Assembly (NCBI RefSeq): GCF_000143415.4 | Contig: NW_003314262.1 | Coordinates: 18,183-82,182, forward strand | Direction: 5' to 3' | Length of the DNA: 64,000 nucleotides | Source: Selaginella moellendorffii | Lineage: Eukaryota; Plantae; Lycopodiophyta | Shown here: piece by piece, positions 1-64,000 of the stretch | Layout of the letters: the number at the start of each line of letters is the position of its first letter | Numbering within the stretch: the stretch's first letter is position 1 | Notes under the pieces: generated by a model | Seen by the model: only the letters and a program-made list of their open reading frames with translations | Told to the model about the DNA's origin: nothing | Databases searched by the model: none | Translations under genes and position numbers: made by a program

Positions 1-505
1 CAATCGAAGAAAAGTTTATGAGAGAGCACGGCAACAATTACTTTAATCAATTGACTCATCCCTATAGTCTTGATTGATCCACTTGTAACCATGCCTAGGA
101 AGGATCCACTAGTGCCGTGCTAGATAGCTACGGACCAGCCTATTTGCCACTCATAGCAAACTTAGGGAAGGTTTGTTTTTACCCATGGTACATGGAACAA
201 CTCATGGACCCACTGATAGGCTAACATTAATTCTACCAACTCAAAGTGTAACCTCGAGTTGCTAATGTGCCTCACTCACGAGCCCAAGCGCAAACTCGTG
301 CAAAATGGAACAACTCAATCCTTCTTGTGAGCCCAAGCTTAAGCTCACAGAATATGGTACAACAAGGTAACCAAATCCATACCCAAGGAACAAACGCGAA
401 GTCTTTGCACCCAGACGTGTACCCACTCGGATCATCGTTTTCATCTCTGCGTATGCAACAAGATTAGTTGCCCAATCTCATTGGATAGTACTCGCTGAGA
501 CTCAT

Positions 506-517
506 GCTCCGATACCA
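506..517 (-). promoter_or_regulatory. Primer binding site (tRNA-iMet type)
   Basis: The minus strand reads TGGTATCGGAGC, 2 nt after the LTR end. Confidence 0.85.
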
Positions 518-519
518 AA

Positions 520-1538
520 TGTAGCGCACATGGTTTTGACCCTTTATCCTATGGTGATTTACTATAAGATAACACCATGAAGCGGAACCTAAACCCTCTA
601 TGTGCCACGTGTCACATGCCACGTGTCCATAGGAAACTGAGGTTCAGGGCCTTGGGCCATTGAACGAAGGAATGGTGCCAAACTCCCAAGTATGGAGCCA
701 AGGAGTGACGGAACCGAACCACGGAGCAACTCCCGAGCATAAAGCCCAAGGAGCGAAGGGACAGGAGCTCGGAGCGATTTGGAACAGTCTTGGAGCAATC
801 AGCATCCCAATGCCAGGACCAGCATGCAAAACGGAGCCAAACGGAGTCTGGCACTATTTCAGCATACCAGTGGCCTAGCATGAGGATATGGGTACTCCAC
901 CAACTAGCATGGAATGGAACTTGGGCTTAGACCCAAGCCAGACGCAGAACAAGGACAGGCACGCAAGCAGAAGCTAAACTATGCCTCAAGTTGGTCTGCC
1001 ATGCCTGACCTACCCACTATCCCTACTATACATNNNNNNNNNNNNNNNNNNNNNNNNNNNNNNNNNNNNNNNNNNNNNNNNNNNNNNNNNNNNNNNNNNN
1101 NNNNNNNNNNNNNNNNNNNNNNNNNNNNNNNNNGAGCGAATCTAAACACTTTCCATAAATAGCATTTGGGACCGAAATGAGACTAACATAAAGGGCATGA
1201 TAGCAAGGGTGTTTGGGAGACACGGTAAGCTATCATGTAGCGATATTGAGGGATTAATCTCAATACGCGAGGGTTCTTATCACTAGCAAGTGCAAGACAA
1301 AACGAGACGGGAACTCCTTACCGGGCTAAGTATACTTAGCTAATAACACGTAGGAATTCCATCCTTATGCTCGTCCGGTCTAAGTACACTTGAAATGCCC
1401 AGTTAACTCCACTAACACAAGAGGGACTGATAAAGGGTCCAGCAATACCGACCTCCTGACATCGTGGCAGTAAGATAAGAGTGTCTGTAAGGACTAGTCG
1501 ACAGGTAACTTTCAATACCCGAAGTCACATTCGCGACA
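520..1538 (-). mobile_element. 5' LTR of a B-family-related LTR element; internal region runs off the left window edge
   Basis: The minus strand starts TGTCGCGAATGTGACTTCGGG and ends GTGCGCTACA, as the element B LTR does. It is followed by a PBS. The N gap at 1034-1133 falls where the poly-G tract lies in B. Confidence 0.85.
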
Positions 1539-4500
1539 CCATCTCAAACATGAGTATGTAACTATAGAACATAGAGGACTAATACTTTTGAGCAATTAAA
1601 AGTTTAACTACTTCTAAGTCAAACCCAGGTAAACCCAACTCTGTTGGTAATATTAGATCATAACCACATAGAAGTTTATATGGTGAAGCAACAACAGAAT
1701 TCTACACCCCTGTGACATATGCATACCAAAAAGACGGCAAATAACCATCTCAATTTGAATGCTGAAAGTTCACGTACTTTACGATCATCCCTTTGAACGT
1801 CTTATGAGCTTGGCATCAAATGTAATTACACACATAGCGGATAACATCACGTTGCATCTCCGGCCAATAGAAAAACCTGTGCAGCTTTTCAATCACACAA
1901 TGATATCCCATATGCTCGTCTAGAATAAGAGAATCATGGTAAGCATGGAGAAATCATAAAATAAAGACAAAAGGCACCACCAGCCGTAAAGGATCATCAG
2001 GATCTGTCCCTATAAAATAAAGAAAGCTGTCTTCAAGATGATATTGAGTATGTAAATGCCAGAATGACAAGTTATCAGCAAGTGATGCAAGATTCTCAAA
2101 CCCATCTCAAAGCATTTGAATCTTTTTGAGCCTCGCGAACCTCATCAAGAGAAGGTAAATCTTGTTCTACACTTTGTGGATACTGAATATCAAGTATAGC
2201 AACCGCCGACGGCACAGAATCCTCGTCTAGAAAATTCACAGATGCTGGAACAACAAGCTTGTTAGAAATATGAGGAGAAAGAGAAGAAGGAAAAAGAGCT
2301 CAAGAAAGGGCATCAACATTAGCCATAGAACTCCTTAGGTGATGAACAACATCAAAATCAAACATCTGAAGCTTCAAAGCCCACCGAGCAGTATGATCAA
2401 CCAGGTTCTTCTACTTCAATAATGAAGTAACGGCAGCATGATCACCTTTAAGTAACATCCAAGAAATGCATAAAGTTTCTCAAAACCCTAGACTGCTGCT
2501 AAACACTCTTTCTCTGTCGTGGAGTAGTTCACCTTCGTTAGTTGTAATGTGCAGTTTATATATACAATGAGATGGTGCTGACTATGTACGGCTTATATAT
2601 ACAATGGGATGGCACTGACTAAACACACTCAGGCTCTTTTGCATCAAGACACTTCTAAGACTAATATCAAAAATATCCACATGCAAAATAAAAGGTCAAG
2701 TGTAGTTAGGATATGCTAAAACCGGAGGAGTTGTCAATATCTCTTTGAGATCCACAAATGCTTACTCACAATCTGAAGACTAGATGAAATATGACATTGA
2801 TGACTTCAGCAACGCTTGCAACGGTGCAAAAAAATGATCCACAAAACGACCGGGATACTACACCTTGCCTAGGAAGCGCTATATATCATTCACACACTTT
2901 GGAGTAAAGAACTTTAGAATAGCCACAAATTTGCCATGATCAACTTGCAAACCCTCACGAGAAATATAGTACCCAAGATAAGTTGTGTCTTTAGACTCAA
3001 AGATGCACTTCAATTGCTTCAACTTAAGTTAACATCCCATAGCTGATCCAACACTTTACAAACATCATGAAAGTGCTCCTCCCACGTCCTTCCGAGTGGA
3101 TCAAGATATCATCAATGAAGTCAGTAGTTATCTCCAACATATCGCAAAGAACCTCGTCCATCATCTATTGAAAAGTTGCAAGAGCATTGTTCAAACCAAA
3201 TGGCATCACCAAGAACTCGTACAAACCAAACGGTGTACAAAAAGCGGTCTTAAGAATATCTTCTTTGGCCATCAGTACTTGCCAATAACCAGAAGCAAGA
3301 TTTAGCTTGGTGAACCAACAACTTTGCCCCAGACGATCCAAGAGATCAGCCGTGTAAGGAAAAGGGTATACATCCGGGATTGTTATTTCGTTTAATGGAT
3401 AATAGTCAATGTAAAAACAAATACTCCCATCAGGCTTCATCACAAGATGAAGTTCACATGCCCAAGGACTCCACGACATCCAAATAACACCCTTCTCCAA
3501 CATCTCCTTGATATTTGTATGTAAAAATCTTAATCTCTTTGGGTGACCGATGACAAACAAGAACCTTAATTGGACGAGCATTCTCGGTTGAAATCAGATG
3601 ACATGTGGTAATCTTGGCCCTAGACAATAGGTCAAATTCAAATAGATTAAAATACTCTTTCATGAGCCGGTCAACTGCTGCAACACAAAGATTGTCGGAG
3701 GGATCGAAAAAGAGAAGAGCATAACAAAATGGAAACATAGAAGGAAATAATGGGGGGACAAAAGAAATGGAAGCAGAGGTAGAAGTAGAGGGACGAAGAG
3801 TACGGAAGTGAGAGGAATGAATGAAATATAAAGAAATATGAGACAAAGGGGAGAAGCGTTAAAGTCACACTTAGCATAATTGCGTTGCAACCAATCTATA
3901 CTAAAGATGAAGTTAAAAACTTGACTTGGCACCACCCACAATGATTGCAACCCAAGCTCGAGATCGCCCACATGCACAACTAAGTTTGCCTCATCCCATG
4001 CACATGCATATGTACGGTCGTTGTCATAAACAATGAAAATTGGCTCCACTGCATGACGCAAGTGTAGATGGCAATATGTGGCAATAAGTCAAGCAATAGA
4101 AGATAAATTCAAACCTATATCAACCAACATAGAGAGAATAATAGGAGACCACTTGTTATAAAAATAAGCTTAGAAAGTAAACACTAGATGAACTGGTGTT
4201 GAGTGAACCCCTTGATGATACTTATATAAGGTCCCTCCGTTATTCGCATGACTCCTTGTTTCCCAGATGCATCTTAGTGTCTAAAACTTCCATTACATCA
4301 GCACCAACAAGATGTTGTTCACGCCAAAGTGTCCACTCAGGAAATAATGGCCGCCAATTTGGAAAACACCAACAACACCGATAAGTGTGACCAATTTCAT
4401 CACACGCCTAATAACGAATATCACGGCCATGGCCTCGCCCTTGTCCTTGGACTTGAGCAGTAGCAACATTAACCTCCCTTGGAACATGTCCATCACACAT

Positions 4501-5528
4501 AAGAAGTGGAGCTGAAGGATGTAAAGCGAGAAGTGGAAAAGGCAATGTCTTATAATGTTGTGCCAAGCGAAGAGCATCATCAAGGGTGGTGGGAGCAAGT
4601 GCATGCATAAGTCTGACAAGATCTTGAGGAAGTGCTGGCCACAACATTCCTAACTTGATCCGCTTCAATATATTTGGCTCCGCACGAAGCAAGAGGCTTT
4701 AGAAACGAATGCTACATTGCATCACTAACTCAGATGGCCTTTGACGAAAACAATGCAATTATTGGAAAACATCATCACAATCGTCGGCATGTCCAAATGT
4801 GTGTTTAAAGATGCCTGGGAGAATATTCTAATCCCCACGTGGCTGCGTTCAAACCATTGTACCACTGCAATACCATCCCTTGGAGACATGTGGGAAACTC
4901 ATGCAAATGTTAAGCATCATCCCAAGAATGATATACGGCAATCATCGTGAAGTGATCGAACCAATGGTACACATCATCTCTAGGATTCCCGTGAAAGAAC
5001 TCCAGCTGAACACAAAGATTGGCATTAAGAATAAGAGGAGTTGTACTACGTGCCATGAATGCCGCCATCAACTGAGTTTGGTTGTTCAATTATAATCGCA
5101 TAGCATCAAGCAATTATACCAACTGCTGCTCCAGAGTCAAAAAAGGAGGAGATTGCTAATTTGCCATGAAGATAAACAAAAAGGAAAAAGCAAAAAAAGA
5201 GAGATGAAAAAAGGCTAAAAGGAAAAGGAGATCTAAACAATGCAAAAAGCTAGATTTTGAAAAGAAAGAACAAAAGAAAGGAAATGGAAAAAGTTATATC
5301 TAGACGATGCAAATGTTATATCTAAATCAAAAATCCTAAATTTGAGCACTCCTTAGGAACAATCAATGGTGCCCCTCATTTACAGAAAATGTGCATATCA
5401 ATTAGCCCAAAAACCCTAGTTTATATACAGGAGCAAGTGGTCTGAATTGAAACCAATCTAACAGCTACCAAAATCCTACTATGCTAATATTAGTATATGG
5501 CATTGTAGCCATACACTTGGACCTCACA
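1539..5528 (-). mobile_element. Decayed Ty3/gypsy element, family C copy 1 (gag, protease, RT, RNase H, partial integrase, LTR remnant at about 5380-5528)
   Basis: RT remnant [33 protein letters not shown] at 3165-3581, gag and protease remnants at 3660-5100, many stops. Homologous to 33966-36280. Confidence 0.85.
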
Positions 5529-6523
5529 AGATCTAAATGTTATTTAAATTACTATTTTGTTTAAAATACCTGTTTGCTACTAAAACATTAATAAAATATT
5601 CTTTAGTGTACCAAAATATTTTTAAAATATTCTTAATGACTCCTTTTGTTGACTTGGCTCTCTTTATTACCAGATCCGCTTGAAAGTACATTAAGTTGTA
5701 CATTCTTGAGGTCAATAGGAAGGCATTGATTTCCTTGTTATAACTTACAAGTTCTAAAGGCATTACTTTGGTTTTTATGCAAGATCCAGGTAGGCAACAT
5801 GCTTAGAAGACAAGGAATGAAGAGAGGCCACNNNNNNNNNNNNNNNNNNNNNNNNNNNNNNNNNNNNNNNNNNNNNNNNNNNNNNNNNNNNNNNNNNNNN
5901 NNNNNNNNNNNNNNNNNNNNNNNNNNNNNNNTGAAACAAAATCCATCACCTAGTAAGCTTTTAATAATTAGTTTTTTTGAATTGATCAAGTGTGCCCAAT
6001 ATCTCTATTTATTTGTTCAGAGGCTATGAGAGACCAAAAGCAAATGCATTTAAACTTTGAAAGAATGTAAAGGTGACGTTTCCAATTTTGAAATTTTGTA
6101 AGAAAAAAAAGTTACTCATTTTAAAAGACTTTTAGCTATACAATTATGTAGCTAAATATGTTTACTAGCAAACCAAAATACCAAATAATATTAGTGTTTA
6201 TACAATTTGATTGCTACTGAAGATCATACCAATTGATTTATATTGTGTTGGTTTTACCAATTGCTTTACTCATCCTCTTGAATAACACTCTCTTTTCGTC
6301 CCCCTCTTGTGAATACTATTATTATTATTATAAGCATTAGTAACATTCTTCATGGTTGCCTGCAGATGCAGATGCTTGCCTATAGAAACCTGTTGGAGAT
6401 GGTGGTCTTTCCAAAGCTCATCACTCAAAAGGCTCTTGAAATGCAACAAAAGATGCCAGAATCTCCAAGAATGAGTATTAGAATGGTGAAGAGAAAAGAT
6501 TAGCATTTTTGTTTCTTTGCTAA

Positions 6524-6596
6524 GGGGATGTAGCTCAGATGGTAGAGCGCTTGCTTAGCATGCGAGAGGCACCGGGATCGATACCCAGCATCTCCA
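6524..6596 (+). tRNA. trnA-AGC: tRNA-Ala (anticodon AGC)
   Basis: GGGGATGTAGCTCAGATGGTAGAGCGC-TTGC-TTAGCAT-GCGAG...ATCGATA...CATCTCCA, a 73-nt cloverleaf. The T stem has one C:A mismatch. Confidence 0.9.
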
Positions 6597-7313
6597 AATA
6601 TGTTCAATTATTGGATCGTTCCAGGTGTTTTGAGCGATTTTACTGGTGTTGACCTTTGGGGGAGCTATGGATGGATGTTGCACCGTGAGACCATCAAAAC
6701 AGCAATGGATAGACATTTATCTTGTGTTTCTTTTTCCCACTTTTTTGAAAATGAAGTAGTTTGTGCATGCTGATGCCCTTCATGACTTGCATTCAATGAG
6801 TGCCAGGCGTGAGTGCCATGTTTCCAGAGGTTTGAAAAGCGAGTAAAAAAGTTTCATTTACTACATTAGGATTGAGTCTAAAAAAGAGTTGCTATCAAAT
6901 TAAAGTTGTTTTCTCTTTTTGATATATTTGTACCTAGAGCATTTCGTGATTGTGAGATTAAATCATCTAGGTTTGGGCTCTTTGGCATGCTCAAGCTCGA
7001 TGGCACCCTTGCTGACAATCCACAGCATCACCAGCTCTCAAGTCCACTCGTTTTTCTTTTCACAAAGCCAAAAGTACCTCTTTATTTTTTCTAAGTCAAG
7101 GGTTAAGTTATAATCTTTCTCGCTTGGATTTTTCTATTGTAGAAGCTCTCGTCAGGTAAGCTATGGGCTCTTGCGCTCACGCCACCCCAATGCTTGCCCG
7201 CCGAGCTCAAGCGNNNNNNNNNNNNNNNNNNNNNNNNNNNNNNNNNNNNNNNNNNNNNNNNNNNNNNNNNNNNNNNNNNNNNNNNNNNNNNNNNNNNNNN
7301 NNNNNNNNNNNNN

Positions 7314-7921
7314 GGCCACGAGCCAGCGCCAGCTTTAGCTCCAGTTCTTCAAGGTGACGCTCCAGATCGAGCCCCAGCGCCAGCTGCTTTCGTTCACCCT
7401 GCTCACAGCCACCCTGCTCATCTAGCTCCAGCGCCTGCTATCCTCGATCATGCTCGCCACCACCATCCAGCTCCAGCAGCAGCAGTGTACCATCATCATC
7501 ACGGTGATGGAGCTCCTCTGGTTGTTCACCACCATCACCATGGTCACCACCATGGAGGACGCCACAACCACCACCACCACCAGCACCACCAGCACCACCA
7601 CCATCGTCGTGAAGAAACAGCTGGAAGCTCACACTCGTGGTTCGCACAGCAATGGCACTCTAGGATTCTCCTCAAAGTGTCCTGCCAACACCAGCAATGA
7701 CGCGTAAGTCAGCACAGTACATGCGTTGTCACATGGAAGATTGTGTACAAACAATCTTCAAGGAGATGAAGTTGCAGAGCAAGAAGACAGCATGCTCTTG
7801 CTCACGGACAGTGAAGATCACATACAAGGGTCAACTACCAGACTTGGAAGTTATTGCACAGCTGGCTCGGAACATGGACTGGAAAATAGAGCAAGAACCT
7901 ACCAAGTTTCGATTTGACTGA
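7314..7921 (+). pseudogene. His/Pro-rich region followed by a disrupted HMA-like segment; 5' end in an assembly gap
   Basis: The His-rich ORF ends RILLKVSC. The next frame reads CHMEDCVQTIFKEMK..TVKITYKGQLPDLEVIAQLAR. Resemblance judged by eye only. Confidence 0.35.
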
Positions 7922-8229
7922 GCTATCCTCTAGAGTGACGGGGGAGCAGACGTTAGTGCACCTCCAAAGGCCAGAGAAGTTTCTTGAGACGAAAGGTTTG
8001 AGAAAAGGTAACGTACTACTTTTGCTCTCTGTTCTTGCAGGCGCTCAAATCTCAATTTCAATGAGAAGAAGCAGTGCAGGGCATAGCAGCCAGATAAGTT
8101 TCTCCAGAGTCAAGCCGGGAATCAAGCAAGTGCAATTGTGAAAGTATGGTCGAAGTCTACACTGCGGCTTGCAACACAGGTTGTTCAACAGGATGGGACG
8201 AAGAACAGGATAGGTTGGTCTACCTTGCA

Positions 8230-8640
8230 AATTGTGAATACAAAGCCATATGCATTCGTCCCAAGCAGCCTCGTGGACTGTGGAACCATCAGAAGTGTTC
8301 AGGAGGACAAAGAAACACGACGTTGGTTGCCTGGAACACGAACATGCACGTCTTCTATCAGATGCAACGAGAAGCTGGCCTGCCTCCAAACGCTGAGACT
8401 TTGCATGGAGCAGCAAAACATTGTTTCCTGGGATATGCCAAGAACAACCTTTGCTCTTGAGTGCTACGAGCAAACTGGCAGCCAAACGCTCAGACTTTTC
8501 ATGGTGGCGCTCAAGGCACGTGGCGACTTAGCAGAGAATAGCTCCACTCGCAGATCCGGGAGAGCGGAATCCACTACTCACATGCTTGCTCAGTGTGGAG
8601 ACATGCCTGCTGCTCGAGAAGTTTTCCACCCCAAGTTTAG
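8230..8640 (+). pseudogene. Degenerate PPR fragments
   Basis: Motif scraps across frames: LVAWNT..FYQMQREAGLPPN, MEQQNIVSW, MLAQCGDMPAAREVF. Confidence 0.5.
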
Positions 8641-9389
8641 AAGTACTCTGGCGTCACTGTCACGATGACACACTTCTTCTTGCACTACTCATTTGGAGTA
8701 ACTAGAGAGCGCTTTACGAAGCATCTGAGAACTGATGTTCACAGGTACTCTAGTTTTTTCACTAGTTCATAGCTTTTTTGTTTTCACAAGATGTAATTTT
8801 AATGTGGAGAGGGTATTAAAAAGTCTTTTGCACATCTCACCTTGGAAGATATTTATCATACTTCCAATTTAGGTGTTTAGGAGCTGCTTGAGAACTAGGA
8901 ATGGTGCATCAAAACTATCACTGAAGGCCAATTTTATGGATCTGAAGAATTTAATAAAAAATGAGAGAAAAGGTTTTCTCCAGTAAACTTTTCGAGAAAA
9001 ATAACCAAACCCAAACAAAGAGAAAACAAGCGAAAGGATCTTAGGCGGCACATCATGGTCAAATATTAGAGACAATTGTTGGATCATATATTTATATATG
9101 CCGAGACAATACAAGATCTATGGTGATTGGTCTTTTATATAATTGCAGACTAAGTGCTTGAGTCTTTTGCAAGCCAAAGCTTACTTTAGGTCTCGATAAG
9201 ATGAATTTACCCTGCCTGTAACTTTGCTAGACTAATGGTAATTGTTTTTTATTTAAATTTTCGTCTCGCTCTCTGACATTTTTATATACCGAAGAGATTT
9301 ATAATGCATTGTTGTCCCACATGTACAATTTATAAAATTTATGCACGGGAAAAATGGATATGACTTCATGTGTGCAATCTCGCCCGAAA

Positions 9390-10622
9390 AAAAATTAATA
9401 AATCAAGCCCAGATAGTCTTTCAATCAATGCCAGAGTGGGATTTGATTGCGTGGAATGGAATGCTTGCCGCATATGCCACAGCTAGGCATTTGGCTGCTA
9501 CCAAATCCCATTTCAATTCCATGCCCGAGAGGAGCCTCGTCTCCTTACACAATGCTCTCGGCATTCTTGGTGGCAGGGGAAATGGAGGGAGAAGAGGCGA
9601 TCAAAGTGGCAGAGCTCTTCTTCGCCCAAATGCCCAACCGCGACCTCGTCTCTTGCAATGCGATGCTGGACGCGTATGCCAAGAGAGGGCATCTGTGCCG
9701 CGTACGTATCCTCTTCGTCGCCATGCCGGAGCACGACGCCATCACGATCACTACCATGATCCACACGCTCGCTCGGGGATTTGGAATCGGCGCGGTTTCT
9801 CTTTGATTCTACCCCCGTCCGGGACGAGCTGTGTTGGAACGCGATGATCACCGTGTATGCCCAGCTCGGGCATGCCGTCGAAGCGAGAAAGCTATTTGAT
9901 TCCATGCCCGCCAAGATCGATTCTTCCTGGAATTCGATGCTCTTGGCTTACATCCAAGATTCAGATCTGGCGAGCGCCGAGGATTTCTTCTTTCGTGCCA
10001 TGGCCAAGTGGAATCTCATCGCCTGCACAGCGATGCTCGCAGCGTATGCCCAAAACGGGCATCTGTCCAAGGCCGAGGAGATCTTCCCGGCGATGGAGGA
10101 GGTGAGCTTGGTTTCCTGGACTGCTATGCTCGACGGATACGCGCGCAATGGATTCTTTCACTCCATGCCGGAGAGAAACTTCGTTGCGTGGAGTGTCATG
10201 GCTTCTACGTTTTCTCGCAAAGAATGCCATCGCCACCTTTCGAGAAAGACGAGCGAATTCTTAGTTTTGGCTGACGTCTCAGTGTGAACTCTCTCCTGGC
10301 CTGTTGCGCTCAATCCCAGAGCGCTAGCCTTTGCTCGTAAAGAGCGTTCCAGATCTTGAGCTCGATGAGTTGCGATGGTTTACGGCCAGATGAGAGCTCT
10401 TTCGTCTCGATCTTGCTGGCTTGCAGTCGATCCGGCCACGTTGATGCTGCTCGTCGATGCTTTAGCTGCCTAAGCTCGGATTTCTTCGTGGTGTCCAGTA
10501 AGAAACTCCATAGCTGCGTCATTGACACACTATGTCGGGCAGCAGACGCGAGCGAGTTTGTTTTCAGCATGCCTTTCAAGCCAGACTCGGTGGACCTGAG
10601 CTCGATTCATCAACTGTTGTAA
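9390..10622 (+). pseudogene. PLS-class pentatricopeptide repeat pseudogene (frameshifted)
   Basis: Tandem ~31-aa repeats (FxxMPERxLVSWNAMLxAYAQNGH) split over several frames, plus GLRPDESSFVSILLACSRSG and SMPFKPD. Several frameshifts and deletions. Confidence 0.85.
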
Positions 10623-10666
10623 GAGATCGAGTGGATCGATCTAAGAGTTTATCGAAGAGCTTTTAG

Positions 10667-10850
10667 TTACCGGTTGATCCATTCATTGGCATGGCCACCC
10701 GACTCGTCCACGGCTTTGCCAATGCGTGGCCTCTCTTCTGTTTTCTCGAGGCTGGAGCGAATCACCGTGGCTCCCCAGCACTGGAGAGCGTTGGCCACAT
10801 CGTCCAAGTGTAGGAGATATTCTTCCTCACTCAGTGGAAACGATCTCTGG
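10667..10850 (-). pseudogene. C-terminal fragment of a DUF3067-like (plastid/cyanobacterial) protein
   Basis: SFPLSEEEYLLHLDDVANALQCWGA..IRSSLEKTEERPRIGKAV..DESGGHANEWI. Recognised from memory; has internal deletions and no upstream exons. Confidence 0.65.
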
Positions 10851-11199
10851 AAGAAAATATGTAATTGTTCAGGGTTTAAACTCAAATGTCGCAATGTTTC
10901 ACCTTGAATGCTTCTAGAAGTTTCAGGGGAGAGGAGGAAGGTTAGACACTAGATCAAACTTCAAATTTAAATCAATGTTGTTTAGAATTGTGGCAAAATG
11001 AGACCTCTCTAATCTCAAGAGATTACATTCTTGTCATCATGTCCAGGATTTTATGAGAGTGATCAAAGAGTTTCAAATCACATTAATTTATATATTTTTT
11101 AATTTGTGAACATGTTTATAATTTATAAAATCTCCAAAAAAAACTTTCTATGATCCAGGACTAAAAGATAAAAAAGTCTAGCCTCCCTAGGCCTCATCT

Positions 11200-13200
11200 T
11201 GAGGTTCCTCACCCCCAAGCTTTTAAGGTAGGTTAAGTTACTTACCCTAGGTGAATTTTCCCAATGCCTTAATGTAACTGTTGAGCTTTCCTTTGACTTA
11301 TGTTGACCATGTTGCTGAAGTTAACAATGCCTCACACATTGAAAAGGTGCCTTAAGAGCCTCCCTTCTAGTACAAAAAACTAACACTTTTATTATGAGTT
11401 GAGTTTGGACACAAAAAAAGCCTAGAAAGTTGGATAGGTGACCTCTGCTAGTGCCTGTGGCAAAGTCATCTATATAAATAGGAAGAGAGTGTAACATAAG
11501 GTCAACATCATCAACTGCTTAAAGGTTGATAGAGTTCCAAAAGGGAGAACTTGATAAGAAAAAATTCCCCATGACGTGTGAAAATAAGTCTTAAGCTGGT
11601 CCTCTTTTGCAATTTGAATTTGGTTATAACTTGAAAACCCATCCATAAAACTGTGTACTTCCTTTCCTGCCATCACATCAAGAATAGTATATACACAGAG
11701 TCAGGACCTTGCTTACTTCTAAGCTTCCATTAGCTTTAAGTACTAGCACTCCAATTAGCAACCTCCACCAGCTAAATATAGTTGAATTGAATCTCTTGCT
11801 TGATAAGAGGCTTAAGAACAAGATTGATCTGGTGAGCTGGTTGTTGAATCAGTATTGCATTAGTCTTGAGTAGAATATGGTGCATGATAACATCAGGATC
11901 TACACCTTTCAAGTCCTTATAACTCCACACAAACATGTCTAAAAACTCCTTGGATAAAGCCTCCACAGATTTGTGCTTCTCAGAAACGATCTTCTATGTG
12001 CCTCGTAGAAACAAAAATTGGGGACTAATATGGCACTGAATACACCATTGGTTGCCAAGCCTGCATACTTGATAATACCGGAGCCAGTGGTGGTGGCCAC
12101 TGAGGTGAATTGTGATAACTAGGAGGCACAGCAGTCTGATGGGAAACCACATCCTTGACCTCATGGTCTATAGTAACTGTTCACATGATAAGCTAGAAAA
12201 AATTCCAGAGGCAAGCCATCCTGTTGGTAAATAGACGTTTTTGCAACTAGGTCTGAGACTGTCGAGGTAACCACCGAGTTTATAGGAATGTGTTCCTATC
12301 CAAGTCATGTTGATGCCAATCAAGCTAGCAGCTTCTCTCTCTTGACCTTTGTCTATGGTAGTGAGAACGTCCTGCATGCAAATTTCCAATGATGATGTTG
12401 ATTTCTGATGCACTGAGAATATAAAGATAGAGGAAGATGATCCCATCTCGATCAAGTACTTTGGCTCTTGAGTTTCTGCCTCTAATGTCACAGCCTTCAC
12501 TATAGTTGGTTTGTTGTAATGTACTTTCTGAGCCAGATCAGGATGCAACACATGAATGTAGGTTCATTTTCAGATATACATCTAGAAGCCCTTAGAGACT
12601 CTTGCGGTTGCTGACAGATAAAATCAAGCTTTGCCATCACATGATCTTTGCTCTCTAGCATCTCAAAACGAGTAAGGAAAAGCTTTGTGAGAGACTCAAA
12701 GTTAACCGCCTGTTGTTGTGTGAGCTGCCACAAGAGAGCCTCACCAGAAAGTGACAAGCAGAAGTATGCCACCTGTGAGTCCTCCATCGCTGCTAGAAAT
12801 GATTTCACACTTTCCAAATGCAGCCTAGGTCTTCCTCCAATTCTCCTATGAATTTAGGGAGGTTTGCTACTATGGCATCAAGAGCATTTTATTGTCTCAG
12901 GGCTGCCATCGCTTTTGTCCTTCTTTTCCTTGCAAGCAGCAAAGAGTAGATTTCTTGAAATGTTTATCGGTTTTGGAGCAAGTTGACTCCAGTACAGAAA
13001 AGCACACCCTCCCCCTCAGCGTCCCAGGGCAGTTCATGAATTTCTGTATACATGCAAGCTCTAATCCATCTTTCAACCCTCAAATACCCTCTAAATTCCC
13101 AAATCTGCCTGCACCAATCTAATCCCCTGAGTCACAAAGATCCCTTAACTCAAGATCCATACCTCTCAATGTAATGGTTGTTTAATGTAGCAAAAAGCAA
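11200..13200 (-). mobile_element. Decayed non-chromovirus Ty3/gypsy (Tat/Athila-like) remnant
   Basis: RT pieces SFMDGFSSYNQIQIAKEDQLKT..WGIFSYQVLPFG and FVWSYKDLKGVDP; gag-like piece at 12500-12870. Confidence 0.75.
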
Positions 13201-14235
13201 GCTAGGTAGTGATCACAAGAGGCCAAAGACATACACACCACTGAAAATGTCTCCCAAAAGGACACAAACTGTTACCCTAATCCCTCTCTTTCTCCCCTTT
13301 TATTTCCCTTTTCTTCTGTTCTCCCAAAAGGACACAAAGTGTTACTTTAGTCCCTCTATTTCTCCTATTTTGCACCGTACATCATCAAGATCTCTCCATA
13401 TCACTCTTGAATTTGCTAAGCAAAATTTCAGTACCCTTAAAATGTAAATGTGGTCACAACCATTAAAAATATTTTAAACAGGTGGCTGCATTGTGACTGT
13501 CGATTTCAAGCACCACCACTCATATTATTCAAAGTTTTTGCAACAAAATATTCTCCTTTGACTGAAAAACTTAAAACTTACATATTGAAAATGCCAAAAA
13601 GAACCCCTACAATGCACATACATCTTTGGGTTAAGAGTGTCCAATTAGGAAAGGGGAAAAATGTTTTGCTTGAATTCATTTCCTGCAATGACTAAAAATA
13701 TCTATTTATCTATCTATCTCCATCTCTTATAAACACAACACCTTAAAGAGATCTTAATTTCAGAATTATATACCTGATCATATGCCATGAAGTGCCATAG
13801 TGAAAACCTATATTTTCTGAGTGCTCAAGACGATGCACTGACTTTGAAACAAGACCAATCAAGTCTGACAAGGTTCTTTAGTTATTTCACTAACCTGGAT
13901 AATTTGCATCAGAAATTTTCAAGACTGGATTTGACTATGTGCAAGCTTGTCGTGTTTGTGGGTGATCATGTACTGTGCTGATATAGATTTTGCTGTAACT
14001 TTGCAAAGCCATGATATTTGCGCAACCGTGCCAAGACCGCAAGTACAAATAAAACATATCTCAACATTCTGGCTTAAAACGAGGAAGCCATCCTTTGTGA
14101 ATTTTGCCACTTCTTCACCAGAGTATTGTCACTCTCCAGAAGAGAAGGCTGCTCCCAACGACACACACAGTCGAGAAGGTATTTTTGTAACGAATTCTCA
14201 TCACAGTAGACAAGAGCCACAAAGACGTCGTCGAG

Positions 14236-14369
14236 ACATGAATGAGCAATCAGAGAAGATCCAAAACGCTGTGCTAAAGACAATAGAGGAAGGGAAGTAC
14301 CTGACGGGCGATCTGGGAGGCAACGCTGGCACAACCGAGTACACGAATGCTGTTTGCGAGAAGCTATAG
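14236..14369 (+). pseudogene. Orphan C-terminal fragment of NAD-dependent isocitrate dehydrogenase
   Basis: MNEQSEKIQNAVLKTIEEGKYLTGDLGGNAGTTEYTNAVCEKL* matches the IDH3 C-terminus (TxDLGG). Upstream sequence is not IDH-like. Confidence 0.75.
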
Positions 14370-14899
14370 GAAGAGTGACGACGAAAGGGAAAACAAATCA
14401 AGGAAGCGAACGAAGGAACGAACCTGTGCGCGTTGCTCATTACGACGTTAGGCTCTCCGGTGGCTTCGTTTTCATCCTCTCGCCCAAGACAAGTTTTACA
14501 GTAAGATCGATTTCCAGGCTCGCGATGTCTCTATTGACAGAAGACCGTTTCTCTCTCTTTTTTTCTTCTTCTGATGACTCGAATGAATAAAACTGGTGAA
14601 GCAAAGTTTGCAGACAAATAAATTTTTACGAAAGAACTTCGAGAAGAAAATAGGAAATTCTTTGAGCTTAAGAAGATCGAAGGTAGAAAGAAATTTCTGC
14701 CCTGGATCGGAAAATCCGGTTGTTAGAAACAAAGATTTTACCTTTGGTGCATGCAATCCTCCGTGTGAGCCACAGGCTGCCAGCTGCTACGCCCATGCCA
14801 GCCCCAAATCCAAATAAAAAACCAATGGATCTCCTCTTCTTTCCCACACAGCTCCAATTCTCCATCTCCAGTCCATCAATCACAAGCTCTTCGATCGCC

Positions 14900-15250
14900 A
14901 TGGCCTCCAACTACAGCGATCTCGCCAAGTCCAGATCCAATGATTCCGGCATCACGCTCCAGCATCTCAAGCAGCGATCGCCCTCGGCACGCCGCGTTCT
15001 TGGCATCCTGGCGATCCTGGCGGTGGGAGCGATGGCGCTGGGGGGTGGCGCCGTGGCACTCTTGCTCATCTCGCCGATACTCCTCTTTTTTAGTCCTATC
15101 CTGGTGCCGCTGGCGGTCCTGGCGGCGATGGCGACGGGGGCGGCAGTGGCATTCATCGCTTTCGTGGCGGCCAGTACCTGGATCTATAGGTATGCCAGAG
15201 GCGGGCGGCCGGTTGGATCAAAGAGCCTGGATGCAGTGAAGACCCGCTGA
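14900..15250 (+). CDS. Oleosin (possibly C-terminally truncated)
   Basis: Long hydrophobic core with proline knot PILLFFSPILVP (PX5SPX3P), then WIYRYARGGRPVGS. ATG at 14900. Confidence 0.88.
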   Translation: MASNYSDLAKSRSNDSGITLQHLKQRSPSARRVLGILAILAVGAMALGGGAVALLLISPILLFFSPILVPLAVLAAMATGAAVAFIAFVAASTWIYRYARGGRPVGSKSLDAVKTR

Positions 15251-18200
15251 TGGAAAAGGCTTAGTGACAAGTACTCGTTCCCTTTAGCTCCCGCCCAATG
15301 TTTTAAAATAAAAGTTATAAATTATTTCTGGTTTGCTTAGGCACTAGGATAGTAGTGAATATACTTAGGATATATTTAAATGTTCTAGAATATTTTACCA
15401 TCTAACGGTTATTATTTATTTAGATTAATTTTTATTTATAATTTATAAACATGTTTTTAATTTAGAATTTTTTTTAGTATATTCTTCTTTATATCATTAG
15501 TTTATATGCAATAAGATTAATCTTGTGTTTATAAATTATAAACATGCTTATAAATATAAACTTTATTTGATCAATTAATAATACTACTATTAAGTATTAA
15601 GTGTTGTTACATGAAATGTGTAGTAACTTATTATTATTTGTTAATGGTAAAATTGAGATTTCATTAAAAAAATGTTTTGGCTAATGGATTTGAAAAATAA
15701 ATATGATATCAGGCATGGGTAATTGAGAAGAAAATTTTATAATTTTTTTTTCTAAAAGTGAGTTTTGTATAGTAATGAATATATGATTGTATACACATAA
15801 TTATTTTTTTGATTACTATATAAAAAATTGAAATATGATTATGTATATACTCAAAAAATATGACATCACCACAAATTTAGCAAAGGTTTTACACAAGTAT
15901 GCAACATAGGTTTTACACAAGCAAAATTCATAAGCAATCTGTGGAAAAATGGGATGAGAAGCACCACACCAAAATTAAGGTATTAAATAAGAGTTTTCTG
16001 TCTTGTCACAACATCACACATTACAATAGTGCTTAGTTAATGTTTTCTTGGTTATGGCTGCTAACTTCTGTTCTTTTAACAGACATACAAATGTTAATTT
16101 CTATATAAATTAGCCATAAGTATATATGTAACTTTGTTCCTTTTATCAATCTTCACTAAAGTGTTGTATGCAATTTTCCCAACCTACACATCTTTCTATT
16201 TCTTACACATGCTCAAAATGGTAGTTTAGGTTATACAAGTTGGCTCTAGAGACATAGATTTTAACACTATCATTGCATTATCCAAATGATTTTACTCATC
16301 CTAAAAGATCAATCACTCCATAATAGTACTCACATCCAAGATAAATTTTATATTTTATCTCCATTGCATACAAATACTCATTTCCTTGTTTCACAAGCCC
16401 AATGATTGAGAGAAATATAAAGCTATCAGAATGAAGACCAAGATCTTACATGCTGTGAAAGCTTTTAAACATGGAGGTAGTGTCTTCTTAGCCATTGTAT
16501 CCACTGTCCAGGCCACAAGATCTTTCAATGGCATCAAGTCAATAATCTATTGAGTTAAGACCACGCTTCCAACTTTGTAGTAAAAGTCCACTATGACTTG
16601 GATTCTCTCTAGTTCAGAGCAACAAATCTCTACGTAAGCTCTTCATCCCTATTGCTAGGCCCCAATACTGCTGCAAACTTTGAGTCCCCACTGTTGCTTT
16701 TGTTGCTTTGAGTTGCCTAACAGTGCAAAGCTATGCCTCACTCCAGTGCCACTAGTTTCACAAAACCTATATCTATCTCCTTGCTTTCTTCTTTAGTAGC
16801 AAAACTCAAGCATACATTGAGAGTAGTCATATAACTTTGTGAATTTAGTATATAACCTTTGGATTGCATGGCTTGAAGTAGTTCTAATGTTATATCATAT
16901 TACTCATCCTCAAGTGGATTTCTCGCATAACCCCAAGAACATAGAGATGGTGAGTTTAGCCCGTGGTATCCAAAATACTCTCAAAGATCTAACTTGCCCC
17001 ACTAGAAAATATCATGAATCTTGCTGATATATAAAAAAAAATTGATATAAAGTTGGAATTTACATAGCAGAAAAAATTGCATATGTCTGGACTTTTATAT
17101 GGTAAGCACTAAAGCATGCCCATGCATAAAAAAATTGTTATGTTCAAAATATTATTTTGTAAGTCATAAATATATATTACAACAATTTAAGCACATATAT
17201 GCCTTTTTTCATATATTTTGGAGGCTACCATAAGTTTTTGCATGGCTGCTTACCCCAGGTATACCTCCCCTCAGGAGGTGTACTTCCCCTCAAAGTATTT
17301 CTTTAGATGCTTGAGGCATCAAGCGCAATAGTTTTTTTGTGAGTAAATAGATCTTGTTATAGTTGTGATAGTTTCATAAATTTCTTGTGTTTTAATCATC
17401 TGAAAAGTGTTTTTCATTACTTTCACCAAGGAAATAGCCCCAAGCACACAATGATGATGAGTTTAGCTTGTGGTATCTAGAAGACACTCAAAATCCAACT
17501 AGTGTGTTCTATTTCCTTGTATGAATTAAAATACATTTTAAAATAATATTAATATTTATATAAATTAATATATATATATACAAAAGAGGTAATAAAAGAA
17601 ATAATAAACTAAATAAATCTATAAATATGTTCCTAGTTTGGATTAAGCTTTTCACCATAATTTTAGCTATGGAGAATGTGGAATTATTGGGCATAAAGAG
17701 TGAATGATAACTCTCAATTACAAAATTACAATCAAACAGTATGTAAGGTATGAACTAGTTTTAGGTATATCTTTTATTACTAAGTAACATGTCTTTCCAC
17801 AAATCTTTCTATGCAAGTTTATATATGCTACATAAATTAATGGCTAATGGGCTTCTCCCAAACATCAAGTTGCTTGTTGAGGAGATTGGAATCTCTTGGA
17901 TTTTTTAGTTAGGTTGCTTGCTAAGGAGATTGAAATTGATTAGTTTCTTTAGTTAGTGCCTCTTGTTCATAATGTAAAATCAGGCATAACTTCTGTACTT
18001 CACTGAAATAATATATTAAACAAATACCTTTTATTACCAAAACATACATTTATAAGTTATAGTGACTTTAATCTTTCTCAGGCACTCTAGACCAATAAGC
18101 CACTACTTTGATTGGTGTGGAGGGTAGGGAGGTTTGCCTCTGAGCAGCAAATTGAAACAGGGGGACCTTAATGTTTGGGTTTAGCTTTATAGGTTAATGA

Positions 18201-19069
18201 TCTTGGGAAAAAAACCAATTGCCCCTCTATAATTAATATATATACATATCCTATCCTATGGTTCATTGCCATAAAGGACCAAGAACAAAAGGATATAAAA
18301 CATGTAATAATAATATAAAACCATATTTGACTCTAATATCTAATATAATGTGAACTTCTTACTTGTTTATCTTATATTTGTTTATAAATATATAAAATGT
18401 AATGTCCAATAAACTAATCCTCCAAAAATTATGTATGTATAGAGGCTAAAACACTTCGTATAAAGAGATCAAGAACAATTAGCACCACTTACAGATCTAC
18501 TAATATCTCCTCCTAATGTTCCTCCAGATCTTGGCCCATCCACTAGAGAATCTTGACTATCTTTTATCATTCCGAGAAGAGGGGATGATATGAGGTCCAA
18601 GTGTACAAGTATGATGCCATATACTAATATTAGTGTAGTGAGATTGTTTTCAATTCAAACCACTCACTCATATATATTAGCTAGGGTTTTTGAGCTAATT
18701 AATATGTATATTTCTATATTCCATTTCCATATTCTATGCATTCATGCCAAACCTTATAAACTTGCGATCCAACTTGCCACAACACATGATATGGTCCCTT
18801 CCACTGAGTAAAAAGCTCTTTAGACAAACCATGTACTGTAAGATTAGGAAAATAGATTAATACTAAATCACTTATTTTGTACTCCATATGTGGATGACGA
18901 TGGGAGTTATAGCGTTGTTGTTGTCCCACTTGTATATGGCTCAAGTGTTTAGTAGATTGTGCTTAGATTAGTGGAAGAATGCTTGTCAAATATTAATCCC
19001 AAGATTTAACATCGACAACTCATGGCAATTACGAAGATAAACTCAATTCTATTAGTAGTATCAGATCAT

Positions 19070-20250
19070 TGTAAGGAACCAACTCGCCGAGGTGTCGTAG
19101 GTTAAAGGAACCCCGAAAGCATGACCAAAATGACAAAGAGTTCATCGAATGGGACCAAGTCGAAGATCGAGTCCAAGACCGACTCTAGGACCGAGTTCGA
19201 GATAGAGTCCGGAATCGAGTCCGAGACCGAATCGGGGACCGAGTTCGAGTTCGAGTTCGAGACCGAGTTCGAGACGGAGTCCGAGATCCGAAATCGGGTC
19301 CGAGACCGAGTCCGAGGTCAAGTCCGAGGTCAGGTCCGAGATCGGGTCCGAGGTCGGGTCCGAGATCGGGTCCGAGATCGAGTCCGAGATCGAGTCCGAG
19401 ACTGAATCCGAAGTCGGATCCGAAATCGGGTCCGAGATCGAGCTAGAGACTAAGTCCAAATACTAATACGGGTCAAGGGGTGAAAGCCCAAAGCGTGCGT
19501 CTCCCGGGGGGGGGGGGGGGGGGGGGCTGTAGGCGGTTCCAAAAGTATAGTAGGGATAGTGAGGTCCAGGAACCAGTTTTGAAGGGACTCTCCAGATGGG
19601 ATTCCAAACTGACTTGAGGTTGAGACTGGGACCGAGGGGCCTTGGGTGGGAGTGAGCATGGACTTGGTTGGTGCCAGAGGGGCCATCGAAGGAAGTGCTC
19701 AAGAGCAGCTCCCACTCCTGAAAGGGAAACCGATTGCGGTGCTCCCAGCTCATGTGGAGTGGTGCCCCACTTGAGTACCATGCGGCTCATTGGTCCTCGC
19801 CCTTCCTAGGGGCTTGGGCCTTCCTTCGGGATGGAAGTGGGGGGGTAGAGGTACCCATACCGGGCCGCTAGGCCACGGTGTTTCGCCCCGGCGTCCCGAA
19901 GCAAGTGTTGCACTCAAGACTTGGGATTTAGAGGGTCTTATGATCAAGTCTTGTGGTACCAAGGAATGTTAGGAACCTGGAAGCTTGGTGTGCTTGGCTG
20001 CTTGTGCTTGCGGGGAGTGTAGCCGAACCTTAAGTCCAGTCTAACCCGGAGAGGGGGATTGGGAGTGATTTGGGAATCCGTGGATGGATGGCTAACACTC
20101 CGTTGCTCATGCAGTGAGTAGCTGAAACCAAGTAGGTGCTGGTACCATAGGCGAGAACCTTGGCAAGGGAACTTAGCAAAAGCCAAGACAGTGTTGGACG
20201 GATAATCGAGGTAAGTTGGCAAATTGGAAAGGAAAAATTTGTGGCTTACA
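19070..20250 (+). repeat. Element A 5' LTR (contains a hexamer array at about 19150-19450 and a poly-G tract)
   Basis: Direct repeat of 32829-33965 with TG...CA ends. Confidence 0.97.
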
Positions 20251-20309
20251 ATTTGGTATCGGAGCCTTTTCCTCAGTTCTAGTGAAGGATAGAGGCGGAT
20301 TGCTGGGAG

Positions 20310-23300
20310 ATGGCAAGGGCAGGGCATAAGCGAACCCAGGCGGAGACGGAACCTCCACCAGAGCTGGAGCCTCCGGTTGAACAAGAGGCTATGGATGAGG
20401 AATCCTTGCATGAGGAGGACTCCAGTGAGGAAACTTCCAAACAGGAGTCCTGTGGCGAGGTTCGGTCGTCCAAGGCTCGATTGGACGTGCTAGAAGGACA
20501 GTTGGCACAGACCAATGCCCTGCTGGAGACTCTCGTACGCAAGTTAAAGCGTGACGAGAAGCGGAAGAAAAAGCGAAAGACTGCGGATGCTGGCAGCGCA
20601 GAAGGTGCGGACCCTTTGGCAGGGATTGAGGCAAAACCAGACAAGGTCGAACAGACCGAAGTGGAATCAGTCCCTCAGGCAGTTCCCAAGTATAAACCAA
20701 AGCCCCCACCGGTGTTCAAGGGAGTGAACGACTATAAGGTTGTGGAGGATTGGTTTTACGATATGGAGGACTACTTCCGAGTGTGGCGGTTACCGAGCTC
20801 GGAGAAGGTCCCATGTGCAAAACCATACTTGGCAGATAATGCCAAGTCTTGGTGGAGAACAACGGAGGCCAACGAAGGACCGGTGGCCACCTGGGACATG
20901 ATGAAGGCGAGGATCCGCGCAACATACGTTCCTCTGAATGCCACTCTACATCTGAGAGATGAGCTGAGTAGGCTGAAGCAGACTGGAACCATCCAGGAAT
21001 ATGTGATTGGGTTCATGGCAAAGAGGATACTTGTCACGGACATGGGGGATATGATGCGTTCCATGCCTTTATATCAGGTTTGCAAACCTGGGCTCGCGGT
21101 GAGGTGATGCGCTGGAACCCGACCAACTACAAGGAAGCGTTGGATGTGGCCATCAAGGTGCATTTCAACGATAACCTGCGAAAGGGGAACACGACGGGGT
21201 TAGGATTCACATTTAGCAAAGGGGCCAAACCAAGGGGAACATATAGCAGGGGGAAATTCAAGAAGAGTTTCTCTAAGAATGAGTCCTCGGGGTTCCGGAA
21301 AGGCAAATCCGGTGGCCAGCGAACGAGTACGTGGGGGAGTCAAGCGAAAAGAGACAAACCCACGGATAAGAAAGTCAAGTCATATAGCAGCGTGGGAAAC
21401 AACGTATGCTACAACTGCGGTGAAGCGGGACACTTTTCGAGGGAATGTCCCTACCCGAAGAAGGCCAGAGCCAATATGGCCATCAAGTCGGGTGAAGTCC
21501 AAACTGAGGTATGTGATCCAGTCCCTAACTCAAAGTTACTCATTACACGAGCAACTTTGGTAGAGAGTCGTTCGCGACATCTACTAGCCCTCCGAGGGAA
21601 GCTCGGAGGTAGCTTTGTTAAGATCCTTATTGACATGGGTGCTTCGGATAATTTTGTGGCTGCAGACATAGTCCGGCAAGTCGGACTAACGGTGCAGCGG
21701 CTAGGCAAACCAAGGACTATAGAGTTTGTTCAAGGTAGCCAAAGCACCGATGAGGTACTTCGACAAGCGAGAGTCGAAGTAGGGACTTGGAAAGTAGACA
21801 TGGACTTCACCGTGTTGGACATGGCGGGATTTGACGTGATCTTCGGAATGGATTGGTTCAATCGGTTCGTGGTAGCCCTACATGGACAAAGTAGGAACCT
21901 TGTGGTACTGGCGAATGCCCAAGGAAGAAGATCTAGGGTGGAGGCCCAGGATCTAAAGGTAGGGCAAAGCAAGGCCAAAGAATCCTGTTTAAACCTGGTG
22001 TCCACGAGAGGACAACTCACTAAAGGAACTAAGGCAGCCTTTTTGTGCTTACTCTCAGTGAAGAGTGACAAAAAGACAGGAACGAAAGAAGTACCTTTAG
22101 TGATCTAGCGGGTGTTGGAACAATTCCAGGATACCATGCCGGAGGAGCTACCGGCGGGGTTGCCCCCCGCACGACCGATAGAACATAAGATTGAGCTGGT
22201 CGAGGGCGCTGAGGCGGTGGTTCGTCCACCCTATCGTTTGAACGAAAAAGAACTCGTGGAGCTCAAGCGCCAACTAGAGGAGTTGGTGGACAAGAGGTAT
22301 GTTAGGTTGAGCAAATCGCCGTATGGGGCGCCAGTGCTATTTATGAAAAAGAAAGATGGGTCTATGTGCATGTGCATAGACTACCGGTTGCTCAACAAGT
22401 ATACAAAGAAGAACAAGTACCCTTTGCCAAGGATTGAGGACCTGTTCGATAGGTTGGGAAAGGCCAAATACTTCTCGAGAATTGACCTAAGGTCAGGATA
22501 CTACCAGATCAGGGTAGCGGAGGAAGATGTCGAGAAGACAACCTGTCGAACGAGGTATGGGAGCTTTGAGTTTCTGGTGATGCCCTTCGGACTATACAAT
22601 GCGCGGGCAACGTTTTCGGCGTTGATGAACCATATCTTTGTACCTTATCTGGATCACTTTGTGGTCGTCTATATTGACGACATCCTGATCTATAGCAAAA
22701 CGTGCCAAACACTTGACGAAGGTGTTTGAGAAACTAAGGGAACACCAGCTGTATGCTAAAGAGAGCAAATGTGACTTTGCTCAACAAGAGGTAAAGTTTC
22801 TCGGGCATGTGGTGGGCAAGGATGGGCTCAAGGTGGACCCTGAGAAGGTCCAAGCGATCCAGGATTGGGAGCGACCATCGAATGTACACGAGTTAAGGGC
22901 ATTCTTGGGGCTATGCAACTACTATCGAAAGTTTATCAGACACTATTCGAGAGTAGCCCTGCCCTTAACAGACCAAACGGGAAAAGGGAAAATAGTATGG
23001 ACAGCAGAATGTGAGGCGGCATTCGTCCACCTCAAAGGGAAGTTGAGGAAGGCCCCCGTGTTGGCATTACCAGACTTTGGTAAAGACTTTGAGGTAGAAA
23101 CAGATGCTTCAGACTTTGCGTTGGGCGCAGTTTTGAAGCAGGACAACCATCCAGTAGCATTCTTCTCGAAGAAGTTGGATAAGGCTCAACGGAAGTGGCC
23201 TGCCCATGAGAAGGAATTGTTTGCGGTGGTCAAGGCGCTCAAGGAGTGGCGACACTACCTTGGGAGACACTTCAAAGTTTACACGGACAATGTGGCAACG

Positions 23301-23950
23301 AAACACTTCTTGTCACAGCCCGACCTAAGGGGAAAACAAGGTCGGTGGGCCAATGCTTTGGCCGAGTTTGATTGCGAGATCCTGTACAAGCCTTGGAAGA
23401 GCAACATCGTGGCAGATGCGCTAAGTCGAAAAGCGAGCTTGAAGTTGGCGATATCTAGCGCGACAGCAACCTTTTGGGATGATGTGTGGACCGCATACGA
23501 GAGCGATGGTCTAGCACAAGAAGTGTTGCTGAGGAATCTAGAGGCGCGGGAAGCTCACCAGAGAGGTGAGCTGCCAACGGAAGAGAAAACGGGCTATGCG
23601 GAACGCAACGGACTCATATATTACAAGCAAACGAGGGTGTATGTTTCAGAAGGGGAACTAAGGAAGGTAGCCTTGGAAGAGTGTCATGACGGACCTCTCA
23701 CGAGACATGGCGAAGTGCCCAAGACGATGGGCTTACTCAAAAGGAAGTATCACTGGCCAGATATGGCTAAGGACGTCCAAGACTATGTAAAGACATGTCC
23801 AACATGTCAGCAAGTCAAAGCCATGACGAAGGCTAGTGGGGGCTTGTTGCAAAGCATTCCCATTCCAGATCGTCCGTGGAAATGTCTCACGATAGACTTC
23901 ATCACGGGACTACCCCCAAGCGAGGGGTTCGATGCGATATTCGTGGTGGT
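20310..23950 (+). pseudogene. Element A gag-pol, part 1 (gag, zinc knuckle, protease, RT, RNase H, integrase N-terminus)
   Basis: Motifs CYNCGEAGHFSREC, LIDMGAS, YIDD, TDASDFALG, HD..HG..CPTC. Lesions: frameshift at about 21050, TAG at 22106, deletion at about 22702. Confidence 0.93.
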
Positions 23951-26900
23951 TGTCGCGAATGTGACTTCGGGTATCGAAAGATACTTGTCGGCCAGTCCTT
24001 ACGGGCACTCTTTCCTTACTGCCACGACGGCAGGAGGTCAGTACTGCTGGTCCCTTTTATGGTCTCCACTCAAGCTAGTTGAGAAACTGGTCATCGCATG
24101 TGCACTTGACCAGATGAGCATAAGGACGGAATTCCTACATGCTATTAGTCAAGCATACTTGACCTGGTTAGAGAAACTCATTCGTTGACTTGCACTTGCT
24201 AGTGTTGGGAACCCCCGCAATATTGAGACTAGTCCTTCAATATTCGCTAGATGATAGCTTACCGTGTCTGCCAAACACCCTCGCTATCATACCCTTTGTG
24301 TTGGTCTCATTTCGGTCCCAAATGCTATTTATGGAAAGTGTCTAGATTAGCTCATTTGGCATATCTACAGAATGTAGAGATCGGCCTGAACACAATGGTG
24401 TTTGTTCCGTGTCCAAATTCGCAATCTAAGGACATTCCATATTTAGTAAGTTTCGGACTTGTCCCAAAGACTAACTCCTGGTACTAAGGGAGGCTTGGGG
24501 TGAAAGCCCAAAGCGTATGTCCCTCAAGGGGGGGGGGGGGGGGGCTTTGGGGGGTTCCAAATGTATAATAGGGATAGTGGTTGGAATGCATGTCCCACCC
24601 CCTGAAACATTAGTTTGGCTCCCGCTGGGCTGTGTCCCTCCTTGTTCTGCGTCCGGCTTGGGTCTAAGCCCAAGCTCCACGCTGCTCTAGTCGGGGGAGT
24701 ACCCTCCTTCTCGCGTTAGGCCACCGGTATGCCAAAATTGTGCCAGACTCCGTCTGACACCATTTTGCATGCAAGTGCTAGATACGGGGAGCTGGTGCTC
24801 GTGGGATTGTACCGGACCCTCGTTTCGTAGCGCAACCGGCTTGGAGTTCGGCTCTAAATTCAGGTGCGCTACATTTGGTATCAGAGGAATTGTCTTAGTG
24901 ATTTCTATCCAACTTTTGTCAGATTTTCTGACTCAAGTTGCATACGCAGAGACTTTTCTAGTAGATCCGAAGCGACCTGTGTAGGATTAGTTGGATAGCA
25001 CCATTCGGTAAGAACGTTGTATGCATGTTCAGTTACTGATAGAGGCATGCATGCAGCTAGCAGGATGGTGAAGAGGAACCGTGCTGATGACGCTGAAACC
25101 TCTAGACGGGCGAATCGAGAGGAGGAAACTCCTGCTAGAGATGCTGCAGAAGAGGCAGAGGCTGAGTCAAAAGAGGAAGAGCCGAATGCTGCGGTGCTGC
25201 AGCGTATGGCTCAGGAAGTCGAGATCGAGAATTTGCGAAAGGAGATTCGCAAATTGAAGAAGGAGAACAAAAAGAGGAAGAAAGAAGCTGAGGCAGCTAA
25301 ACCAGCTAAGCCTAAGCAACCAGACTCCTCTTCAAGTTCTGAGGACGATGAAGTTTTGCAGCCGCCCCCGGTTGCACGAGTTTCAAAGTTCAAGCCCCCA
25401 AAACCACCCAACTTCAGAGGCATGCGGGACTATCAGGTTTTGGAAGACTGGGTCTATGATATGGAGAACTACTTCATAGCGGCAGACGTAGATGATCGTA
25501 CGAAAGTTGCATGCGCGCAATCCTTTCTCACCGATCATGCCAAAACTTGGTGGCGCCAAGTGTGTGCTGAAAAGGGGTAGACTAGAAGTTGGACCAAGAT
25601 GCGGTCTCGTATCCGTAAGGAATACTTGCCGGATGATCTTGGTCTGAGACTTTGTGCGGAGCTGCGGCGGTTAAAGCAGCGAGGGGATCTCATGCATTAT
25701 GTTAATGCGTTTGCTCAGAAGCGCATTATGATTGCAAATATGAGTGACGAAGATGCTCGGAGTTATTTTCTGGAGGGTTTAAGTTCATTTTCTCGCAATG
25801 AGATTTTGAAGTTTAAGCCGAAGACGTACCTGAAGTGTAAGGAGGCAGCGCAGCAAGTTGCCTTTAGTCACTCACTCATGGAACAATATCAGCAACCGTA
25901 TGCTAGTAACTCAGACAAGAATAAGAATTCTGGGAATAAACAAAGTGATCGGAAACAGAGGGTGGAAAGTAGGTTCCGCCCTGGAGGCTCACAAGCAACA
26001 GTTAATAAAGGTGGTGGTGGTTGGACACCACCAGCAGCTTCTTCTGGTCCTAGGCCCTCTGCTCCTCCTCCTAGTGGGTATAAGCAGTAGCAACCTGCAA
26101 AACCTGCCCCTAGCGGAACGGGTAGTGTGGGTCATTGCTTCCATTGTGGAGAGTCAGGACATAGGTCCTCAGAATGTCCCAACAAGCATAAGACAAAGTC
26201 TCGGGTTAATGTCATGAGGGAAGACGGTGGTGATGGAGCTGAAGGGGTTGACGAGTTAGTCAATGCAGACTATGAGGAAGAAGAGGTGAGTAACTTTTGT
26301 TGCTTTCCTCAAGCTTTTCTTGCAGTCAATGCAAACACTGATCTGTTGATGTATCTGGTAGGCTTTGTCCGTGGACACCGAATCCGAGTGATGATTGACA
26401 CGGGAGCTACGCACAGCGTGATATCCGAAGACTTAGTTAAGTTGTTAGGATTGAATGCTGAGCAAATGTCGCCTATGCACTTCTGGTTTGCGGAAGGTGG
26501 GCAAGTAGCCAGAAAGTTTGTGAGTGATGTTCCAATAAAGATATCCAAGTGGAAAGAAAGAGTGGACTTGGTAGTGTTGAAGATACCAGATTTTCAGATG
26601 GTGTTTGGTATGGACTTCTTCAACAATTATATAAAAGGGATTTATGGTGCTGGACAAAGTTGTATCACATTGAAGTCAGAAGGACGTCCTGATGTATCCT
26701 TTCAGTTGCAAAAGTGTTCCTCAAAGGATTGGGATGCAAAGTTCCTGACTGCGAGGGCCGCTCAAAAAGCAGCTAAGAGGGGATGTCAGACCTTTTGGGT
26801 TCAAGTGATGGAAGCTGAGGGTGTTAATGACTCAGTTCGAATCGGCGACAGGGTTGATCCTGTACCAAAGAGGATATTGGAGTTGTTGGCGAGGAACCAG

Positions 26901-29900
26901 GATATCTTTCCGAAGGATTTGCCGCCAGGGCTACCCCCTAGCCGTGAGGTTGATCATCGGATTGAGGTTATTCCGGGTTTTAAACCACCCACGAAAGCTC
27001 CGTATCGGTTGAACATCAAGGAGATGGCTGAACTCAAGAAGCAACTCACGGAGCTTCTTGACAAAGGTCATATCCGACCAAGCAAGTCACCTTATAGAGC
27101 ACCAGTTCTTTTTGTTATGAAAAAGGATGGAACCATGAGGATGTGTATTGACTATCGGGCACTCAATAAGATCACGGTCAAGAACAGTTATCCTTTGCCT
27201 CGCATTGATGACTTGTTTGACCAACTCTTAAAGGCTAAGTATTTTACGCGACTTGATTTGCGGTCCGGGTATCATCAAATACGGGTGGCAGATCAGGATG
27301 TGGAGAAGACAGCCTTTAAGACTCGGTACGGATCTTATGAGTTCCTTGTCATGCCATTCGGGTTATGCAATGCTCCGGCAACGTTCAGCACTATGATGGA
27401 TAGAATATTTGGAGATTATTTGGATGCATTTGTCGTCCTATATATTGACGATGTTCTAGTCTTTAGTGAAACATTGAAGGATCATTTGAAACACTTGGAG
27501 CTGGTGTTTCAGAAGTTGCGCGAACACAAACTGTATGCTAAGGAAAGTAAATGCGCTTTTGGTCAATTGCGCGTATACTTTCTCAGACATATAGTTGGTG
27601 GTGGCGTGATTGAAGTCGATCCAAAAAAGGTGGAAGCGGTGAAGTCCTGGGAAGTTCCAACCACTGTATTAGATGTTCGTTCCTTTCTCGGTTTGGCGGG
27701 ATACTATCGCAAGTTTGTCCGCAATTTTGCAAGAATTGCTCTTCCGTTGACTGAGTTGACGAAGAGTAGTATTCCGTTTCATTGGACACCAGCTTGTCAG
27801 CGTGCTTTTGTATGGTTGAAGGAGATCTTGACTACAGTTCCTATTCTTAGGATCCCAGATCTTGATAAACCCTTCGAAGTGCATTGTGATGCGTCTGGCT
27901 ATGCTATTGGTGCTGTGTTGCAGCAAGATTGTGACAAAGCGGTTGGTGTTACGCTAAGGCGACATGGTTGTCCCGTTGTGTTCTATTCCAAGAAATTAGA
28001 TGAGACCCAACGAAGATGGCCAACGCATGAGAAAGAGATGTTTGCTATAGTGTCGGCCTTGGAACACTGGAGACACTACTTGGGTGGACATACCAAGGTT
28101 TATACAGATAGTAACACACTAAGCTACTTTGCTACGCAGCCTAAGCTTACACCGAAGCAGGCTCGTTGGCAAGAGAAGCTTGCTAGATATGATATTGAAA
28201 TCATATATAAACCTAGTAAAGACAATATTGTTCCGGATGCATTGAGTCGTCAAGCTCAATTCCGGGCAATATCAGCAATCAGTTCGGACTGGTTGGAAGA
28301 CGTTCGGGCTTCATATGGAAGTGATCTATTGGCGAAGATAATCTTACGCCGTGCGGAGTTGTCGAAGCAAAGCCCTGGTAGCGAAGCAGCGAAAGTTGCT
28401 AGCCGCACTAATGCAAAGCTTCACTTCTCAGTTCGGGATGGGCTTATATTCTATAAGCAAGAAAGATTGTATCTTCCCTCTAAGGATCTTCAGCAGTTAT
28501 TTCTGCGGGACATGGTGGACAGCAGCAGGACATGGTGGACAGCAAAAGACTCTAGCTTCATTGAAAAAGGGATTTTTCTGGTCTGGTATGGTGATGTAGC
28601 GGCTTATGTCCATTCCTGCCCGATATGTCAGCAATGTAAGCACAGAATTGAGAAGCAGGCTGGAAAGTTGCAATGCATTCCAGTACCGGCATGGCCATTT
28701 CAAAGTGTGACACTTGATTTTGTCACTTGTTTGCCGAAGTCTAAGGGTTATGATACTTTGATGGTGGTTGTGGATCGGCTGTCAAAGATTGCACACTTCA
28801 TTCCAACTGTGAGAACAGTAAATGTGAAACAAGCAGCAAAGCTCTTTTTCCATGAAGTAGTGCGAGTTCGTGGTCTTCCTGAAGAAATGATCTCAGATAG
28901 AGATTCGAGGTTTACGGGGAAGTTTTGGGGAACCCTATTCCAGTTGTTTGGTACCAAGTTGAAGTTTAGTACAGCTTATCATCCTCAAACTGATGGGCAA
29001 ACCGAACGCGTGAATGCTCAAGTTGAGGATTATCTGCGGTACTATGTCGCGGCGGACCAACGTGACTGGGTTGAGCATTTGGATACAGCAGAAATCTGTT
29101 ATAACAACACATTTCACAGCGCTATAGGCTGTTCTCCATGGGAGATGCTGCAAGGGAATGCTTGTGGGGTTCCTCAACAGATTGTTGTACCGAAACCAAT
29201 GACTGAAGTGTTGGTCCCAGCCGTTGAAACTTATGCGGAGCAGCTACACCAAGGTTGGTCTAAAGCTACCGAGGCGATGGGCAAAGCTCAGGATAGGTAT
29301 CGACGTGATAAAGATCAGTATCGTTGGAATGTATCCTATCAAGTGGGAGATCAGGTGTGGCTATCTTCCCGAAACTTGAACATTAAGGGTTCTTTGTCTC
29401 GGAAGCTCTTGCCAAGATATGTTGGACCCTATCGGGTGCTAAAACGCATTGGTGATGTATCCTATCGGTTGGATCTGCCTGTGGAGAATTCCAATGTTCA
29501 TAATGTATTTCATGCCAATCTATTGGCTCCTTACACTATGGATGCTGCACGTCAAGGGGAGATTCGTCTGCCACCAGATGTTGTGGACGGTTAACCTGAA
29601 TACGAAGTTGAAAGCATTCTGGCTTGTTGCCGGAAACATGGTGGTTGTGCAAAGGAATATCTCGTTAAGTGGAAAGGTTACCCGACCTGTGAATCAACCT
29701 GGGAACCTCTTAGTAATCTTACACATGCTCGTGAGCTTGTCACGGAGTATGAGCATCGTAATAAAGATTAGTTTTTGTAAATCTTGTAATCAATCTTGCA
29801 AATTAATAAAGTAATATATTTCTATAAATCAAAATGTCATTTCTCTCGTTCATTCGTACTTGGGTCAGTTTTGGCAGGCTGACTTCGGCACTTCGGTGCA

Positions 29901-31305
29901 TGGGTCCAATCCATAACCATGGGGATAACTATTATAGACTGATCACAAGTCCCCGCCTCTCTCTCAGTGACTCACTTTTGAAAAGGGGCGTGGTCGTGTA
30001 AACAACTTAATTTGCCAGTTTATAATAGTTGTCTAAATCTTCCCGACGGGGTTGATTTCTTGCTCAGGGGATGTGAGCCTCTAGCCTTCTCCCTATGTCC
30101 CTGCGGGCAGGGATATATCATTCCTTTGTAAGCCGAGTGGTACTCGGAGCAGCAAGGGGGGCTAACTCTGTTAGTCCTTTCCTTGTCGGTGACGGCCGGA
30201 GGGTGTCTGAGTCTTAACGTCTTTGGACGTAGAGGAGAGGTCGTTCCATAACTCATTTAAGTCAGTATGTTTCCCACATAGTGTGCTTTCCGTTAAATTT
30301 CGGAGTTGTTTCCTTGACGGTTTGCTAAACTCGGGTATACATCGACGAGGACGTCGATCTTCCTCAAGGGGGGGAGAGTGTCGCGAATGTGACTTCGGGT
30401 ATCGAAAGATACTTGTCGGCCAGTCCTTACGGGCACTCTTTCCTTACTGCCACGACGGCAGGAGGTCGGTACTGCTGGTCCCTTTTATGGTCTCCACTCA
30501 AGCTAGTTGAGAAACTGGTCATCGCATGTGCACTTGACCAGATGAGCATAAGGATGGAATTCCTACATGCTATTAGTCAAGCATACTTGACCTGGTTAGA
30601 GAAACTCATTCGTTGACTTGCACTTGCTAGTGTTGGGAACCCCCGCGATATTGAGACTAGTCCCTCAATATTCGCTAGATGATAGCTTACCGTGTCTGCC
30701 AAACACCCTCGCTATCATACCCTTTGTGTTGGTCTCATTTCGGTCCCAAATGCTATTTATAAAAAGTGTCTAGATTAGCTCATTTGGCATATCTACGGAA
30801 TGTAGAGATCGGCCTGAACACAATGGTGTTCGTTCCGTGTCCAAATTCGCAATCTAAGGACATTCCATATTTAGTAAGTTTCGGACTTGTCCCAGAGACT
30901 AACTCCTGGTACTAAGGGAGGCTTGGGGTGAAAGCCCAAAGCGTATGTCCCTCAAGGGGGGGGGGGGGGGGGGGGGCTGTGGGGGGTTCCAAATGTATAG
31001 TAGGGATAGTGGTTGGAATGCATGTCCAACCACCTGAGACATTAGTTTGGCTCCCGCTGGGCTGTGTCGCTCCTTGTTCTGCATCTGGCTTGGGTTTAAG
31101 CCCAAGCTCCACGCTGCTCTAGTCGGTGGAGTACCCTCCTTCTCGCGTTAGGCCACCGGTATGCCAAAATTGTGCCAGACTCCGTTTGACACCATTTTGC
31201 GTGCAGGTGCTGGATACGGGGAGCTGGTGCTCGTGGGATTGTACCGGACCCTCGTTTCGTAGCGCAATGGGCTTGGAGTTCGGCTCCAAATTCAGGTGTG
31301 CTACA
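23951..31305 (+). mobile_element. Element B: full-length chromoviral Ty3/gypsy nested in the integrase of A
   Basis: LTRs 23951-24873 and 30379-31305. TSD GTGGT. PBS TGGTATCAGAG at 24876-86. PPT AAGGGGGGGAGAG at 30366-78. Removing B restores DAIFVVVDRFSK in A. Confidence 0.97.
25065..29771 (+). pseudogene. Element B gag-pol with chromodomain
   Basis: Single frame with stops at 25578, 26088 and 29592. Motifs [36 protein letters not shown] and chromodomain YEVESIL..YLVKWKGYPTCESTWEP. Confidence 0.93.
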
Positions 31306-31531
31306 GTGGTGGACCGATTTTCAAAGATGGCACATTTCATACCCACCACAACGAAAGTGGATGCGGAAGGTGTGGCGAAGCTGTTCTTTGAACAAGTGGT
31401 TCGAGTGCGGGGAAGGCCGGAAGAGATTATCTTAGATCGAGATAAGATCTTCACCAGTAGGTTCTGGAGGACACTCCTAGAACAGTATTGCACCAAATTG
31501 AAATTCAGCACAGCCTATCACCCACAGACAG

Positions 31532-31578
31532 GTAATGGGTATTAAGTCAAGATTGATGGCACTAACACTTCTTGACAG
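31532..31578 (+). other. Predicted spliceosomal intron 1 in element A integrase (47 nt)
   Basis: CAG|GTAATG...CACTAAC...TTGACAG|AC. Removal gives HPQTDGQMER. Confidence 0.8.
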
Positions 31579-31993
31579 ACGGACAAATGGAAAGGGTGAA
31601 TAGGCAGCTGGAGGATTATTTGCGATGCTATGTCTCGGGAGACCAGACCGACTGGGTAAGTCATTTGGGACTTGCGGAAATGTGTTACAACAACTCACCA
31701 CATTCGAGCATCGGGGTGAGTCCATGGGAAGTCATCAATGGGCAAGCTATTGAAGGTCCTGTGGAACTCGGCGTGGCCGAGTATCATGGAGAGTTACCCG
31801 CAGTGGAGGCATTCACGGCGGAAAGACTCAACATTTGGAATCTAGTGAGGGATTCCTAACGGGCTCAACAAAGGCAAACTAAGTACGTGAACCAAAAGCG
31901 TCGGGATGTGGAGTTCCAAGCTGGGGAGAAGGTGTGGCTGAACACCAAGAACCTTAGGCTACCAAGTGGGATCAGCCGGAAGTTGACCCAAAG

Positions 31994-32045
31994 GTAAAAA
32001 TGCATGTATTCCTATAAATGAATTGATCTTGAGTTCCTTAAGCAG
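31994..32045 (+). other. Predicted spliceosomal intron 2 in element A integrase (52 nt)
   Basis: AAG|GTAAAA...AT-rich...AAGCAG|A. Removal gives KLTQRFAGPYEI. Confidence 0.8.
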
Positions 32046-32828
32046 ATTCGCGGGGCCTTACGAGATTGAGGCTCGAATCGGTAAAGTGGCTTACCATCTC
32101 CGACTTCCTCGAGAGATGGGGAAGATGCATCCCGTGTTCCACGTGAACTTACTCAAGCCGTATTTTGAGGATCCGCTTCGCAAGGACCAAGTAAGACCTT
32201 TACCTGAGGTTATCCAAGGGGAGGAGGAATACGAAGTCGAGGCCATCCTCAATGCGCGCAAGAGCAAGCGACAAGGACGCGAGGTGAGAGAGTTCCATGT
32301 GAAGTGGAAAGGATTTCCACACTGCGAAGCAACAGGGAACCGGAGGAGAACCTAACGAACGCGCGAGATCTAGTGGAGGAATTTTTGCATGGCAGAACTC
32401 TATGTACTTATGCAAAGTTCAATTAAAAGTATCAATTTGAGAAGTTGAGCAATGGCATATGTTGGGACCCGAAGGCGCGCCGAAGGTAAGCTAATTAGCA
32501 TGGGTTAGCTAGGTCGACCAAGCGTAGGGAGCTACGCCCGACTCCCTGCGGGGATATCGAATCCGTAGACGTATTCTACGGAGGTTGGGTTCGAGTCCCA
32601 ACCCCCTAGTAAAGCAAGGCTGGGTTCAAGTCCCGACCCCATACTAGGGCATGGTGAGGTGAGGAGTATAGAGACACCTATATTCCGTTGTCATGGGCTC
32701 TTGGCCGGGGAGGCTAACTTAGGCACACCGCTAAGTGGGGGGATGCCCCCGGAGACATGGTCAACAAGTTGTAGGATAAAACGAGATGTTCGATGTGGGC
32801 ATCGAACTTCTTCTATGGGTGGTGGAGT

Positions 32829-33965
32829 TGTAAGGAACCAACTCGCCGAGGTGTCGTAGGCTAAAGGAACCCCGAAAGCATGACCAAAATGACAAAGAGT
32901 TCATCGGATGGGACCAAGTCGAAGATCGAGTCCAAGACCGACTCTAGGATCGAGTTCGAGATAGAGTCCGGAATCGAGTCCGAGACCGAATCGGGGACCG
33001 AGTTCGAGTCCGAGTTCGAGACCGAGTTCGAGACGGAGTCCGAGATCCGAAATCGGGTCCGAGGTCGAGTCCGAGGTCGGGTCCGAGATCGGGTCCGAGA
33101 TCGAGTCCGAGATCGAGTCCGAGACCGAATCCGAAGTCAGATCTGAAATTGGGTCCGAGATCGAGCCAGAGACTAAGTCCAAATACTAATACGGGTCAAG
33201 GGGTGAAAGCCCAAAGTGTGCGTCTCCCAGGGGGGGGGGGGTTGCAGAGGGTTCCAAAAGTATAGTAGGGATAGTGAGGTCCAAGAACCAGTTTTGAAGG
33301 GACTCTCCAATTAGGCTTCCAAACCGACTTGAGGTTGAGACTGGGACCGAGGGGCCTTGGGTGGAAGTGAGCATGGACTTGGCTGGTGCCAGAGGGGCCA
33401 TCCAAGGAAGTGCTCAAGAGCAACTCCCACTCCTGAAAGGGAAACCGATTGCGGTGCTCCCAGCTCATGTGGAGTGGTGCCCCACTTGAGTACCATACGG
33501 CTCATTGGTCCTCGCCCTTCCTAGGGGCTTGGGCCTTCCTTCGGGATGGAAGTGGGGGGGTAGAGGTACCCATACCGGGCCGCTAGGCCACGGTGTTTCG
33601 CCCCGGCGTCCCGAAGCAAGTGTTGCACTCAAGACTTGGGATTTAGAGGGTCCCATGATCAAGTCTTGTGGTACCAAGGAATGTTAGGAACCTGGAAGCT
33701 TGGTGTGCTTGGTTGCTTGTGCTTGCGGGGAGTGTAGCCGAACCTTAAGTCCAGTCTAACCCGGGGAGGGGGATTGGGAGTGATTTGGGAATCCGTGGAA
33801 GGATGGCTAACACTCCGTTGCTCGTGCAGTGAGTAGCTGAAACCAAGTAGGAGTTGGTACCATAGGCAAGAACCTTGGCAAGGGAACTTAGCAAAAGCCA
33901 AGACAGTGTTGGACGGATAGTCGAGGTAAGCTGGTAAATTGGAAAGGAAAAATTTGTGGCTTACA
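32829..33965 (+). repeat. Element A 3' LTR
   Basis: Repeat of 19070-20250 with a shorter hexamer array. Preceded by an atypical PPT (TATGGGTGGTGGAGT). Confidence 0.97.
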
Positions 33966-36409
33966 ATCATGACCATATAGAAGTTTATATGGTAAAGCAC
34001 TAATAGCACCTTTATAAAATCCATATACTAAAGAGATGACAAATAACCATCCCAATTCGAATGTTAAAAGTTCATGTACTTCACGATTATCCCTTTAAAG
34101 ATTCGAATAAACCATTCTACCAAACTATATGATTGTCGATGATAAGCACTCGTGAAAGTGTGGCATATCCCCAACCAAGATGTTAAGATGTGAAATGACT
34201 CAGCCATAAATGCAAGACTATTATCTGAAAGAATTCGCTCTAGATAATAATGTTAGAACACCACTTGATTGAGGAGGAAGTATCTAATAACAATTGCAGG
34301 CGAACTAACAACTTCTACCAAGTCAAGTAATTAGAATAATAATGACATACTCATTGCCAGTAGTTGAATGTGGAAAAGGCCCCATCAAATCAAATGCTTG
34401 TACTTCCGTAGCACAAAAAGGAGTATTACAAGCTTGACACTAAACGTATAACATCACGTCATATCTTCAGTTAATAGAAAAACCTAGTAGCTTCTCAATC
34501 ATATGATGATGTCCCATATTCCTACATATCATGATAGGTATGGAGAAAGTATAAAATAAAAATTGAAGGCACCACCACTCATAAATGATCATTGAAATTC
34601 ATCCCCACAAAATAAAGAAGTTTGTCCTCAATGTGATATTGAGAATACAAATGCCAAAATGGCAAGTTATCAATAAGTGATGCAAAATTCTCAAACTTAT
34701 TGTGAAAACTTTAGATCCATAACTCAACTTTTTGAGCTTTATGAACCTCATCACGAGAAGGTAAATTATGAATACTAAACATTAAGTATAACAATTGCTA
34801 ACGGCACGGAATTCTTGTCTAAAAAATCCATAAACCTTGGAACAACAAACTTGTTAAAAATATAAAAAGAGAGCAAAGAAGGAAGAGAAGCTCAAGAAAG
34901 GGTGTCATAAAACTCCCCAGGTGATGAATAACATTGAAATCATATATATGAAGTTTTAAAACCCATCAAGTAGTACCAACTGAAGCTTGAGATTGCCCAT
35001 ATGCACAATTACATTTGCCTCATCTCGTGCATATGGCTATAAAGAATGAAAATTGGCTCTACTACATGACGCAAATAGAGACGGCAACTTGTGTTAACAG
35101 ACTAAGCAATAAAGGATAAACTCAAGCTTGTATCAACTAATATGGAAAAAATAATAAAAGACCTCTTATTACAAAAATAAACTTGGAAAGTAAACATTTG
35201 ATGAATTGGTGCCAAATAAACCCCTTGATAATACTCTTGAAAAAAACATAGAGGGGTCACCAATTTATTTGCACAAGGACCCTTTGTTACTTGTATGATT
35301 CCTTATTTCCTAGAAGCATCTCAATGTCCAGACTTTCTACTACAATAGCATTAATAGGACGTCGTTGATGCTAAGGTTTCCACCCAGAAAATGGAGATTG
35401 TCAATCTGGAAAACACTAATAATGTTGACAAGTGTGACCAATTGCATCATATGACTAGCAGTAGACATCACGACCACAACTATGTCCTCGCCCTTGTCCT
35501 TGAACTCAAGTAATAATAGCATTAACCTCAATTGGAACAAAACCATCTCTTTTATGAAATGGAGTTGAAAGACATGCAATAAGAATTGGAAGATGTGATG
35601 TTTCATAATGTTATGTCAAGTGAAGTGCATCATCAAAGGTGGTTGGACTAAGTGTATGCACAAGTTTTACAAAATCTTGGCGAAATATTGGCCACAACAT
35701 TCCCAACTTGATCCACTTTGACATATTTGACTCCGCATGAAGCAAGAAATTTTAGAAATGAATATTAAATAGCTCTTGATGATGCAATTGTTAGAAAGTG
35801 TCATTTCAATCATCGGCATGTCTAAATGCAGGTTTGAAGATGTCTAGAAGAATGCTCCAATCCTTACGAGTGGCTGCACTCAAACCATTCTACCACTGTA
35901 GTGTCATCCTTTGGAGATATGTGGGAAACTCACGCAAACACTAACTCATCCCTAAAATGACATGTGACAATCATTATAAAGTGATTGACTCAATAGTACA
36001 CATCATCCCTAAGACTCCTATGAAAGAACTTTAGTTGAATGTGAGGATTAGCAATAAAAGCAAGAGGAGTTGTACCACATGCCATAAATACTGTCATTAA
36101 TTGAGTTTGATTGTTCAACTATAAACATATAACATCAAGTAATTGCACCAATTGTTGCTCCAAAGTCAAAGGAGGAGGAGGCTAATGCTCTATCATGAAG
36201 ATGAACAAAAAGGAAAAACCAAAAGAGAAAAAATTGAAAAAGTTATCAAGAAAAGGAGATCTAAATGATGCAAAAACTAATCTAAGCTCCTAAATTTGGA
36301 CTTTCTGGGAGGTCACCTTACCCATTATTATTCAAACCCAAGGACAATTAATCCCAAGTATCCCAAGACTCTTAACCAATTGGAAAAAGGGGTGCATTTT
36401 TATTCATTA

Positions 36410-38279
36410 TGTTGCAAATATGACTATAGGTATTGAAATTTATTTGTCAACTAATTTTTTCGAATATTCTTTCCTTATTGCCACGATGGTAGGAAGTCAG
36501 TATTGCTAGATCCTTATTAGTCTCCATATAAGCTAGCGGAGAAACTGATTAATGCCTATGTACTTAAATTGGATAAACATAAAGTAGGAATTCCTATGTG
36601 TTTTTTGCTGAGCAGACTCAACTTAGTTTAAGAAACTCCTGGCATTGATTTGCAGTTACTAATGTTGGGAACCCCCACGATATTAAACTTAGTCTCTTAA
36701 TATTCACTAGATGATAACTTACCGTGTCTAGAGTGTTTAAGCCTAAGTTCCACACCATACTAGCTGATAGAATACCTATATCCTTGCATTAGGCCACTAA
36801 TATGCTGAAATAGTGCTAAACTCTATTTGGCTCTGTTTTGTCTGCTGGTCCTGGCATTGGGATGTTAGACGCTTTATAACTATTTCAAATTGCTTTGTGC
36901 TCTTGTCCCTTTGCTCCTTGGGCTATATGCTTGAGAGTTGTTTCATGCTCCAGTACCTTTGCTCCTTGGTTCTATGCTTAGAAATTTAGCTTTGTTCTTG
37001 TAGCCATAAATTTTTTTCTTTCCAATTTGCTAGGTTACCTTATCTATTTGACTATCACAGACTTGGCTTTAGTTAACTTCCCTCATTAAGGTTCCTATTT
37101 ATTGTACCAGCTTCTACTTGGTCCTACTTGGTTTTAGCAACTCATTACATAAGCAATAAAGCATTAGTTATTCATCCATGGTTTCCCAAATTTTCTCTCA
37201 ATCTCCCTCCCCAGGTTAGATTGGACTTAAGATTCGGCTATACTCCTTACAGGAATGAGTAGCCAAGCACACTAAACTTCCAAGTTCTTAGCATCCTTTG
37301 GTACAACAAAACTTGATCATGAGACCCTCTAAATCCTAAGCCTTGGGTGCAATATTTGCTTCAGGACACTAGAGGGAAACACTATGGTTTAATAGCCCGG
37401 TATGAGTACCCCTACTTCCCCACTTTCATCCCAAAGGAAAGGTCCAAGCCCCTAAGAGGGGTGAGGACTAATGAGCTATAAGGTATTTAAGTGGGGTACC
37501 ACTCCATATGAGCTGAGAGCACCGTAATTAGTTTCCTTTCCAGGAGTGGGAGTTACTCCTGAACACTTCCTTGGGTGGCCCCTCTGGCACCTCCTAAGTA
37601 TATACTCACTTCCACCTAAGGCCTCTAAGCTCTAGCCTCAACCTCAAGTTAGTTTGGAAACACCACTAAAGAGTTCATTCAAGACTGATTCCTACTATCC
37701 CTATTATACTTTTGGAACCCCCTACAGTGCCCCCCCAGGAGACATATGCTTTGGGCTTTCACCCCATAACTTGTATTAGTATTCAGACTTGGTCTTGAAC
37801 TCAATCTTAGACTCGATTTCTAACTTGACCTTGGACTTTGTCTTAGACTCAATCTTAGACCCAACCTCAGACTCGGTCTCGGACTCGGTTTTGAACTCAG
37901 TCTCAAACCCAATCTCAGATCTCAGACTCGATCTCGAACTCAGTCTCGGACTCAGTCTCAAACTTGGTCTCGAAGTCAATCTCGGACTCAATCTCAAACT
38001 CAGTCTTGAATTCAGTTTTAGAGCCAATCTCGAACTCGATCTCAGACTCAATCTCATTTGATGAACTTTTTATCATTTCAGTTGTGCTTTCGAGAATCCT
38101 TTAGCCTACAACACCTCAGGGAGTTAATTCTTTACAATTTCTTTATTCAGTGGCCCAAGACCCTAAAACTTGGGTTCCACTCCACTGTCCTTAAGGACAC
38201 GTGGCATGTGATATGTGGCATATGGCATATAGAGGGTTTAGGTTCTACTTTATAGTTATAAAATAAAAGGTGAAAACCA
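36410..38279 (+). mobile_element. Decayed B-type solo LTR (same subtype as 520-1538), interrupted by an A-family solo LTR
   Basis: Starts TGTTGCAAATATGACT, similar to TGTCGCGAATGTGACT. Degenerate TSD CATTA/CATGA. Confidence 0.75.
36999..38136 (-). mobile_element. Older A-family solo LTR
   Basis: Aligns end to end with the reverse complement of the A LTR, including the hexamer array at 37780-38055. Heavy CpG decay. Confidence 0.9.
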
Positions 38280-38449
38280 CATGAGCCCTTTTTTTTTATA
38301 TTTAAACCCCATAAATCATCTTTTAAATTGTTCTCTTTGATTGTTTACAATCCATTATATATATTTTTAAATTCATTCCTTTATAAATAGAAGTTGAAAG
38401 CCATAGTGTAAACAATTAAATTTTTCCATTCTACTTTAGTCACTTAACT

Positions 38450-39940
38450 ATACCTCTGACCGCTTGGAGGAGTCTCATTCACAACCTCCATAAGTCCAAT
38501 TCAGGGCTTGGGACTTGTTCACCCCGAAAATGACATCCATACCACTTAACCTTTGCACTTGGTCCAAGTGCTCCACGTGTCCAACCCCATGATCGACACC
38601 CCAAAGTACCACCGACCTCTCATCCCGTTATACTAAAGCCATGCCCATTTACTTTGGTCACACTGGTGGTCTAACACCATTTGCATCGCAGTCCTATCTC
38701 TCAAAGACTAGGCCATTTGTCCTTGTGTGATCATCCTAGATCCACTCCTTAACATCCTTAGGATGCCCACAGACATGGGGAATAGCCTTCCCCAACATTT
38801 CTTTTCCAGTCCCCACCAAGTCCCTTTCTGTCCATGGCTGGGTTTGCCAACACTGCCACTAGATTGAGGCCCGTAGGCCCAACCTCTAAGTCCACTATCC
38901 TTTGGGACTTCCTCACCATGTGACGATGTCCTTAGTCACTACACTAGAGGATTGCTCCTCTTCTTTTTTATCGTCTGGGACTTTAGGACAACATTTCGGA
39001 ACACCATAGCCTTACGTGAGCCTCATGGGTATTCTTCCCACCTTCTACCTTTGGGTGCTCTAGCTATGGGCTTAGAGCGAGGTTCCGTTAAGCCACATCA
39101 GGTATCCAAGTAGGTAGTGCCACTTACACTTGGATTGGGAGCATCGGCTAGTCGATTTCCTGGGGGAACTAGAGCCGGTTCTTGAACACTTCACCAAGCT
39201 ACCCCACTTGTCAGTCTGTGTTCACTCTAGTCTTGGACTTCCTAGTGGGTAGCTCATCACCTAACACTACGTACAACCTTCCTAGGCCAAACTAGCCTTT
39301 CTTGGCCAAACTGGCTCCACTGCAGTCCTCCCCCTACTATACTTTTGGAGCTCACCAAACCCCCTAGGTCTGGGAGACGAATGCTTTGGGCTTTCACCCT
39401 CTCAGACTTGGACTCAAACTTGGACTCAGACTTGGACTCAGACTTGGACTCGGCTTTGGTCTCGGTCCCAGTCTCGGTCTCGGTCTCGGTCTTGGTCTCG
39501 GTCCCGGTCTCGGACTCCATCTCAGGTCCTTCTCGGACTCCATCTCGGGTCCATCTCAGACTCCATCTCGGATTCCATCTCAGTCCATCTCGGACTCTAT
39601 CTTGGGTCCATCTCGGACTCCATCTCGAGTCCATCTCGGACTCCATCTTGGGTCCATCTCGGACTCCATATCAGACTCCATCTCGGGTCCATCTTGGACT
39701 CCATCTCGGACTCCATCTTGGGTCCATCTCGGACTCCATCTCGGACTCCATCTCAGACTCCATCTCGAGTCCATCTCGGACTCCATCTTGGACACTTCTA
39801 TGTGTCCTGTGTTGGTCCTTTTGGGTCTATTTTTAGAGCCTCGCTTATTGCTCGCTTCGGGCTCATTCCTTAAGCACTTTGTTGGGAGTTCCACTCCCGC
39901 TCTCGACCTTTCCAGTCGGAGCTTTTGGTCCAAATGTGTT
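38450..39940 (-). mobile_element. LTR-like remnant (family E) with a 6/12-mer tandem array; boundaries approximate
   Basis: (CTCCATCTCGGA)n-type array at 39401-39790, next to the GGGTGAAAGCCCAAAGC..AAAAGTATAGTAGGG module (39331-39399) in the same order as in LTR A. Confidence 0.6.
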
Positions 39941-40255
39941 ACGCTCGTTTGGCTTTTGTTTCGGCCACTACCACATGGCACCCTTCCGGCTCCACTTTGG
40001 GGAATAGGGATTTTGTGTCTCACACATAGCTTTCCCGAGAGCCTTTCTCTCTTGACACCCTACCTTTCGAATTGAGCTTAGCCGAAAGTAAACTAGACTT
40101 GCTAGATGTCAATCTCAACATATGGTATAATTCTCTTAACCCAACTAATAGAGTCGAACTTGAGACCCTCTCCTACCAGATGTTAATCTCAACATATGGT
40201 GTAATTTCCTTAAGCCAACTAAAAAAGTTGGACCCAAGACCTCTTTAATACCAAA

Positions 40256-40424
40256 TGTAAGCTCTTGAATTTAAACTTCCCGGGAGGTTATCTAGCCTAG
40301 TATTATTTAAACCCAAAGACCCTTAATTGATTGAAAAAAGGGGTGCATATTTATTCATGGCCCTTTCCCTTTATATTTGAACTTTATAGATTGTTTTTCA
40401 AGTCATTTTCTTTGGTTGCTTATA
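40256..40424 (-). mobile_element. Short family D LTR with adjacent PBS-like site
   Basis: TGTAAGC...GCTTATA on the plus strand. The minus strand continues TT-TGGTATTAAAG. A two-copy ~74-nt repeat lies at 40104-40252. Confidence 0.65.
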
Positions 40425-42317
40425 GCTAGATCTAAAGTAAATCCTTAGAGACAATTAAAGCTACCCCTCATCTTCACCAATGTAGAATATAAAAATATAT
40501 ATATTAATTAACCCAAAAACCAATCAATCTGACAATTATCAAATCCCACTATGTTAATATTAGTATATAGTATCGTAGCCATACACTTAAACCTTACTGT
40601 ATATTAATATTAGTGTAGTGGGATTTTGATAGCCATCAAGTTTAAAATGTATTATTTAAATTATGGTAATTTTTGTACAACAAACAATTTGTTTGCCAAT
40701 CACTATAAAGTTTCTAGGTTGGTTTTGCTGGTCAAGATCCCCCGTGAGTGAGGATATGGGAACCAGGCTGGATTTGGGTGGAACCAATAATCGTAAGGGA
40801 TCTATCAAACAATGACAAGAAATTTTAATCAAGCTCTCAAGTCCGGTCCCTTTCCCAGTCGTCTCTAGCGTTATAGCTGGGGAGAAATTTTCGCATGGTT
40901 GGGAATGAAGATCGATCTGTGCCTTGCCAAAGACAAGTTGTGGGACGGATTGATTGATTGATTTATGAAATAGAAGAGAAAGAGAGAGAACATCTCACAT
41001 GAACAGTGCAGTGGAGTGTCCCTTTCTTGACAGAATGAGCTGAATCCAGCACACCAACAACAACAATGTAAGTAGCTAGGACGCGAAAAGAATTTATAAG
41101 GTTGGGGACACCTTTTTGGAAAGGTGACGACCGCGTTTGTTGGTCCCAGGGAAAGTTTTTTTCTGACCTAAGCTCTCCGAATATCCGGTCTTTGAATGCG
41201 ATGAACCTTCCGAGGAGATCAGATCACCCGACAGCACAGCTAGCCAGCCTGTGTTTGAAAATTCACCCTCTGGGATTAAAATCTCCGCTTTTTTTACCAC
41301 ACACCCCTCCAGCCCATTTCCAGCCGTGGTGAAAGCGTCCGTGACAACAAACAGGCTTGCTTTTGCAGTGAACAAACCCACTTTACTTTATTTTTTTACT
41401 GCGTTTTGCAGGCTCAACACACACACACCATGCCGTATGTGTATATGTGCCTGAATGTGATATCTGTGCCACAGCATGGCAAGTCACCATGATATGTGTG
41501 CCAGAGCATGACAAGTTACCAGGAAGCTTCCCTGCGAGATTTAAATCTCGAATTTGAATCATCAAGAACCATGGCCTCCAAAACCAAATATAGTTTTATT
41601 TCCCCTCTAAACTAGATGCACACGTAAAAACTATGCTAGTCAAGGTTTGTCACCAATCATTGCACTGCTTACGAAAGAAAGGTGGCAGCTCAGCGGCAGC
41701 CAAGCCGCCAGTCCAGCGGTAAGATTTGGAAATTCCTGGAATATTTAAGGGGAATTTTTTTGGCCCTGCAGGCACCAGTGGCAGGCTCGAATCCAGGCAC
41801 TATTGTTAACATTTCCAGTGTGTTACGTCGTCGGCAGGCAGGCCCCCGGGCCCCGATTAAAGTAATAATACTTTGGGATTAAAGTAATCGGGTTATCTCC
41901 ACCTGCTTAAAAGCGCTGGAGAATATCTTGACCGCGCAGCTGGCAGCAAAGAAGCTGCCTAAACAAAGACCCTGGGCTTACGTTAAGCACGGGCCGTACG
42001 CTCGTACGTAACACGCTGGACGAATCCCGGCGTGGCGATTGTCTTGTTTTTATTTTCCAGCTCATGCCATCCTGTGGGAATAAATTCCTGGGCAAGGGGT
42101 AAGAAAATTTGAACCAATTTACCTTTACGAACCCATACTACATGTCATCATTGCCATGGTGACGTGGCGCCAGCATGGCCAGCGTTTATAAGCGTGGCCG
42201 GGCCGTGGAGCTGGAACATCGATCGAAGAACGCAACAGCGAGGAAGAAGAAGGCGCTCTTGGGAATTCCAAAGGGAATATCTTGTGTGTGGCTCTTTTGA
42301 GATTCGCATTCGCGGCA

Positions 42318-43604
42318 ATGGGGAGGCTGGCCCTCTGCGTGTTGATCGCCACCATGGTGATCGTCTCCCAGGCTGCCCCTGGAAACTTCAACGATCTCTT
42401 CACCTCCAACAACGATCACGTCAAAGTGGATGGCTCTGGCCAAGTTCGTCTCGTCTTGGATCATCAATCAGGTTGATTCTTTTGCCTGGATCGATCGCAT
42501 TGCAATGCTCACGCTCTCTCGGGCTTTGGGTGTTTGATTCCTTCTCTTCCACAGCTGCTGGCTTCGCGTCCAAGAACAAGTATCTCTTCGGCAGAGTGAG
42601 CATGCAAATCAAGCTTGTTCCCGGTGATTCTGCTGGAACTGTGGCAGCCTACTACGTAAATCTCCCAAACTCGCGCCTATCCATCGCCATTTCTTCCGCA
42701 TTTCTGACCGTGGAGTTGCTTGTGACAGATGTCCTCGGACGATTACAGGACCCGCGACGAGATCGATCTCGAGTTTCTGGGCAACACGTCGGGCAATCCA
42801 TACATCCTCCAGACCAACGTCTACGCCAATGGCGTCGGCAACCGCGAGCAGCGAGTCTACCTCTGGTTTGATCCCACTGCCGACTTCCACTCGTACTCGA
42901 TCCTCTGGAACCAGAAGCAGATCGTGTACGTGATCACACCCATCTCGCCCATTTCCTCCGATTCTCTCCCTTTCGATCCACCCATCTCTCCGTGCTCTGT
43001 TTTCTTGGCGAGTTCTTTCAAACTTCTTTGGATCCATCGAGCAATGTGGTATCGCCCATCACCGCAAATTTCTTGTTCGATCGACCCACTGTTTCCTATT
43101 CTTTCCTGGGTCCTCTGGATCACTGTTTGTGCTCAATGTTCTTGCGATTCTTTTGGGATTCCTTTGCTTGGTGCAAGCTAGCTAGAAAGACTGATTGATC
43201 GTGGGCTTTGTCTTTGCAGATTCTTCGTGGATTCCACCCCCATTCGCGTGTTTAAGAACAACCAGGACATGGGCCTGCCTTTCCCCACGAAGCAGTCAAT
43301 GGGAGTCTACTCGAGCCTGTGGAACGCCGACGACTGGGCGACCAGGGGTGGACTCGTCAAGACCGACTGGAGCCACGCCCCCTTCATCGCCTCCTACAAG
43401 AACTTTGATCTTGACGCGTGTCAGGCATCGTCGGGATCGTGCGGCCCAAACAGCGGCAAATGGTGGGACTCGTCCGCCTGGCAAGCTCTCAGCCCCAGCG
43501 ACGCAGGCAAGCTCAAATGGGTCAAGAAGAACTACATGATCTACAACTACTGCACGGATTCGGCCAGATTCCCCTCCAGACCTGCCGAGTGCGCGCGTGA
43601 CTGA
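42318..43604 (+). CDS. XTH: Xyloglucan endotransglucosylase/hydrolase (GH16), 4 exons: 42318-42471, 42555-42655, 42729-42925, 43220-43604
   Basis: Signal peptide, catalytic [10 protein letters not shown] motif, [11 protein letters not shown], conserved 101-nt exon 2, GT-AG introns. Confidence 0.96.
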
Positions 43605-43631
43605 TCCATCCATCCATCCATCCATCCATCC
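43604..43631 (+). repeat. (ATCC)n microsatellite in the XTH 3' UTR
   Basis: About 7 tandem ATCC units. Confidence 0.9.
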
Positions 43632-44389
43632 GATCGATTTGTGAAGAAATGCGCCCCCAAAATCAATCCTCTTCCCATTCCATCCATCCACCCATCCATC
43701 CGTATACATAGTTCGCATCGCTTCGATCGATTCCCCTCCGCGCGCGCTCGCGCTCGCAGGATTTCTCCCTTGCTCGCTATGTTTCTGGATCGCGGAAAGC
43801 CGCTGTGTGTGGTGATTGTAAAAGAATAAACGGAGAAAACCATCTTGTTTCATTCTACTCGTTTGATTTCGTGGCGGACTTTTACCCGATCAAATTCAAT
43901 GACCAACAGAACGCTGGAGCGATCAGACTGGATCGAATTGAAGGAGTGGCGATGCGAAAAAAGGAAATGAGATCTTCGCTTGTTTTTCTGGTGGGAAATG
44001 AATGCAATGCCCACAGCCACGCGAAACCCTAAATTTCGAATGGTGAAAGATGGACGGTCACGATAAGGGGCTGCCTCAGACAGATCTCCCGCCGTCCAGT
44101 CGCGAACGGTGGCGATGGGACCAAAGAGTAAGGGAAAAAAATTTAACCTGATCAGCTTGTTTGTGTGCGGTCGCGGCTATGGCGTGCGGGTGCGCCGCTT
44201 CTCTCCATTCGTGCGCGCTGCTTCTACCGTCACGGCGCCAGATCTGGTGAGAATCTCGCTTCCCTAGTTTGCCAGCGCCCCGGTTTCCAGCGATCCAGGA
44301 AATGCTACGGCCTAGGGGTTTGTATTCCGCGGCTGGGAGCTTGAATTCTCGATGAAGCTGCTGCCTTGCCGCAAGAGGATCCCATTGTG

Positions 44390-45848
44390 ATGGCCGGAAT
44401 GAACCCACCAATGGAGCTCAGGAGCGAGGAGAATGAGGATGCTTGCCCGGATTCTTGGGAACTGGCCGATCTGGAGGAGAGTATGAAGCGGCTTGTGCCC
44501 GCTGGTTGCAGTCTTGGCCTCCACAAAGAGAGTGGCGGCGGCGACGATGATTCGGCACAAATTGACGAGTTCTTGCGTGAGGCGCTCCAGAATCCTCACG
44601 ACCGTATGACTAGTAAGTCTGTTTTTGGCATTTTCTTCTTTCCTAGTACCAATAATTGTGTTTTCTTTTCCAGTTCTAAGGCTAGAACACGACGTGGAGA
44701 GATTCGTAAGAAATCCAAAGCAGTTTCAGCTTGAGTTCCCTCCTATGGCGTCGTCCTACTTGCGCCTAGCAGTTCACAGGGTAGCGCAACACTACTACCT
44801 TATAACTTCGGTGATTGACAGCAACGTGGAAGGATGCAGGATCATAGTCCGGAAGAGTGGGGAGAATAAGTTTCCCTCGATCAGGCTCGCGGACATTCCT
44901 GTTGCCGCGGATGGTGGCAGCAACTCCAACACCAAGTTTGTGATCAAGCAGAGACCACAGGCTAGTTTTATATCCGGTGGAGATAGCAGCGGGGCTGCTA
45001 GTGGATCCGGAAGCAATGCCTCCAAGAGTATGGAGGAACGGAACGAGGAGTATAACAAGGCCCGAGCCAGGATTTTTCGGCATGAGCAGGAACAGAGAGC
45101 TTATGACGAGCTGCTGGAAGTAGAGAAGAGGAAAACTGCAAAGGTGATAGAAGTAAGAGAGAGCGCTTCAACCCCCGAGCAGGGAAGGCAGCGGATGAAC
45201 GCCGGATCTGGCAGTAATAGCTGCAGCAGCAGCAGCAGCAGCAGCGGTGGCAGCGGCAGCAAAGCAGACAAAGATCAATCCAGCAAGTCGAGGCAAAAGG
45301 TTGCTATATTCCGTGACCGAGAGAAAGATCGCAAAGATCCCGATTACGATCGGAACTATGACAGGTATAAGTTCTTAGCCGAGGTTACAACCTTCGTTGA
45401 TGCCTTTCTTTGCATTTGCAGGTATTCACAGCGGTTTGATCCAGGTTTTGGACTAAACCAGCCACCAGCCTTTGGTATGCAAGCTCGGTATACTCCTGTT
45501 GTGAATTATAACACAGAGTTTCCCCAGCTTGGCTGTCCTCCTGTAAGGCAAATGCCACCGCAAGTAACCAGTCAATCGGGCTGGAGGCACGCATACCAAC
45601 AACACCAGGATATGATGCGAGCCCCGGCACCGTTTAATCCTCCGCCACCGCGGGTGTCTCCACACACCAACATGGCGACTTATATGTCGCAGTACCCATA
45701 TCCTCGGCCTTCTATGGCCTATCACTACTCTTCGCAAGTTTCTCAGGCAAGTCTAAATCTCGTTGCTCGTTCTAGTAACTTTGTTTTTCTAACAATCGCC
45801 GATTCTTTCCAGCCTGAAGCTGGTTCTACACAGGCTCGTCGCCATTAA
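44390..45848 (+). CDS. R3H and SUZ domain RNA-binding protein; exons 44390-44612, 44674-45364, 45422-45746, 45813-45848
   Basis: SYLRLAVHRVAQHY (R3H) and KSMEERNEEYNKARARIF (SUZ). Telo-box AAACCCTAA at about 44024. Confidence 0.9.
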
Positions 45849-46417
45849 ATGACCAGGCCTTCCCTGCTTCCGTCGGTGTCCAACGAAGAAGATAGACTCG
45901 ATCGATGCGTCGGCTCAATGCTGAGGACGGAGCAGGGAATCTCTCGAGGAGCTACACTGTTATAGCTCTTCGTCACGCCAGTGCGCTGCAACTCTCACGG
46001 TGTTCGTGGTGACTCCACAGAAGCCACAAGCCAAAACTTGCGAGGCCGCTGCAAGCAATCAAGCGAGCAAGCAAGGCATCACGCAATCTTTCGAAATGGT
46101 ACTTCGCTTTTGTTTCTTCTTTTACTAGTTGCAGGACTGATTCTCTTCCTTTTCGTTTCCAGGCTTTAATGTGGGATTGATTGATTGATCATCCATCTCT
46201 CACACCACACCGAAGTTTCGAGTTGGCAAAATTTGAGGTAACAGAATTTTAGCTATCACGAGCGCTGGTTCTTAAAATCGATCCATTTTGATTTCCAGGA
46301 TATGTATGAAGCTTGTGAAATTCCCTGGAAAGCCACCCAACCCAGTTAGCTAGGCAAAAAAATTTCAAAGATTATTTGAGCATATTCTTTTTTCTTAAAC
46401 CCTAGGAGAAATGCCTG

Positions 46418-49400
46418 ATGTTGAGGACGAGGGCGGCGCTTGATCGTCTGCTGCTCCATTCTCGATCGTTTCTTCCCATTGATGGATCATCGCAGCTGCC
46501 ATGGCAGGCGCCTGCATTGCAGTCGATCGTGTCCCGCGTCGCATTTGTCAGGCACAAGTATCACAACAGGATTCGCCCCCATCTCATGCAACTCGGCGTC
46601 CGCAAGAGCTATCGGCTGTATGAGCTCAAGATGGGGCTGGAGGAGAGCGACGACGAGGACGAGTTTCTCAATTACTTGCAGAAGGTCAGTTCGTGGTAGA
46701 ATTCCATAAAAAAAAGCATGGAATCGTTTGTTCTCTGTTTAACAGGAGGTCACAAGCACGTACATTGAGAGATGGAGACGAAGAATGTCTTTGCTTCTTC
46801 AGTCTTCCAAGAACGAGATAATGTCCATGGAAAGTAAAGATCTCAAGTGCTACAATGCTATAAGCTACATTGCCAAAGAGCTTGGTCTCTACATGTAAGT
46901 AAGCTTCGATCGATCGATCTTTTTCACTCTGGTCTTTGAAAAAAATTCTCTGTGGATTTTCTTGTTCTTTGCAGTAATCTCTACTGGAAAACCATCGTTG
47001 TCAGTAAGCTTCCTCTACCATTGTATAGACCGGACTTGGATCCGGATCGTCCGCAACGACAGGTTCGGATCTTCAGCTTCATCTTTTTTGGAATTATCTT
47101 CTTTCACTTCCAGGTTTATGTTGCACCAGCCACGTTTTTCAGGGTTAAAGCGTTTCTAGACGAGTATAAACGGCACAGGAAAGAGAAGGAAGCCAAGGTG
47201 GAGCTTTTTCCAATCGTTGCTACAGAACAACCCCCTCAGTCTCTTCCGGATGTTTATGATCCGCTAGCTGGCATTTTTGGCGATGCGAAAAAGAGCAAGC
47301 TCATGTTTGATAGACAACGCGCATGGCAGGTGCAGCCTCAAAAATAGTTTTGTTTGTTTTTCACTCAACTCTGATGATATTCAGGACTCTCGAGAGGGAC
47401 AAATAGCTCTTGGGTTTCGTAGTAAACTTCCAGCGTTCCAGTTAAGGTCTGCATTCCTCGAGTCACTGTCCCGTTGTCAGGTACTGGAGCGATGATCTAA
47501 AACATGAAATGTTTGTTGAAACTTTTCATACTAGTTCTTGGACAGGTTCTGGTGGTAACTGGAGGAACTGGCTGTGGCAAAACAACACAACTTCCACAAT
47601 ATATACTTGAATCTGAGATTGATGGTGGATGCGGTTCGTCGTGTAAGATTGTTTGCACCCAGCCCAGGCGTATCTCAGCTTCCTCTGTCGCTTTGAGAGT
47701 GGCGGAAGAACGCGGTGAAGTTCTTGGTGAATCTGTAAGTTTATAAGATCTGTAGAGCGTTTTCCTTACACATACTTCTGTATCCACAGGTAGGATATCA
47801 GGTGCGGTTCGACTCAGTGAGAAGCCGGTCTACGAGCCTACTGTTTTGCACCACGGGTATATTGCTAAGGCGGCTGATGTCTGATCCAGTTTTGAACGGA
47901 GTGACGCACGTAATTGTCGACGAGATACATGAGCGGGGTTTAAACGAAGGTTAGCTTTACCTTCTTTGTTTTTCTTTTTCAGATTGTAAACTTCCTTGTC
48001 CTTTCTAGATTTTCTTCTTATTGTTTTAAGAGATGTCATCCAGCGCCGTCCCGATTTGAAACTCATTCTTATGAGCGCTACTGTGGACGCTAAGCTTTTT
48101 GAGAAGTATTTCTTGGATTTGAATACTCGTTGCATGGATATACCGGTAAATAGTGTATTGTTTTTGTTTACTTGACTTCCGTATCACTGTTTCAGGGATT
48201 TGCATACACTGTGAAATCTTACTATTTAGAAGACGTTTTGAACATAACAGGATACAAATTGAGCATGCAGTCAAGAATGTGGAAGTATCTACGGCAAGCG
48301 CCTGAAGCCTCCGATCTGCGGGCTCATATTTCAGAGGAGAATATCGTCAGAGAAGCTCTTAATGCTGAAGATTACAGCAATGCTGGAGAAGAAAGTATCG
48401 ATTTCACCTTGATAGAGAAGCTACTCTGTCACATCTGCGAGCATGGCCAAGAAGGTGCGGTGCTGGTTTTTATGACTGGCTGGGAAGATATTTCTGCTTT
48501 GAGGCGTCAGCTAAGAACCCATCCTGTGCTAGGCCATCCTAGCCGAGTGTGGCTTCTTGCGTGCCATGGAACCATGTCGCCCGACGAACAGGTTAGTGAT
48601 CTATTTATCTTCTCAACTACGTGCTGGTTTTAACACTTCGAAGTTTTGCAGAAGAGAATTTTTGATCGTCCACCTTCACGTGTACGGAAGATCATCCTGG
48701 CAACAAACATTGCCGAAACTAGCATCACGGTTGAGGACGTTGTGTACGTTGTCGATATAGGAAAAGCCAAAGAGAAGAGCTATGATGTTGCAACAAACAC
48801 TGCATGTTTGCTGCCAAGATGGATTTCCAAGTCGTCTGTGCGCCAGGTAAATAGGAGGGAGTGTAAAACATCTTTTCTTTGACATACACTTGTGTGGTTT
48901 TGGTGGCAGAGGAAAGGCAGAGCTGGGCGTTTGAAACCAGGTGTTTGTTACCATCTCTATCCAGAATCCGTTTTTCAAGCGTTTGAGGACCACAATGAAC
49001 CTGAGATATTGAGAACAGCTCTACACAACGTATGCCTCAGGATTAAGGGATTGCAACTTGGAGATATCCAGACGTTCTTGGCAAAAGCTATAGAGCCTCC
49101 CAACCGACACGCAGTGCACATCGCCATAGAGTTCTTGAAGGTGATTGGTGCATTGGATGAAACAGAAGAGCTGACGGTTCTTGGTAAGTCTTTTTTTTTT
49201 AATCAACTTATGGTATTGATTGGATTCGTCCAGGAAAACATCTAGCAATACTTCCAGTTGAACCGCAGATTGGAAAAATGTTGATCATGGGGTGTATTTT
49301 TCAATGCCTTGATCCCATGCTTACTATTGCTGCTGCACTTTCGTCCCGGGATCCATTTATTCTTCCCGTGGACAAGCGAGAGGTTTGTGCTGGATTGATT

Positions 49401-50997
49401 TTAGTACAAAGCACATTACTAAGAAAGTTGAGTTGTCAGGATTCCAATCAAGCCAAGTTCAAGTTTTCCATAGGAGAAATGAGTGACCACCTCGCGGTTG
49501 TTCGAGCATTCAACGACTGGGAAGTGTGCATGAAGCACAATACGGCATCGGAGTTCTGCCGTGCAAATTTTCTTTCCATGCAAGTGTTGATAGGAATGAC
49601 TTCCATGAGAAAGCAATTCCTATCACTATTGCAGGAAGCCGGTTATCTCGACGGCGGCTTGGCGAGTTGCGAAGCTTATTCATCTGATCCAATGATTGTC
49701 CGAGCTGTGATTTGCGCTGGTTTGTTCCCGGGAGTTGCAGCTGTTGTGGTAAGTATGTTTGCTCTCGAAATGTCCATTTGTGTTGATTTCTTCGTTCGTT
49801 CACAGGCAACTCCTGGATCAGTGACCCACAAGACAATGGACGGGACTGTAGTGCACGTTCATCCAGTAAGTCTCGCTTGTCTTTGCAAAGTTTCAGCTGA
49901 CATTATACACGGATTTATGCAGCACTCAGTGAATGCAAGGCACGAGGAAAGCTGCTTTCCATGGCTGGTGTTCCTTGAGAAGATAAAGACATCTAACGTG
50001 TTCATTCGAGACTCAACGGGTATATCGGACTCGGTGCTACTTTTGTTCGGGGGAGCGTTGGTGTCGATAGGCCAGGTGACGACTTTAAGCTTTGTTTCTC
50101 TTCCTTTGGTGCTAATCCCGTTGCTGCTAACAGCCAGGACATTTGCAAATGTGTGGGAAGTGCTTGGAGTTCTTCATGGGTGAAAGCGAGGCCGAATTAT
50201 TCCAGGAAATGCGAGATCTTTTGGATGAGCTTCTGAAGCTAAAGGTACCACGTCTTTCTCAACTTTAGTCTTTCGGCTATAAAACTTCTTCTCTGCAGCT
50301 AGCAAGGCCCGACCTCGACATCTACAAACACCGAGATGGTCTGCTCATGCGAGCAGTGATGCTCATGATCAGAGGCGACGCTCTTGCCGGCAAGTTCATG
50401 TATGGGAAGAGAACAGACGTAGGTACTTTCGATGGTCTCATCGGCGACAAGGACTCCAAAGTAGCACTCCGAGTAGCTCTCCTTCGGGAGGGCCTGACTA
50501 GAAGGCCGTCCGTGTCCACGAAGCTAAACCGAGCAAAGCAGCACGTCTCCACGATCCAGTTCCGAGGCCTCAAGTTTATCGGTGAGCCGGACAGGCTTAA
50601 GAGGCAAGCTGAGAGGAATGCTTGCGCCGAGGCGGTGGCATGGCTCGCAAATCCAGACAACGCCGAGAAGAAGAAGCTGCTCATGTGGGGGGGAGGAAAG
50701 CTCACCAAAGTCCGGCTTGGAGATTGCATGGGACAGCTGAAGAAGCTCCTGGGAAAACTTCCACCGGAGGACGAAGAACGCTTGCGAAGCTTTGAAGATC
50801 CCAAGAGCAAGAAGCAGCGAAGCAATGCTCTCGTTCCAATCGACGAGAAAAAGAATTCGAAGATCAGGAAGAGCAGGAAAGCGAACGAGGAGATTGTCAC
50901 GCAACGAGCAAAGCGTAGAGCGAATTTCCAAAAACTTGTGGAGAAGAGCGAGACTCCGGTATTTGGAGGGTGCTCTCTCCCGCCAAGACCAGGGTGA
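46418..50997 (+). CDS. DExH-box ATP-dependent RNA helicase (DHX36-like plant DExH family) with C-terminal dsRBD-like domain; many ~50-80 nt introns
   Basis: Motifs [46 protein letters not shown]2/OB region. Possible organellar transit peptide. Confidence 0.93.
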
Positions 50998-51051
50998 ATA
51001 TTCGTTTTCAAACACTGGATATACTTTTATGGATATTTCTTAGGGTTTATC

Positions 51052-52053
51052 ATGTCTGGGGCGAGCGTTCTCGGCGTCCTGGGGCACGGCTGCGCCCACA
51101 TTCTCCCACCGATTGCCGCTCCATCCGCGAGGATCCACAACAGGGCGCTCGGATTCTCCGTCAGGTCGAGCCGCAGCGTCGCGTCGCCGATGGCAAATCT
51201 TGGGGGATGGCTGTCCAAGCTGGGAGTAGGGCGCGCGACTGCCAGGGTTCGCGATCCGGAAGGCGCCAAGATCGCGCAGGGGCCGGACGACGACGCGCCT
51301 GCGCCCGGGCAAGAATTCGCGCAATTTGGCGCCGGATGCTTCTGGGGTGTGGAGCTCGCATTCCAGAGAATCCCGGGCGTGACGAAAACAGAGGTAGGCT
51401 ATTCCCAGGGCACTGTGCACAATCCCTCGTACGAGGACGTTTGCAATGGCGATACCGGGCACTCGGAGGTGGTGAGAGTGCAATACAATCCAAAGGAGAC
51501 GAGCTTCTCCTCGCTGCTGGATGTTTTCTGGGACCGCCACGATCCGACCACTTTGAATCGTCAGGTAAGAGCTCTCTTCCAAATTATTATATTCCTTGCA
51601 GAAGAATTTTGCTAGCTTTGTTCCATCCCTCTAGCCTTTTCCTCCTTGTTCTTGTTCTGCTTCTTTTCTAGCCTTTAAAATATGTCCTTGTTCTTTGCAA
51701 GAGTATACAGTAGTATGCTGCTACGTAGCTGTTCCTATTTCTCTTGTAGAGATCTCTTTTGTAGCTAAAAGCTTAAGGTTGGTTGGTTTGACATCTTCCA
51801 GGGGAACGATGTTGGCACCCAGTACAGGTCGGGAATCTACTTCTACCACCCGGAACAGGAGAAAGCCGCCCGAGAGTCCATGCAAAAGCACGAGGAAAAG
51901 ATCAAGAGGAAGATCGTGACGGAAATCTTGCCAGCTACAAAGTTTTATCGCGCCGAAGAGTACCACCAGCAATACTTGGCCAAGGGTGGCAGATCTGGCT
52001 TCAGGCAGTCAGCTGAAAAGGGCTGCAACGATCCTATCCGCTGCTATGGTTAG
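51052..52053 (+). CDS. MSRA: Peptide methionine sulfoxide reductase A, plastid type; exons 51052-51564 and 51802-52053
   Basis: [19 protein letters not shown]|[33 protein letters not shown]-terminal transit-peptide-like region. Confidence 0.96.
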
Positions 52054-53069
52054 ACAGGTACGCCTGTCGCATTGCCTGTGTACTACTACTCTCGTTTTTC
52101 TTCCCTTTTGCTAGCTCAGGAGCTGTAGATGATGAAAAGCTGGAAGAAAGCGGCGTCGGCTCTTCCTGTAAATAACACACGCTGCTGCCACCCTCGCGCT
52201 GTGCAGTTGCTGGAACTTAAAAAGAAATGGGACTTCCCTTTCTCTCCTGAAAAGAGATTTCTCTCACTCGCTGGCTGGCTTAGGACTTGTGTCAGAGCAG
52301 ATCTAGCGTCGTCGTGTTGTTGTAAAACTAACGTGTGCTGGATGAGAAACAGGCTGCCTCCCGGCTGGATTATAATCACCTGTACTCGAGGAGACAATGC
52401 TGCGGCGCAATATATGATAATCATACGCTCAGGTTCTTCTCCTCATGAAGTTTGTTCTAGTAATGCATAAATCCTTTTTATCTTTTATCTTCTTTTTTTT
52501 TTTTTTGTCCTTTTTTCTTTTTTTTGATCCTGCTGCCAGCAATTTCTAGCCTTCGCGCAGCACAGGTATCCTTTCTACACTTGCAACCAGCTCGAAACTT
52601 TGCATCCAACGGGATCATTTTTTGCAGGGATTTCAAAAGAGTGATTGAAAATCTACTAGCTATCAGACTCGGACGAACTTGCAGTAAAAGTCTTCATCCT
52701 TTTTGAAGCTAATTACAGCATCTAGCTAGAGATCGGAGCGGAAAGAACTCACACTGGAAGGAACTTTACGAGACTGACCATGCGTAGTATGTATATGTAT
52801 ATTGTGTACTTCCTGCACATCTCGTAGCGCTGCTGGTGCAGGTGCTGCTTCTGGAAGTGCAGGAACTCGTACTGGCAGAGTGATCTTTCTCGAGATAATC
52901 CGGAATCGAATGTATTGGACAATGACGAGAAAAGCCAGCTATCTGTGCAAGAGATGAACAAGTAAGTCACTGACTTGACACGAATGGCTGAGCTAAGATA
53001 TGTGGTGTTCTTTTGCAGGAAAAGGAAGAAAGATTGAAAGGAAAGTGATGTGCTCACCTCTTCCTCTTC

Positions 53070-53987
53070 TCAGTTGTGGATCTGCAAGCAGTTGGCACCA
53101 GGCTGAAGTCCCTGAGGAAGGAATTGCTGCTGAGGGTGATGGTGTTGGAGCTGCTGGTGCTGGATGAGAGGCAGGGACTGCTGAAGGACGTGGTGCTGCT
53201 GGTGGAGGTTGTGGACGGCCTGTTGCTGGGCGTGGGCTTGAGCTTGCGCATGAGCGTGAGCGTGAGCGTGAGCCTGGGCTTGGACTTGAGCGTGAACAGC
53301 GTGAGCATGATGCGCGGTGGGCGATGCCGAGGTGGGAGTGGAGCTGCTGCCGGAGCTGTTGTTGGTGATGCTGCTGCTGCTGTTGTTGCTGGTGCTGCTG
53401 GTGCCGGCGTTTGCAGCCCCGGTGTTGTTGCTCGACGGACGCTTGCGCTTCTTCTTCTCGTAAGCGATGCCGCGAGCTTTGGCCTGCATCTCACGAACTT
53501 CTCGCAGGTAGAGGCGGACGGCGCGAGCTCCAAACGGATTGGATTCCGGCTTGCCACCGTGCTCCTCGAATGCTGCTCGGAGCCGGCCGATGAGAGCGTC
53601 CAGGCTTCCCCAGGCTTGACGCAGCGGGCAGGCGCAAGGCGCTGGTGGATGGGCGATGCCGAAGAAGGGACAGGCCGGCGCGTGGATCTTGGTCTTGCCA
53701 AACTGGTCCAGGTAGCGCAGGAACTCGAGGACGTTTGCTCCACTGCAGCGAGGGAGAGTGAGAGGGGGCCTGTGGTTCCTCAGATACTGGCCGAAGGTGT
53801 TCCAGTCCCGCCGCTTCTGAGCTTCATACCTGGATGGTGGTGCTGTTGCCGACCCCTCCCCAGCTCCTGCTGCTGCTGCTGCTCCGCCGCCGGCTCCTCC
53901 ATCTCCAGACGATGGGGAAGCTCTACTGCTGCCACTTCCAGCGATAGGCGACGCGTCTCCTCCGTGAATAGGGATTAGACCGCTCAT
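53070..53987 (-). CDS. ALOG (LSH/G1-like) transcription factor with His/Gln-rich tail
   Basis: [55 protein letters not shown]. Intronless CDS, ATG at 53987. Confidence 0.96.
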
Positions 53988-56900
53988 TGCCGATCGACAA
54001 GTACCAAAGCTGCAAGACCAATTCTCTCTTTGTCCACGTTTCTTGCTTCGCAAGCTACCGCTAGACTGCAGCCGCACAGACAAGACAGCCACAGACAGAC
54101 GGTGGTGTTGGAGTGGATCCTGGCACACAAAGTTAGTGTGCTCGAGGGGCGACTGCAACCAAACTGTTTCGAATCCGCGATCCTGTATACCGAGATGAGA
54201 TGAAAAGCTGCGCGCAAGCCAACAAACCAATGATGCGTTCGAGGATGGACAACGAGCAAAGGGGAAGCCGGGAGATCAGTTGTTAAGAAGCCAGAGCAGT
54301 GAAACCTGGGAGCACTGTCAGCCAATGAGGAGCTCTTGGAGGAGATCTAAACAGGAGAAGCAAGCAGCAGCAGCAGCAGCCGCCATGGCACAGGACCACA
54401 GTCCTGGAGGAACAGAAAAAAGAAAATTAAAAGCGAGAAGCAGCAGGCAGAGAAGGATGAGGAGGAAAAATGACAGTGGTACTTAATTGAGGACGAGAGC
54501 TTCCGTGAGCTAAGGAGCAGGCCGAGTATATATATACTCACACACAGCACACAGGAGAAAGGGGGAAAAATTTTGAAGGAAAGGAGGCTATTGGAACAGT
54601 GCGAGACACTTGGAGGCTGGCTGGTTGCTCTCAGAACGCACACCTGAACTGACACGAACGAAAAAGAATTGGACGACTCAAGGAAGAGAAGGAGGGGGAA
54701 AAGAGAAACTCGGAGATCTACCACCACTCAGGAGGAAAGAGAAGTGCTGTGTACACACTCCCGTGCAAGTAGCAGATTTCTGGCTCGACTCTCGCCACTG
54801 GAGGACATTCGAGTGAGGAGCTACAGTAGTGAGGAAGGGGATTGATTGATTTGAGCCGCGGGTGGTATTTTCGAGCTCGCGGAAAAATCCAGGAGGGAAG
54901 CGTCTACATGCCGCTTTCTACCGATCAAAGTCGTGACGACGCTATAGTGACCGGACGCGAAGAAAAATTCCCCTGTGCAGGAGATACAGTACCAACTGGA
55001 GGCCAACAGACTGGTAAGTTCTTCTCTCTCTCTCTCTCTCTCTTTTTCTTCCTTTTTTTTTTTTTTTTGCTCCTTTCTCTTTAAATTCTCTTTGCTTTGC
55101 TTACTTGCTCGCTGCTACGAGGTGCTTCCAGTTGCGTTTCGTTTTGTGACTTCGCTATATAGCTACTCACTGTTCATGAATGATTGCCAGATCCAAGCGG
55201 ACATGGACGGGTATATGGGGGGCCGGCATTGGCAAGCAAGCGTATCACTCCAAATATTTGGCACCACTGTTGATCAGCCTCTCGGGCCGGCCTCTATATA
55301 TCTCTATCCGGTGTCGACACAAACAAGGTACTGTGGCTCTCTACAGTAGCTCTCTCGGAATTTGATCTCTCGATCTTGTCACAGCGGTGGCACACGCTTG
55401 CAACCGAAGAAGAGCTCACCACACTCGGAATTTAAGACCAAAGTAAGATCGATCGAAAGGTAAGCGCTTGAATTCTATCTTCGCTTTCAATTGTCTTTTT
55501 TTCGGTGCAGTGTATACGTGTACGTCTGTGAGAAGTCACTAGTAGAATCCGTGAGCTCCTGTTTGGTCAAGTAAAACGCCAAAGCGCTGAGAGATGCTCC
55601 GAGCAAAGAAAAAGAGCGAGAAATGGTGTACGCTTCTCGCACCGCGTTGCATTCTGTGTCTTTAGCCGGAATGAAAAACGTGGACGCCCGCCCCGCACTA
55701 TATAGTCCAAATTCCTTCCAAGATGCTCTCTCGCTTAATCGCCCGGCTTAATCCGCGATTAAGCCACCTTTTTTTTTTCCCCCCTTTAGCTGGGCCACTC
55801 TTGAGATGAGATGGACAAAGAGGAATCAGACAGGGTGGACCCATAGTCGTGCTCAAAAATTGACGTGACCCATGAGCACCACCCTCCCTTCTTCCTCAAT
55901 GTCCAAAAAAATTGTATACATATAAATTAATAGAATTTAAACATTAGGAATTTTAAAAATGCTTCTTCGGCCTCTTCGTCTTCGTCACCTTTTGTATCGT
56001 ATTCTCCCCTTTTTCTTTTCTTCCATTTTTCCTTTTGTAATTGCCACCTTACTCGATAGGATAGCAACAATTCTTCTTCCTTGTCTAAAGATAAATCTTT
56101 TAGTTCCTTGGATGGAGATGGCGGGAAGGGATGGATGGATCCACTAAACAAAATGGTTTTTCCGGGGGGGCAAAGGGGTCCCAGTGTTTTGAGTCTTGTA
56201 TAAACAAACCCCATCGTTTCGTAGCTGCCTAGACTAGCTTGGCTCCATCTAAGTGTATGTTTATATTGCGAAGTTTAAACCTCCCCTTATGATATGTGAA
56301 TCTTTCAAGCATTTTCTTAGAATTTCCTGGGCGATGGTGGTAGGGTCACACAAACACACACGACACACACACCCACACAAAAGCTTGAATGCTCTCTCCT
56401 CTTCGAATTTGGAGAGAAAGATACGGCGATTAAACTTGAAATATATGTGGAGGAGGGGTGACGAAACAATGATGCTTGTTTGCAAGTGAGGAGAGGAAAA
56501 GAGGAGAATGCCGGGCCCCAATTCACCGGACAATGGCAGGCAAGCACACGACTCTGTGCTGCAATTACCGTGTAGCATCAAATCTCCTTTGATTCTCAGA
56601 CTTGGTTGCTAGTATATCTAGCACGAGTCATAAGCACAAAAAGAGTGACCCCATTTGGATCTTTGAAGCTACAAAGCCTCTTGTAAGTTGAATTCATCCT
56701 TAAAGTTTTTTTTTTATTTTTTTATTCCCCCTTGTAAAACAATGGGTCTCCAGGCTTTTTTTAAAGTGTTTTAGTGTTTTTCGCGGGGTTGGCTGCTTTT
56801 GTTGTTTAGCTGTGCTGGCTTTGAAGCACTTCTTTGCTGGTGGACGCTTTTGCTAACACAAATAGAAAGATGGCCTCCAATATGGACTGTAGACGAGTAG

Positions 56901-59345
56901 ATGAGAAGAAAATGATATTTATTTTATAAGAAAGAAAACGATGTTAAAGGTCGTTGTTCTTAGTGTTACGTTGCGTAGTGAGTGTATTGTGCGTACAATC
57001 TTGTGTACACTGTACGTTGAATCAAAGACGAAACTTCTCCGGAAGAGCCTGAGGGAAAAAGCAGCTTGAGAATCGGATCCGTCAGGTAGCCGTGTCCCTG
57101 TCCTTCGCAACGCAGCCAAAATTTTTCACACCTATTGTACATTTCAGTTCAATGGTCTTATGCTTCAAGATGGTTGCTGTAAAACCCAAAAACATGTAAT
57201 ATTAGTATTTTGGTAAATTCATGTCCTTCTTGGTGGTCGTATTCAGATTCTGAGAATTCAATTTTGCTGGGCCCTATAAACACTAAACCTCAAAGTTCGT
57301 CTTGAAAATTCAATAAAACTAAGACAAAAGTGTCTTTCGGTTGGCCATTGTAGAGATTTTGCACAGTGCCCGCAAAGGTCCCTCAGATTTGCTTCGTTTG
57401 GGCTTCATTGCTTGATCGGTACCATATATACTTCTCGTGTAGTCCACCCCCGAGCTTTGGGTCATTGTCTTGGTCAGAGGCTGTCCATAAGCATATATAA
57501 GCGCGGCGGGAGATAATTGACTTTGACCACTCCTTTTTTCGTTCTTCTTCCACTTTATTCTCTTTTTTTTCCTCAAAGCTGATCTGACTAAACAGTGCAT
57601 AACCGACCCTTGACCGCTGTAGAAACAAACGGGTCAAGCAAAAGTCAAACTGGTCAAACAGTAGTCAAGCAACCTCGTATTGTTCAATGTCAGCAGTGCT
57701 TACACTGAATTCCAAGTCTCGTGGGTTGCGATGTGGAAATAATTGTGACTGCCTCGAGTCGTTCGCCTCTCCTTTGGGTGGGAGGAAACAAGCCCAGGTT
57801 TTTTCGAGTGAAGCAAAGCACTGGCTCAGAATTATTCTTAATAATATTTTATTATTTCTAAATGGTCAGATCATACAATGCACCAACACCACAACACTTA
57901 GTGGGGGTGTGGATTCGCTCCCGCAAACACACATATGGAAATACATTACCGAATTCACTCGTCTCAAAAACTTTCCTGTCAGTTTTAAATATCTTAATCT
58001 AAACTTATCAAACGACCACCGAAGGAGGTGAATTTTAAATCGATCACAGCTAATTTCTTAGAGATTCTAGCTCGCAGCAGTATTAATCTTGCTACTTTTT
58101 TACTAACGATTTTAAAAATCATGTACTATTAACAGAAATCTGAATATAAACCAACGTACGATCAGACCTTTAGTTCTCTTTTCCTTGTGTTCTTCAATAT
58201 GATATGGCAAGTAACCAAAAGACGAAATCAAAGTGATTTGATTTCTTTGTGTGTGGGACTGATTGATTGATCTGATCAAATCAACCACGAGTTTTTTATA
58301 TGTATTTTTTTAATTTTCGATATGCAAGGACAAACACATCTCTCTTTCACACATTGAAGCTTTCGAAGGCCCATATGCTTCCCAAGTCAATGTGCGACGA
58401 ATATCTTATATTTGTTTCAAACAAATATTTCTTCTCTTTTTCACCCTGCCGCTGTTGATTCTAGAAGCTCCACCGCAGTAAACCATCCGAGGTAGTTTCC
58501 CCAAGCCGCTCCACAGAGGAAATATTTTTAGAATTATTAAATATTATAAATTGGAAAGCTTCATAGTGGGAATTTGAGACTTACACTTACGGTCTAAGAT
58601 AGTATCAACCTTATAAATTACGTGAATCCAGCTTCTCCTTTTCTATTTTACTGAGGAGGAGGAATTATTGGCACTAGTGGAGGAGAATTTGGCCATCACA
58701 ATAAGCACTTGTTTGTTCTTTAGGTTACGTTGCTTCTCTTGTCTCCCATAATCGTTGCTCCATACACATCACCCACAATTTAAATACCATATTTTGAAAG
58801 CGAGGTCCGCAAATTCAATCACAACACCCATTTTTTAATCCTTGTTAGTGGTTTGGTACGATTGTTCGTTGTGCATTATCAAAGTTGCAAGTGGGGAGGG
58901 TGGCATGGTCAATTTGCCTCCATGAGATTTGCACCTATGTCTTCAACTTCTCTAGCTCCTTTTGCATAGAATACTTGTATACACGCCCATATGAATTTCA
59001 AGAGAAAATGGGATTTTAATATAGTTCTTCACAGGCAAGTGTTGATTGATTCCTATGTCATGTCATGCCACCAAAGGTAGAAGAATCGTTCAAGGAAAAA
59101 AAAATGAGGGTGAGAACATGGCGTATGCCGTATGCATGGAAGAAGAAACGGTGTGTCGCAACTTTGAAATACGTTCTTTGTCGAGTTATCCATGTCGTCT
59201 TGTGCGTAGCACCGCCCAGATAAGCTAATTAATTCCCCCCGATTAGAGCGCTAAGCTCCTGCATTCTAGAAGCAGCTCCCTTTGTACCGAACAAAGGAAA
59301 AACAAGGATAAAAGAAAACAATTAGGGTTTGCGATGTTTGGGGAG

Positions 59346-59948
59346 ATGGATGCGGTTGCGGAGCTCAAATTTTCGATCGGTTCTTGGGATAGAGACGCGT
59401 TGATGGGTATGATCTTGTATTGGTTTTTCTTGGGCGCCGTGTCGATCGGCCTTTTTACAGATGACATGTTTCGCCTGTCTTCATCCAAGCCGCGAGTTCC
59501 AGTTAAGTTGTTCTCTATAGTTTTTTTTTTTAATCCTAAGGACAGTACATTCTATAGAACAAGAGCAGAAAGAGAGGATTGTTGAGCAAATCTGCCGCAA
59601 GATTGGTGCTCCAGAAATCGGTGGCTTGTCGATCCTCGGCCCTGAGACAGGTAAAATGATTCGAGTTTTTCTTCTTCTTAAAAAGAAAAAGCGTCTCTTT
59701 CTTTACAGGGGAAGTTTGCTGTAGCTCGGAGTGGAAATGGAGATGGCCAGAATTTCCCTGCTGCCAAAGCGGCCGAAGTGAAAGCTCGAGCTCAAGCTGT
59801 CACTCTTGTTGGTAAAAAGCAAAAGCTCCAGTAAGTTTCTTACTACATTCTTTAAAACTACTTCACAATTACTGTTGTCTCTAGTGATTCCAAGCCGAGT
59901 GCCTCCAAGCTGAAGATGATGCTGCTTAAGAAGCTCCACGCCAAATAA
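59346..59948 (+). CDS. Small spliced gene, UAP56-interacting export factor (UIEF)-like, 117 aa; exons 59346-59379, 59461-59501, 59558-59650, 59709-59830, 59885-59948
   Basis: Four GT-AG introns join in frame (354 nt): MDAVAELKFSIDDMFRLSSSKPRVPNKSRK..RSSALRQGKFAVARSGNGDGQNFP.. Telo-box at 59321-59330. Family assignment from memory. Confidence 0.7.
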
Positions 59949-60037
59949 TATTGTCCATATCAATATATTTTCAAAGATATTTGAATATTCTCGCATTTTT
60001 TCTAGGGTTCTCCGTTGTTCTTGGTAGCAGCGTAGCA

Positions 60038-61015
60038 ATGGGCAGAGGTGGTGAGAATAGTGGCGGTAGCGCTTCTCACTCGCCGAGCATGGAGGATCTA
60101 GTGAAGCGGCTGAGCGGCGTGAGGGTGGCGGCGCCGCCCCAGCCACTGCCGCTGCCACACTTCTCCAAGCCCGATGTCCTGCGCCGCCACAACGCTGGCG
60201 TGGCCCGGAAGCGGATGTTCGACAACACCGGGCTGTACAAGACGTCGCTCAACTTCCGCGGTGAGTCCAATCCCCACGCCGCCTCCCTGGGCGATCCCGA
60301 GTCCCTGGCACTCTCCAATCCCATCTTGCTCCAGGATCTCCAGCTCGAGCGTGTCCACCGCAACCGCGTCCTCTTCGCCACCCTCATCGGCGAGCCATTC
60401 CGCGCCACCTCCGTGATCACGGTTCTGGAGGATCAAGCCGGCCATGCGAGCATCATCACGCTCTCCTTCCCCAGCGCCGGGGAGTCTCACTACCCAAGCG
60501 GCACAAAGGTGGCGATCAAGGACCCTTACTTCAAGACCGCCATGGACGGCTCCATTTGCATCCGCGTGGACAACCCGGACCTCATCGTACGAGTCAATGA
60601 CGTGTCCATGGCGGTGGCATTCCGGCTGCAGGGGAACAACCTCTTCGCGTCCAAGGCCTACGCCGACGCCGTGGATCGCTACACGGCGTGTATCAACGGC
60701 TGCCTCGACATGCTGACGTCGAATACCCGGGTGGCGACCGTCCTCGAGGTGCTGCTGCTGGCGCTGTCCAACCGCGCTGAGGTGTACCTGAGGGTGGCGG
60801 AGTTTGGCAAGGCTGTGGCTGACGCGGATGCTGCGCTGGTGATCGACGTGGAGCACGTCAAGAGCTTGTATCGCAAGGGCCGCGGGCTGATGGGCCTGGG
60901 GGAGTACAAGGAGGCGTGTGTCTGGCTGCAGAAGGCTGTGGACAAGGATCCCGAGAAGGCCGAGGCCAAGGAGAGCCTCAACGAGGCACGAGAGAAGGCT
61001 TCTTGCTCACTCTAA
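60038..61015 (+). CDS. Intronless GC-rich TPR protein with an uncharacterised N-terminal domain
   Basis: Three TPRs (FRLQGNNLFASKAYADAVDRY, LSNRAEVYL, KSLYRKGRGLMGLGEY). N-terminal LQDLQLERVHRNRVL..VLEDQAG..IKDPYFK..IRVDNP. Confidence 0.85.
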   Translation: MGRGGENSGGSASHSPSMEDLVKRLSGVRVAAPPQPLPLPHFSKPDVLRRHNAGVARKRMFDNTGLYKTSLNFRGESNPHAASLGDPESLALSNPILLQDLQLERVHRNRVLFATLIGEPFRATSVITVLEDQAGHASIITLSFPSAGESHYPSGTKVAIKDPYFKTAMDGSICIRVDNPDLIVRVNDVSMAVAFRLQGNNLFASKAYADAVDRYTACINGCLDMLTSNTRVATVLEVLLLALSNRAEVYLRVAEFGKAVADADAALVIDVEHVKSLYRKGRGLMGLGEYKEACVWLQKAVDKDPEKAEAKESLNEAREKASCSL

Positions 61016-63561
61016 AGCTATTTGTTTCTAGCAATAGTAGTTTCTAGGAATATTGGAATAGCCTCGACGAGGCACTAGGCTTGCGTAGATTAAGAGCTTT
61101 GGTACAATTTTCTTCATTTAAATTTTAGCCAATTAAAAATATTTGGAAGTTGTCTACAAAATAAAGATTAATGGTGTTTGTGGTTATTTATTTATTTTGT
61201 TTCTCAACAATTTTCTTGAGGCTGATGAACTTCACTCCAGAGAACAGGATTTGAATCTTGTAGGAGAAAATACTACAAATAACATTATTTCAGACTTACT
61301 CTTGATGGTCAATTGAATTCCACATAATTCTGGAATACCATCTGGACAAGGTATAAGAACCTTTCTATTAATTTACAAATTTGGATGCTTAGCCCTGGTA
61401 CAAGAGGTAGAAGTCGTTTTATATGCTCACCGAAGTTAGGACAAGTTCAAAGCACTGAAAGAATTAGAGTAGAATTAGCTAATGGATTATCACCCTAGCT
61501 TGGTAATATATTAATTTCCTTAATGTATGGTATCTATTATTTTATTCGAAATATCTAATGAAATATCTAGAGAATATAGATCAAGAATAAATACATATGG
61601 TTTTAATGATTATAACATTTATACTTTTACTTTAATTTGTTCAACAGTTTTTGATATTCTCATACCCATGAGCTTCATAACTTCTCCAAATAAAAAATCA
61701 TATCTTTATTTACATTATAATTGTAAGTTAGTGCTTTATGTGGGCAATATAAATAAATGGTCAATCAAAAGAAATGACAAAAATTGCTTATCTTAAACTT
61801 CAATATGATGGAAATTTAGTATTATACAATGAATATAAGGTAGCAGTTTTGTCACCTAATAAATATTATTTGCCTCAATTAAATTATTTAATGAATATGC
61901 ATCTTTCTTTATAAAATGATTGTAATTTGGTGTTATATATTGTTACAAGAAATATATTCTCAAAAACACCTAAGAGTGAAAGCCTTTAAGAATATGAGAC
62001 ATTTTGTTAATAGTTCTTGATGAATGTTTATTTGGCTTGCACATATGAAATAGATAAGAATAAAATTTTAAAAAAATATTTCATATAATTAATATTTTAT
62101 TGTGTGTTGCATGTAGCAACATTTGGTTTTTTAAATAGCATTAGCATTATTGAATATCCAATTGATCAATTACAAGTATATTTATAATTTATAAATCAAG
62201 ATTAATCTTATTAAATAAAGTTTATTCTCTTTATTACATATAACATTTTTCAAAGATATAACTTATCTTCACATATCAAGGGCTACATTTGAATTTTAAT
62301 ATACACATGTTACAATATACCAAAATCTATAAAAAAAAAAAGTATAGAAAAGAAGAATGACTTATAATTATTGTGTCAAAAAGATTTTTGCAACTTTTTG
62401 CAATTAAAAAAATATGATGGAAATCCCTTTAAATAATTGTGGTAAACAAGAAGATGTAAAGTGGAATTTAAAATTTTAATTAAGGTAAAATATAATTTTT
62501 AAGACTAAAAACTTAATTAAATGTTATTTAGGCAATTGTACACTATAGTGGTATAAAAACGTGGTAAAAATTGATTAAAATATTTACTATTTAATTAAAA
62601 AAATTAACTAATTTTCAGGAAAACAAATTTTGCAACTAGTTTTATTCTGAAAATAAATATAATCATATAACTAGTCCAAATAATCAAATATAAAATATTT
62701 AATAAATAAATAATAATAAATAAATAAATATTTTTAATAGATAGTCATTTTGGTTACTTTTTAATCTTGTAATTTGCATTCGCTCAATTATAAAGAACTT
62801 TATGTACTTGAATTAGCATTGTTTTGAGATCCAATTTAAGCTAAAATATCAAATTCATTATATGTTGGTTAAATGATTATATATGATATGTTTCATCTAG
62901 AAGACTACCACAATAATACCCCTATCCTCCAAACCAACAAGTTCTACTTGATACATTAAATATGTTTAATAGGGTAACAATTGGGCCGAAAGGGGGAAGG
63001 GGCAATAAGGGGTGGGGGATGAAAGGGGTTTATAGGAATGGCTTCCCCTTGGGTAGTGTTTAGTATGTAAATGGAGAAAATGTTGATGTGCATGTGTAAA
63101 TCCATCATCTGTACATCTATTGTAGCCTTTGAAGGTTCAATGAGAACATTAAATTAATTACTATAGTATTTGCATTTGGTCTTTTAAAGCAATAGGGGTT
63201 ATTGTTATTAGAGTTGGCAATGTGGGGGGATGTTTTATTGAACATGCCTGGAGTGGCCAAATTTATATAAGCAATAGAAGGGTGGGCTATATTTCTCTCT
63301 AGATCACTTTGTCTTAATATAGTTGGTAGAAGCATCAAAACCTAGGACCCTACCCCTACCCTCAATAGGAACCATTCTTGCCCCACTTTGTGGTGGGTTG
63401 CACTTATGATCTAAAATGCTCTTGATTGATAGATAATGGTCATCTAACAATAATGTGTTAGTTAGTGATCACTCCATACCCAACCTATGGGGTACTAGGC
63501 TTTGGATCATTTATTACGTGGCTACAATTAGGGCAAGATATATAATGGGTGTGGATAACAT

Positions 63562-63753
63562 TGTAAGCTCATGAATTGAAACTTCCTGAGAAGTCACCTA
63601 GCCCAATATTATTTAAACCCAAAGGACGTAACCCCAAATATCCTAAAACCCTTAATCGATTAGAAAAAAGTGCATTTTTATTCATGGGCTTTTTCCCTTT
63701 ATATTTAAACTTATACAAATCATTTCTTAAGTAATTCCCTTTAGTTGCTTATA
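63562..63753. mobile_element. Family D solo LTR (192 bp)
   Basis: TGTAAGC...GCTTATA inverted ends. Near-perfect TSD AACAT/AACAC. Confidence 0.75.
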
Positions 63754-64000
63754 AACACTTAGGCAAATAGTGAATGCTTTACTGTCCCACTTCTTCACCC
63801 AATTGTTTGACATTGTAAGGATTGTTGAGATTAACTTGGCTTGGTTGATGATATACTTCTCTCAAAGGGTAATCACCCCACTCTAATGCCAACCTTAATA
63901 CTGATCAACCCACCCACACCACTCTAATAAATCATGTTTAGCTCAACATTGTTAAATGGTTAGTGAGACCATCTACTCTACCAAGTGGCCTGCCTCATAA

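Follow-up and report, generated by a model that had tools for sequence, protein, structure and literature searches.

Introns are expected to be lost when spliced RNA is reverse transcribed, and for this reason retroelements that keep introns are rare. A locus of the lycophyte Selaginella moellendorffii raises the question whether an LTR retrotransposon can carry two spliceosomal introns inside its integrase gene and, if so, how they would be kept. We analysed a stretch of 64,000 nt (contig NW_003314262.1 of assembly GCF_000143415.4, positions 18,183 to 82,182 of the forward strand), which is called the window in the following and to which all coordinates refer. The two inserts in question, at 31532-31578 and 31994-32045, are located in the integrase catalytic core and in the C-terminal domain of an element belonging to a family with very many copies.

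The element carrying the inserts, here element A, extends from 19070 to 33965 on the + strand. Comparison of the window with itself and inspection of the LTR ends revealed a nested pair of LTR retrotransposons, both on the + strand, with element B residing within A. The 5′ LTR of A (19070-20250, + strand, 1181 nt) and its 3′ LTR (32829-33965, + strand, 1137 nt) both run from TG to CA and are 92.9% alike, and the element is flanked by a perfect 5-bp TSD, ATCAT, at 19065-19069 and 33966-33970, in agreement with an earlier note on this DNA which had described similar LTRs and a perfect TSD. A tandem array of a 12-nt unit (consensus AGATCGAGTCCG) covers 19164-19442 of the 5′ LTR with about 24 copies at 75% matches, and the corresponding part of the 3′ LTR likewise holds a 12-nt tandem array. 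Two bases past the 5′ LTR, a PBS-like sequence, TGGTATCGGAGC (20254-20265, + strand), was found, which we take to match the 3′ end of initiator tRNA-Met; this agrees with the published description of a tRNA-Met PBS. Directly upstream of the 3′ LTR lies a polypurine-tract-like run (32817-32827, + strand).

The coding sequence of A is also on the + strand and is split by B and by the two inserts, which we number as introns 1 and 2. Its first part (20310-23950) comprises gag, protease (PR), RT, RNase H, the integrase zinc finger and the start of the integrase core, as identified by Pfam (RT_RNaseH, Integrase_H2C2) and by tblastn to B's pol. Downstream of B, the integrase core continues through ..AYHPQT at 31306-31531 (Pfam rve, E 6e-10), which is the final part of the long ORF1. 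Intron 1 is followed by exon 2 (31579-31993), reaching from the catalytic Glu motif DGQMERVN to ..SRKLTQ. After intron 2, exon 3 (32046-32424) contains the remaining SH3-like domain (SH3_Tf2-1, E 5e-16) and a chromodomain (Chromo, E 7e-7). Pfam gives the domain order RT_RNaseH, Integrase_H2C2, rve, SH3_Tf2-1 and Chromo, with PR and RT placed by tblastn to B's pol. Because of its RT/RNase H, integrase zinc finger and core, SH3-like domain and chromodomain, A is a Ty3/gypsy chromovirus.

The window copy of A is dead and old and is a mere witness of the family design. Its upstream pol has decayed, with frame changes near 21060 and 22690 and a stop near 22076. In exon 2, a stop is present at 31857-31859, and in exon 3 a frameshift near 32334 leads to an early end at 32355. 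At 31857 and 32334, other family copies deviate by small indels, and both lesions therefore look private to the window copy.

Element B (23951-31305, + strand, 7355 bp; LTRs of 923-927 bp, TSD GTGGT) is inserted in the integrase core of A, about 225 nt before insert 1, thereby splitting ..GFDAIFVV/VDRFSKMAHF... With LTRs 96.7% alike as compared to 92.9% in A, B is the younger of the two. Its gag is found in separate ORFs (25017-25580 and 25599-26090), and its pol ORF (26127-29594, 1155 aa) encodes protease, RT, RNase H, integrase and SH3-like domain without interruption. Remains of related elements are probably also present on the minus strand, where LTR-like sequence at 36998-38138, 73-75% alike to A's LTRs, adjoins a segment at 36410-36990 resembling B's LTR. 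The sequence directly past the 3′ end of A (33966-36276) is 71-77% alike to 1657-5248, where an RT-like region is found at 2303-3539 on the minus strand; from this likeness, A seems to be inserted in another, older repeat. Host genes next to the elements are an oleosin gene (14720-15250), a GH16/XTH-like ORF (42164-43181), a gene for an R3H-SUZ protein (44625-45848) and an ALOG/LSH gene on the minus strand (53073-54230), a protein search with the last of which yielded generic land-plant matches only.

Insert 1 (31532-31578, + strand) is 47 nt long, begins with GTAATG, contains CTAAC, a candidate branch-site motif, about 13 nt before its 3′ end, and ends with ACAG. It is located in phase 1 within the Asp codon of HPQT-D-GQxE. 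Insert 2 (31994-32045, + strand) is 52 nt long, runs from GTAAAA to GCAG, has weak branch-site candidates only, and lies in phase 2 within the SH3-like C-terminal domain. Both inserts are preceded by an exonic AG. Their GC contents of 0.38 and 0.31, respectively, are below those of the flanking coding parts (0.48-0.51), and neither length is divisible by 3. If retained, insert 1 would bring a stop after four codons of the incoming frame (31543-31545) and insert 2 after one codon (31995-31997). Exact GT..AG excision yields a single frame reading ..AYHPQT/DGQMERVN.. and ..SRKLTQ/RFAGPYEIE... Hence the two GT-AG inserts of 47 and 52 nt reported in the earlier note could be confirmed, as could their AT-richness, their lengths not being multiples of 3, their in-frame stops and the restoration of HPQT/DGQ and KLTQ/RFAGPY upon removal.

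Short direct repeats were noticed at the intron borders. GACAG closes both exon 1 (31527-31531) and intron 1 (31574-31578), and AGGT brackets intron 2 (31992-31995 and 32044-32047), given the G that the family has at 32046. Such repeats resemble the small duplications of newly gained introns, and they are only weakly beyond chance given the required AG. Copying of one intron from the other was rejected by global alignment against shuffles (p = 0.15), and an origin of either as a copy of a host intron was rejected as well, with alignments to seven host introns scoring no higher. Short-word BLAST of both introns across the window returned only chance 11-mer matches.

For comparison with host introns, we used a DEAH-box helicase gene at about 47.5-50.2 kb (Pfam HA2_C, OB_NTP_bind). 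Seven introns of 65, 55, 59, 50, 60, 63 and 50 nt were read from its sequence, with GC contents of 0.30-0.40; they start with GTAAGT, GTAAAT, GTTAGT or similar and end with AG, mostly CAG, and their excision results in 400 residues without a stop. The inserts of A (47 and 52 nt; GC 0.38 and 0.31) fall in this host intron class, and the size match claimed previously therefore holds against these seven introns of 50-65 nt. GT and AG at fixed ends would be expected by chance at a rate of 1/256 per insert, and two frame-restoring inserts, each after an exonic AG and each of host intron size, would lie far beyond chance.

That the related element B has no insert at either site, also claimed before, was evident from the alignment of its pol to A, which passes both insert sites without extra residues in B (B residues 881-955, 952-1097 and 1095-1155). 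The PR-RT region of A aligns to B's pol without an insert, too. We take the Glu of HPQTDGQxER to be the third catalytic residue of DDE integrases. The integrase of B could be aligned to Ty3 integrase (7Q5B, E 9e-36) and to PFV integrase straight through HPQTDGQxER; therefore, intron 1 of A is located four residues before the catalytic Glu.

Element A fits a family described earlier. SM1-Galahad of S. moellendorffii (Novikova 2012, PMC3350952) has a length of about 7.5 kb, LTRs of 1076/1146 bp with TG..CA ends and a tRNA-Met PBS, and is present in hundreds of copies which are about 95% alike, with "no intact copy". Its published consensus has an ORF1 of 3885 bp up to the integrase core, followed by two short ORFs (316 and 309 bp), of which the second contains the chromodomain (PMC3350952). 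Without B, A also measures about 7.5 kb; its ORF1, which begins with the gag ATG (20310) and is closed by the stop within intron 1, comprises 3876 nt, and its two short ORFs match the published sizes if each is taken to start at its first ATG codon. Compared by description rather than by direct sequence alignment, A fits SM1-Galahad on every published point, and B fits SM2-Galahad (7353 bp, LTR of 919 bp, TGT..ACA; PMC3350952). The word intron has 0 occurrences in that article, in which the ORF breaks were treated as absence of intact copies, and reading these breaks as introns is new relative to it. If the introns are real, they explain the description of SM1-Galahad from 2012 as lacking an intact copy, and counts of intact elements in Selaginella that are based on ORFs would misjudge this family.

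The inserts could be filler DNA gained by the window copy after its integration, as would suit the age of this copy and its further lesions. Mapping of reads and contigs covered 31306-32828 of the window, and 17866 contigs of X1, a DNA sequencing run of the same organism, were found on this segment. The summed depth amounted to about 0.98 and 0.96 million in the bins of insert 1 and to about 0.97 and 0.95 million in those of insert 2, with 0.87-1.16 million in neighbouring bins and no dip over either insert. This flat depth, in a run with thousands of family contigs, led us to reject filler DNA private to the window copy. A 746-nt contig of X5, a run filed under another organism, is collinear with 31306-32039 and carries both inserts as well; it may represent carry-over from the same species (low depth, 98% identity) and was not counted as independent. 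The published consensus, moreover, is broken at the same places. Filler DNA is thus an explanation that can practically be dismissed, and both inserts belong to the family and not to the window copy alone, a conclusion that is well supported. The uniqueness of the inserts to this copy, which the earlier note had named as a possible refutation, was accordingly not observed.

Searches for relatives outside these runs returned little. With exon 2 as query, a protein search gave no candidate, and an exhaustive search of representative proteins gave distant relatives only, whose identity over part of exon 2 did not exceed about 60%. A protein search with the RNaseH-integrase ORF yielded no match above 48% identity, and a 24-mer from exon 2 had no exact match in the metagenome contigs scanned.

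Evidence for removal of the inserts from RNA was sought in two data sets, as the earlier note had proposed to look for junction reads. X15 is an assembly of 26 million letters which is RNA only by guess. It contains a single contig (1083 nt) matching 31306-31526, 31574-31994 and 32047-32383, with the three parts adjacent at contig positions 321/322 and 745/746 and both inserts absent. The small shifts relative to GT..AG reflect ambiguous alignment, caused by the GACAG repeat at insert 1 and by the family's G at 32046, and the joined sequence is exactly the GT..AG-spliced form. This contig carries rare variants; its letter at 31815, for instance, recurs in a single DNA contig of X1. The transcript therefore probably derives from one particular copy and not from the bulk of the family. 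X22, on record as RNA-seq with raw 150-nt reads, was read to about 12% and gave 9 reads in all. One of them spans 31489 and 31652, with bin depths that fit 31486-31526 plus 31574-31682, so that intron 1 is skipped; another read continues 25 nt into intron 2 (covering 32014) and is unspliced there. These two reads are too few to judge the extent of splicing in X22. The junction search was thus successful for both inserts in X15 and for insert 1 in X22, but not for insert 2 in X22. Splicing of family transcripts occurs, on the thin basis of one contig and one read.

The X15 contig and the skipping X22 read might also represent carried-in DNA or a rare, processed DNA copy without introns, instead of spliced transcripts. 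X15 is marked 'RNA?' only, and although no joint removing an insert was present among the best-supported 15 of the 29 joints in the X1 DNA, the 14 weaker ones leave room for a very rare intron-less copy. On the other hand, a single contig in 26 million letters of X15, against 17866 in the DNA run, fits a transcriptome, and X22 is recorded as RNA-seq. An intron-less DNA copy would, in addition, itself derive from spliced RNA. We therefore regard a DNA origin of these sequences as very improbable.

The main alternative to functional introns concerns the origin of the family. The integrase of its founder could have been broken by two small insertions, and the family could have spread non-autonomously with the integrase of another element, so that the GT..AG ends and occasional (cryptic) splicing would be incidental. 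In line with this, no intact copy was reported in 2012 (PMC3350952), a related and uninterrupted element, B, is present in the same genome and even inside the window copy of A, and the RNA evidence for splicing is sparse. Against it stand the full intron anatomy of both inserts, their host size and the exact restoration of the frame. Furthermore, other copies deviate at the positions of the exon 2 stop and the exon 3 frameshift, and ORF2 and ORF3 with the chromodomain are preserved in the published consensus, whereas untranslated sequence is not expected to stay open. A and B also have different LTR ends (TGTAAGG..CTTACA and TGTCGCG..GCTACA, respectively) and pols that are only about 45% identical; because of these differences, cross-mobilisation is not obviously favoured. 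Hence, a broken and cross-mobilised family is unlikely. We consider it likely that both inserts are true spliceosomal introns of the U2 type which are fixed in a chromovirus family of high copy number, and that a transcript with two fates accounts for them.

With both inserts read as introns, an expression strategy can be proposed. The unspliced long ORF ends four codons into intron 1 and can therefore encode Gag, protease, RT and RNase H, but only an integrase that stops short of the catalytic Glu. The doubly spliced RNA is the sole message able to give complete integrase with catalytic Glu, SH3-like C-terminal domain and chromodomain. The unspliced RNA would serve as template for reverse transcription, whereby every new DNA copy would inherit both introns, and spliced RNA would have to be kept out of this step. 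The coding limit of unspliced RNA, the need for double splicing to obtain full integrase and the retention of the introns in genomic copies are established here. Since the introns are found family-wide in DNA, new copies should arise from intron-retaining RNA, while full integrase should need a spliced mRNA. This separation of genomic RNA and integrase mRNA had already been suggested in the earlier note; family-wide introns with stops in both of them are in agreement with it, and packaging of the unspliced and exclusion of the spliced RNA are parts of it that we infer.

Complete integrase would be supplied to particles carrying unspliced RNA and would thus act in trans. The earlier suggestion that splicing would force Pol as a whole to act in trans was overstated, however. 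Unspliced RNA could give rise to everything encoded upstream of intron 1, namely PR, RT and RNase H together with the first two thirds of integrase, and what depends on splicing in A's Pol is confined to the catalytic Glu, the SH3-like C-terminal domain and the chromodomain. Splicing efficiency would set the amount of integrase and might in this way act as a regulator or limiter of its dose. In its complete form, the proposal is that the two mini-introns constitute an obligatory host-splicing switch between replication RNA and integrase message, with the transposition rate governed by splicing and integrase always acting in trans; we put this forward tentatively, as a plausible scheme that falls somewhat short of being probable. 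The introns may also make the transcript resemble a host gene to RNA-silencing surveillance. The family offers a natural system for studying how a retroelement separates message from genome and keeps spliced RNA out of particles.

Among known systems, Ogre and EVADE are the sole plant LTR elements named with functional introns in a review from 2025 (PMC12786077), and in the literature on introns of chromoviruses or in integrase no closer case than those discussed here was found. In the Ty1/copia elements BARE1 of barley and EVADE/Copia93 of Arabidopsis, splicing of the element's own transcript shapes the protein output, as in A (PMC3735527, PMC12786077). However, splicing yields a subgenomic Gag-only message there, and the unspliced RNA encodes the whole polyprotein, whereas the unspliced RNA of A cannot encode active integrase. 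In BARE, translation and reverse transcription draw on separate RNA pools (PMC3735527), which by analogy may provide a ready model for why spliced RNA of A would not be copied. Retroviruses and Cer1 of C. elegans are similar in that, according to PMC10309623, unspliced genomic RNA escapes splicing and is exported and packaged, while spliced RNAs are messages. In these elements, splicing removes gag-pol for expression of a downstream gene and gag-pol is made from unspliced RNA; in A, by contrast, the introns are inside pol itself.

Ogre of legumes (Ty3/gypsy, Tat/Ogre) resembles A in that genomic copies keep an intron interrupting the polyprotein coding sequence. According to PMC6317226, only a fraction of the transcripts has the Ogre intron removed, and translation of downstream pol needs splicing. 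Of these features, A has introns that are kept in genomic copies and stops in both of them that block downstream pol. A differs from Ogre by having two mini-introns (47 and 52 nt), located in the integrase catalytic core and in the SH3-like domain, so that only the completion of integrase is splice-dependent. It is also a lycophyte chromovirus with a chromodomain and not a member of Ogre/Tat, although it works in an Ogre-like manner. Element A is therefore an Ogre-like intron-containing LTR retrotransposon with a new intron site and from a different lineage.
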